DNA of 64,000 nt from Dudresnaya verticillata (Eukaryota): NCBI GenBank assembly GCA_977862235.1, contig OZ374560.1, positions 1,612,001 through 1,676,000 of the forward strand, read 5' to 3'. A program made the position numbers and the translations under genes. Numbering within the stretch: position 1 is the first letter of the stretch; each line of letters begins with the position of its first letter. Positions 1 through 64,000 of the stretch are shown here, piece by piece. The notes beneath the pieces are model-generated. The model was not told the origin of the DNA and searched no databases. It worked only from the letters and a program-made list of their open reading frames with translations.

Positions 1-72
1 CTCACCTGCTACCGCCAGGCCCCCGAACCGCCTGAGGTGCACCCTCAATTCTACCGAGTGGGTTGCACCGCA
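1..72 (+). repeat. 3' end of the 5' LTR of element A
   Basis: Near-identical to 12057-12128; ends GGTTGCACCGCA just before the PBS. Confidence 0.95.
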
Positions 73-74
73 TT

Positions 75-90
75 TGGTCTCCCGACCTAG
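75..90 (+). promoter_or_regulatory. Primer-binding site of element A (probably tRNA-Tyr)
   Basis: TGGTCTCCCGACCTAG lies 2 nt after the LTR. It is complementary to a tRNA 3' end ...GGUCGGGAGACCA; G72/A73 fits eukaryotic tRNA-Tyr. Confidence 0.85.
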
Positions 91-183
91 AAGTTCGGAA
101 ATTCCGATTGGCTACGTTGCCTTCGTTACGGAACTACCGTTCTTCTATTTCCTACCCTTACCTTTCCGCTGCAGTTATCTGGC

Positions 184-2582
184 ATGCCCACCCGTCGACA
201 GCCGTCATCGGCAAGGTCCGTACCAACGCAGACCGCTGCCAATATGGTGACGCGTGCGCGTGCGCAGGCAAGTCCTGCGGTCCAAGCCGCTTTTTCGGCA
301 ATACCCAATGAGGGGGTTCCTCGTATTCCCCCCTCGGTGGAGATCGTACCTCCTGCCCCAGCCGGGACTCTCCCGACTGGGCAAGACCAAGGCGGGCAGC
401 CGGCACCTCCACCGCCGCTGCCCAATCCACCACCGCCGATTTCGGCATCAGTCCCGCCTCCGGTGGAGCCACCTACAATCCAAGAGGAAGCACCTCGCGT
501 TGCCTTCATACACGGGACCACAATTCCCCGGAGTGCAATTCAAGAGGTCTGCCTCATGGAAGACCAGGCTTTTGCCGCCCGGCTGTCGCGCCAAATAACG
601 GACAGCCTGGCTCTGGTCAACCAACGTATCGACGAGGTTGGTACTCGAATTGACCTCGTCCTGGAGAATCCTCCACAGAACAACCCGGACCTCGCCGCCG
701 AGGTCCGCACGCTTCGAGGAGACGTTAACCGCCTCCTCGAAACCTACGGGGCTACTCCCGCAAGGGGGCCCCGTCCGAATCCCCCAAGCCTACCCGCGGA
801 ACTTCCGCTCAATGACCGCATTACGCGGGTTGCCGACCGCTTGGAGCGTCTAGAGGGCATATGCCTCAACGAGCGCGAACCGCCCCTGCCTCCCGATGGC
901 CGAGACGCGAACAGAAGACAAGTCGAATTCGACAATCACGCTCGACATGGGGACACTTACCCCAAGGAAAGTTGCCCTTACGGGTGTACGGACCACCCTC
1001 ATGATGACGACTACCGTCAAGACCACCGTGAATCACGACGTCAAAACCGTCATCGTACCTCAACGCGGAATGCCCGCAGTCCCCGTCACCATCGTCACGG
1101 CTACGGAAGTTCCTCCAGGTCAGCTTCCGACAATTCGGACTCAGACCGCTCCGACGGAGAAGTTTGGGGAAATCCCCGTCGCGACAATGGTACACGACGC
1201 AAGGGGCCGCGGTATAAGCACCTCAAGGAGCTGAAACCCACGAACCCCTTGTACGACCAATTGCTGTCCTACAGGCACTACCGGCTACAGAATACGGAAC
1301 AATCCCGTACGAGCCGACAGACCGGCAAGATCAAAGACCAGATCAAAAGGCTGGAGTTAACCATGAAGGATTGTTCCTTTAATGGGGAAGACCCGTGTTG
1401 ATTCTGGAGTTTCTCTCCCGGTTAGTCGACGAAGCCGAAACTCTCGACATGTCGGAGGCACAGGCGTTCATCGCCTTGCCCTACTTCTTACGCGGAAATT
1501 CCGCTACTCAATTTCGCTCCGTTAAGGCCGCCCCGTCCCGTTCTAATGGAGGAGTGTCCTCATGGCCCGAAGCTGTGCAGTATCTTCTGCGGACGTACGC
1601 GACACCGAGCGCGCTCCGTGAGGCAATCCTCGAGCTCCGCGCTCTTCGGCAGAACGCGGGCGAATCGGAAACAAGCTTCGGGATGCGAGTCTCGAAAGCG
1701 TGTAACCGATGTGGCAATGTCCACAAAGCGTGGGAGAAGATGACGTACTTCATCGACGGCCTCGACCCGAGCATCCGCTCGCTGGTCGCCCGGTATCGAG
1801 AGGAAACTCCCCGTCACGAATTGTCGCTTGAACGACTAGTGCATTATGCACAAGATGAAGGTGAAGCTCACCGTGGAAGAAGCCGCGCACCACGCGCCGG
1901 ACAAGACCAATTCGCGGGCCGCACCGCAACTACAGGAGGACGTCGTCCAGAACGCGGAAATTCCGCTATGATGGCCGAGTCGTCAATTGCGTTCCGAGAC
2001 GGAAGTGGAGTTCCACGTAGGCAGGTGGGCGAGCAGGATGCCGAGGTGCACCTTTTGTACCCGGACGCGGCACTGCTGTCGTCCGACCCACCTACCGACT
2101 CACAAGTAGAATCCTACGGAAGCGAAGATAATGCGCTTCTCATGCGCTCTCGTCAAGTCCCGGCCCCTCGCATACCATACCAGGAGCATTCACCTGGTAT
2201 GACACGCGCACGGCCGGGCTGGCAAGATAGGGGAAATCCCCAAAGGAACTTCGGTCCCAAGCAGACAATCATCTGTCACATTTGCTACAAGCCTGGGCAT
2301 GTTTCGCCAGAATGCTTCTTAGCATGGAAGGACTACCTGAGGATTATCCTCAATTATGAGTCACTAAGTGCAGTCGACCGCGAGCGTGTGCCGGCTGCGT
2401 CCTACATGAAGGCGAAAGCACAGGCACAATACGATGAGGCAAATCCTCAAGGTCGACCCCAGGGACCGCCCAATGTGGTACCCCACACTAGCGAACGCCA
2501 CCCTCAGGCGTTCGCGACCGTTGGACAGTCCCCTACGAATGGGCGCGACGGACGAGCGGACATCCGCAATTCGGAAAACTAA
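184..2582 (+). pseudogene. gag: Gag of element A, frameshifted near 1395
   Basis: ORFs 184-1401 and 1395-2582 join. Capsid-like motifs LLSYRHYRL and WPEAVQYLLRTYA are shared with B, C and D; CCHC knuckle CHICYKPGHVSPEC. Confidence 0.9.
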
Positions 2583-2599
2583 TCGGGGTCATACCCCCT

Positions 2600-5500
2600 T
2601 TGACTGGGGAACTTCAATCGGAACCCTTTCCGATCGAAGCTCAAGGGTCACGACCCGACAAGCAGGAGGATATAACTCCAAAGACTATACTGCAGAACCC
2701 TGCAAGGACTAGACGGACCTCGGCCTCGCCACCAATGGCAGGATTACGCAGGCCTTGGCACCGGTACCGTCCACCGCATGCACAAGGCGAATTGCTGATA
2801 GCGGCAAAGCGCAACTTTAAAGTATACGCAGATACGGGTTTACACCCAAGCTACCTATCGCGTAAACGTACTGTGCTAGATACCGGTGCCGGCCCTAACT
2901 TTATCAGAAAATCTGAACTACCACCTCAAGCGGAGTCCCGCATTCGAGAAGGGGACATCCCCACCATCAGCGACGCCAACAATCGGCCGTTGCAAACATC
3001 CGGCGTCATCGCCTTGGTCGTTCGGCTGGGCGACCGCATTGTCAAACTTGACTTTATTGTCTGCGAGAGACTCGCCGCCCCGGTCATCCTCGGGTGTGAC
3101 TTCTGCGACCGTTTCGTAGAAGCCATCTACCCGAGGAGCCGTGAAGTCGAACTCGACAATGGGACTCGCGTGCCGATTACGCGGCGACCATTGAAGCGAC
3201 CGCCCACGGCTCCGCCACTACCTGATGATCAGGAGTATGAGCCACTGCGAGATCACACCTCAACGAAAATACGCGTAGCGGGACGAACCGTAATCCCAGC
3301 CCAAGCGCAAAAGTGGGTATCAGTAACCACCGAACGCGCGGGGCTGATTTGCCTTCAACCCTACGACAAGCCGTATCACCGGCAGGGAATCATCTCAACG
3401 AATGGAATAGCCCATGTTGAACCAAAGCGGCCATTCCGCATTCTAGTCGCGAACTTCACCTCGCACGACCAGGTCCTCCCGAAGAACCAGGTCGTCGCTA
3501 CCGCTCTCCCGCACCCCACCGCCGTGGTGCCCAGTCCCATCCGGCTGGCGGACGTGCTTGGGTTGGCTGACTTAGCGGACGATACCGCAACAAAAACCCA
3601 CGACTGTGAAGACTGTCGATTACGACAAACAAAGGTGACGCTCACGCGAAGACCCTTGAAGTTGAAAACGAACCTCCACCTTCGGTGGACGACGTGGATT
3701 TATCCCACTTGACGGAGAATCACGCCGAGCGCGTGCGGGATTTACTTGGTAGGTTTTCTACAATGTGGGATGGTTCACTAGGTGAAATCACCACTACGGA
3801 ACATTACATTGATATGATTCCGGGTACGAGGCCGTTCTCGTGCCCACCCTATCGGGCGGGTCCGAAGCAACGCCAAGTGGAACAAGCGGAAGTTGACCGC
3901 ATGCTACGAGCTGGCGTTATAGAACCGGCACAATCTCCCTGGGCCTCTCCAGTTGTTTTGGTGCCTAAAAAGGACGGTACCTTACGATTCTGTGTCGACT
4001 ATCGACGTTTAAATGCCGCAACCGTTCGGGATACGTACCCGTTACCTCGCATCGATGAATGCATCGATTCACTCGGCGAAGCGAACGTCTTCACTACGCT
4101 CGATTGCAACTCGGGGTATTGGCAAATCCCCATCAACGGTCGCGATCGTGACAAAACCACGTTTACGTGTCATGCGGGAACCTTCCGCTACAAGCGAATG
4201 CCATTTGGCCTTACCAATGCACCCGCTACCTTCCAGCGGACCCTGGATATCCTGCTCTCAGGTTTCAAGTGGCAGACATGCCTCGTTTACTTGGACGATG
4301 TAATCATCTACTCCAAGGACGTGGAATCCCACTTTAAACACGTCGAGCAGATCCTGACTGCATTGGACCAAGCCGAGGTTACCCTCAAACTCAAGAAATA
4401 TGACTTATTCACAAACACCGTCAACTACCTGGGCCATATCATCCGCCCCGGCGAACTGCGGGTCGACCCAACGGTCACGGCGGCACTCCGCAAAGCAAAA
4501 CACCCACGCACGCAAACGCAATTGAGGTCTTTTCTCGGACTGTGTAACGTATATAGGAGGTTTGTCCCCAATTACTCTCACATGGCAGGACCACTGAACC
4601 GGCTCCTCAAAAAGGGTCACCCGGACAATATTGAGTCGCTCGACGACAAACAAGAGGCCGCGTTCCAGACGCTGATCACAGCTGTCACGGAACCACCCGT
4701 ACTATCTCTGCCAAAACCTGGCTTGCCCTATTCTGTCGATACCGACGCGTCAAACTACCAGGTCGGTTGCGCCTTATTCCAAACGCACGCCGACGGTACG
4801 TGCAAACCCCTCGGGTACTGGTCCCGTTCTCTACAAGCAGCCGAAAAGAATTACTCGGTTTCCGAGAAGGAGTGTTTGGCACTGGTGTGGGCTGTCACCA
4901 CTTTACGACCCTACCTACAAATGGAAAAGTTTACCATACACACCGATCACTCCTCTCTTCGTTGGCTAATGGAGATTAACGATCCCTCCGGGCGCCTAAT
5001 GCGCTGGGGCCTACGTATGTCGGAATTCGACTTTGACGTCCGCTACAAGAAGGGACGCATTAACACCCAAGCGGACGCCCTTTCGCGTCTTCAAACGCTT
5101 GGCGAAACCCAAGTCAATATCGACGACGAAATTCCGTGTTTCCACGTTGAGGCGGACGCTCCGTCAACCTGCGCAGTTTGCGATAAGGAGGAACTCCTCG
5201 AATTGGACGACGAAGTCTCCGATCGCCTCCTCCTGGCGAATCCGCCTTCAACACAACCCGACCTCTTGCGCCCAATCACGACGGAAGAACTTCTTCAAAC
5301 GCAACTAGCAGATGCTTTCTGCACCTCGCTGCGTTCTCGTCTTAACGGGGGGGAGGGGTTACCTTTCGCGCTGGACGAGACAGGAGTCCTCATTCGCACT
5401 CGAGAGGCACTTCCTCAAATTGTGATACCCTTTACTCTTCGCGCACGTGTGCTACACCTGGCACACTTCCCGAAACTATCCGGACATCCCGGTGGTGGCA

Positions 5501-7811
5501 AGATGTATTACTCACTCCGTAGATCATTCTACTGGCCTTCCATGGCTGTGGACTGTTACGCCACCGTAAGAAACTGCACAACGTGTGCACGCAATCGCGT
5601 TATGCTACGCCGCAATACAAAGCACATGAAGCTTTTCCAGCAAAAGCACCCCTGGAGTTTGTCTCCATTGACATCTATGGCGAACTGATTCGCACGAAAC
5701 GAGGCAATCGATTCCTCTTGGTCATCACAGACCGTTTCTCCAAACTCGTTCGGACAGTTCCGATGAAAAAGATTACGGCTGCGAAAGTTGCCGAAGCGTT
5801 CATTACGCATTGGGTCTACGTCTACGGACCCCCGTTGTACCTACTATCGGATAATGGCGGACAATTTGCCGCAAAGTTGTTTCAGTCGTTATGTGGAACT
5901 TTGGGGATCAAAAACCTCTTTACTACAACCTATCACCCACAATGAAATGGGCAGGTTGAGCGGTTCAACCGCACAATGCGCGCCGCGCTACTGCACTACG
6001 TTGCGGACCATCCGCGTGAATGGGATCTATTCTCAGATGCCATCACCTACGCGTACAATACGCAAGTTCATTCTACCACGAACCTGGCCCCCTTCCAGCT
6101 GGTACTTTCCAGACCTCCACCCGCTCTAAGCGTCGAGGCACATCCCTCACTGGAACCAGTGCCGAGTTCGGCTACATTCCACACCAAGTGGCAGTCCTGG
6201 CTCACAGGACTACTGTCGACTGCCGCGAAAGGCGTCAACCAGACACAAGCGCGATACAAGCGCAATTTCGATAACAGGGTACGTCCCTCACGCGACGTCA
6301 TCGGAGTAGACTCCTACGTCTACGTACGCAAGGAGTACTATGGGAAGGACACCCCGAAACACAAACTGGCGCCTATCGCCGACGGCTCCTATCGCGTGAG
6401 TGACGCAAATGATAAGACGGTCACAGTCGAGAAGGACGGGCCTGAATACGAGCGGATTTCCCGCGACAGAGTCGTGTTGGCACCCGCCCCACCAAGGGAC
6501 GCGACCAACCAAGCCAACGCCGAAGGGACGGCAGATCCGATAGATGCGGAATTACCGCCAACAAACGATCTCAATAACGATCACACCCGAGTACAGTACT
6601 CTGACGGAGCTACTGTGTCTCACGGGGAAAATGCCCCAATTACTTTTCATGCTGTGGCACCAGCCATACAGCCACGCAACGATCGCGGGTTGGCGGATTT
6701 ACCGCCGCCCGTAGTACCCGGACGCACCGCTGGCGTCCGCACGCGGACTACCGCAACTCAATCACCACCCACCACACGTGTTTACGCCGCCGCTTCCACT
6801 CCAACTCCCCCTCACGCAAGTTCGGAGCCGGAATCCAGGACAGCGAACGGCGCCCGCGCAAATGGGCAGCCCATCGCGGATCAACCGCACGCTGTCTCAG
6901 AAGGCACCAAAGCCGTCAACGGTACAATAGAGGGAATTCCTCATGATACCTCACCAAAGGCACCAGCGATATCGCCCGACGACCCCCACTCGGAGGAAAC
7001 TCCTCGTCAACGGCAACTCGCGCAGAATACCGGCATAAACGCCTCCCAGGAGAATACTCCACAAGAAACAGTAACGCGGGATATACTCCGCAAAGGCTCG
7101 CCTATTAGTCGGATAACGGAAGACCTCGAGCCACACCCATCCGGGACACTACACGCCCATCGCCTAACACCTGCCGCAAACTCGGCTGACATCGATCAGG
7201 TGGATGAGTCACGGCCCCATAGTCAGGCTGAAACCCTACCCGCTGACGGGAAGGGCCCCGCTCCTGAAGTAGAGGCACGCGATGTGTCGCCATACGCGTC
7301 TAGAACGCAAGACAACCACAAGGAGAATTCTCCACACCCACCAAGAAAGAGCGTCACGTTTGACGAAACCATTAGGGAAATCCCTACGCGGCCTCTCGTG
7401 AGCCAGAACCTCGGACCAGAAGCGGCAGACCGCAATCAAGAAGCAACCGCGACCATTGGCGCGCCAAGCCCCAGACGGAGTCGCCGTATAGCTACCGCCG
7501 CACCACGCGTGTCACAGCTGGATACTCGGACAGAGGACCCACCTCAAGCATCGGCACCAGATGACACCCTGTCATCAAGGCGCCGACACAATGAAGACCC
7601 TCTGCCACGCGGCGAGTATGTCATCGAGAAAGTGGTGAACCACAGTTATGATAATACAGAACTTCTGTTTGAAGTGAAATGGTATGGGTACCCATCATCC
7701 CAAAATACGTGGGAGCCCATACAGCACCTCCCCCGGAGCCAAGTCATCTCCTACTGTAAAAGGAGACGCCTCGGCGTCCCCGCCACTATTACAAAGTCCA
7801 TGGTGGGCTAG
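2600..7811 (+). pseudogene. pol: Pol of element A (protease, RT, RNase H, integrase, long linker, chromodomain), disrupted
   Basis: VLDTGAG protease, YLDD RT, DTDAS...EKECLA RNase H and HHCC + DDE integrase. GPY/F-like GSYRV and chromodomain EYVIEKVVNH...VKWYGY...NTWEP follow. Breaks at ~3650-3700 and ~5640, and a TGA at 5943. Confidence 0.95.
5341..5355 (+). promoter_or_regulatory. Candidate central polypurine tract of element A
   Basis: CTTAACGGGGGGGAG is identical to 11338-11352, which abuts the 3' LTR. Confidence 0.65.
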
Positions 7812-8054
7812 TCCCAAAGACAGCAAGCGTGCAGACGTCTGCTAACTCACACATGGAGTGGACATACCACATTAAAGAGTCGGCCCAAGAGTCGATGCTA
7901 CAGTAGTTGGCGCAAGTACAATGGGACTACTGTACACCACGGTATGGCACCTTATTGGTCGGACGAGATATTAATTATCGCAGCGCCAATCGGATATTCC
8001 CTACGCGCGCCCGCTGACCCTAGCGGTCTGCCGCAAGCTATCGCCATCGTCACT

Positions 8055-9230
8055 CCCGAAGTCGAATGCGACTAAGTCAATAGCGCGAGCAAGCACAAAA
8101 CGGAATTCCGTAACTACTGCTCCAAGCCATCAATGGCCTTTGGCATCCGCTCCCCCATCAACAGGGGAACGCCTCGGTGCAGGTCATGCATAATAAGCGG
8201 AATTCCGCATCGCAGGGCGCTGGCGTCGAAAACACAACGCAACGCCCTCGACCCTTCTGGTAAGGGACGTCCCATAACGCCCCTTTTGGCCAATTGGCCA
8301 GACTATCGGACACTACGGCTGCCTCCAAGTCGTCCACGACTGACCCTACCCAAGCAGCTATGCTTAAAACGGAATTCCGTAATCATGGGGAGGAACCACC
8401 AATGCCCTTAGGCATCGGCTGGTCTATGGGAAGAATACGCCGTCACACAGAATGGGCACTAAAAGTGGGATTCCACATCGCACCTTTTTGGTCAACGAAC
8501 AATGGGGATCATCCCTACAAAGAACACGGCAAACCTCTGCTGTCGCCCCTGATTCGTCTACGGCCGACCCGGCCGACCCTACTCAGACAACTAGGCCTAG
8601 AACGGAATTCCGTAGGTGCCAATCCGAGCCATCGATGGTTTCGCATACACCCCCGCGATGAGGGGATGCCTCCGCATACGTATGCGCAATTGTGCGCCGC
8701 TACAACGGCCCCTACCGCTACCCCCTTTCGCAGCCGTGGCACTCCACACACCGAGCGTCTGCGTCCTAGCCCACTTCTACCAACCGACGCTATGTCGCGC
8801 GACATTCCGCTTTCCCAACTACGCCTCTTCCCCTTCTTTTTTTTGGGGTCGGCCTACCGTCCGCCTAATCAGGGAGATGCCTACGCGAACGCGTCCGCAT
8901 GCCCAAGGGCAACCGCGCCCGATAAGAGCTGTCTGTACATGCGCCGAATAGAATGTGGCTAGACCACAGTACGCGTTTGGTCTACTGTACTCCCTCCAGG
9001 TCATGTGCCTCAGGCCACTCTATGGATTCCCATTGGACGATGACGGTGCCAATGTACCCCCGCACCAATCGCCTGTCGGTGCCTATACAGTGGCCCACCC
9101 TAACGGACACCCGCAGCTGCTCCTCACCTTCTCCCCCAAGTCGTTCACGACTAAGTCGGCATTACGAGCCATATGCCCAAAACGGAAATCCGTAACTACC
9201 GCTCTAAGCCGCCAACGGCCTTGAGCGTTG
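8055..9230. repeat. Dispersed repeated module (AGTCG-N4-CGACT hairpin + ACGGAATTCCGT palindrome) in the pol/antisense-ORF spacer of A
   Basis: Hairpins at 8060, 8328 and 9139. Palindromes at 8100, 8369, 8602 and 9182 (variant), plus a lone GCGGAATTCCGC at 8197. Confidence 0.8.
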
Positions 9231-9540
9231 GGAACTCCAGCAACCAGGGGATCACTACGTCCAAGTCGCTAACGAAATGTGGACTTCCACACTGAACGGC
9301 ACGCGCCTCACTGGCGACATGTCGCGTTCGTCGTCCGCAGTCGGCATATGCCTATGCGAGTCGCTACGCATTACCACTCGCCGAGGGAAACTACCCTAAG
9401 AGCGACGCGCCGCGTTACGGCAAACAACACAACCAACAGGCAAACTTTAATAAGTCCTGATCATGGCGGCGCTCTCCCTACTACAGCGCATGGGCTACTT
9501 CCACAGGGTCGGTTGCCCCACGCCGAATGTCGACGCTCGA

Positions 9541-11181
9541 CTAGACATCAGCAGGCCCGCTTGGGCCTGCTTCATCCTCGTCATCTAGGCTAGACCCCTT
9601 ATCGACAGCGACCTCGAGGAGCTCCTCGTCGCTGCCGCGGATGGCAACCTCGGGAATTCCCGTCCTACGCAAATAGCCGATTACGGCAATCCGCTGACTA
9701 AAGCTCAACCTCACACGACGAGCGCGAGGCTGGCCCACGGGGTCAGGCGACGGCGGACGAATGGCTGGCGGCCGAACGATCGGCACGCTCGCAATAACAG
9801 GGCCGCTGCCGTCACCACTTGCCTCACCCGTTTCGGTCGATGTTCCCGCCGCCCCGTTCGGAGCCTCATCAGCCGGCGCGTCGACCGTCATCGTGTCATC
9901 ATCGGGATTTCCCCATTACTGCCCGCGTCGGAGGACTGTTCCTCATAATCCGACTCCGCAATGCCACCCGCCTCGGGGTCCACCAGGTAGCCTCGCGGCT
10001 GACCAGGCGGCATCGAACGCGGGTGGCTACGTAACCAAGCGGCACGGTCCGCAGCGACGAAAGTGCGTGTCCAAGGGTCAAACCATGCCCAATCGCCGCA
10101 AGACGGGTGCCGACGCCCAGGAGAGAAATTGGTCGATGAGGAACTCCTCTTGTTGTTGCACAACGGGACTCTTTGGTCGTCATGGTCCCAATCAACCTGG
10201 GCATAAAACCCCAACAACACGCGGAACTCCGCTTCGTTGTTAACTCCACCGAGGACAATCCTCAAGTCCAACTGCTCAACGAGCGTCAGGACTGTGGGAG
10301 ATATGTACCACATGCGGTACGTATCGTACAATTCCCACAGCCACTGAACGGCCGTCTTCGCCACGAACTCCGTGTAATACACCGTCCACAATCCCGACTG
10401 CGGGTAGCCGATAACGGATGACATGGTGTAACTCACCGCAGGAGCCAACTCGACGAGGAAACCCTCACAACACTCCACCAAGCCCCACTGTGGGACGGGC
10501 AGCCGCACATAACATCGATCACGATAAGTACGATAAATTGCGTCGATTTCGACATTAGGGTAAGGCACCAGGAAGCCCAGACGGGCTCTCCCAACGAATC
10601 TTGTCCCAATAAGCGTTGTTCTCGCGTTTGCGCACAAAGCGGAATTCCGCACGAAGCTGCACGCCGAGTAACAGGGCCGATTGACGCACCCTGGGCTCGA
10701 CCCCATCCCACGCATGCGGGATGGGGAGGTTCTCCAAGGCATCAGCATAGGGGATTTCCCCAACGGTGCGATAAACGCCGAGGTCAAGCCAGTAACCGTG
10801 CGGAATGACCACCCGACAGGGAGTGCGGGAAAGCCGCTGGAAGACCAAGCGGACATACCGCAACCTCGCCCTGCGTACGTCCTCCCCGCCGTGACGGCGG
10901 ATCCAATCGGGACGAATGGCGCCATGCCGACGCCAGTCGGGCGTCCTTAATACGCATAGGGGAAGGTCCCCCGGGAGGAAACCGTCTTCCGAGACATACT
11001 GCTCGATGAGGGCATGGTTCCCAAAGTTATTGTGGAACATCCACGGCGCGTTTGCGATGTCAATCAGGTCGCGCCAGGACGTCTTGCCCTCGAAGTCGGC
11101 TGGCGTAGGATACGATGCAGATGTCTGCGGAGCGCGCAAAAGCACGCGGTCTAGCTCCGCTAAGGAGAAGTTCGGCGGCAT
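9541..11181 (-). pseudogene. Antisense accessory ORF of element A (unknown conserved domain), two frameshifts
   Basis: ORF pieces 10555-11241, 9888-10925 and 9541-9891 join into a protein that aligns with 28971-31274 and 41982-43925. Shared motifs: GFLPG.LPL, IRWE, VPY, EGF.VEL.P, YTE.VA, WLWE.YDT.RM, CGDW...PWT. Confidence 0.88.
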
Positions 11182-11343
11182 GGTTCGTCGCGTAATTGCA
11201 CAAGCCAGCCCGGAACGACACGCGGGGTCCCGCAAGAGCACAACGCGCTACCACGCAGCAACGCCGCAAAGAGAGAAAGTGGCACCAACCTGCGAAGGCT
11301 GGGTCTGCTGAGTGTGGGCTCGTGCGGGTACTCGCCGCTTAAC

Positions 11344-11353
11344 GGGGGGGAGA
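11344..11353 (+). promoter_or_regulatory. Polypurine tract of element A
   Basis: GGGGGGGAGA immediately precedes the TGTGGCGCAA LTR start. Confidence 0.88.
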
Positions 11354-12128
11354 TGTGGCGCAAATCGCCTTCGCTCTCTGTTGAAGAATTCTTCATAATG
11401 CAGCCAACAGCGGCTCGCGCGACCGCGAACGACGGACTCACCGCAGCCTGTTCGTGCGGATCAACCGCTGTGCGGGTGATTGAGCTCAGAGCCAATTTCT
11501 ACAATGAGCTCTGGCACCACGCGCACGCACCAGCAATGCTAATGGGGAAATGCCTCTGTAAGGCGCCCGGCCTGACAGTACGCGGCGCCCTCTGCCAGCA
11601 AGGATGGCCCCGCAACGCGACAACGCGTACACGTGCACACGTGCGCCTCCCTGGCGCGCATCTTTCAGCCGCACCACCGCTAGGCTGACAGTTGATATTT
11701 TTAGATAATTATAGAATTGTGCGCGCCACGTAATGCCAGGTGGCGCGCTCCCCTTCCACTACTTTAATCCGCCACCAAGGCGCACCCGCCTTCTACATAG
11801 TATAAAAGGGCCCTGAGGTGCGCCCTCATACAGTAAACGGCTAAGTTTGGGCCCAGCGAGACGTACCCTCCTACCCTATCGACTCCCTCTCTAGGCTGGA
11901 CTCCAGTACATCCGCTACCCTTCTTCATCGTACAGAATCCTGTTTTCTCTTGTTTTTCCCTTGTTTTCTCTTCTTTTCTAGGGTAACCCCCTTCCGCGGC
12001 CTTGTTGTGTTTTACAGTCGCACTACGGGGCTACTCCCCTGCTCTACCGCCACTACCTCACCTGCTACCGCCAGGCCCCCGAACCGCCTGAGGTGCACCC
12101 TCAATTCTACCGAGTGGGTTGCACCACA
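11354..12128 (+). repeat. 3' LTR of element A (~775 bp)
   Basis: Inverted termini TGTGGCGCAA...TTGCACCACA, TATAAAA at 11801, and a tail matching 1-72. Confidence 0.93.
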
Positions 12129-12706
12129 GTCTGTTGCTTCCCAATATCCGTCTCGGTTAGCCGGTAGCTGTTCTCCCGTTATGGTGCGAACTGCTCTACC
12201 ACCCCGTGGAGGTAGTGTTGCTCTCGTCCGTTAAGGAAAGTCAGGCCAGCTGTCCGTCTCGGAGTTCGTGGGTTTTCACTACACCACACGTTCATGCCCT
12301 CATTGTAATGAATAATGCTAGAAACGATAGTTTAGAATACAAATAGCGGCCAAGGCGCTTCCGGCCTTCGTCATATTTATTGCGCTCCTGACTAGCGGGG
12401 GTTTGCTGATTTGAAACCTACGGAGGATTTCAGGGATGTACGCTTTCTTTGCTCCACACGGTCTCACCGTAATCCCCCCTGCCAGGTGCTTTTCAAGCTT
12501 TATTCTCGTACAGCTTTTGTATTTTACGAGTGGTAGGGTTTTTGTTGCCTTTTTACCCTCTGTTGCAGGCACGTTTCCATTTTTCCTTTTCCCTCAAGTC
12601 TCTACGAACCCCCCATTTTGAGGTACTGTCTTTAGGGTGTGCACACGCACGGGACAGCTTTCTTTCCGTTTAGCCGGCTACTGGCTCGTCGCGCCATACT
12701 ACTACA
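12129..12706 (+). repeat. Fragments of older LTR(s) related to the D and solo-LTR family
   Basis: TATTTATTGCGCTCCTGACTAGC, AAGTCTCTAC and GGACAGCT motifs are shared with 26253-26876 and 54988-55587. LTR-like ends ...CACTACA (~12283) and ...CTACTACA (12706); no matching TSD found. Confidence 0.6.
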
Positions 12707-15488
12707 AGAAGCCAGAGAAAGAAATAAGACCGCGACGTACCCCTAAGTGACATACGGGTAGGATGGCGGAGCAAACATCATGCCCTGGTGGCGAAAGCAC
12801 TGCTGTGAGGCGTGCGTGAAGGCAGCGGGGGGAATAAATCGGTTGCGAAGCTCTGAAATGTCGCCAGAAGAGTGCATATTTAGTGCGTGGAGAGCCGGTT
12901 TCTGCAGAACGCTATGAGTATAGTGATCAGAACGCGATTTTAAGGCCTTCAGAAATGTGCCTGGCGACTCAAATTTGACGGCTGGTTTCGCCCTTCTTAT
13001 TGCATAAATTCTGCTGAAACGTGGTGAGGAGGTGCGGAGATACTTGTTCTGTCCACGTATGGCCTCGATAGTACGATGCATTGCTTTGCTCCGAACTAGT
13101 GCACTCTTCTAGTCTGTGATCATTATACTGATCATTAAATAATAGCATTCTGGATATGTTTCCCAGGACCTATCTATAGATTGAAAAATAAATGTGTGGG
13201 TGGAGTAGATGTTTGCACACAGGAATAAAGGTGTAATTAAACTGTATGATATCTTGTGACATATCATCATCATCATCACAACTTGTGGCATATCAACCTT
13301 TCATATCACCTGCTCAGCGGGCCGTACAGAATTTGAAGAGACTTGCGACAGTTCTTTGTGTAAAGGTCTCTCCTCTTGTTTTCCATCGAAAGTTCTGGGC
13401 CACAGCGTTGTTTCTATCTGCTTTGTGAGCTGTAGTTTCTGTACGGGAATGAGGAGGAACAGAAGGGGATAGCGAGAAAATGCAATGGGTCTATACGAGG
13501 ATGGTCAATATCGGATATATCCGAGATACGACAGTGATATTGTGATCGTTGGCTTTCTTTGTTTTTACAACTTGGTCCCGCACATGCAACTGATGATAAA
13601 ACGCAGTCACAACCTATCCTACTGTAGGATATATCGGAAATGGAGTCTTCGTCAACAGATCGAATCGGGTCAATATTGACTGATGTGCAACTGATACAAT
13701 AACTACTACGGGATGGATCAGCGTAACATGTTACGGCTCTATTGGCACTGATCCATCATTTAATGCTATTGTAGAAATTGATCCTGAACCTACTACGGTA
13801 GATCTGGTCCTTCTCGTACCTCCCCCACATTTGCCATCAGGCTTGTTTTAGACAACTAACCACCCTCCACGGTCCATGAGGTCCCCTCATCAGCCATGCC
13901 ATATTGGCAATGATGGCATTACCTGAATGTAATGAAGATTTCCTTCGGCCAATGCAAGACTCACGGACGTTTCCTGGATGCCGATGGCCCCTCCATTTCG
14001 GCTCAGTGGTCTGTAATCACATTGAAGCTTTACTGATTCTCAAAAGCGGTCTTGCGCGGGCAGCATGGGCCTAAGTGCAGGTACATTACTAACGTGTAGG
14101 ATCGCATCCGAGCTAGAACAAGTCGGAAATCTAGTCCTAGGAGAAGCCAGCGGGAAGGAACCCTGGACTTCGCATGTGAGCTGTTTCAGCTCGGCTATTG
14201 CAGGTCTGCCCTGGATATATGAACTCATCTTGTTCGACGATTTGGAACATCTGGGCTGCGTTACTGCTTCCTTGCAACATGTTCAGGGCTTTTCATCTCG
14301 CACCTGCAATCCATTTCATTCGATCTCTCTTCTCTATTATTCTGTATCAATTCTGCTCAGAACCAGTGTATCTGTTCTTGAAAATCTGAAACTGTCTCCT
14401 CTACGCACGACTACCAGCTTTCTAGATTCCTTCCATGTATAGCCTCAGAGCCTTGTACCGAGTAGGTACGTTTTGACTCCACTGCTAGATGCATCGCTGC
14501 CTGACTAGTTGACGCTTTTCCGTATCCCTCTTCTGAGATAACGTAAACGGAATGGAGACGATCCTTCTCTCACACGCGTGGAGCCTGAAGTGTAGATCAG
14601 TACGGTCTAGTCTTTTCTTGGCCTGATCGCTTTGGTCGATTGTCGTCATTGTCTTCGCTCCTTCTACAGAAAATTCATCAATGCTCTCAGCCTGATATAT
14701 ATGGCTATCATGATAGCTTAGGCGACCGCAGGCGCCGCAAGGTGCAAGAAGGTTGCCACTATTCGACATATGTAGCTTTGCCCCCGGAAAGCTTGTCTCT
14801 CTAGTAGCACCGCTGATCAGAACCGGATCCCATTTGGAAATCCAAAGACACGACAAGCACGTCGAATAGCATAATGATTTTCTATCACCTTCGAACCCTT
14901 CTTCCGCAAACGCTTCTCCCTGTCGATCGTCTAATGTTGTCGGATGATTTCAGATACAAGCTTTGTCATTAGGAAATAAAGCCTCTTGCTATGGGGTTTG
15001 TCTTTGCAATCGGTCTCCGAGAATTGGTTACGCACATCTTCATATCGCCTTCATAGATAAGCAAAAACAGATGCAGCACCTTGTAATCCTTTCGAACAGC
15101 AGCAGGCCTTCCACGCGGACGCCGAACAGCGGATGGATTGTGTAGAATTGATGAGCCGAGAAAGAAAATTAGTTTTGACTCACAAAAATTGCGCTTCTGT
15201 TCCTGAGCGGATGAAAGGAAATATTGAGGTTCTCAGCCTAGTATCCTCGCCGTGTTCATTTAACTTACCAGGATGAAGTAGTCGCGCTTTGTCATGAGTT
15301 GTTCCTTATAATTCCCAAATACTCAACAGTTTATGCTTCAGGTCAACGGCTCTGCGCTGCTTGGAGAGCAGATCCGGTACTTCGCTACTATCAGAGAGGG
15401 AGAGATTGTTATATTTACTGGGGTACTGGATATGGAAGGCAGAAAGCGGTTGTTGGTCGGAATATGGTATGCTAAATCGCAGTATCGT

Positions 15489-15790
15489 TAGAGAGAGTTT
15501 GTAGAGTTTTACTGGGACCCTTTAAACGGGGAGCGAGGCCATTTCCTTGGAGAGAGAGAGAGTTTGTAGCTTTTTATTGGGACTCTTCGGACACGGAGAG
15601 AGGCTATTTCCTTGGATCGCAAGTTGGGTGCGTGTCGAGAGAGAGAGAGTTTGTAGATTTTTACTGGGACCCTTTGGAGGGGGAGAGAGGCGATTTCCTT
15701 GGATAGGAGAGAAAGGGGAAGAGAGAAAGAGAGAAAGAGAGAAAGAGAGAGATACCCTTTAGAGAGAGGGGGAGAAGGAGAGGGAGACCT
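15489..15790. repeat. Three diverged ~60-65 bp units joined by (GA)n, followed by a purine-rich tract
   Basis: GAGAGAGTTTGTAG..TTTTA.TGGGAC.CTT...GAG.GAGGC.ATTTCCTTGGA occurs at ~15490, ~15551 and ~15637. Confidence 0.85.
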
Positions 15791-18700
15791 TTATTTCATG
15801 AGCATCTGCGGCAATCACATTCTCAAAGAAGACAAAATTTAGCCTGAGGCACCCGCGTAAGAACACTCTAAACAACTTGTAAATCAAACAGCACAGTTTA
15901 GCAGCAATATGCTAGTACTGTATATAGTGGATTATAACTCTTAACGACTCTGCCCTTCTGCACTTCATTCGGGTGCACCGCGTCAGGTCGAGTCAGTCTG
16001 TCTTGTTCCTCAAGCGCAGGTTGATGCATTACACGTTAATAGCAGATGGGTTGGAATTGCTTGAGCGAGTGAACAAAGCTCAGGCATCTGATTTGTCCAT
16101 TATGTTATGCCACACAGCGAGTGCAACGTTCCTGTTAGAGCATAATAGAGAGGGTACCTTTACTTAGAATATCGACAGGGGCACTAGGCTAGTTCGCTCT
16201 GTAGACTGCAGGTTGAAGAGTGAGGTTGAAGATTGCCAAGGCGACTGTGATTAATTGTGACAGACTGATAATGAAGAAAGAACGTTATAAACCCAACTGT
16301 CAGCACGTGAAAGTAACGCGAAGGGCAAGATGTGCTAAACATCGGAGATGAGCTAACTCGGCATGCTTCATAAAAACTGCTCTCAGGCTTGGCATATTAT
16401 ACGCCGTGACATTTGGTTCTGTTTACGGTAGCTCTGATTCCTAATCCCCATTAAGGGACTTCTCTCTTTCTTCAATAAAGGTCTCTCTCTGTGTTCTATT
16501 TAAGTTTTAGTTTCTGATTTATCGCTTGTGTTTGGTGGCGAAGTGTGGTGGGAAGTCCTGAGTGAGTGCAGAAGAGGTAGGTGAATGCAATTGCGGATCA
16601 GATTTTCACCGAGACCAGAAGGGTCACGGTCATCACGCGAGAGTGTCAGCAGCCATCGTTCATGGATTCGAACCGCCCTGTGTTTGCCGGAACCAGGAGG
16701 CAGCATTTGGAAGTACATTAATTCTATCATACCACAAGCGGGAGGCGCAGTAGTCAATGAGCAGCAGCACTGGAGCGAAGCTTGGAATTGGTGGGGAGCG
16801 AGGCTTGGAGTGTGGGCCTTCAAATGCTGTGGGCCATCGACATATTCTGCAAACTGGGCCGCTTAAATGGATGGTCATTGATGATCTATGCTGCAACCCG
16901 GTGCAGAGCTCGTATCTGTTTCAAGTACAAAAATGCGGCTCGGATGACCCACACTTGGAAATAACCCTCTCAGCATATCTCCGAAGAAGACAGATATCAG
17001 GCGGTACCATCTCAAACATTAACATTTCGGAGTGGCCTGAGACTAGGAAGTGTGCGTTCGCGGACATTAACAGGCGCCAACGACAACACATTGCTATAGA
17101 ACATAAGCGATGTTTCAGATGGGGTCTGTGCCAAGCGAATGAGCTGGAACGTTATCCAGCACCCAAGCTCTGATAATGTTGTACCCTCAGAGAACAGAAG
17201 CCTATTTTATGACTGTTGCTATAGTATTCCGCCTTCAAAGATCAACTGGTACCACTAGAACATAGCGGCGTACGATTGTCGGGCCGTCCTCACTGTCCAG
17301 CAATATGGCCAATGAACAAGAACACAATTGTAGAGTCGCAGACGTCCTTCTCTAATCACAAGTATCGTGTTGCTTTAAAAACCTGGACCACATGACAGGG
17401 ATCGGTATTGATTTGAGGACTTCTCTCTGATAGTATGCACTTCCCCTGAAGTCAACTTGGATATGTGGCAAATTAAACAGGTGCAATTCTAATGTATTGG
17501 GATGGATTTAAACACAGGATTTTCCCAACATGCCGTTTGTACCCCATGGATTGCGGTATCCTCGACTTTTGTTATTATTTTACATTCCTAGAGCTTCGGT
17601 TCCTAGGCAGAGCTCTTCGGGAGAGTTTCTCGAGTCCTTGCAGCTTTGTCAAAGACTATGACGACTAGCGGCACCATCAGAGAGACCGACAACGTCTCAA
17701 ATTTCATGCAAGCATACCATCTCTTCCTGAACAGCACGTGCAAGTATGGCCTACTACAAAGAAAGTGAGTAATTACACAATAATGTCAATTGCGAAGAGA
17801 GTGTGGTAGTGCCGTACATCTCGTTATTTCGTGCAAGGATGCCATATTGCCGAGCACTGGAAGGGTACTGTCACTGTAGCCATAAAGTTTGCCAGTGTTC
17901 ATGCAGATCATTTCCTGCGGCTGTCCTGTGTAAACCCCCATCCGATAGCATTGCACTTGACTGTGTGTTAGGTAAAAACGCTTTCCTAAGGCGAGGGAAC
18001 AGGAAGAGTTTTGCACATGGATATCTGATTCATTGTAGATCTCTAGTCGAGGCTAATACGAAGTTCTGATGCTGACAAAGCAGGAATCTGGGCTCTACAT
18101 TCTCTCATTGATTCTTTTATCTACTTTTATTCTGTTCAGCTTCAATACGCCATACGGCTTAGACTCTTTCCAGTCCTATCCTTAGACTAGAATATGTGAT
18201 TAACACATTAACGCTTCAATAAAACGGTCGGAGGAATATGATTAATGGAGACCTTTATGCATAGGAAAGACTACAGCGCCGTAAGGGGGCCTAACTAAAA
18301 ATATATGTTCAATCGCGAAAACATGCAACAGTGGCCAGGTGCCGAGAGATTCTGTATGAAACATATTGTAGGATTGTGTGGACAGTGTAATAGTAAAGTG
18401 GAATCTCTGCTCAACTGACTATTCCAAGTTTAAACAGAACAGTAATGAGTCACTATGAATCACAGTAATTAGCATCTACTCTAGCTTGTCTCGTTAGCAT
18501 TAACTGAGCTGAAAATAGCATCGCTCCCATGGGGCATCCGGGGGAATGGAAGATAAGAATAACGAACCAACCGTTATCTAAGTGTGTGGTTACAGAGCGT
18601 TACAGTATTCAGTTGGATTGTAACTAGCTGGTCTATCTAGAGTAACATACTTCGTTATTGCTGGCCTTTCCAACGAAAACCTGTTCTGCGATCCACAATT

Positions 18701-21320
18701 GCAACGCTGTCCTGCAGCTCATTGCTGTTGAGGCTCCTTTCATTATTCCAACCTCAGTTCAATCGATCTCGACGCAGAGGTCTCCCCCTAGTCCAATGTT
18801 GTTCACAAGCATTATTAGGTTGCTCTCGCACTTGAGCTACACGACCACGATGAGAAGGATTGCCACTTGCTCTCAACAATAGGAGGACCACTTTCTTCAA
18901 GGGATTGCAGCATTTTCCAAAATTCTGTTCAATCCCGCACCTCGTATCGATCCGCACTCCCCTTTCTTAATCGACAATAGAGCATTATACAACGCTGTCG
19001 GAGATCATCGTGGAGAAGTAAAACATTCTGCAAACGTCTTGGGGGCTTGTCTCTACACCTGTACATTTCAGTTTCCTGTCTTCCGGAATACCTTATCTTA
19101 TTGGTGTGGCTCCAGTCCGTGTCACAGCAAGAGGCCAGTCGCGGATGTTCGGACATGGATGTGCGCTAAGATGAGAGGGATTTTTTCTGAACAGTACTTG
19201 TCGATGTAGCGTAATTCGACTATATCAATTCACCGTCAGAGAGTTCGATAATCAATCACCACGGCCCCAAGCAAGCCGGTCGAACAGAGCTGTAGAACAT
19301 GTCAGGTTCTGGTAAGAAACATTGTTGAAACGCCAATATAAAGGCCAGGGCTGTGGTTATGACCTTTGGAGACATTGTGAAAAGGTCAGGTATGAAGAGC
19401 GTGTGGAAGGGAGGAATCGGTGGTCTATTTTGAGACGTTTGGGTCCACGATTGTGGTTATCTGATAATTATTTTCTGCTGACGAGTAGAATTCCATTGTG
19501 TAAAGGAATTCGCTTATGAGAATATCTCTTGAACGTTTTAGTCAAGTCTGACTTTCCACGGAGGAGAGCACTCCGAGGACAAATCTCGTATATTTTTAGT
19601 ACGGGAGCAACCTGCCCCATAGAAGTGACAACATTTCGTATGTGTTGTTGCCTTGCAATAAAGACCCATATCTCTTACACAGCGCTATTTGAAATCTTTC
19701 TCACGAGTCTAGGAATCTTTTATTTCCAATCTAATACTGGGAGTTTGTCTATTTGGATTGTGACTTGTCTCAGGACTGTGTCCGAAACAGAAGGTATAGA
19801 TTGGAAAAGATGCGCCATACTAGTTCGATCGCAGAGGCACCTTCCCGGCGCTCAATTGAGAAAACGCCAGAGGGCTCAGCCGTGAGCTTATAGGATTACA
19901 AGAACTGACTTCAAAGAGCATCGGATTGGGAAACAAATACCAGTAAGCTAACTCGCTACATCAAAAAGCTATATCACAAAATTCCTTGAGTCGATATGGG
20001 TTGACTACGCTCATAGTCGATTTCGATATAGATGTAGTAAACGGGAATAGTTATGGTGAGCTAGTTTGTAGTGACGCACAGACTAAAAACTGTAAATTCT
20101 CTTGAAAGACGCTCCGCTATATCGACGGCCAGTGCACCAGCACGATAGGAAGAGTCCAATTGAGCAATTGAAGTATACAGTAATCTTTAGCAGAGCACTG
20201 GAGTGAGGATTGAAACACCATAATATGATACGGAAGTCCGCCTTCAAAGGTACCTTCAAAGGTACCGTAATGTCTGTTTCATGTGTTTCACGATTTCCTG
20301 TCACAAGCCAAAGTCTTGAAAGAAGGCATCCACATACTCACCCGGCTCTGGATGCTGAGCAGAGTGCTGTCTGTAGAGTATGAACTACGCTGTACTAGCC
20401 AGAAGCGTTTGTGGGTGTGAGTGCATGGAACGCAAGCAATGAAAAACATGGGCAAGAACTGCAGTCGAACTGTTTTAACTGTGCTCCATCGTAACATGGT
20501 AGACACGGAAGAATATATCGGAGAAGAAGACTTGTTGGTGATCACTGGACTGTAATAGAGTGATAGCGCTGTCTCGCATGCACGGTTTGCAACCCGTTAG
20601 TTATTTTTAACACATGGACAGTGTTCTACCCTACAACGCACGTTTCGGGATTTGATGAGCTGATTTCGTCGAGTGGACTGTCATTTTTTATATACCTCTC
20701 AGAGTTGTGCAAGTCTATTGTTGTGATACCGCAACTCGTCAGAACGCTACCTCTTTTGAGACTGTACGAAGATTAAAGCAGGGCGTGATAAGTAAATTAC
20801 GGTGGTTTCCCAAGTTACTGTATCACGTGAACGGCATTACGGTTGCAACTCTCATGTAATGTCGTACTAGTCCTCTCGCAAGAAGCAGTGTTTTTCAGCC
20901 TCCGAACTTTTGCAGCGGAAGGATCGGTCTGCACCCCAGAATGGAGTAAATCTCGCGTTTTCGTACAGATAGCATCGTTTCTGTTGCCTTAGGTTACACC
21001 ACCAGTAACACGAGCCGAAGTGAGAAAAAGCCACCAATAATGACACGCAACTGTCTTTCAGGGGTAATTCTGAGTAGAAGTGGACCAATCCTTCCTCATT
21101 GTAGGAGAGGACCCGACTTGTTGCAGTACTGGTAGGGCAACGAGCGTTGCAGAATGTCGCCGAATTGCTACTACACACACGCAAGAGGAATCGTGACCTA
21201 ACATAAATACAATGAGCAGGGAATCCTTCCATCCCACATAAGAGGATTCGAGCCTGAGTGCTGATCACGTTCTCGTCAATCAGTAGCTGAGTCAAGTTGC
21301 TATAGATTTCACATTTCCGA

Positions 21321-22019
21321 ATGAAGTCACAACGCTCATCTCTACTGGGAAAAATTTCCGGACTGATTCTTCTAACTGTTGTTATTGCAACGCCCTTGAC
21401 GTCAAGAGCGGCGATACAGCGCAAGAGATCAACCATAATGGACATCATCCAGGGCTCCTCCAGAAGACAATTTGGATCGAAGTCAAAGTACAGTATCTTC
21501 ACAGCCCTCGTCAAAGATAGTGGCCTCGAAAGGCTACTTCGTTTTCCTGCAATTTCGCTGTCGGATGATGGACCACCCCAAGGTATTACTCTTCTTGTCC
21601 CCACTGATGACGGGATGAAGGCCACAGCGGGTGATATAGCACGGAGATTAGGAAAACGGGCTCCCAGATCTGAAAGGGCAGCTTATAGGACTATCCTGAA
21701 GTTTACTCGACTCTTCGATGACCCGCGCAACGTTCTTGCGTTGCTTCTACAAGAGCATATATTCCTGAAAGCGGTAAGGTACGCTGACTTATCAGATGGC
21801 GCGGTTTTCCCGACGCTGACTTTCACGAAGGTGAAGATTACTGGGCGCAAGATACTTCCCGTGTCGAAGCAATGCGGAATAGCTGTCGGCCTCCCCGCCC
21901 CGCAGCTGGTTGATGAAAAAGTCGGAAGCTACTATGCATCAAACGGAATGGTGCATTCAGTAGACAGAATGCTATTGCCTCCATTAAGCACGTTGGGTCT
22001 CAACGTTTGCCGAGAATGA
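21321..22019 (+). CDS. Fasciclin (FAS1) domain protein with N-terminal signal or membrane anchor
   Basis: 232-aa open ORF with hydrophobic ISGLILLTVVIA and FAS1 motifs YSIFTALVKDSGL, ITLLVPTDDG (H1), LLQEHI and ASNGMVHSVDRMLLP (H2). Confidence 0.9.
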   Translation: MKSQRSSLLGKISGLILLTVVIATPLTSRAAIQRKRSTIMDIIQGSSRRQFGSKSKYSIFTALVKDSGLERLLRFPAISLSDDGPPQGITLLVPTDDGMKATAGDIARRLGKRAPRSERAAYRTILKFTRLFDDPRNVLALLLQEHIFLKAVRYADLSDGAVFPTLTFTKVKITGRKILPVSKQCGIAVGLPAPQLVDEKVGSYYASNGMVHSVDRMLLPPLSTLGLNVCRE

Positions 22020-24799
22020 GCCAAGCGGTCTATGGCAATCAACCTCCAACTTGGTTTGCAAGAGAATTTTTCACAACTTTGAATTTATAATAAACTGCTG
22101 TATCTTACATCCTGAGACGCCCACTGTCAGTGACCTTTCATAGAAATGGCCGAATCCTAAATCCTAAAACGAGTTTCAACTCTACGACCATATCTAGTCG
22201 GTGAGAATAACCATGTTCCCCACTGAGGGCAGCTAAATTCACCTACCGAGAGTAAGCAGATGGTGTCTACTAGTCCTATTGTTTCTTTGAAAACCCCGAG
22301 TGATGAACACCGAGGACCATCCAATTGGTTTTGCGAGAACTTCTGTTCTACTCGGTGTATTGGGGAATGGTACATTCCACAGGGAATCATCAGTCCCATC
22401 GTTGACCATCATCTCAAATGTAACTCTTCTTCTCAATTTTATCCATGCTCCACTTTTAACATTCAAGTGCAAAGTCCTCCTCGGGTCAGCAGTTATAGGA
22501 TAGCTAGTTATCGTTGCGCAGATCTGCTTTTGGCCGAAATCGTTATATTGCACTTTGCAGCAGTCCCATACATAACTGACCAACTTATCATTGTTGAGTA
22601 AGGCTCACTCAATTTGTTTCTCATTGGTACCTCTTGACCCCGCATTCCTATCTTCAACTCAAGCAGTCTCTCTTGTTCTCCTTCATCTTTAGTACCGGTG
22701 TCACTTGACTTAGGTGCGTAGTCTTTTCTCCTTCCATCACTTTCTCTCATTCTCAACTTTCCTTTCATCCGCATCACGTGAGCTCAATCCTTCATCCGAG
22801 CTTGAGACCCGTGAATGTGGGCATATTCTTGTTCCGCTCTTTCTCCAGCGAGAAGAGGCCTTCCGGGAGACCCAACTTGCTCCCTAACCTTTATCCTCTG
22901 TGTCGGAATTCTGATAAAATGTCCAAATCTCCGGAGTATCGCCTAAGCTCGTGAGAGTGCTTACTCCTCCTATACCTTTTGCGTCTTCGGGTTTTCATCG
23001 CTCTCAGAGTCAAAGCCACAAAATTGCATGTTATGAATACCTGGGGGCACGTCATCGTTATTGTATTTCATCGAAGAGTTTTCTATCCCCCTCTTAGTAT
23101 GAATTAGATGGTCGTTCTCCATCTTAAAGCCATAAATTTAACCTCTGTGTACATTTTTGTTTCTGTCTATGCGCGTAGTTATACGGCCACCGGATTACCA
23201 TGTCTCATACCACTTAACATCTTGTCTGATCATGGGATAGACGGGCGTTGACCAAACACATCGACCACTTTCGCACTCTTGTAGGTCCGTATCAAGTACA
23301 CGATACATCATGAAGATAGGGTCACAGGATCTATGGTAGCACCTCCATGAGGGGCACATCGGTGGTTCGTTGGATCGACGGGTGTCGACCCAGCAACTCT
23401 ACGCACTCTAGTAAACAGGTTCGATTCTTGACAATGGGGAACCTTTTCAAGTCCGAATAACTTTTCTCGAGGATGGAATACCATTATGGATCTCCATGCA
23501 ACGGTCCACGAGCTGTAAAGAAAATATTCAACGCATCCCCAGACAACTTATCGAGACGCTCGTCGATAACTGAATGAAAAATATGTCGAACAAGCAGGAT
23601 GTGAGCAGGTCGGGGGCAACCAAAACATGATCTGACATGCAAAAGCCGTAGCTAAAAGCTGGAAAACACCTAACAATAGGACTATCAAAATGACTGCTGC
23701 ATTTCAAGAGCGACCAATGCACAACCAGTTTAATCTAGTTGGCACGAGTAGGATGGAAAATTAAGTCAGATTGAGAGACATGATCTTCTGTCCTAGAAGA
23801 TGCTTACAACATGCGGGATGTGACTCGAGATTGTTACAAGCTTCAGAGGACTAAATTGAGATACAAGTGAGAGTTGCTCTGAGCTGAATTGTATCAGCCT
23901 CACGAGCTTTATCAGCACAAAGTTTAGTAGGCCTGCTCGCACTGCACTCGTCTCATAAGGGTACAGAAATATTGCCAATTGGATGGCAATGCGTAGATCG
24001 TACTTGTTTGTCCTGACGCCTTCCAACGGTTCAGTAACGGCACAGTTATCATATTGCAGCGTCCAGCAGCATGGGCTTCCAAATGACGATCGCTCCGGCT
24101 CACCGATTCCATTACTGTAGTGCGATACCAGAGATCGCGTTCGAATGCACTTTGAAGCATACGGCATCTGGCAGCGTGTTGACACATTCTACCATCGCAA
24201 AGCTCAGTTCCGATGAATCCTACGCACGGGGCCTTAGGTCCCAGTCGTCTGAGCTTCGCAATGGTAGTAGCATTGCTCGTAACGAAAATCAGAACAGTGG
24301 CTTTCAGAATCTGCATTACGCCCTATCCTGCGGTCCGCAGCCAACATGTGATGGTAAACTTTTTTTGGTTGGATTAGGTGGTCCCGCTCGGGCGTCTTAA
24401 AGGCCCATGTGCAGGCACACCAGGGTCAGCTGTAGTGACAGAGGGATGTTACTGTACAGTAGTGTACCCCGGGAAGGGGAAACGGACAGCGGCGGTGTGT
24501 CTATGATTGGGAGGATGACAGCGTGTTCAGAGAAGGAAACTCTGCAGAGCACAGGGTGCGGATGGCGGCGCTCGTACTGACAATGGTGCGTAGGTCGTCG
24601 GGGGTGGCGTCTGGTCTGGAGAGAAGACGGAGGGCTTGCGTGTGGGTTCGAACGGTTGCGTGTTTGGTAGGGTTGGAAGGGGAAATTGGCAAGGTGCGCA
24701 AATGTCAGCGGATGGCCAGCGGTCTGTCGCGGTAGTCGGCGAGTCGCAGGGCCGGCGCGGAACACGAAGGCGAGGACAGGGGTGGCGCGGCGCCCTGTT

Positions 24800-25939
24800 A
24801 GCAGGACTTCCTTCCAGGCGGAATAGCGTTGCTGGGCAAGGACTCGAGGGGGAGCGGGTTCTGTAGCGCCTCTTGTTTTGTCTCATTCGGCACATGGTGG
24901 AGGGCACGTATTGTGTGTCGAGCCTGCTGCCAGGAGGGGCGCGATAGGCGCGGTTGGTGTCGAGCACGACGTTGGAGGGAGGCGATTAGCTTGTGCTGTA
25001 GGGCTCGTTGACGCAGGAGAGGCAGTTCAATCTGGAAGATTGCGCGGAGCTTCTGTAGCCGGAGACGGGGCAGGCGTTTCGACGGGTGCGACAGCACTAG
25101 GCGGAAGAATGGAGTATCCAGGCTTTCAATCGCGGCTTGCGTTGCAGCTGTATATCTGACCAGTGCGAAGCCGTGCTCGTACGTTGAGCGCATGAGGGTG
25201 TTGTGTATAAAGTTCTCCATCTCTCCTTTGTATGAAACGGCAGGCACTGGCTGGCATTTAGGGCTAGACGATGCCCAGTGCGGCTAGTGACCGAAGCTTC
25301 TTCCCTGCTGAGCCAAGGCGAGTCAGCACAGTTGATGTTTGGGCTCCGTAGGGAGAGATGTCTACTCCAAGGTATCGAGCAGTATCGTGATGGGTAGACA
25401 TTAACGGGGGACATGCTTCCCAGCTAGGCGGAACTGCGCACAGCTACTGGTGCCTCTGTGGCGGTGTGGGAGCGGCACAGCGCATTGCTGTACAGACCAA
25501 GTCATCCCATACTTCTGTGCCCAGTCTTCGCAAACGAGGAGGGCTGCCTGCACACTGCCGCAGTGCGTGAGCTGAGCTAACATGTATGAGGCAGTCGTCG
25601 GCAAAAAGCATGCAGGGGGATTTCTGTCACGCCTTCCAAGCTTTTCGCCCAGATCGTAGGCCAGCGTATCGATAAAAGTGTTGAAGAGTATTGGGCTGAG
25701 AGGCGAGCCTTGAACCACTCCACTGCTAATCTCTGCAAATTTGTTTGTAGCACCTCCGGTGGTGTGGACCGTCAGGGGGCCAAGCGTTTTCGGAATCATC
25801 GCGATGAGGTGCGGGGGGAGCCGTTTGGAACACGTTTACAGCAGTTTTTTTGCGGTCGGCTCGATCATAAACCCGTTATATATCCAGAACAGCAGTGTAC
25901 TCGTCACCAGTTGCTCTGGCCGCAAGGGTCAACGCAGTA
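24800..25939 (-). pseudogene. Non-LTR retrotransposon (LINE) reverse transcriptase remnant, cut at its upstream side by the pogo element
   Basis: Motifs AVLDI*RVYD, GVVQGSPLSPILFNTFID, frameshifted LFADD and CEDWAQKYGMTW, with multiple stops and frameshifts. The left boundary is approximate. Confidence 0.85.
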
Positions 25940-26000
25940 CAGTCAACGCGCGATAATTGAATGGCCGATAAATGCATAATCCCGATATTCGAATACTGTC
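25940..26000 (+). repeat. Left terminal inverted repeat region of a pogo/Tigger DNA transposon
   Basis: TA followed by CAGTCAACGCGCGATAATTGAAT, with reiterated CGATAA/CGATAT subrepeats typical of pogo ends. It coincides with the LINE breakpoint; the right TIR is not in the window. Confidence 0.65.
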
Positions 26001-26252
26001 TGCGTTTCCCGACATGGGAAGCAGCAAAAAATAACTAAAATGGCCACATTATTTTCTCCCGCTATTTTAATCCAGAGTTCCAGTACGGGGCAGGAGTGAA
26101 ATCGCTCTCCTGGACCGGCTAGGGGTAGGGAGTATAGCATTCGGAAGGGAAGAGGACAAAAAAGTGCGCGCTTCGCGCGCAGACTATCGCTGCTTCCCAC
26201 CAGAGCTCTAGATCGGCTTCATATACTCCTTTTGCCCCTCTCGAATACTCCC

Positions 26253-26876
26253 TGTAGTAGAATGGCCCTTGGCCAGGTAGTCGGCGATAAAAAGGCACGA
26301 CAGCTGTCCTGGGGACACACACTCACGGTGGGCGGTAGCTCAAAGGAAAAGGGAAAAGGGGGGTGGTAGAGACTTATAGTGGGTGTAATACCCAGAAACA
26401 AAGAAAAGGGAAGGCGAACCCTACAGCGTAGAGCAATCGTCGTACACGATAGGGCTTGTAGACGCCCAAGGCAAGGGAAACACAGTGGCACCGTACGAAG
26501 ACCAGAAAATGGGTACAGCCCAAAGTACACACCGCTGCCGGTTTAGTGCGGGGCCCCTGCTACTCAGGGGCCCAATAAATACGGCGGGAAGCCGGAAATG
26601 CTACCCACTCTAAGTTAGAGTTATAATACTGACAGTTACCTAATACTGTACACTAAATGGTGGATTACAATCCAAAGCTAGAAATGAGTGGTAGTACCAT
26701 TATGAGTTACAGGCGCGCTGCTGTCTGGCGCGCAATGCCAAAAATATGGGTGACCAGGATTAATTAACCAATGATACTCAGCCATCTCAACCATCGCACC
26801 CTCGGGCGCCTCACGCCTTACAGGCGTCGTCTGTACACGTGTGTGCGTACAGCGCTCGGGCACTCATTATTCCACA
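26253..26876 (-). mobile_element. Solo LTR (624 bp), related to the LTR of element D
   Basis: Termini TGTAGTAGAATG...CATTATTCCACA with a perfect CTCCC TSD (26248-26252 and 26877-26881). The reverse strand shares TATTTATTGG.CCCCTGAGTAGCAGGG with ~55280-55307. Confidence 0.88.
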
Positions 26877-26902
26877 CTCCCTCACAGGTCATCTCCGCAG
26901 CT

Positions 26903-27540
26903 ATGGAGAACATCTCCCTCAGGCAAGAGCGGAAGTTGAAGATCTGCCAGGAAGAAGCGCGGCGCAGAGCAGAACGCAGGTCGTTCACTCAAGCGCAGCT
27001 CTCCCGATGGGCAAAAACGAAGTTCGAACTGTTGAAAGCCCCGAGCCAGGCCGCGATATCCCGCATTCTGAAAACACCCGCTTCCTTTTCGGGTTCCTAC
27101 GCGAGCATCCGTAAACGTAAATCAACTGGAAGGGTGGGCAAGATTGAACAGGTATTGTTCAATTGGGTGAATGCGCAATTTCATGCGCGTAGAGTGATCA
27201 ATGGCCGCATGATCCGCATTGTTGCCTCTCGGATGCTTGCTAAAGGAAATGAATCCGTGGCAACTAACAAAAAACTCTACTTAACCTTCTCCAATTGATG
27301 GCTGAACAGATTTCAGAAGCGTTGAGGACCTAAATGCTTCTAGTCACACGGTGAAAGCGGGGATGTTGACCAGGAGGCCCTTGATCTTTTACTGCCAGGT
27401 GTACGGGATAAATTGAAAGCCTACACTCGAAATGACATTTATAACGCTGACTAGTCGGGGCTGTACTGTCGCATGGCACCCACAAGACAATTTCCAGGGC
27501 GTAAATGTCTGGAAGGAAGAAAAACAAAACTAGACTTACA
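26903..27540 (+). pseudogene. pogo/Tigger-family transposase, N-terminal part (CENP-B-type HTH to start of DDE domain)
   Basis: Motifs TQAQLSRWAK...PSQAAISRILK, IEQVLFNWV, FSN*WLNRFQKR, IYNAD*SGLY and KNKTRL; interrupted by element C. Confidence 0.9.
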
Positions 27541-27560
27541 TGTAGTGCAACCCTCGGAAT

Positions 27561-28454
27561 TGTGGTGCAAACGTCTGAGACGATAGACCGCCGAGCAGTT
27601 CGGGGCTCGGTGGGTAGCTGCGCCCGTGGCGGTGAGTAGCCTCGCCTTGGGCGACTTGTTGGCAGGGCAAAGGACACGCCTTGGGCGGACTGTAAACGCC
27701 CGAGGCGAAAAGGAAGGGAAAAGGAAACAGAAAGGGAACATGTCAATGACGATGGTAGACGTGGAAGCACGGGAGATAGACGCTTGAGCCGGAGGCAGCG
27801 GTAGGATGCACGCGTGCGGAACGGGGAAGTCTGGACCAAGGCCGGCTTGCCCGGGCGTTTACTGTTACGTCTGGGACGGCTTACCTAAGTATAGTACGGC
27901 GGCGGCGGTGCGTGTGCGTAGCGCGGGAACTCGGGACACGTGTCGTCCCGAGGCGCATCTGACAGATCACCCATCGCATGCAGCCGCGCGCCTGACAGGT
28001 TGCCGTACAACCCCCTGTGTGGGTGCTTACACGCACACGTGGACGCGTGTGCCTTACAGCCGTGCGCGCGCGCGTACTGTAGAGCGTGCGCCTTGGATAT
28101 AATCCGATACTTGTCCGATCCCGATCCCATCCGGATCGGGCCAGCAATGCGAATACCCGCAGCCTTACAGGCGCGTATCTTACAGCCCAGGCGATCCAGA
28201 TAGCCAATCTGGATACCGCATCCGGATCCCATCTGGATCCGTATCACAGTGCCCCGGGACGCCACGTCGGCCTATCACCGTACAGTGCCCGCGTGGCGCG
28301 CGGCACGCAGTGTGCGCGCGCGCCCCAGTGAGCCGTCGATGACGTGTTCGCGCGCCAACGGCGGTGGTGAGCGCCGGTGGCGGTTTCTCCGTCGGTCGAC
28401 GTATTTGGTCTGCCCGCTTTCAGCGAAAAAGGGCTCACCTCCCCTTGCACCACA
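27561..28454 (-). repeat. 3' LTR of element B (894 bp)
   Basis: TGTGGTGCAA...TTGCACCACA; differs from 39957-40847 by roughly a dozen substitutions and a 3-bp indel (counted by eye). Confidence 0.97.
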
Positions 28455-28970
28455 CGACCCCCGTCCAAAACGCGAACACGCCCGACCCTCAACCTGCTGC
28501 CGTGCGCCCTCCCGTTGCGTTACTGCCAACTGCCAACTTCCGCGCCTTGCGAACGAGTCCCCGCGCCTTCGCGTATTGTGTTGGTGCGCCCGCGTGCGCG
28601 TTGCGACCTCGGCTGTGCCGTAAGAACTTCGCTCTTGTTGCGTGCTTGTGTCTGTGCGACTGCGTTGACGCTGCCCCGACATCATTGCCCGTGGCGCATA
28701 ACGTTCTCCGTCGTTGACGTCTATCGTATATCCCTCGCCTGGGGCGTCGCAACTTAATCGTCATCGACGTCGTTTGCCTTTGGCATCGCCAGTGGCGCAG
28801 CAGCTGAACGTCGTTGAGGTGGGTTTCTTTTCCTCGCCTGAGGAGTTACAACCGTAATCGTCTTCGACGCACGCTTCTTGAAGCTTTCGCCAGTGGCGCA
28901 GAACACGAGTCGTCTTTGACGTTTGTACACGCATCGCCTTTGGCGTTAACATATTCTCGTCGTTGACGTC

Positions 28971-31274
28971 ATGCCGATGTTCAATGGCATGCAGGTGGCG
29001 GCGCCCTCGGCTGCGCCGGTGTACGCTTCGCCGGTCGACTTCGTCGGAAAGAACCCTCTCGATCACGCGCATTTCTTCGCGCGGGCCCCCTGGTTTGACC
29101 AGGAGGCCCTGTGCGAGGAAGAATTGGTTGCCCATTACGCTACTAGCGGTTTCTTGCCGGGGAGCCTGCCCCTCGGCGTCGTCTGGACGTTGGAATGGAA
29201 GTTACGCTGCGCCGTTCCTGCGGAATGGCTTTGGGTGCGAGCAGGACAGTCGCGTGCGGACGTCCACGCGCAGTTCGTCTCAGACGTGTATCGTCGCTTC
29301 ACGCGGTATCCGGGGTCGACGTTAACGCCGCCCCTGTTCAATTATGATGCGGGACAGTACCGCACAGCCGGCGAAGCCGAATATGGTTCTCGTCTTGGGA
29401 CGTTATCGCTCAAACACGTGAGCGTGTCGATTGAACCTCGCGTGTTGGGAGAGGCCTACCTGTTAGGCGTACGCTTGAAATCGGATTTTCGTTACTTGCA
29501 TCGTACGGGTACGTTCTTTTGGGAGCGTTGTATCCGGTGGGAGTGCGAGACGCGTCGCCGAAAGGGCGTATTCGTACCTTACCAGGGCATGCAGGTCGAT
29601 CGTATTGAGCGTAGTAAGTTACCGTTTTGTTTCGTGAAGGTACCGCCTGTATCGCGACAGTTTGAGATATGCGAGGGTTTCTCCGTAGAGCTTCCTCCGT
29701 GTGTCACGTATCTTGGTTCCGAGCTGATGACCGACCCCTATTCCAGGTACTGGATCGTGTTTTACACGGAGTGGGTCGCCAATGTGGCGTATGCGTGGTT
29801 ATGGGAGGTGTATGACACCTTCCGTATGTACCACTTGCCCCCGCGTGTGGTGGCTCAGCTTGGCAGCCTCGACTTGGTCGAAATATTGGGCGGGTACCGG
29901 AACGCCGAGGAGTTCTGGAACCTGCGCGCTGTGGCGGATGAGATCGATTTGAACGACCCGGCAATGGTGCCGTATGCGAACAACCGCCGTAAGGCGAACC
30001 GTCCGCGATTCGCGATGAGTCGGACTCACTCCGCCTGTGGCGATTGGGTCCATTATAACCCGTGGACTAAGCGTCGTACGACGAAGAATATTGCGGAGCG
30101 CCATCGCAAAACGGACCGCTTCACCCCGGGTAATCACCCGCGTGGTTTGCGTAAGAGCTGCGACTTTGTCGGTGAATTTCCTCCGCATTTGAGCGCCTCA
30201 ATGGCCGAGGAGGATGCGTTTAACGCCGATGGCGGACCGGAGAACCCGTCTGGGACGGACATTGCTGTGCCTATGGCGGTTGAGTCGACTGCCGAGCCTG
30301 CGCCCGCGTCTTCGGCTTTGCCCGGAGGCGCTGTCGGTGGCGGTGGAGTGCCAGCTGGCCTGCCAGCTGTTGCTCCTCTGCACCTCGCGGCCCCCGTCGC
30401 TGACGATGATGGCGATGCCGTTATGGCGACGCCAATATTGGAGTCGGCTCCGCCGACCGTGACGCCTCAAGGCGAAGCATCAAACGTCGCAGACAGTTCT
30501 GGGGGTCCAGCTTCGGTGCCGGTTTGGACCGAAGAACAGCGCCGCACCGTGCTTGCGTTATTGAAGGCTGCAGGCGTCGCTACTAGCGGTCTGAGCGGCT
30601 CACCCACTGAGTGGATGAGCCAAGCGTTGTCGACTGCGGTTCCACCTCAGGGTGGACCCGCACCGAAGTCGACTAGTGTCGTAGGTTCTGCGTCGAAGGA
30701 CGGTGTGGCAGAGATGCCTTCGTCGCCTAAGGCGAATGGTCCGGCGTCTAAAGACGTGAATATGACTGTACCGCCTGTGGCGAGCGAAGCGAATGCCGCT
30801 ATAGCGTCGTTGACGTTTCCAAAGGGGCCAGGGGCTCCTGCGTCCTTGACCGGTGTTGGGTTAACAGCGCCGAAGGCGAGTGAAGAAGCGACGCCAATCA
30901 AGGCGGTTTCTGAACTGACGCCAAAGGCGGTCGACGAGTCGTTGATTACGCTTAAAGCGGATGGGGCTGTGCCCGCACCTAAGGCGAACGATGGCTTGAG
31001 CTCTGCGCCCGTGGCGGTTGTTATTGCTTCATCGCCTTTGGCGGATATTGTCGCGACGACGCCGAAGGCGATTGATGAGTCGCCCATTTCGCCTGCGGCG
31101 CCTGTTATAGTCACTCCGGCAGTTGCGGTGGCAAGGCCTTTGCGGTCTGCCCCGGCTCCTGCCGTGAGTGTACCGTCGAGGACGGAGGACGACCTCTACG
31201 AAGAGGCGTTGCGTGATTCCGCCGAAGGCGCCGTAGGTGTACTACCCGATTCGTCTGCGACGAAAGAGTCTTGA
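28971..31274 (+). CDS. Antisense accessory ORF of element B, intact 767 aa: unknown conserved N-terminal domain plus low-complexity Ala/Pro/Ser tail
   Basis: Long uninterrupted ORF opposite to gag-pol, homologous to the ORFs at the same position in A, C and D. Confidence 0.9.
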   Translation: MPMFNGMQVAAPSAAPVYASPVDFVGKNPLDHAHFFARAPWFDQEALCEEELVAHYATSGFLPGSLPLGVVWTLEWKLRCAVPAEWLWVRAGQSRADVHAQFVSDVYRRFTRYPGSTLTPPLFNYDAGQYRTAGEAEYGSRLGTLSLKHVSVSIEPRVLGEAYLLGVRLKSDFRYLHRTGTFFWERCIRWECETRRRKGVFVPYQGMQVDRIERSKLPFCFVKVPPVSRQFEICEGFSVELPPCVTYLGSELMTDPYSRYWIVFYTEWVANVAYAWLWEVYDTFRMYHLPPRVVAQLGSLDLVEILGGYRNAEEFWNLRAVADEIDLNDPAMVPYANNRRKANRPRFAMSRTHSACGDWVHYNPWTKRRTTKNIAERHRKTDRFTPGNHPRGLRKSCDFVGEFPPHLSASMAEEDAFNADGGPENPSGTDIAVPMAVESTAEPAPASSALPGGAVGGGGVPAGLPAVAPLHLAAPVADDDGDAVMATPILESAPPTVTPQGEASNVADSSGGPASVPVWTEEQRRTVLALLKAAGVATSGLSGSPTEWMSQALSTAVPPQGGPAPKSTSVVGSASKDGVAEMPSSPKANGPASKDVNMTVPPVASEANAAIASLTFPKGPGAPASLTGVGLTAPKASEEATPIKAVSELTPKAVDESLITLKADGAVPAPKANDGLSSAPVAVVIASSPLADIVATTPKAIDESPISPAAPVIVTPAVAVARPLRSAPAPAVSVPSRTEDDLYEEALRDSAEGAVGVLPDSSATKES

Positions 31275-32553
31275 TGTCGTTTGAGCAACGGATAGCGGAC
31301 GCGAGGTGCGTATTGAGTTGCCCTTCGTCTCCCTTGCGGGACCGATGAGCGGGGTATTCCCCCTTCGTCTTTGACGATTAATGTAGCTGTAGTGGTCGAT
31401 TGCTAGGGCGAGGGGTTGTCCCCATTTGTTTTTAGCCCAGTAAACTTCGGCCATTGTCAGCGTTTTTGTGTGTCGCGTTTCGCGTTGGCCTTAGGGTGTG
31501 ACTTGTGATCCACTTTCGACTTTGCGTCGTGTTCTTGGTTGCCCGCTACAGTAGCATTGGCGTTTTTGGTGCCATTGGCCTTAGCCGTGCGTTGGCACTT
31601 GGCTTTGTTTGCCCAGTAGGGTCCGCTGTAGCAGCGTTGTTCTTCGTGTTTCACGCGCGTCAGGCGTATTTCCGCTTACTTAGCGTTTTGTTTTTTTGTA
31701 GTTCATGTGTCGCACTGCGCCTTGGGCGTGGTTTGTCGGCGTCCTCGACGACGGTCGCGAAGGCGGTGAGGTAGGTTTTGACGCTTCGGCGTTGCCGCCC
31801 CTTTCGTCTTCGACGTTCCTCGTTGTGGGTAGGGTAGAGTTGTCGGTCGCGCTCGCGCGACTGCGCGGCGGCTGCCGGCAGCGGCGGAGTCGTTGGCGAT
31901 TTGTTGGCGCGTCGTGCACGGAACCCGCAGCAACTGCGTCTTCGACCACCTTCCCCCCCCTTCGGGGGTGGGTTTGTCGGTGCGCCCCTTCTCGGCGAGT
32001 TGCGTCGGAGACGTTCGACGGGTCTTGCGCGCGAGACCGTGGCCGGCAGGGTGGCGGTCCCAGGGACTTGCCCGTGGGGCGAGGCACGTCTCGACGTCGG
32101 AGACGGTTGTTGTGCGCTGCCACTTTGCGCCTGTCGTCGCTGGGGCTCGTAGCACCTGCTCAGCCACTTGGCATAATTGCGTTCGTCGTGCGTTGACGGC
32201 GGGGTGGTGCGCGCTGCCGTGTTTGGAAATTAAAATTGGACCAATTACTGCCTCGTATTACCCGAGGGTCGGCGGCGGCGGATCTCGATTTGCGATCTGG
32301 ATCCACTGTCAACAGCGCACCCATCTAGAAGTTCCGTATGGGGGCTGCTGCGAGGTGGCGTGCGCGAGGCTGTCTATGACGCAACGACTTGCGTCCGCGT
32401 TCGTCCATGGCGTGCACGCGTGGTTGGCGCTGTCGCTCCGGCGACCGCGTCCACAGGTCATGGGTTGAGCTTCCGCGCCGTTGGCGATCGTAGTTCGAGC
32501 ACGTGGGCTCGATCGTCCGTCCATTCGCTTCCAGCGGTATTTCCGGACTAGGG

Positions 32554-35500
32554 TTAGCCGCGTTGCGCGTCGTCGAAGTTTGGCGGCAGCTGCGTACGTT
32601 TGCGACGGTGGTATCGTGTGACGTGGGAGCGCGGCAAACTGGAGACTGGCTCCCAGGTCTTCGCGGAAGCGGGGTATCCAAACCACTTGACGCGGTAGAG
32701 GATCTCATCATCATCCGCATATGCGTGCGACTCTATGCGTTCAATCACGTATTCTCTTCCGCTCACAGCGTTCGGCTTGGACATGGGCCTGTCCAGCGCC
32801 TTTAGCGGTTTGTCTCGTTGCGTGATGGGTGTCTGTTCCGGCTCGGCGAAGCGTACTCGACGAGTTGATCGCCGAAGGCGTTGGCCTTGGGCCTCGGACG
32901 CTCGATCAGCGGTCAGTCTATTGTTGCGTCTTGAGACGAGTTCATCGCTTGCAGCGCCTTGCTTCGTGCTTGCACGGTTAACGTCTTCGTTATCGGACGC
33001 GCTTTCAGCGGAGTCATTGTTCTTATTCGGCGGTGCCGTAGCGACGTGTTCCAAACGGGTGCGAACCCCTGGGGTACTGTCGTCGTTGGAGACGGATTGC
33101 GAAGCGCGGTCGTTGGGATCGGCGGCGAAGGGCGAAAGCTCTGCCAACCCACGACTGCGTGACGCGGCGATCGTACGCTGTTGCGGATCTGTCGCAGTAT
33201 GCGAAGTGTCTGCGTCCTCTTCCGGGTCCGCTGGTGGCGTGCTTGGGGTAGTCGTCCCTTCCTCGGGTGACGTGGGGGCGACTGCTCCCTGCTTCTCAGG
33301 CGGGCCTGGTGGTACGACGATTGGAGGGGCCACCTGACCCGGTGGGGTCGGCGCCCAGACCACGCGGTCTCGGAACAAACGTTCCCGCTCATCACGTCCC
33401 TTGTCGACGGTTACTGTCTCGTTATCAACGTGAGCTACCCGGTATGGTCCGTCCGCCACTGGCGCCAGCTTATGCTTACGCTCTGCGCGATCCGTGCTCC
33501 CGTCTTGGACGAAGTATTCCTTACGTACGAATACGAAGTCGCCTACGGCGATTGTTTCCTTCGATTTCCTTAATCTGGTATCGAAGTTTCGTTTGTAACG
33601 TGCTTGAGTTTTTTCTAACGACGCTTTAGCGGTTCCCATCAGTGCGGCCAGCCAGGTTCGCCACTTGGTGTAGTATTGCCCCGCGGTGGGTACGCTTTCG
33701 AGCGACGGTTCCGCTTCGAGCGACAATGGTCGTGGTGGCTTCGACAGCACCAATTCAAACGGAGCGAGATGCGTAGACGAATGCAACTGCGTGTTGTATG
33801 CGAACCTCAAGGCATCTGTGAACAGGTCCCAGTCTCTCGGATGATCCGCAACGTAGTGACGCAGCGAGGCCAGGATAGTTCGATTGAATCGTTCTACCTG
33901 GCCATTGCATTGCGGATGGTACGTCGTGGTGAAGAGATTCTCCACTCCCAAAAGACGGCAGATATCCTGAAACAGCTTAGCCACGAACTGTGGTCCGTTG
34001 TCGGACAACAGTTTCTTGGGGGGGCCGTACACGAAGACCCAATGTCGTACAAACGCCTTAGCGATCTCCAATGCCATAATACTACGCAGTGGGACCGTCC
34101 GGACCAGCTTCGAGAAGCGGTCCACAATGACGAGTAGGAACTTGTTTCCTCGCTTCGTGCGTATGAGTTCGCCCAGGATGTCGATCGATACAAATTCGAG
34201 AGGCTCGGCTGCCAGGAACAACTTCAATTGCTTGGTGTTCTTTCGTAGTAATACGCGATTCTTAGCGCAAGTTACGCAGTTGCGGACGGTCGCATAGCAG
34301 TCCACTGGCATCGATGGCCAATAGTATTCGCTTCGAAGCGTATGATACAACTTACGCCCCCCTGGGTGCCCTGCCAACTTGGCGTGGTGCCGGAGGTGGA
34401 GTAAGCGAGCGCGTAACGCGAAGGGTACGACCACTTGCGGACGGACTTCCACTGTTCGGACCAACAGGCCCTGTTCATCCGTTGCGAACGGTAAGATGAT
34501 TCCGTCATCCAGACGTTTCTTGACATCGTTACAGTATTTGTCATCGCCTTGGGCGTGTGCCAACTCTTCATGCGTCACTTGACGAAGGAGTACCTCATCC
34601 GCCGGTGGCGTGTTGTTGATCAACACTTGGTCGAACTCTTCGAACTCTCGTTCGGCGAAGTCGACCTCGCCTTCGGCGTGTGAGAGATCGTCTTGTGACG
34701 TTTGATGGCCGTCTTCGACGTAGCTTCCGTGATAGCACGGTATATCATCGTCAATGGGCTCGACGGTTTCTCCCTTCGTCTGTAGACGCGAAAGGGAATC
34801 TGCCTGAGTATTCAGGTACCCCTTTTTGTACTTCACGACAAAGTCGAACTCGGAAAGGCGAAGGCGCCACCGCATTAACCGTCCTGAGGGGTCGCTGATT
34901 TCCATCAGCCACCTCAACGAAGAATGGTCCGTATGGAATGTGAACGACTCCATCTGGAGGTAAGGTCGCAGCGTCATGACGGACCATACTACTGCGAGGC
35001 ACTCCTTTTCGGAGACCGAATAGTTACGCTCTGGAGCGGTGAACGAGCGGGACCAGAAGCCGAGCGGCTTACGTTCGCCGTCGGGCTGCGTTTGAAAGAG
35101 AGCGCAGCCGACCTGATACTCGCTTGCGTCACAATCGACGGAATAGGGGAGACCCTGCTGTGATAGCGCCAGAATAGGCGCATGAGTCACGGCCTCGACG
35201 AGCGTACTGAACGCTTTGGCTTGTGTCTCGTTAAACGGTTGTAACTGGAAGTCCTGTTCCTTCCTCAGCAACTTGTTGAGGGGGGCAGCGACATGCGCGT
35301 ATCGCGAGACGAACCGTCGGTAGACGTTACAAAGACCTAGGAAACTCCGTAGCTCCTTCTGATCCCGTGGATGCTTGGATTCGCGTAGCGCGGCAGTGAC
35401 AGTTCGGTCAAGGTCTAACCGTCCTGGACGTATGACGTGTCCTAATTTGTTGACGGTCGGGGTGAAGAAGTCACACTTAGTCAACTTCAGAGTCACCCCG

Positions 35501-37124
35501 GCGCGGTGCAATGTCGAAAGGATCTCGTCAACATGACGGAAGTGACTGTCGATGTCGCTGAAGAAGATTTTTACGTCATCGAGGTAGACGAGGCACGAAC
35601 GCCACTTGTAACCAGCGAGCAGTATGTCCAACGTTCGTTGAAACGTAGCGGGTGCGTTCGTGAGACCGAATGGCATACGTTTATAGCGGAACAGTCCGGC
35701 GTGGCACGTGAACGCAGTCTTATCGCGGTCTCGCGGATTGATCGGCACCTGCCAGTACCCACTGTTACATTCTAGGGTGGTGAAGACGTTTTCTTCCCCT
35801 AGACTGTCGATACATTCGTCGATATGCGGCAGCGGGTACGTGTCCCGTATGGTTACTGCGTTTAAACGACGGTAGTCTACGCAAAAGCGGAGGGTCCCGT
35901 CCTTCTTGGGGGCGAAGACCACTGGTGACGCCCACGGCGATTGTGCGGGTTCGATAACCCCTTGACGCAGCATGCGGTCCACTTCTGCTTGAGCGAGTTG
36001 TCTTTGCTTCGGCCCCGCTCGGTAGGGCGGGGACGATATCGGTCTAGATCCGGGAAGCAAGTCGATGTAGTGCTCCGTGGTTGAGATTGCTCCCAACGAA
36101 CCGTCCCACATAGACGAATACTTGCGTAACATCTCCTTAAGCCGACCTTGATGCTCGGTGGGGATATGTACCAGGTCCAAATCGTCTACTGACGGAGTTT
36201 TGGCAGTGGTTACCTCGATAGACTTCTTGAAGGTATCCGGCTGTGCCGTAGTGTTATCATTCGTTTGAAAACGGAAATCTTGGTTTGCCTTCTCCTCCTC
36301 GGCCTGTTCCTCTGTGAGGCCCAAAACATCGGCAAGACTTACGTGACTGGGGAACACTGCTGTCAGATGTGGTAACGCCGTCGCGACGACTTGGCCTTTG
36401 GCCAGTGCCTGCGGGCGGGGAGAGAAGTTGGTAACCAGAATGCGAAACGCTTTTAGCGGCTCCACTTGAGCAATCCCGTTTGTAACGGCCAGACCTTGTT
36501 TGTCGTACAGCGTTCCGAACGGTTGAATTGTGATGATGCCGGCGCGCTCGGTGGTCACCGATACCCATTGCTGCGCCTTAGGCGGGATGACCGCGCGCTC
36601 GGCGACTCGGATCTTGGGTGACGTCCTCCCTTCGGCCTTGCCGTATTCCTGTTCCGTTGGTAACGGAGGGTACGACGGGGGTCGGCGCAGCGGCGGCGCG
36701 TTATAGGGATGCGAGTCCCGTCATCCAATTCAACCTCGCGACTTCGCGGATATATTGCTTCGACAAAGCGGTCGCAAAAGTCGCAGCCGAGTATAACCGG
36801 CGCAGCGAGTTGTTCGCAAACGATCAGTTCCAACTTGACGACTCTCCGTCCTAGACGAACGACCAGGTCGATGGTGCCTCTTGTCTGGATCGTCTTATTG
36901 TTGGCGTCGGCTATGACGGGGAAGCTCTTTGCCACGATGCGCGATCGCGCTTCCAGCGGAATGTCGTCAATGCGAATGAAATTCGGACCAGCCCCCGTGT
37001 CGAGGACAGTGCGTTTACGTGCCAAGGTAGTAATGGTTGCGCCCAAATCGGCGTACACCTTATAGTTACTCTTGGCCATTACGAACAACTGCCCTCGCGC
37101 CTGGGGGGCTGGTACCTTCGCCAT
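32554..37124 (-). pseudogene. pol: Pol of element B (protease frameshifted from a 1334-aa RT-RH-IN-chromodomain ORF)
   Basis: VLDTGAG, YLDD, DCDAS, HHCC, SDNG/GQVERFN, GPYRV and chromodomain EYVIERIESH...VKWFGY...TWEP. Confidence 0.95.
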
Positions 37125-37269
37125 GGGCGTTTTAATGACGTCTGTGGCGCCTCTATCCGCCCGTTGGCATCATCGGTAACTAACTCCGGGCCCTCCTTCC
37201 GTGTCAGCACCCGAGGCCTAGGCCTCTCTTCGCGGTGCGACACCCCAGTGTCAGGATCTGGTGCCCGAG

Positions 37270-39875
37270 TTAGTTTTTCGCCTGAGGCGGTGGTTGTGGC
37301 GCTACATAGCGATTGATCATCGTCGGATGACGTTCTGCCGCGTGCGGCATGGGTCCGCCTCGTGGCGATTGTGGTCTTGCAGCACGGCGAGCAGCGTTGC
37401 GGGTCGTGCGTTCCTTGCAATGTACATACGCATCAGCGGGGACACCAGCCTTCTCGGCTTCGGTTAGTCCTTCATAGTTGGTAATAACCTTCATGAAGTC
37501 GCTCATGCGGAGGAAGCAGTCCGGCGCGATGTGTCCGCGGGCGTAGCATTGGTGGCATACCAGCTGCCGACGCGCGTCTTGACGGGGCGGGCCTCTGTTG
37601 TGCCATCCGGGCCTTGCTCGGTGAACGTAAGGAGCATACTCGGAATAGGGGACGCGTGGCGCGGGTACGACTGAGCGCCCAAAGGCGAGAGCGGGGTCCA
37701 TATCCCTTTCGTCTTCGTCATCGACGTAGCTGTCCGTCGGTAGAGCCGAGGTTGGCACCGACGCTTGTTCGTCTGCCAAGTACAGATCGCCTTCGGCGTG
37801 TGTTTCCATGTCATCGACAGGGCGGCTAACGTCTCGGAACTCGACGGAGGACTCCGCTATCATAGCGCGCGCTCCAGGCTTGGCGCCTCTCGTCTGTGGA
37901 CGCAGTACCCCTCGGGCATCGCCGATGGCGGATCGCGGTGTGCGTACGGCTTGAGCCGGTGTCAGTAGGTCACGTCGTGCTGACGCGGAACCGGCTCTGC
38001 CGTGTCGTGCGCGGTTGGCATCCTCTTCGTCCTGTGCGAAGTGGACCAGCCGCTCAAATGACAACTCCGCCCTTGGCGTTTCTTCTCGGAAGCGAGCGAC
38101 CAGGGACCTGATCGACGGGTCTAACCCGTCGATGTACAGCGTCATTTTTCCCAATCGGGATATACGTTACCGCAACGAATACACGCACCGGCTAGCCGCA
38201 TCCCATAGCTCTTCTCGTCCTCGCCTTGCTTCTGGGCAGTCGACCGTAGGGCGAGGACAGCGTCCCTGATCGCCGCTGGCGTAGCATACGTACGGAGGAG
38301 GTACTGTACCGCCTCCGGATACGAAGACACCCCGCCGCGATGGCGAGAAGACGTCGACTTGACGGAGCGGATTTGCGTGGCTGCCGTACCTCGCAAGAAG
38401 TACGGCAGTGCGACGAACGCTTGGGCTTCGCTCATCTCCAGCGTATCGGCTTCATCCGCGTAACGCCTCAGGAACTCGAGGACCATGATGAGGTCGCTGC
38501 CGTTGAAGGCGGCGTCCTTCATGGTCAGCTCCAAGCGCTTAATATGGTCCTTGACCTTACCCGTATCGCGCCCTGAGTGTTTTTGCCCTACGTCTTTGAG
38601 ACGGTAAGTCCTGTACGATAATAACTGATCGAAAAGGGGGTTGGAGGGGCGTAGCTCCTTCAACCCCTTGAACCGCTTTCCGCGAGGTCTTGCGGCACTG
38701 CCGAGAGTTGGGAAGTCGTCGTCCTCAGACGAAGAGTCTGATGACTCTCCGTCACTTGACGAGTCCGAAGAGGACGAGGATGAGTCCCCGCGTCGATGAC
38801 GGTTCTTCTTCCGTCTCTGACGCAGCTTGCGACGGCGTCTCTTCCGATCCTTACGTCTGTGACGATCTTCGCATGAGCTCTCGTCGCCCGACGGTGGACC
38901 GTTGCGCCACTTGGCGGCTTCGAGACGCTTTAAGCCAGTCGCAAGTCGCTGAAAGCGTTCGCGTGAGCTAAGCTCGGAATGCGAATGAACCGTTACTGCC
39001 GGCGGTGGTTGTGTACCCTCGCCTTGGGCGTTTTGGTTCGTCAGTAGACGGTCGAGGTCGGATCGAAGTCCTTGTCGGGCGCCGTTTCGATCCTCTTCCA
39101 GCGTCTGTAGACGACTTGCGATTCCTCCGACACTGTCGTCCAGCAACCCGGCGAATCGAGCGAGCATCGCATCGTCCTCTAAGACACACACCTCTCGGAT
39201 CCGTTCGCGTGGTATCGTTAAGTTACTCACGCGGACGGCCGAGGGTGACGCCGTTGGCGGTTGGCTTTCGCGGTTTGACCGGTCGGGCGTCCCTTGCGCC
39301 CTTTGACTTGGCGAATTCGGCTTAGCCGGTGAACAACCGGCACTGCCGTGGGGAGTGGGGCAACATGCCCCGTGTGTCAATGGTTTGTCAGCGACGTTGC
39401 GCTCCGCGGAGTGCCCTTGATCCTCGTTGACGGGGAAAGTTGGTTGATCCGGAAGTTCCGGTTGTCCCTCGACAATGTCGGCTTGTGTTCCGTCTACGAT
39501 GCCCTGTTGTTCGGCTTGTACTGTATCAGCCGAGTCAACGTAGGAGCGGTAGGTGCGGAGGGCCGATCTCTCGGGGACTGAGGTGCGGATGACGACGGGG
39601 TTGCGCGTCGGCGGGGGAGGTAACTCTCCTCCGTTGAGCGACGCGTGGGAGCCTGCGTGGCCGTGGCCCGGGGTAGCGTCGGGAACGCCGACGCGATCTC
39701 GGGGCTCACGAGGCGCCCAGACCTCGTTGTCATCCGCTGTAGCGACCGTTCTGACGCGGGTACACTCCCAGGCGTCGAACACGGTCTCCTTGAACTTGGG
39801 CCTCGCGACGGCGGCGGTCGTGAGGCCATGATACAATCGTAGAGTTGCTTGAACGTCGTGGACGATTAGCGACAA
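37270..39875 (-). pseudogene. gag: Gag of element B, frameshifted near 38150
   Basis: LLSYRTYRL, YPEAVQYLLRTYA and CCHC CHQCYARGHIAPDC. The true start is uncertain. Confidence 0.88.
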
Positions 39876-39938
39876 ACGTCTGAAGACGGAGAGTCGGACG
39901 TCGCACGACGGAGTAACTCGTTGAAACGTAGCACAATT

Positions 39939-39954
39939 CTAGGTCGGGAGACCA
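39939..39954 (-). promoter_or_regulatory. Primer-binding site of element B
   Basis: The reverse strand reads TGGTCTCCCGACCTAG 2 nt inside the 5' LTR boundary. Confidence 0.88.
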
Positions 39955-39956
39955 GA

Positions 39957-40847
39957 TGTGATGCAAACGTCTGAGACGATAGACCGCCGAGCAGTTCGGG
40001 GCTCGGTGGGTAGCTGCGCCCGTGGCGGTGAGTAGCCTCGCCTTGGGCGACTTATTGGTAGGGCAAAGGACACGCCTTGGGCGGACTGTAAACGCCCGAG
40101 GCGGAAAGGAAGGGAAAAGGAAACAGAAAGGGAACATGTCAATGACGATGGTAGACGTGGAAGCACGGGAGGTAGACGCTTGAGCCGTAGGCAGCGGTAA
40201 GATGCGCGCGTGCGGAACGGGGAAGTCTGGACCAAGGCCGGCTTGCCCGGGCGTTTACTGTTACGTCTGGGACGGCTTACCTAAGTATAGTACGGCGGCG
40301 GCGGTGCGTGTGCGTAGCGCGGGAACTCGGGACACGTGTCGTCCCGAGGCGCATCTGACAGAGCACCCATCGCATGCAGCCGCGCGCCTGACAGGTTGCC
40401 GTACAACCCCCTGTGTGGGTGCTTACACGCACACGTGGACGCGTGTGCCTTACAGCCGTGCGCGCGCGCGTACTGTAGAGCGTGCGCCCTGGATATAATC
40501 CGATACTTGTCCGATCCCGATCCCATCCGGATCGGGCCAGCAATGCGAATACCCGCAGCCTTACAGGCGCGTATCTTACAGCCCAGGCGATCCAGATAGC
40601 CAATCTGGATACCGCATCCGGATCCCATCTGGATCCGTATCACAGTGCCCCGGGGCGCCACGTCGGATCACCGTACAGTGCCCGCGTGGCGCGCGGCGCG
40701 CAGTGTGCGCGCGCGCCCCAGTGAGCCGTCGATGACGTGTTCGCGCGCCACCGGCGGTGGTGAGCGCCGGTGGCGGTTTCTCCGTCGGTCGACGTATTTG
40801 GTCTGCCCGCTTTCAGCGAAAAAGGGCTCACCTCCCCTTGCACCACA
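39957..40847 (-). repeat. 5' LTR of element B (891 bp)
   Basis: Direct repeat of 27561-28454. Confidence 0.97.
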
Positions 40848-40852
40848 GGAAT

Positions 40853-41611
40853 GAGGGTCGCAACCAACACAACCCACGAGTCCAACGTGGAAGGGTAGCC
40901 GCGGTGACGCGTGTGAGCGCGTCGGTGCGTGGTAGGGTAGAGCAAGGGGAAGGCCCCACTGTGCGGACTGTAAACACACACCAAAGCCCGTGTGAGCACG
41001 CAGTGAGCCAGAAGGTGGGGGAACCGGCACAACAATCGTGTGAACACGAAGGTAGAAAGGTGTCAGCACCACAGGCGTACGTAGCCCAGCTCCGCGATGG
41101 CTTCACTCGCCAAACGCACGGAGGTAGGGGGTACCCTAAGTGTGGAGCCGAAGCTTTTTTGGGTTTGCTGTAGGAAGTCGGTCCTAGCCCCTTACGTCCC
41201 ACCGCCGGCGGCGGCGTCGCGGCGGTGGCGACTAGGGCTACTGTACACTAGCAAATAGACTAACACTAGAGTACAATAAACTAACACTACAATAGCACAG
41301 TGTACCTATTGTACACCGACACCAGCACGCTGTAAGACTTGTAATGACGCGTGCCGTGCGCGTGTGCACGTGTCACGCGTGTTGCGCGTGTCTTGCGCGC
41401 GCTTGCGTGGCGGTGGCTGTAAGGCGGGTGCGGCCCTGTAAAGGCGACGGCGGGGGAAAGCCCCGGGGGCGGGGGCGGGCCCGCTATGGTGGTTGACCAC
41501 TGGCCAATGGGTGAGCCCAACTTGGCGGTGCGCGTCGCGGACGCGCGTGATCGCGCGGTCGAAAAAGGGGCTATCAAGCCGCTCTGCGGGGAGCCCGGGC
41601 GTTGCACCACA
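40853..41611 (-). repeat. Major part of the 3' LTR of element C
   Basis: Direct repeat of 53992-54750, flanked by a C8 run (reverse-strand PPT GAGGGGGGGG) at 41612-41621. Confidence 0.95.
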
Positions 41612-41871
41612 CCCCCCCCTCGGTAAGACGCGACCGCGACACGACAAGTTCTGGAGCTCACTCCCTGCTTTTGTGCCACGCGGCTTTCAGCGCTGGGAGT
41701 ATTCTCCGTCGTCCTAGCGGTCAACCGCCCGCGCGCCCATAGCCGTACCGCGCGAGCGGTGGCTGAGTTGCAACTTTTCACGTACGTGCGTTGCGTTTAG
41801 CGTACGCGGTTTGCCGCTCTTCGTGGTGTGAACACCTTTGTCTCGACCCGCTGGTCGCACCTGACCACACG

Positions 41872-43925
41872 ATGCCGCAGTACAACGCCGATGGCAGCTT
41901 ACTGCTTGGGGGTGCTGTCATCAACGCCCCGTCGAAGCAGGTATCGTTTCCTGCTCCAAATGATTACTTGGAGAAAACCCGTTGGAGCATCCAGGGCTGT
42001 TCGCGAGGGCGCCCTGGATGCATCCTCAAGACGTGGATAACCACGAAGTGCTGGAGTTGTACTCCCATAATGGCAGGTTGCCTGGGGATATCCCCTTGGA
42101 TGGCGTCGATCGCAACAGCTGGAAGCTGTACGGCGCCATGCCCGCGTCATGCGTGCGCCGGTGCGGTCATGAGACGGCGTCGCACGCTCGGGCGTCCTTC
42201 GTGAAGCCCACGCATCAGCGTCTCTACCGGCTGCCGTGCAGCGTGCCGGTGGAGTACGAAGTGGAGGTAGACCTCATGTTCTATAGACAAGATGGGGATA
42301 TCCCCTATGTGTATCGTCTGCTCGACCGACCACTGCCCCCGGCGTGGCGAGGGGACGTCACAGATATTGGAGACGACTCCTTGTTTGGGGGGCAGCGGTT
42401 GATGGCAGAATTCCGCTACGTTCGCAAGCGGGATTACCCGTTCTTCGACCGGTGCATCCGGTGGGAACGTGAGGCCCGGCAGCGCCACGGCGTGCTTGTT
42501 CCCTACCAAAACGTAGAGATCGAGCGCGTCCGGCGCGACGTCCTGCCGCGCCTGTACGTGCGCTTCCCACCAGGTTGGGCCCAGTCGGAGTCGCCCGACG
42601 GCATGTTTGTGGAGCTTCCTCCCGTCCTGCCCTACAAGGGCAAGGACTTAATAGACGATTTGGGTTCACCCTTTTGGCGCGTGTTCTACACGGAGTGGGT
42701 GGCGAAGTTTGCCGCCTCCTGGCTGTGGGAGTGCTACGACACCTGTCGCATGTGGTACCTCCCCGCCCCCGTGTTAACACGCTTTAACAGGATTCCCCTG
42801 CGCCATGTTCTCGGGAGTCGTGCTAGTGCACAGGAGTTCGACTCCTTGCTAAACATTTACGGTACGATCGACTGGGACGATCCCGGCGACGTGCCGTTGG
42901 CAAACCGGAGAGCCGGAAGAGCGCAGGGTACTTCCCAGAGGCGTGACCGCCGGAACCTTGCACCTGGTCGCCGCCACAATGCGTGCGACGACTGGGTGTG
43001 GTTTGACGCGTGGACGCGTGGGTTTCTGGACGCCGACCAGGCGGCGTCCTTGCGCAGTCAGCGACGGGAAATCCCGAGAGGCCACTTGCGTGGTTGGGTC
43101 TTTTCACCAGATGTGGTGCCGCCGTTTCAGGCGGCCCAACACACCGACGCGGATGTCGCGGCCGAGTCCGATCAAGAACTGGGTTCACCCATGGGTGAGG
43201 ACGCCCTCAAGCCTGCTACCGGTGTGGTAGCCGATGAGGCCACCAACACTGGCGGCGCGTCGGACCTTGCCGTCGTGCGCCGCTTCCTCTTGGAAGCGGG
43301 CGTCGTGGCGGTGGGAGATGCGGTTACACGTGAGGATCTGCTCGCGCGTATTCGCGGCACCGCCCAAGGTGGACCGTCCACAGACATAGGGGTGAGCCCC
43401 AAGCAGGTCGTAGCGGGTCAGGCTAATCCTGCCGCTAACTATGAGGACGCCGGGGGCGATACGGTATCGCTGAGCGAGCCGACCCCGGCGTCGGCGCTGC
43501 CAGCAGGTGTGCCTGCTTGGATGGCACAGGGGTTATCCCCGATTGGGCCCAGTGGTGTCGTCATCCCCGCAGCCGTCGCGGCGGCGAACATCGCACGTCG
43601 TGGGCGGGTGGGGGCGGCGGCAGCTTCTGCTGCTGGTAGCGCCAAGTACGGGGAGATCCCCAAGAGTACGGGTGCTCCCGTTGCGTTGGCCGAGAAGTCC
43701 ATGGCGGCCCCGTTGCTGCGCAGCCAGCCTCCCCCTGACCCACGCGGTGAGCGTAAAGGAACCGGCGACGCGCAGGCGGGAGCGGGGGACGTCGAAATGG
43801 CCGACGCGGGTGATCCCGATGCGGTAGGGGCGACGGCGTCACCTGACCTAGACTATTGCGTCGAGGTCGAGGGTGACGCCGCGGCGGCAGAGGACCGCGA
43901 TCTGGTAGACTACGGCGACCTATAG
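41872..43925 (+). CDS. Antisense accessory ORF of element C; one apparent frameshift near 41980
   Basis: MPQYNA...APSKQVSFPAPNDY (41872) continues in another frame as LEHPGLFARAPW... in the 647-aa ORF 41982-43925. It has the same motif series as A and B. Confidence 0.87.
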
Positions 43926-44326
43926 CGGGGTCGCTGTAGTGGCGTGTAGACACGTAGGGGCGAGCGGCAGCGCGTTTGACTCGCGTAGTAGTAAGTCGCG
44001 TCTAGCGCGTGGGTGTTCCCAAAAATAAAGCGCTAAGGCTTGGGGGTATTGCCCTGTTTGCGTGAAGTCGGACGCGGGCGGCGCGCGGGCGGCGCGCGGC
44101 GGTACGCGAAGATGCGCGGGCGGTGCGCGGGCAGCGCGCGACGATGCGCGGGCGGTGCGCGGGCGACTCGGCGCCGCGCGGGGATGCGCGGGGGTGCGCG
44201 GGCGGTCCGTCCGTCTGTCCCACGACGCGTAGGCATTGCTGGCGCATGCGCCTTGTTTTCGTGAGGACACGTGCCCTTTTGGGTGCCCCTTGGCGGCGCC
44301 TCTCACCGCGCGCTCGCCGGCCATGT

Positions 44327-44536
44327 AATTCGGCGCGCCTATTGGTGCGCTTCAACTACACGAAATTCGGCGCGCGGATTGGTGCGCTTGATGAACGTGC
44401 TTACACGAAATTAACGTGCGCGTTGGTGCGCTGCGCAAACGTGCTTACACGAAATTCGGCGCGCGCATTGGTGCGCTGCGCAAACGTGCTTACACGAAAT
44501 TCGCCGCCCGCATTGGTGCGCTTGATGACCGTGCTT
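44327..44536. repeat. Tandem array of a ~45-bp unit in the spacer of element C
   Basis: TACACGAAATT at 44357, 44402, 44446 and 44491, each followed by ..TTGGTGCGCT..; one partial copy upstream. Confidence 0.92.
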
Positions 44537-45133
44537 GGTCGAGTGCAATGTCTTGTGCCGCCTTGCACATGTCGTTCGTTCGATCGAACTAGCGGTAATG
44601 CGACTCGCGGGTTCACCCGTTGACGGGCGCTTGTGTGCATTGTCGTTGGGGCTTTCCCCGTTGTGTTCGTGGAAATCCCGGCGCGCGCCGCGCGAGCGGA
44701 TGCATCGGAACCGGCGGGCGTACGACGCCAAGTCGGGGTGGTCCCTCGTTCTGCAGGTCTTCGCTGCATCTGCGAAGTGGCAGCGAGTCGCCTGGCGGTC
44801 AATCGGGTTAACCCGTAGTGGTACCACCACTATTGTCAAGTGACAATTGCCGTTCCCTTCGCGCCCGTCTGCACAAGGCCAGCGCCGTGGGGCGTTCCAA
44901 GGTCCAGTCTGTGCTGTCCCGGCGTGCGCTGCGTGTGGGCGCGCCCCCTCGTCGTGTGCGCGCCCGTTCGCGATGGCGCGGAACTAGCGTGCAGATGAAA
45001 TTGGGGCGGTCCCCGCTGGGCGCGAATGGTCGTCAGCGGGCGACCCGGGTGTGCGTGTGCAGTTCTTGCTCGGCGGGGGCCTGTGTGGGGTTTACCCCTT
45101 TTTGACCAGGGTCGGCTGTCAACCGTTACCGGG

Positions 45134-48100
45134 CTAACCTGCGCGTGCGTCGTCGATGTTAATCGGCGGGGCAGGTGTTGTCGCCGGTAATAGCGGAGCA
45201 CATGCGATCGAGGCACGTGCTCCAGCGGCTCCCAGGTGTTATCACCAGACGCGTAGCCATACCACTTGACGTGGAGGCGCAGCGAACCGTTATCGGCGAC
45301 ACCGTGGTCGATGACGCGTTCCATGACGTATTCGTCCGTCGGGTTGGCGTCGTCGCGCGTGGACGCCACGGTGTGGGGGTGGACCCCAGTGGTCCCGTGC
45401 CTCGTCCGCTGACGTGGTCGAGTGGGTGTTAACACCTTTGAATTGCGAGGACGGGTGAAGCGGGTCGGGACTGGTGTAGACACCTCTTTCTCTTCCTGCG
45501 ACGAGCAGGAGGAGGAGGCTGGCTGTCCCGTGAGGCAGCTTACCGAGCCTTCGTCATCCGATGGGGAGTTCCCCTTTGTGCCTCGGCACCTTGTACACGT
45601 GTGCGGCGCGGCACCTATCGAGGACAGCGATCCCTCGGGTTTGTTCAGGTGGCCACGGAAGAGGTCCCTTCAATCGGCTTGATAATGGGGAGTTCCCCTT
45701 CGGTTGTGGCGGCTTGCTTTGCGGGCTCGGGGGCCGCGGGAGACGGAGACGGACTGTCTCCAGGGCCGATTTCCGCGAGCCCAGTGTCGCGCATGAGAGT
45801 TCGTCGCGACTCTTTCGCGGGCTTCTGGGGTTATCCTCTGTATAGCACGTCGGATAGGATTCCGTCCGACTGGTCGCCTACGACTTGCGCGCCGGCCGAG
45901 TGGGCTGGCGCAGGCGGTTGTTCCGCGGCGTTGTCCATGCGCGTCAACCGCGCTATGGCCTGGCGGTCGATGGCTCCTGGCCGCGGCCGGCGGTCGCGCG
46001 CGGGGTTCAGCGGTGGTAGGTCCGCCAGCCCCCTCGGTATGCCTGGGGGCGCAGGTGCAGACACCAGTGTAGACGCGGGCGTCTCGGTTCGTCGTACGGG
46101 TGGAGCCCGGAATTTAATTGGGATTTTCCCAAATTGCCAGCACCCTGCCGCGTCCTGTTAATTCGGTTTTCAGGACGCGGGGCGCTGACAGCCACACGCG
46201 CGGGAGGTACGTCGCGCTCTGTGCCCTTACGGACACGTCTGCCCTCGCCCTGAGAGGCGTCTGAGGCAGCGGCAGCGGTTCCCCCTCCAGATTCGCGCGC
46301 TCCCGCGGCGTTCGAGCTTGCGCCCTTTAGACCGGGAGTGCTATTCGACGTGTGTGCGGGCAGTCCAGTATTGCGTTGGTCGACCCTGAAGGCGCTTTCC
46401 GCATTGTCCGCGTTTTCCTTGGGGCTTTCCCCTTCATGTGCACCTGACTCGGGCGCCCGCATGTGCGTTCCCGAGTCGTGCGATACTGTGGGCTCGACCT
46501 GGTCGCCCGGGTCAGCCGTGACAGCTTTCGGCGACGTGCGCCTAGCGATCTGGGGCAACGTTTCCGCGATCGCTTTGGGGTTTACCCCTCTTGGTGCTAT
46601 GGGTACCGCCTTCGGCGATCCAACTGCGAGGGGGCGTTCCCTATCTTCCCGTCCGTCGGCGCCAGCTCTAGGCGCCCGATCGGTTCCACTGGGGAGATCA
46701 GGGGGTCATCCCCGTATTGCGAGTGGGCGGCGCTTGCGCCCGCTCTACCTGGGTTAACCCATTATCGACACCTTGCGGCGGGGATGATCTTCGTTGTAGT
46801 TCCCCCGCTGGCTCGGCGGTGCGTTCATCCGCATGGGCGGCTGCTGGGGGCGCACTCGCCGACGTCGGGCTCACTATTTCAGCGCCGGCGATTGGCGCCT
46901 GGAGGCCCGTTTGGACTATTGTGGGGCCTCCATGCCCCGGTGTCTCTACGGCCGACCGCGGTGTGTGGACGTCCATTCATCCCGCTGTTGCGGCCGTGCG
47001 GTTATTTCTTATGGGGTTCACCCCTTGTGGACCGTCCGTGGCGTTATCGGTACCCTGGTCGGCAACCATTGGCGGTAATCCGCTTGGACTTGGTGCTAAC
47101 ACCGCACGGTCGCGCGAGAGCCGTTCAAGCTGGTCGCCCATTCGGACCGTGACGGTCTTCTCGTCTGCTGCGGTTACCTTGAATGGACCTTCGGCAACGG
47201 GTGACAGCTTGTGCTTGCGGTCCGTCCGCTTGAAGTATTCCCTTCGGACGAATACTTGGGAGTTCACTCCAATATCTTCGCGGGACCTGCGCAAGCGCTC
47301 GTCCAAGTTGCGCTTGTAACGCGCTTGGGCTTTACCCATTTCAACCGAGGCTGTCCTCATTAATGCGCGTAACCACTCCCGCCACTTCGTGGTGTACTGT
47401 GCTCGCGTGGGGATATCCCCTATCTTCGGCTCGGCTATTACCGATAATGCCGGAGGCGGACGTGATAACACGAGTTGGAATGGGGCCATCTTCGTTGACG
47501 TGTGTACTTGCGTGTTGTGCGCGTACGTTAGCGTGTCGGAGAAGAGGTCCCAATCGCGGGGTGGTCAGCCACATAGTGTCGTAGGGCGGCGAGGATCGTC
47601 TGATTGAACCTTTCCACCTGGCAATTGGCCTGCGGATGGTAGGTCGTCGTGAAGCTGTTCTCGACGCCCAGGTCCTTGCAGATGGCTTGGAACAGTTTGG
47701 CGACAAACTGCTTCCCGTTGTTAGACAACAGCCAAAACGGGGGACTATATACGAACACCCAATGGCGTACAAACGCCCGTGCGACATCCATGGCGCTGAT
47801 CGTGCGAAGCGGGATGGTCCGGACCAGCTTGGAAAAGCGGTCTGTTATCACCAACAGGTACCGGTCTCCCCGCTTCGTCCTGATCAAGTCGCCAAGGATG
47901 TCGATGGAGACAAACTCCAGTGGCGCCCGCGCCGGGAAAAGCTTCATTTCGGTGGAGTTCCGCCTGAGCTTAACCCGGTTGCGGGCGCACGTCGCGCAAT
48001 TTCGCGTTGTCGCGTATCAATCTACGGCCATCGATGCGAGTAGAAGTGCTGACGCAGGGAGTAGTATAACTTCCTCCCACCGGGATGACCCGAAAGCTTC

Positions 48101-50827
48101 GAGTGATGACTCAAGTGAAGCACTCTCGCGTGTATCGCATATGGGATGACGATCTGCGTCCGCGCTTCGACGAGGTGCACAAGAATGCCGTCCTCGTCGA
48201 TGCGAAAGGGTAACCCCTCCCCCCGTTAAGACGGGAGCGGATCTGCGAGCAGAACGCATCCCCGAATTGGGCATTGAGGAGTTCCTCTGTTGTTATGCGA
48301 GCGAGCAGCGCGTCCGACTCCTTAGGCTTTGCCAAAAGGAGTTTGTCGAATGCTTCGTGCTCCTCGCCGAAGTAGTCGTCGTGGTCACAAAAGGCGCAAT
48401 CGCCATCGGTGCAGCTAGTCTGACACTCTGGGGGTGGATCCCGAATTTCTGCATGATAACACGGTACGTCGTCGTCGATCTCCACGGTGGTTTCACCTAG
48501 GGTGTGGAGTCGCGACAACGCGTCGGCTTGAGTATTCAGGTGGCCTTTCTTGTAAACCACCTGGAACTCAAACTCCGAAAGGCGTAAACGCCACCTCACC
48601 AAGCGGCCGGATGGATCATTGATCTCCATGAGCCAGGACAATGATGAGTGATCCGTGTGTATCACGAAAGACTCCATTTGGAGGTACGGGCGGAGAGTCG
48701 TCACGGCCCAAACGACGGCCAGACACTCCTTCTCCGATACGGAACAATTCCGCTCTGCTGAGTTCAGCGTACGGGACCAAAACCCGAGTGGCTTGCGACT
48801 GCCGTCGGGGTGTGTTTGAAACAGTTCACACCCGATTTCGTAGTCACTCGCGTCGGTATCAACCGAATAGGGTAAACCCGTAAACCCGCAAACCCGTTAT
48901 GCGGTAACGCAAGGACTGGCGGCTCGATAACGAGCCGGATCAGTTGGCGGAAAGCCGCCTCTTGTTCGCCGGTAAGCGGCTCAAGTTTTGGAGATTGCTC
49001 CTTCTTCAACAGCTGGTTGAGGGGCGCAGCAACGTGCGAGTAACGCGGGACAAAGCGTCGATAGACGTTACAGAGTCCCAGGAAGGAGCGAAGCTCCTTC
49101 TGCGTTCGAGGGTGCTGCGCCTCTCGAAGTGCGGCCGTTACTGTCCGGTCAACTGCCAACCTTCCTGGCTTAATAACATGGCCGAGGTAGGTCACGGTGT
49201 CCGTGAACAGGTCGAACTTCTTCAGCTTGAGCGTGAAGCCAGTACGATGAAGCGCCTTGAGGATCTCCTCCAAATGCCCGTAGTGGGACTCGATGTCCTT
49301 CGAAAAGATGATGACATCATCGAGGTAGACCAAGCACGACTTCCACTTGTACCCTGCCAACAAAATGTCTAGGGTACGTTGGAAAGTCGCCGGTGCGTTG
49401 GTCAACCCGAAGGGCATCCGCTTGAAGCGAAAGAGTCCCGCGCGGCAGGTGAAAGCCGTCTTATCGCGATCACGCGCAGCAATCGGGATTTGCCAATACC
49501 CGCTATTGCAGTCCAACGTGGTGAACACGCTAGCCTCCCCCAACGATTCAATGCACTCGTCGATGCGGGGGAGCGGGTATGTATCCCGGACTGTCATCGC
49601 GTTGATGCGGCGGTAATCCACGCAAAATCGGAGCGTTACGTCCTTCTTAGGTGCAAACACCACTGGCGAGGTCCAAGGCGATTGAGCGGGCTCGATGACG
49701 CCGTGACGGAGCATGCGATCAACTTCTTCCTGTGCAAGCTGGCGCTGCCGCGGCCCCGCCCTGTAGGGCAGCGAGGCAAATGGGCGCGCGCCGGGAAGGA
49801 GTTCAATGTAATGCTCCGTCGTGGTGATTTCACCTAGGGAACTATCCCACATTGCGGAGAACCACTGAAGTAACCGTCTTACCCGCTCTTGGTGAGCAGC
49901 GGGTAAGTGGCTAAGATCGACGTCGTCGACAGTTGTAGTTATCTCCTGTGCGTCCCCCGGTAAGGGGGGCGTCGTTATGGGTTGACCCGTTTGTTTCGTG
50001 CTTGCCACGTTAAGTAACTCGTCCGCTTCCGTCGTCGCGATGCCCAACACATCCCTCAGCTGCACGTGGCTGGGGATGACGGCAGTGGGGTGCGGCAGGG
50101 CGGTTGCGACGACTTGCCCCTTGAGTAGCAAGCGCTTCGTCGCGGAGAAGTTCGCGACGAGTATGCGGAACGGTTCGTTCGGCGTTACTTGGGCAATCCC
50201 ATTTGTGGCGAGGACGCCGTGTCGCTGGTAAGTGGAGTCACAGGGTTGGATGAATATTGCAACCGCCCGTTCAGTGGTGACCCACACCCACTTCTGCGAA
50301 CGCTCAGGTATTACTACCTTTTCGGCGATCCGAATCTTTGGCGACAAGCACCCTGTGATCGGGCTAGGCTCGAGATCACTTGCGGTTAACCGCTGTGCAG
50401 CTGGGAGGTGGGAGAGTGGACGACGAGTGATGGGCACTACTGTGCCATCGTCCATCTCTACTTCCCTTGAGCGTGGGTGAATCGCCTCCACGAACCGGTC
50501 GCAGAAGTCGCACCCAAGTATTACGGGTGCGGCGAGCCGGTCGCACACGATGAAGTCAAGCTTCACAACGCGCCGGCCCAAGCGGACCACAAGACCCAAG
50601 GTTCCTAGGGTTTTGATCGCGTTGTTGTTCGCGTCGGCGATCTTCGGGATATTACCCGTGCGCAGCGGCTCCAGTGCGGAGGGCGCCACTTCGGTTTTTC
50701 GAATGAAGTTGGGGCCTGCCCCGGTATCGAGAACACTGAACTTCCTCGTCATGGCCGCGGTGGTGCTGCCAATGTCGGCATACACCTTATAGTTACGCTT
50801 GGCCATGACGAAAACGCGGTCCCTCAA
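45134..50827 (-). pseudogene. pol: Pol of element C, many frameshifts and stops, very long integrase-chromodomain linker
   Basis: VLDTGAG, YLDD, RNase H and integrase fragments (48111-48704, 47528-47947, 46977-47489 with GPFKV). Chromodomain EYVMERVIDH...VKWYGY...NTWEP at ~45150-45335. Confidence 0.93.
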
Positions 50828-50988
50828 GTGTGGGGGCCGGTAGCGCGTCTCCGCTTTGGTGTTAACACCTTTGTTGGGGTTAACCCCTGTTGATGGAGAT
50901 GACTCCTTTGTTGGCTCGTCGTTCCCAGTCGCCTCCCCTGTTGGAACATGGGGAGGTGACTCCCCTGCCTGGAAAGGCGGAACCCGGC

Positions 50989-53610
50989 CTAGTTTTTCGG
51001 CTCGTGGTGAGCCGGCGGGGCACAGCGAAGCACAACCGGATGGCGCTCCGATGTACGTGCTGCGGGTCGACCTGGTGATCGATAACGGACGCGGGCGTTG
51101 TGTTGCTGGGCCAGGTACCGGGTGTGCAGCTGCTCAGAGTAGCTGAGCGCCGGCACTTGGGCCTGCTCCTCGTCCGTAAGCGCCTCGAAGTTGATGATGA
51201 TCTGCCCGCGGTCACGGTATGTGAGGGTGCACTCCGTAGCGTAGTGCCCTCGACCATAACACGCGTGGCAGATCACTGTTGGCCCTCGCCCTGCTGGACG
51301 TGGAGCCATCGGGCGACTTGGGCGGCGGTCCTGCCAACCGGAACGAGATCGCTCGAACCCTGGAGAATGCTCCTGAGATGCGACGCGCGGCGCGGGGACG
51401 TGCCTTGGGCCCATGGCCAGCGCCGGGTCGTCTTCCGTACCGTAACCGGTATCGGTGGGGAGTTCCGTCGTCGGGAACGACGACGTGTCCGTTCCTAGTA
51501 GGTGTAAGTCACCATCATTGTTTCGGGTGACCCCGTGTTCGCGCTCGCTACGGTCCAGGAATTCAACCGAGGACTCGACGAGCAGCGCTTGACCACGTCC
51601 TCGCGCCGGTGAAGGCGGAAGACAGGCTCTGGCCGTAGTCGGCGAAGCGGGGACTACACCTGGTCTGCGGGATGCACCCGTTCTTGCGCGATGAGCTTCA
51701 CCCTCGTCCTGCGCAATGTGGATGAGGTGCTCAAAGGTGAGTTCAGCTCGCCGGGTCTCTTCGCGATGGCGCGCAACAAGGGAGCGCATGGTAGGGTCCA
51801 GCCCGTCGATGAACAGAGTCATCTTCTCCCAGGCCACGTAAACGTTGCCACAGCGATGACACCCTTTAGAAAGGCGCATCGCAAACGCGGACTCCGTCTC
51901 ACCCGGCCGTTGCGTGATTGCACGAAGAGAGAGGGTGGCCTCACGTATGGCGCTAGGCGTCGCAAGTGCGCAGTAAGTACTGGACGGCCTCCGGCCACGA
52001 GGTGATTCCACCATCTGCTCGCGATGACGCGCCATGTGCAGTCCGGAACTGTTGCGAAGCAGTTATACGGAGGAAGTACGGGAGGGCGATGAACGCCTGG
52101 GCCTCATTCATCTCTAAGGTGTCGGCCTCGTCGACAAACCTCGAGAGAAAGTCAAGAATGAGCACGGGGTCATCCCCAGTAAACGCGCAGGCGCGTAAAT
52201 TCAACTCGAGCCGCTTGATTTGGTCTTTGACCTTACCAGTTTGGCGGCTCGAGCGCCTTTGGGAAGTGTCGGCCAGCCGATATGTCCTGTAGGACAGTAG
52301 CCGGTCGAACAGGGGGTTCGTGGGCGTGAGCTCCTTCAGCCCCTGTACTTCCTTCCGCGTTTACGCGTATTGCGGCGGGCCGAGGGGCGACTCTCGGAAC
52401 CGCCGTCGGATGAATCCGAATTATGGGAGTGATCTCCAGAAGAGGACGAGGAAGGGGACGAGTCACCGTCATCGTGACGACGACCACGCCTCTTCCTGTC
52501 CTTTGCGCGACCACGATCACCGCGTCCACTTCGGGTCCGGTGCTCGCGTGCACGCCGTGCTTCAGCACGTCGCGCCTCCGCGTCGATGATGCGGAGGTCC
52601 GTTCCGACTGGGACAACCCAGTCGTACTCGCGTGCGTCGCGTTCGGCTTGGGTGCACCCATTGCGATCCGGGTTCTCGACGTCCCCCGGACCGCGCCCAC
52701 ACGATAATGGGCTGCGGGTCTATCCTTCGCGTATCGGGCGATCCCGTGAGATGGGGTCAGCCCCTGGAACTCGCTCTTCCAGGAGACGGTAAACGTCTGC
52801 CCGGAGGGTGCATAGTTCGCGGTTGACGCGTCGGGCGTGATCGGCATGGGGACAATTCACGGAGGCACCGGCGTCGACGCGCGTGTTAAGCGCAGCACCT
52901 TGGCCTTCGAGGTCCTGTATACGGGAGTTAACTCCATTAAATTGTTCACGGCAGGTCGCCGTGAACTGCGCCACTGCCGCGTCCATTCGCTGTGCTAGGT
53001 TGTCCACCAAGACGGCGTCCTGCGAGATGCAAATCTCGCGGACCGCCTCCCTGGGGACAGTGAGTTCTGAGGCGATGTGGACGCTGGCAGGCTCGGGATT
53101 ACCCGTTGCTCCGGCCGTTGGGCTTTGCGGATACGGCGGCGGAGGCGCCGGTTCCGGCGAACGAATCGGGCTGACCCGTTGACTGCGAGGCGCAGGAGAC
53201 CCGTTAACGGGTGCGGTGTTGGCCGGACCGTCGCGAGATGGTGCGTGGCCTTGTGGATCATCCGCTGTTTGATCTACAGCCGGCGCACTTGCCACAGGGA
53301 CGCTGACTGTAGACTCCAGGGCCGATGCCGACGGCGCCAAAGGTGCCGTGGCGGTCGAAGCCGGATCGGGATAACCCGTGTAATTGGACGCAGGCGTCTG
53401 TGAAGGCCCCTCCGAGACGGGATAGCCCGAGGTTGAATAAGCAGCGGCCTGAGAAGGCGCTTGCGGAGCGGGATAACCCGTAGAGATCGGTACAGGCGCC
53501 TGAGAAGGCGCCTGGGAGACGGGAAGTCCCACGTTCGCGGTCGAACTGGCGGGAGTTCCCGTGAAGGGAATGGTTGTGGCCGGCATTGCCGGCGGAGCGT
53601 CGGACGCCAT
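50989..53610 (-). pseudogene. gag: Gag of element C, frameshifted
   Basis: Fragments 52720-53610, 51953-52204 (WPEAVQYLLRT) and 50989-52035 (CCHC CHACYGRGHYATEC). Confidence 0.88.
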
Positions 53611-53949
53611 TGGCGGTCCGGCGTTCGAAGCGCTCGCCGTCGGTTCCGCGGGATCACCCGTTCGCTGGCTGTCGGCACCAACGCGCGATCGGCTGAACAG
53701 CTATCCAATCGACGGGCTTGGTCCCGGATTCGGCGGCGGGTGACCTTGAAAGCGGAGGGAGTGGCAGGGCTCCGAAGTGAGCGAGCTCGCCTTGCGGCTC
53801 GAGGTAGATGGTCTCACCATAACTCGCGTGCGTTTTGGGAGAGCCCTTGGAAGCAAAACGAAGCGGCCGACCAATCGGAAAGGTCGGCGGGGCAGGAAGA
53901 AAAGCGGGAGAACCCGACTGGGCGGAGAAAGCTCCAATCGGGTGGGATT

Positions 53950-53965
53950 CTAGGTCGGGAGACCA
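53950..53965 (-). promoter_or_regulatory. Primer-binding site of element C
   Basis: The reverse strand reads TGGTCTCCCGACCTAG next to the 5' LTR. Confidence 0.85.
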
Positions 53966-53971
53966 GAAATG

Positions 53972-54750
53972 TGTAGTGCAACCCTCCGAATAAGGGTCGC
54001 AACCAACACAACCCACGAGTCCGACATGGGAGGGTAGCCGCGGTGACGCGTGTGAGCGCGTCGGTGCGTGGTAGGGTAGAGCAAGGGGAAGGCCCCACTG
54101 TGCGGACTGTAAACACACACCAAAGCCGTGTGAGCACGCAGTGAGCCAGAAGGTGGGGGAACCGGCACAACAAGCGTGTGCATACGAAGGTAGAAAAGGT
54201 GTCAGCACCACAGGCGTACGTAGCCCAGCTCCGCGATGGCTTCACTCGCCAAGCGCACGGAGGTAGGGGGTACCCTAAGTGTGGAGCCGAAGCCTTTTTG
54301 GTTTTACTGTAGGAAGTCGGTCCTAGCCCCTTAAGTCCCACCGCCGGCGGCGGCGTCGCGGCGGTGGCGACTAGGGCTACTGTACACTAGCAAATAAACT
54401 ACCACTAGAGTACAATAAAATAACACTACAGTAGCACAGTGTACCTATTGTACACCAACACCAGCACGCTGTAAGACTTGTAATGACGAGTGCCGTGCGC
54501 GTGTACACGTGTCACGCGTGTTGCGCGTGTCTTGCGCGCGCTTGCGTGGCGGTGGCTGTAAGGCGGGTGCGGCCCTGTAAAGGCGACGGCGGGGGAAAGC
54601 CCCGGGGGCGGGGGCGGGCCCGCTATGGTGGTTGACCACTGGCCAATGGGTGAGCCCAACTTGGCGGTGCGCGTCGCGGACGCGCGTGATCGCGCGGTCG
54701 AAAAAGGGGCTATCAACCCGCTCTGCGGGGAGCCCGGGCGTTGCACCACA
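53972..54750 (-). repeat. 5' LTR of element C (779 bp)
   Basis: TGTAGTGCAA...TTGCACCACA; matches the split copy at 27541-27560 plus 40853-41611. Confidence 0.95.
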
Positions 54751-54987
54751 TTACGTTTATGCCTTGTTCTAATGCCGATAGATCCGACAAGCTTGAATTG
54801 AAGGTCATTGGACATGCGAAGAAGCCGAGAATCTTCAGGCGCAAGACAGGGTCGGAACTTGGCTTTGATTACTCCGTAAACAAAAGGCCTGGATGACATG
54901 CGTAATCTTCTTCGACTGGTTGGCGGCGTTTGATTACCACATATCCAAAACCCCGGGCCGGAAGGTTGCCCTTTTGTTGGACAACTG
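54751..54987 (+). pseudogene. pogo/Tigger transposase, continuation of the DDE domain
   Basis: TFMPCSNADRSDKLELKVIGHAKKPRIF...KAWMT..IFFDWL...KVALLLDNC resumes where 27540 left off and is cut again by element D. Confidence 0.92.
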
Positions 54988-55587
54988 TGTGGCACAACGG
55001 CGATTTGCGCCAAGTGGGCGTATTACGCTGTAAGCCGTAACGGGCCAATGCCCTGTAAGACGTTGTCATTGCTGGGCTTTGCCAGGATGTGATATGTGAT
55101 TGGCGCCTGGCGCGAAATCACCCGCGCCTTAGACGCGCAATTGGCGCACGACCATTGGTGTGGCGCTGGGATATTTCCTGATTATACGCCGCCACAGGGG
55201 CGTGAATCCGCCTCCCATTGCTCAATGTAATTTGTGTACAGTACACTCTATTGGATAGTATTAGCACGGGCACAAGCCCTATTTATTGGTCCCCTGAGTA
55301 GCAGGGCACCGCTGATTGAACCCCACGGGGCGTTTCTCGGTCTTGGCCATTTTCTGGATTCCGGGCGCTTCCCGTTCCCTTTCTGGACGCCAACTACAGG
55401 CTCGTCACCGTAGGGCAGGTTCCCTGCGGATTACCAGGTCGCGTCCCCCTTTTCCTTTTCTCTTTTCCCTGGCCTAGCGCCATTCTACCAAGCCTCTACC
55501 ACACCCGAGCTACCCGTGAGCACGACGGTTCCGGACAGGTGTCCTTTGTTCTTTTTGCTCTTCCTGGGCTGGACCCGTTGTGCTACA
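54988..55587 (+). repeat. 5' LTR of element D (600 bp)
   Basis: 13-bp inverted termini TGTGGCACAACGG...CCGTTGTGCTACA (1 mismatch), followed by the PBS. Confidence 0.88.
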
Positions 55588-55588
55588 T

Positions 55589-55602
55589 TGGTCTCCCGAC
55601 CT
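55589..55602 (+). promoter_or_regulatory. Primer-binding site of element D
   Basis: TGGTCTCCCGACCT lies 1 nt after the LTR. Confidence 0.85.
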
Positions 55603-56168
55603 GGAAGTGTTCTGGGTTGGTTTCCCCTTTTCGTCCTCAACCCTGGTTGGTTAACTCAACGAGTACAAGACTCAAGACGTTATGTCGTGTCAAAGACGAG
55701 TTTCCCGGCCAACCGGTGTTGTCAGGATTTTTGACGGTTTCTACGCTCCATCTCAAGCCGCTGAGTAGCGTCAAATCAGTGCCGAGCACGTTTATTCTTG
55801 GAAATACAACCGGCCCTAGTGGCCATTTAGAAGTTGCCGTTGAGGGCGTGACTGACGCCCCCCTCAAGACTGCTTCGACAGGTTATCGGTGCATCCTGGT
55901 AAAACACCGTCCTTTTGTACAGGCCGTGCCAGGGCACAAGTTGGAGAGTCCTTTTGGGGAAATCGCTAGTAGCCCTGAAGTCTAGCAAGGCTTACGTACG
56001 AGCGCCGTGCTCAAGCTGGAAAGGATTCCCCTTCGACGCATCGTCTCGTGCGAGAAAGACTTACGGAACGCCGGTTGGCGCATCAGGAAAAAGTTCCATC
56101 GACCCACTGGTCCTTCCGGAATTATTACCTATTTTGTGACGGGCTATTAGTCCCATGCCATCGGGAAG

Positions 56169-58930
56169 ATGCCGACATCGAATGGCGATACAACTAGGCC
56201 GACCCTCATCGGCCATGGTGGCAGTCGTGCCGGAAGTCTTTCCTCCGTCCGTATTTCGGGCGTTACCACCCGTTCAGGGACTGCTGCGCTAAGGCGCAGC
56301 CCTTCGGACGGACGATTGGGGCGACGCCATATCGACGGCGACGCCCCCGATGAAGACGGTCCCGAACCAAGATCAAACCGCGAACGACCCCCATTGGTTG
56401 GAAGTTCTAGGCCCGACCTTGTTCTCGGGACTACTCCCGGTTTAATGCCGAACCCTGGAAGGGATTCGGCCACGTTAGAAGGAAACATGACCCGGTCAGA
56501 ACCGCAACCATCCACACAAGTGGATGGGAATGAGGACCAGGGTCCAGAAGTGATGCCGGAATCAGGTCGACTCCCCAGTGGACGATCGACCGATTACGCG
56601 GCACCGACAGAGGTCGACTCGGCGCCCGGATATGGGCAGCCGACCCGAACGAATACCAATTCGGAGGATGTCCGATGCTTTACGGAATCGGAGATCCACC
56701 GAATGGTCGCTGATGGTGTTGGTCACCTTGTAGCGACCCAGATCAGACCGCTTGCCGCAGCACAGGCTGATGAAACGCTCACATGTGTAAAATGCTAAAT
56801 TGACGAGTCAGCCGGTCGCCGAGATGAGCGGATACTGACCTTGTGTCAAGAGGAAATGACCGGCCACATCCGCCACTCCGATACAGGACAGAGAGTGGCG
56901 CATGAAATGGAATCACTCGATGCGAGGATAGAATCGCTCCTGGAGCGGGTGGAAACGATCCACGGAGATTTTGAGTCCCTCACTCGAGTAGTGGACCTCT
57001 CACGGGAAGAAGCATCTGGCGCAATTCGGACCCTTCGTCTCAATGGGAATGACGCCACGTGTGTAGAACAGGACCGAGCCATTGCCTCTTAAGGAAGGAG
57101 TTAGCCGACGAACGGCGTCGGATCAACATAATCGAGACTCGTTTCCAGTTATGCCTTCTTGAGAAGAACTTATCTCCTGAAGTGGAGCGGCGCCGGAGTC
57201 CGGTGCCAAAAGGGACTCGAGACAGGCGATGTCATTCGCCGAGACGAGACTCCGATGTGGAATCGGTACACAACCATTCGGATGCTGACAATCCGCGCGC
57301 TGTGCATTCAGGTTGCAGAACCTGCCGTACGGGCCGAGGGACTGAATCCCGTCGAAACCGGGATGAACCGCGTCGGTCGGCACAGCGGCGTCGACAGCAG
57401 TTCTCCGAAAAGGATAGTTCCCCACCGAGGCGTCCATCGCGCCCCTCTTGGCGAGGACCTAGACGTTCGGACGTTAAGGAGCTTGCTCCGCAGAACTCGG
57501 CTTTCATTCAGGTTCTCTCTTATCGACGCTATCATCTGTTGAACCTGGACCAATACAGGGGTCCAGAAGTCACTGAGGACACGTCGAAAAAGATCAAGAG
57601 GATCAAGTCCGTGATGAAGAGTCGCAAGTTCGACGGAAGCGGACCAGTTGCGATCATTGGCTTCTTAGCCGCTTTGAAGCGCCAACTGGACCAAGCCAGG
57701 ATAAGCGAAGGAGCGGCAATTCTTGTGCTCCCCGAGTTGCTAGATAAGGATGCTCGAGACATGTTCGAAGCCAACTTCGACGTGGCCGGAGATGATAATG
57801 GAGGATTCTCCGAGTGGCCCGAGGCCGTAAATTACCTCCTACGCACATATGCGAAGGATGTGTACATCGAGAGGATAGCCTCGGAAATGGACCGTATGGC
57901 ACAAGCCGAGGATGAGGACGAAGTGACCTTCTCACGAAGCCTCCAGAATAAGGCTCGAAAGCTCGCGGGTGTGTATACAGAACAGGATCTGATTACCCAG
58001 TTCGTCCGTGGGCTCTTGCCGGCCACAAAGCCGTTACTGAGCAATTCGGGTTTGGACCCACGAACGGCTAGGCCGACTATGTGGAACTGGCTACTGCCCA
58101 AGGTGAATCGCATCGGGCCCTCATGGGCGCTGGTCGTCGAGAGCGTGTCTCTGGTACTTCGATGTTGCGACGAAAGTCCTCCATTAAATCCAAGAAGACC
58201 GGCCGGGCGCTACTGGTCAGGCAGGGACGTCCCAACACTGAGATCGCGTCAAGTGACAGTGGTGGCTCTACAAGGACTAGCTCCGATTCTGAGGACGCCG
58301 TGGTGGCGGCCATCGACATCCAAGCGCCGGATTCGTCCGTAACAACTTCGGGCGTCTGGTACACAGCCCCTTCTGACGCTACGGACAGCTATTATGACTC
58401 CGTCAGTGCGGTACTATCCAACCAGAATCCGAGGCTTCCCTCGTGGGCCCAACCATCTCGCACACAGCGTCCCGGCTGGTTAGTGGTGGAGGATAGGCCG
58501 AATGACATCTGCTTCGACTGCCTGGGTATAGGGCATAAAACGCCCAATTGCCCATATCTGGCACGAACAGACGAGCGCGGCTTCTCACAGATACTACGTA
58601 ACCACTACAACCAACTCTCTAGGGAGCAACGGGAATGGCTGTCCATCGTGGGCCGTTCGACATCATTCGCGAATGAGATGCGTCCCTCGGATCCAGGTCC
58701 TCAAAATTCACGTCGACATTTCAACGAGGGAACGATCAGCCCTCAACCGGAGAACAGGGGGCACCCCGAACTGCAGGTTCCCAGGTGCAGTTCACAGAAA
58801 CGCTCAAACACCCTGTGGATAGGCCGCGGAGTAATCCCCGCTCTCCTCGCCTGAGTGGCAGACCGTTCCCACCTCCTCCGCCTTTACCGGCATCCCCATC
58901 AGCAAGAAACGACCATGTGCCGAAATGCTA
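56169..58930 (+). pseudogene. gag: Gag of element D, disrupted
   Basis: VLSYRRYHL, EWPEAVNYLLRTYA and CCHC CFDCLGIGHKTPNC across ORFs 56169-56798, 56841-57092, 57059-58342 and 58081-58854. Confidence 0.82.
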
Positions 58931-59826
58931 GCCTGGGGGACCTTGGATCGCGTCGAACCGCAGCTCTTGCTACGCGACCCGGGGTTCCCGGACCGATCAA
59001 GCGAGGACGACCACCCGTCCCCGTTCTTCCCGGATCGGCCGGAACCAGGAGCCGAAGTGAACCTCCTCCCAAGGAAGATCTTATCTCGCCCTCTAGGGCT
59101 GCCTCGAGGACGCACTTTTGATGAGTATTGTAAGGATCCCATATGCGCGCTGTCGCGATATAACTATAAAGTGGCAGCGTCCATTGGGACCTCTCTTGAC
59201 GAACTCTCTCGCGTCCTTTCGGTCCTGGATACAGGGACAGGCCCAAACCTCATACGAGCTGGTGCTGTTTCGTCGGAGGATCAAAAGAAGATCACTTCTG
59301 GCCGGTCCATCGTGAATCTAACTTCCGCCTCACGGCACAAACTAACTACCTTAGGGACTAAATCCCTACATGTTCGAATCGGAACCTACACGGTCCGGCA
59401 ACCTTTCATCGTCGTCCAAGCACTCGCAGTGGATGTGATCCTAGGTTGTACCTTCATCGACCACCATATCGATAACTTACGAATCAAGCGCCAACGCGCC
59501 GTCTTGCGTGATGGGTCCATCCACCCGCTATTACGCCGACGATGCGGCCTTCACCGCGCTTCGCGCCCTGAGGAACCACGAGACGTCCCCACAGCTCCTC
59601 CCGAACCGCGACACCTCCGCGTGGCACATTCAGTTGTTATACCCGCAGCATCAGAAGCATGGGTCACGGTCACGTGCCCGGCGCGAGGTGTGCACCTCAT
59701 GGATTCATTCCAGCGGTTCTACGGCCGCCAGGTTCTCTTCGCCACCAATGGCATCATCGACGTGCAACCTAACCGGCCGTTCCGGGTCAAGGTCGCCAAT
59801 TTCTCTCGAGGGCCGAAACGCCTGGC
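58925..59826 (+). pseudogene. pol: Aspartic protease and post-protease domain of element D, truncated
   Basis: VLDTGTGPNLIR, DVILGCTF and TNGIIDVQPNRPFRVKVANFS; homology ends at KRLA. Confidence 0.9.
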
Positions 59827-59997
59827 CACGCGTACGCGGATGATGATGAGATCCTCTACCGCGTCAAGTGGTTTGGATACCTCGCTTCAACGAACACCTG
59901 GGAGCCAGTCTCCGGTTTGCTGCGATCCCACATCACACGGTACCACCGTCGAAAACGTACGCACCTAGCGCCAAACATCGACTAGCAGCGCGGCTAA
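59827..59997 (+). pseudogene. Chromodomain fragment from a B-family integrase C-terminus
   Basis: HAYADDDEILYRVKWFGYLASTNTWEPVSGLLRSHITRYHRRKRT is nearly identical to the end of B pol and out of frame with the protease. Confidence 0.9.
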
Positions 59998-61413
59998 CTC
60001 TAATCCGGAAACACCGCTGGAAGCGAATGGACAGACGATCGAGACCGCGTGCTCGAGTTGCGGTCTCCAAAAGCGCGGAAGCCCAACCCGTGGCCTGTGG
60101 GCGCGGTCGAAACAGCGGTAGCGAAGAACACGTGTGCGCATCATGGACGGACGTGGACGCAAGTCGTTGCAAGTCGTTGCGTCATAGACAGCCACGCGCA
60201 CGGACACCTCGCAGCGGCCACGATACAGGACCTCTGGATAGGTGTGCGGTTCACAGTGGATCCGGATCGCAAATCGAGATCCGCCACCCGTGCCCATCGG
60301 TTAATAGGAGCTAAACGTAATTGGACAATTTTTATTTGGCAAACACGGCAGCGCGCACCGCCCAGCAGTCAACGCGCGACGAACACAATCATGCCAAGTG
60401 GCTGAGCAGGTTCTACGAGCACCAGCGATGACAGGCGCAAGTGGCAGCGCGAAACACGTCTCCGACGTCGAGATGCCCACTCGAACCGCGGCCAAGTCCC
60501 TGGGACCGTCACCCTTCCGGCCACGGCCTCGCGCGAAAGACCGTTAAACGTCTCCGACGTAACTCGCGAAGAAGGGGCGCACCGACAAACCCACCGACAA
60601 GGGGGGAAGGTGGTTGACGACGCAGTTGTCGTTGGTTCCGTGCACGACGCGCCAAAAAAGCGGGCAATGACTCCGCCGCTGGCTGCGGCCATCACGGCCA
60701 CAGTCGCGCGATGGCGACCATTCCCTGCCCCCAAAGAGGAACGTCGGATACGAAAGGAGCAGCAAAGCCAAGGCGTCGAAAAACCTACTTCACCGCCTCG
60801 CGATCTTCGTCCAGGACGCCGGCAAAAACAATACACCGTAATAGCGACGACGTGAGGGGCACAGGGGCTCAACCCAGCGCCACCTACGCGCAAACACGCC
60901 CAAGGAGCATTGTGAAACACGCACTACAAAAGCGCTAAGTCAGCGGAACCGGGTCCTCCTGAACAGGGTCTCTCGACGAACAAGACAATAACGTTGCACA
61001 ACGAGAAGCGAGATGCGCCAACCGCCGCACGTGCAACACGAATAACAACGCTACTACAGCGGGCACTACCAACCAAACGCAGCCGAAACGCAACGCGCGG
61101 CTAAGGCCGATGGCATCAAACGCAAACGCTACTGTAGCGGGAAATCAAGAACAAGACGCAAGGTCGAAGTGGGACCAAAGGTTACACCCTAAGGCCAACG
61201 CGAAACGCGAAACGCGACACGGAAAGACGCTGACAATGGCCGAAGTTTACTGGGCTAAAACAAATGGGGACAACCCCTCGCCCTTGCGATCGACCACTAC
61301 AGCTACATTAATCGTCAAAGACGAAGAGGAATACCCCCGCTCATCGGCCACAAACGAGCCGAAGGGCAACACAATACGCACTCTCGCGTCCTCTATCCGT
61401 TCCTGAAACGACA

Positions 61414-63705
61414 TCAAGATTCTTTCGTCGCAGACGAATCGGCTGGCACATACTCAGCAGCGCCCTCGGCGGACGCGCGCAACTCCTCTTCATAGATGTC
61501 GTCCTCCGTCGTCGACGGTAAACTCGCGGCAGGAACAGGGGTGAACCGCAAGGGCCCTGTCATTACAACTGGCGGTGTGACTGCAACAGGCGCCGCAGGC
61601 GTAAGGGGCGACCTATCAACCGTCTTTGGCCTCGTCGCGACAGTATCCACCACAGGCAATGAAGCAAAAACACCCGCCATAGGCGCAGAGCTCAACTCAT
61701 CATTCGCCTTCGGCGCAGACCTAGCCCCATCCGCTTTAGGCGCAGTGACCGATTCGTCAACCGCCTTTGGCGTAAGTTCAGAAACCGCCTCGATCGGCAT
61801 CGCACCCTCACTCGCCTTTGGTGTTATCGACTCTACGCTCGTCACCGACGCAGGAGCACCTGGCTCCTTTTGAACCATCGACGACGTCATAGCAGCATTC
61901 GCTTCGCTCACCGCAGGTGGTACAGTAGTACTCACGTCTTTAAACGCTGGACCATTTTCCTTGGCGATGACGGCTTTCCTGCTACACCGTCGTTCGACGC
62001 GGATCCTACAACAACAGTCGACTTCGGCGCGGACCCACCCTGAGGCGGAACCACAGCCGACAAGGATTGGCTCACCCACTCTATGGGCGAGCCGCTAAAA
62101 CGGCTAGTAGCGACGCCGGCGGCCTGTAACAACGCGAGGACCGTGCGGCGCTGTTGTTCGGTCCAGACCGGCACGCTGGGAGGCTTCCCTGAACCGTCTA
62201 CGACGATAGATGCTCCGCCTTCTGGCATTGCGGACGGGGGTGGCTCTGACACTGACACCGCCATAGTAACGTCACCCTCGTCGTCCGCAATGGGCGCCGC
62301 AAGGTCCAAGGGAGCAACCGTGGCTATGCCGGTCGGCATCGCACTCGCCGCAGAGGCTCCGTGGGCAACGTCGTAGACGGAACAGCCGCTTCAGCGGAAG
62401 ACTCAATCGCCATAGACGTCGCAATAGCCGTCCCAGACGAGTTAACCGGTCCACAGTTGGCGTGAAGAGCATCCTCTTCCACCATTAAGGCGCTTAAGTG
62501 AGGAGGAAAGTCACCGACAAAGCCGCAGGTCTTACGCAAACCGCGCGGGTGATTACCCGGCGGGAAGCGATCGGTCTTGCGATGGCCTTCCGCAGTGTTC
62601 TTCGTCGTACGACGCTTTGTCCAAGGGCTGAACCAAATCCAATCTCCACAGGCGGAATGAGTACGACTCATCGCGTAACGTGGACGATTCGCCTTACGGC
62701 GGTTGTTGGCTAACAGCACGGTAACCGGGTCGTTCCAATCGATCTCATCCGCAATAGCGCGCAGGTCCCAGAACTCCTCGGAGTTCCTGGGAACACCAAA
62801 TATTTCGACCAAGTCGAGGCCACCAAGATGGGTGACCACACGCGGTGGTAGATGATACATACGGAAGGCGTCATACACCTCCTATAACCAAGCATACACC
62901 ACGATGGCGACCCACTCGGTGTAGAACACGATCCAATATCTAGAATATGGGTTGGTCATCAGCTCGGAACCAAGATATGTGATGCACGGGAGCTCTGCTG
63001 CGAAACCTTCGCATATCTCGAACTCACGCCATAAGGCGGTACCTTCACGAAGCAGTGAGGCAACTTACTACGCTCAATGCGGGTGACCTGCATGTCCTGG
63101 TAAGGTACGAATAAGCCCTTTCGGCGACGCGTCTCGTACTCCCAACGGATACAACGCTCCCAAAAGAACGTACCCCTGCGATGCAGGAAACGAAAATCCG
63201 CTTTCAAGCGTACACCTACTAGGTAAGCCTCTCCCAACATACGAGGCTCGAGCGACACCCTCACATGTTTGAGCGATAGCGTCCCGAGACGACCTCCATA
63301 TTCGGTCTCGGCGGCTGTACGATATTTCCCCGCGTCAAAATTGAAGAGGGGCGGCGTTAACGTCGACCCGGGGTAACGCGTGAAGCGCCGATAGACATCT
63401 GAGACGAACTGCGAGTGGACGTCCGCACGCGATTGTCCCGCTCGGACCCAAAGCCATTCCGGAGGAACGGCACAGCGCAACTTCCACTCTAACTTCCAGC
63501 CAAGGGGCAGGCCCCCTGGCAAGAATCCGCTAGTAGCGTAATGAGCGACCAATTACTCTTCGCGTAAAGCCTCCTGGTCGAACCAGCGGGCCCGCGCGAA
63601 GAAATGCGCGTGATCGCGAGGATTCTTCCCGATAAAGTCGACAGGCGAAGCGTACACCGGCGCGGCCGAGGGCGCCGCAACCTGCATGCCATTGAACGTC
63701 GGCAT
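61414..63705 (-). pseudogene. Antisense accessory ORF, B-family copy, with a stop and frameshifts
   Basis: MPTFNGMQVAAPSAAPVYASPVDF... through ...DSSATKES; the fragments are colinear with the 767-aa ORF at 28971-31274. Confidence 0.9.
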
Positions 63706-64000
63706 AACGTCAAAGACGAAAATATGCTCGCGCCGCTGGCGACGAGTGTACAAACGTCAAAGACGACTCGTGTCCTGCGCCACTGGCGAAAGCTTCACGA
63801 AGAGTGCGTCGAAGACGATTAATGTCCAACGCCACAGGCGATACAAACAAACCTGCGCCACTGGCGAAAGTCTTACAAACGTACGTCAACGACGTTCTGT
63901 TGCAACGCCCCAGGCGAGGAAAAGAAACCCACGTCGACGACGTTCAGTTCCCACGCCACAGGCGATACACATAGAAGACAACGTCGATGACGATTGAGTC

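Follow-up and report, generated by a model that had tools for sequence, protein, structure and literature searches.

An antisense accessory gene of an unnamed protein family in palindrome-tiled Ty3/Gypsy retrotransposons of Dudresnaya verticillata

Retrotransposons in the window

The window, i.e., the whole stretch of 64,000 nucleotides analysed here (Dudresnaya verticillata assembly GCA_977862235.1, contig OZ374560.1, positions 1,612,001 to 1,676,000), contains four LTR elements, designated A, B, C and D, and 15 kb of host DNA (Table 1). Element B is nested in the outer end of the 3' LTR of element C and is flanked by a GGAAT duplication, and 4 of 5 bases agree in the target duplication of C. 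The elements carrying the accessory gene have TG...CA LTRs, a PBS-like site, a PPT and a 5-bp target duplication. The order gag-protease-RT-RNase H-integrase between the LTRs, with the pol of B annotated by Pfam, fits Ty3/Gypsy, and the best solved relative of B was Ty3 Gag-Pol (E 7e-111). A chromodomain (PF00385) was detected by Pfam in A (E 3e-11) and B (E 4e-8) and by tblastn in C and D. However, a chromodomain alone is insufficient for chromovirus status, and chromodomain Gypsy lineages outside the chromoviruses are described in the available text of PMC12477816.

The Pol proteins of A, B and C are 67-72% identical, and the LTR ends and the PBS-like sequence are identical across the three elements. 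An earlier sequence-only reading of this DNA had treated A, B and C as divergent families; judged from these identities, they are three families within one lineage. Element D is a composite. Its gag and protease are only 31-37% identical to those of A, B and C, no RT, RNase H or integrase core was found in its 5' half, and a B-like 3' half begins at about 59790. The native 3' half of D falls outside the window. An Rfam scan and a tRNA scan gave no match.

Table 1. Positions of the elements and their features in the window
Feature	Position	Strand	Remarks
Element A	5' LTR truncated at window start, last base 72	+	
A accessory gene	9541..11181	-	One frame break near 10590
A 3' LTR	11354..12128	+	
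Element C	27541-54750	-	LTRs 97% identical to each other
B target duplication GGAAT	27556-27560 and 40848-40852		
Element B	27561-40847	-	LTRs 98% identical to each other
B 3' LTR	27561..28454	-	Contains 12 B-type palindromes
B PPT and stretch 5' of accessory start codon	28455..28970		
B accessory ORF	28971..31274	+	Intact; 767 aa; antisense to B pol
Conserved core (B)	29010..30170	+	Arg/Trp/Tyr-rich; mostly helical in the model
Two-helix module (B)	30528..30641	+	Present in all four elements and in about half of homologue tails
B gag, protease, pol (RT, RNase H, integrase, chromodomain)	32554..39956	-	64 B-type palindromes inside
B pol	32554-36132	-	Pfam: RT, RNase H, integrase, chromodomain
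B 5' LTR	39957..40847	-	PBS-like site next to LTR
C 3' LTR, main part	40848..41611	-	Outer 20 bp at 27541-27560, separated by B
C accessory gene	41872..43925	+	Broken near 41950-41963; open from 41964
C 5' LTR	53970..54750	-	
Element D	From about 54988 to past window end	+	
D 5' half	54988..59790	+	Has an LTR of its own and a PBS-like site; gag and protease belong to a more distant lineage
D accessory gene, B-like	61414..63705	-	In-frame stops and several frame breaks
D palindrome array	63706..64000		12 B-type at ~24-bp spacing, directly upstream of D accessory start codon

An antisense accessory gene under purifying selection

The accessory ORF of B is uninterrupted for 767 codons; the stop-free run is 774, compared with a maximum of 388 and a median of 191 in 1,000 local shuffles of the region. 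Counterparts were found by tblastn in C (41964-43214; 36%, E 6e-74), A (11154-9990; 33-40%, E 1e-65) and D (63705-61417; 66-87%), confirming that an antisense gene lies between pol and the 3' LTR in A, B, C and the B-like half of D, as the sequence-only reading had claimed. Its further observations that all copies begin with Met-Pro and have a series of motifs in common also held, with the start found in 4 of 4 copies and the motifs aligning in the order given. It had also placed the starts about 170-520 bp inside the 3' LTR. These distances are right (about 170 bp in A, 260 bp in C and 517 bp in B), but they run on the internal side of the LTR, so that the starts are not within it. The B copy alone is intact, and those of A, C and D are interrupted by frame breaks and/or stops.

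Purifying selection acts on this antisense ORF, a conserved accessory gene. Between B and D, dN/dS calculated by the Nei-Gojobori method with our own script was 0.157 in the core (bootstrap 0.10-0.22; 402 core codons), i.e., purifying rather than near 1 for these window copies, and 0.41 in the tail. The core identities at the three codon positions were 0.91, 0.93 and 0.73. The four other reading frames gave dN/dS of 1.4-2.7; the opposite-strand frame with common third positions gave 0.26, yet it contains 12-14 stops. Among A, B and C, the accessory cores are 38-45% identical. The dN of the core was 0.58-0.72 versus 0.23-0.27 for Pol; dS was saturated in these pairs (1.8-3.5), and we therefore did not rely on their dN/dS ratios. 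The core is thus passed on with the lineage and evolves faster than Pol.

Protein family, core domain and tail

In a single-sequence word search no homologue was found, and two queries of the ESM Atlas brought up no usable match. Earlier profile rounds revealed 2 and then 5 unnamed ENA clusters, and a profile made from the window copies and five unnamed ENA homologues matched 1,455, 644 and 138 clusters (50% identity) at E 1e-3, 1e-10 and 1e-30, respectively, among 1.84 billion cluster representatives. Pairwise identity is 18-80% with a median of 31% (63 near-full rows of the 150-row alignment). The dN/dS of the antisense frame and the 1,455 related clusters support the proposal that the protein is old and selected. 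Pfam revealed no family for B or C at E<=1, and 0 of 59 homologues, the longer ones among about 155, matched at E<=0.001. The domains that had been named as candidates, Transposase_28, PMD and VANC, were accordingly not found by Pfam, and the family is as unrecognised as the sequence-only reading had it. PHROGs and NCBIfam gave nothing below E 0.16 for 8 sequences, PDB sequence and profile searches with the core gave nothing below E 0.2, and no homologue loci were confirmed in metagenome, viral or prokaryote contigs. As far as these sequence searches indicate, the family is large and has no name, Pfam match or solved member. We found no paper describing the protein or the palindrome tiling reported below in a literature search that excluded Repbase, NCBI nr names and subscription journals, and the protein may have been annotated earlier in Repbase or nr.

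The B protein comprises the core (aa ~15-400), an acidic Ala/Pro linker, a two-helix module (aa ~520-555) and a PKA-repeat tail. In the core, 43 residues are conserved in at least 80% of the alignment rows, including 8 Arg, 4 Trp and 4 Tyr, the other conserved core residues being Pro, Gly, Leu and six Asp/Glu. The Arg content is 38-47 per ~370 aa. No membrane segment was found in the core, in which the maximal 19-residue hydropathy is 0.4-1.4; in B it is 1.0 in the core and 1.62 in the Ala/Val tail. An env-like protein is encoded in sense and has a signal peptide and a transmembrane helix. The accessory protein is antisense-encoded with a core devoid of hydrophobic stretches, and the earlier judgement that it is not env-like stands.

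The core of B (residues 14-400) was modelled as a single compact, mostly helical domain with pLDDT 92 and pTM 0.91 using the 150-row family alignment, compared with pLDDT 33 from a 6-sequence input. Foldseek with this model found nothing at E<=0.001 in PDB or BFVD, and VIA-align against 48,161 chains gave a best Z of 2.6 and 0 matches at Z>=5; these searches barely covered model residues 100-140 and 346-387, and the AlphaFold DB was outside their scope. For the part of the model that was covered, no solved fold family, ParB, oxygenase, dsRBD and methylase among them, reached the cut-offs. The absence of matches does not prove a new fold, but the predicted structure may possibly represent one.

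Six acidic residues of the core are highly conserved (D126, E135, E191, E232, E267 and D358) and His389 is partly conserved, so an enzyme function is conceivable. The protein might be an enzyme or a host-interaction factor, for instance one that modifies chromatin or nucleic acids or forms part of a particle, and have nothing to do with the palindromes; these would then arise from another element-encoded or host activity. Algal and other retrotransposons carrying modifying enzymes are described in the available text of PMC6338049, but no Pfam or NCBIfam enzyme family was matched and the core alignment has no Cys/His metal cluster. We consider this explanation distinctly unlikely.

The tail had been described as divergent and of low complexity. 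This does not hold for one part of it, a conserved module of ~35 aa that is predicted by its pattern to form two helices (consensus V..FL...G......G....EL...V). All four window copies contain the module, and an iterated search recovered it from 31 of 62 tails but from 0 of 62 reversed tails; 2 of the 31 positive tails had served as seeds. A HeH (SAP/LEM/Ish1) fold is one candidate for it. Only 2 of 14 members matched the Ish1 profile, the best E of 0.041 falling short of the cut-off, and searches of PDB sequences and profiles gave just a repeat protein named E8 and weak matches.

Family-specific palindromes

During a search for repeats near the accessory gene, we noticed that the elements are tiled from LTR to LTR, coding sequence included, with perfect palindromes of 4-bp arms whose arms and spacer are family-specific. 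The sequence-only reading had overlooked this tiling, which we rate as the best clue to function. Three classes were defined from the same data in which their sites were counted: CGxy-N3-y'x'CG in B (138 sites), xGxG-N4 in C (118 sites) and GxGG-N5 in A (34 sites); the 15.4 kb of host DNA contains 3, 2 and 0 sites of the B, C and A classes, respectively. The top words are CGCC/CGTC-N3 in B and the 3' half of D, GGGG/CGGG/GGAG/GGTG-N4 in C, and GAGG/GCGG-N5 in A.

An unbiased count of all perfect 4-bp arms by spacer length was compared with shuffled sequence. The excess was found at spacer 3 in B (191 observed versus 51 shuffled), at spacer 4 in C (214 versus 64), and at spacers 4, 5 and 6 in A (140, 122 and 102 versus 45-48). 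In the 5' half of D, spacer 4 gave 56 versus 18 and spacer 5 gave 42 versus 20, and in host DNA no spacer length exceeded 75 observed versus 60 shuffled. Within coding sequence, 51, 25 and 26 palindromes were counted in B, C and A versus 8.6, 3.4 and 4.1 in synonymous shuffles, a ~6-fold excess reached by 0 of 300 shuffles in each element.

The family specificity is partial: B is distinct, and A and C overlap in part. A and C have a G..G-N4-C..C class in common (39 and 26 sites), and the coding sequence of A also contains 13 B-type and 16 C-type palindromes versus 4.5 and 3.7 in synonymous shuffles. In aligned genes, palindromes coincided at homologous positions between families 0-1 times, which is the chance level.

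The highest densities were found just upstream of the accessory start, with 12 palindromes in 295 bp in D and 10 in 516 bp in B, where the last one ends 2 bases ahead of the ATG. Both arrays have a spacing of ~24 bp with alternating CGTC and CGCC words. The corresponding region of A (170 bp) has 0 sites, and that of C has 3 in 260 bp, equal to its average density. The tail repeats of the B protein are themselves encoded by palindromes, 12 of 13 of which share the same codon phase. In D, the word CGYC-N3-GRCG occurs at 28 sites in the B-like half that contains the accessory gene and at 0 sites in the 4,410-bp gag-protease half.

Pairing within the palindromes

Perfect arms were found in 125 of 248 CG..N3..CG frames of B (24 expected with arms shuffled), 109 of 216 in C (18 expected) and 34 of 40 in A (13 expected). 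The variable pair was Watson-Crick in 86 cases in B, versus 1 and 4 of the G-U types, and in 55 in C, versus 0 and 2; G-U-type pairs showed no excess over background on either strand. This strict co-variation of the arms suggests that a paired structure, a small hairpin or cruciform, is recognised rather than two independent half-sites. Co-variation of this kind means that the arms pair, and a simple dimer that reads two half-sites would impose no such requirement. In a comparison of B and D, 24 sites were unchanged in both copies, 27 were perfect in one copy only and 10 were dropped for gaps. Differences affected 27 of 344 arm positions and 27 of 129 loop positions, and no compensatory arm change within a class was found among the 24 perfect sites common to both.

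The main rival explanation is that the palindromes act as RNA or single-stranded cDNA hairpins for Gag/nucleocapsid or RT, for example as dispersed, family-specific packaging or folding signals, while the accessory protein has a separate job. The co-variation of the arms speaks for this, as do the coverage of the entire genomic RNA by sites and the palindrome excess in the distant gag half of D. Predicted RNA stem pairing was also higher for the gag-pol strand in B (0.44 versus 0.23; first 60 sites) and A (0.61 versus 0.33; 31 sites). However, the lack of a G-U excess argues against RNA hairpins, as does the finding that stems extend past 4 bp no more often than by chance (36 of 191 in B). None of 108 C sites has a GNRA or UNCG loop, and loop composition is mirror-symmetric in A and C; the loops of B favour A on the gag-pol strand (0.70 versus 0.60, p 0.002). 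The spacers are AT-rich (0.60-0.71 versus 0.40-0.44 in flanks). Moreover, the densest array in B and D adjoins the antisense start codon. We regard a role in Gag or RT function as unlikely.

The accessory protein might instead bind the words as RNA hairpins and protect or export the genomic RNA, as a Rev/Rex-like factor or silencing suppressor. Its soluble, Arg/aromatic-rich domain would suit this, as would the arm pairing and the sense-strand stem preference, and similar roles have been proposed for the extra ORFs of Retand and Tekay elements in the available texts of PMC11963269 and PMC11728184. RNA binding seems quite improbable, however, given Watson-Crick arms free of G-U pairs and the lack of conserved loop sequence.

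It is very unlikely that the palindromes are a functionless mutational by-product, arising by template-switch correction of near-palindromes during reverse transcription. In its favour, such a process would yield strictly perfect arms with no G-U-type pairs, but the arms end at 4 bp, the spacer length and fixed pairs vary between families despite 67-72% identical RTs, and the regular ~24-bp array is retained in both B and D.

Possible function of the accessory protein

We tentatively suggest that the accessory protein could well be a nucleic-acid-binding, cis-acting regulator that reads the palindromes of its own family and keeps that family active, in the manner of VANC. The tiling would require a family-specific reader, for which the accessory protein appears to be the best candidate because of its soluble Arg/aromatic-rich domain, its faster divergence than Pol, the densest arrays before the start in B and D, the palindrome-encoded tail repeats and the word distribution in D. 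Transcription of the gene would start at the element's 3' end and run along the opposite strand; the sequence-only reading had proposed a promoter in or near the 3' LTR. DNA dyads or small extruded hairpins are the most likely form in which the core would bind the 11-13-bp palindromes, as suggested by the strict pairing with no G-U excess and the AT-rich, largely strand-symmetric spacers. Binding to the dense array ahead of the start codon in B and D would allow autoregulation, and coating of the whole element, LTRs included, would counter host silencing or promote transcription in a family-restricted manner. Protein and words would diverge jointly, as do the VANC proteins and motifs of VANDAL transposons.

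Several observations count against such a regulator, namely the absence of upstream sites in A, the average density in C, the sense-strand stem preference, the lean of the B loops to A on the gag-pol strand, the partial specificity, the lack of compensatory arm changes between B and D, the pairing of the arms that a simple dimer would not call for, the conserved acidic residues and the palindromes in the distant 5' half of D. The accessory protein, Gag and Pol similarities all group the elements alike, A being nearest to C, so motif similarity cannot identify the palindrome reader.

Extending the regulator reading, it is possible, although rather doubtful, that the elements have a self-recognition system in which an antisense-encoded protein, possibly with a new fold, reads a code of mini-hairpins with 4-bp stems. 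The same doubt attaches to the nature of this code, which would consist of spacer length and fixed pairs, not of a linear word, and would occur about every 100 bp in LTRs and genes alike.

Comparison with known accessory genes

The extra ORFs of Retand/Tat elements (TRP28 = Transposase_28, PF04195; Grande and RIRE2) are also antisense and located between pol and the 3' LTR. As described in the available text of PMC11963269, they are likewise conserved across families, have repeats in the same region and are proposed to encode a DNA-binding regulator; that text does not mention palindrome tiling of whole elements. The elements described here differ in having a chromodomain and an accessory protein with a conserved domain of ~380 aa and no match to Transposase_28 or any other Pfam family. 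The extra ORF of Ogre encodes a plant mobile domain (PF10536), which was not matched here. HTLV-1 HBZ and HTLV-2 APH-2 are also products of antisense genes at the 3' end of an LTR retroelement (PMC11963269, available text), but no sequence relation to the accessory protein was found. The sequence-only reading had stated that chromoviruses typically encode only gag-pol. This was too strong, as the Tekay clade of chromoviruses has conserved extra ORFs. Judging from the available text of PMC11728184, the Tekay ORF resembles the present one in its conserved ~400 aa and its chromodomain Gypsy lineage, but it is 5', sense and largely disordered, whereas the accessory ORF is 3' and antisense and has a predicted compact domain.

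VANC anti-silencing proteins of VANDAL Mutator-like transposons, according to the available text of PMC5735166, are also accessory proteins with conserved domains and variable, repeat-rich regions, and they bind family-specific motifs; binding by the protein described here is a prediction. The VANC motifs, too, are short, family-specific, arrayed and different between sister families. In contrast to the co-varying palindromes that run through coding sequence here, they are, in that text, non-palindromic and concentrated in non-coding DNA. The carrier of VANC is a DNA transposon and the protein has DUF1985/DUF287, whereas the present carriers are LTR class I elements whose protein has no Pfam match. 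PAG1-3 of red-algal Plavaka/Mutator elements are also accessory genes beside inverted-repeat arrays, which adjoin PAG3 genes, and in the available text of bioRxiv 10.1101/2025.02.11.637652 they are proposed to bind their own element, the function of PAG1 being given as unknown. Their carriers are DNA transposons, and PAG2 and PAG3 have methylase, SET, ParB-like and oxygenase domains, none of which was matched here by Pfam.

Extra ORFs are common in LTR retrotransposons, and function is known for almost none of them. REXdb lists 3,372 Ty3/gypsy elements that carry extra ORFs; these fall into 314 groups, 21.4% with a domain match, and red algae are not mentioned in the available text (PMC6317226). 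The antisense 3' extra ORF is a known architectural slot, and it is the protein family and the family-specific palindrome tiling that appear to be new here. An unnamed family of more than 1,000 clusters is paired here with a candidate target that varies from one sister family to the next, making its function testable by reciprocal binding. The finding would also bear on the structure of a large protein family with no solved member. No matter which protein reads it, the tiling with co-varying palindromes lacks an explanation; it would bear on how retrotransposon families in one genome distinguish self from neighbours. If the elements do recognise themselves in this way, protein and code would diverge by family, giving each family a private activator or shield.

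Composite and nested elements

The first half of D, a composite fourth element, comprises an LTR, gag and protease from a distant lineage, and its second half is B-like, consisting of the chromodomain, the spacer and the conserved antisense accessory gene. No reverse transcriptase, RNase H or integrase core was found in D within the window, and its 3' LTR lies beyond the window. D may be a recombinant non-autonomous element, the product of a deletion between nested elements, or an assembly join.

Among the chromodomain Ty3/Gypsy elements A, B and C, the insertion point of B is 20 bp within the outer end of the 3' LTR of C (C with its insert spans window 27541-54750), and the insertion is accompanied by a GGAAT duplication. 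Both C and D sit within a remnant of a pogo/Tc5-like DNA transposon, as indicated by a weak HTH_Tnp_Tc5 match (E 0.055, 26771-27298) in the domain search of the window.

Repeats and other features

Locations of repeats, the host gene and element D in the window
Feature	Window position	Location or detail
45-bp tandem array, 3.7 copies	44357-44522	C spacer, between pol and accessory gene
11-bp GC-rich array	44073-44206	C spacer, between pol and accessory gene
51-bp repeats (n=3)	53362-53524	C gag region
Fasciclin-domain host gene, single exon	21321-22019	domain match E 8e-9
65-87-bp degenerate repeats with AG microsatellite	15485-15793	
Element D	54988-64000	two halves joined near 59790

The spacer of A contains five copies of the palindrome ACGGAA(T/A)TCCG (window 8093-9218), embedded in longer degenerate repeats. 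Each 51-bp repeat of C is centred on a C-type palindrome, an xGxG-N4 word with 4-bp arms that tiles this element.

The fasciclin gene is the sole clear host gene within the window. The fragment at 25401-25835 (-) presumably resembles a non-LTR reverse transcriptase. The same PBS-like sequence, starting TGGTCTCCCGACCT, occurs in each of the four elements (window 75, 39954, 53965 and 55589); its tRNA may be that for Tyr.
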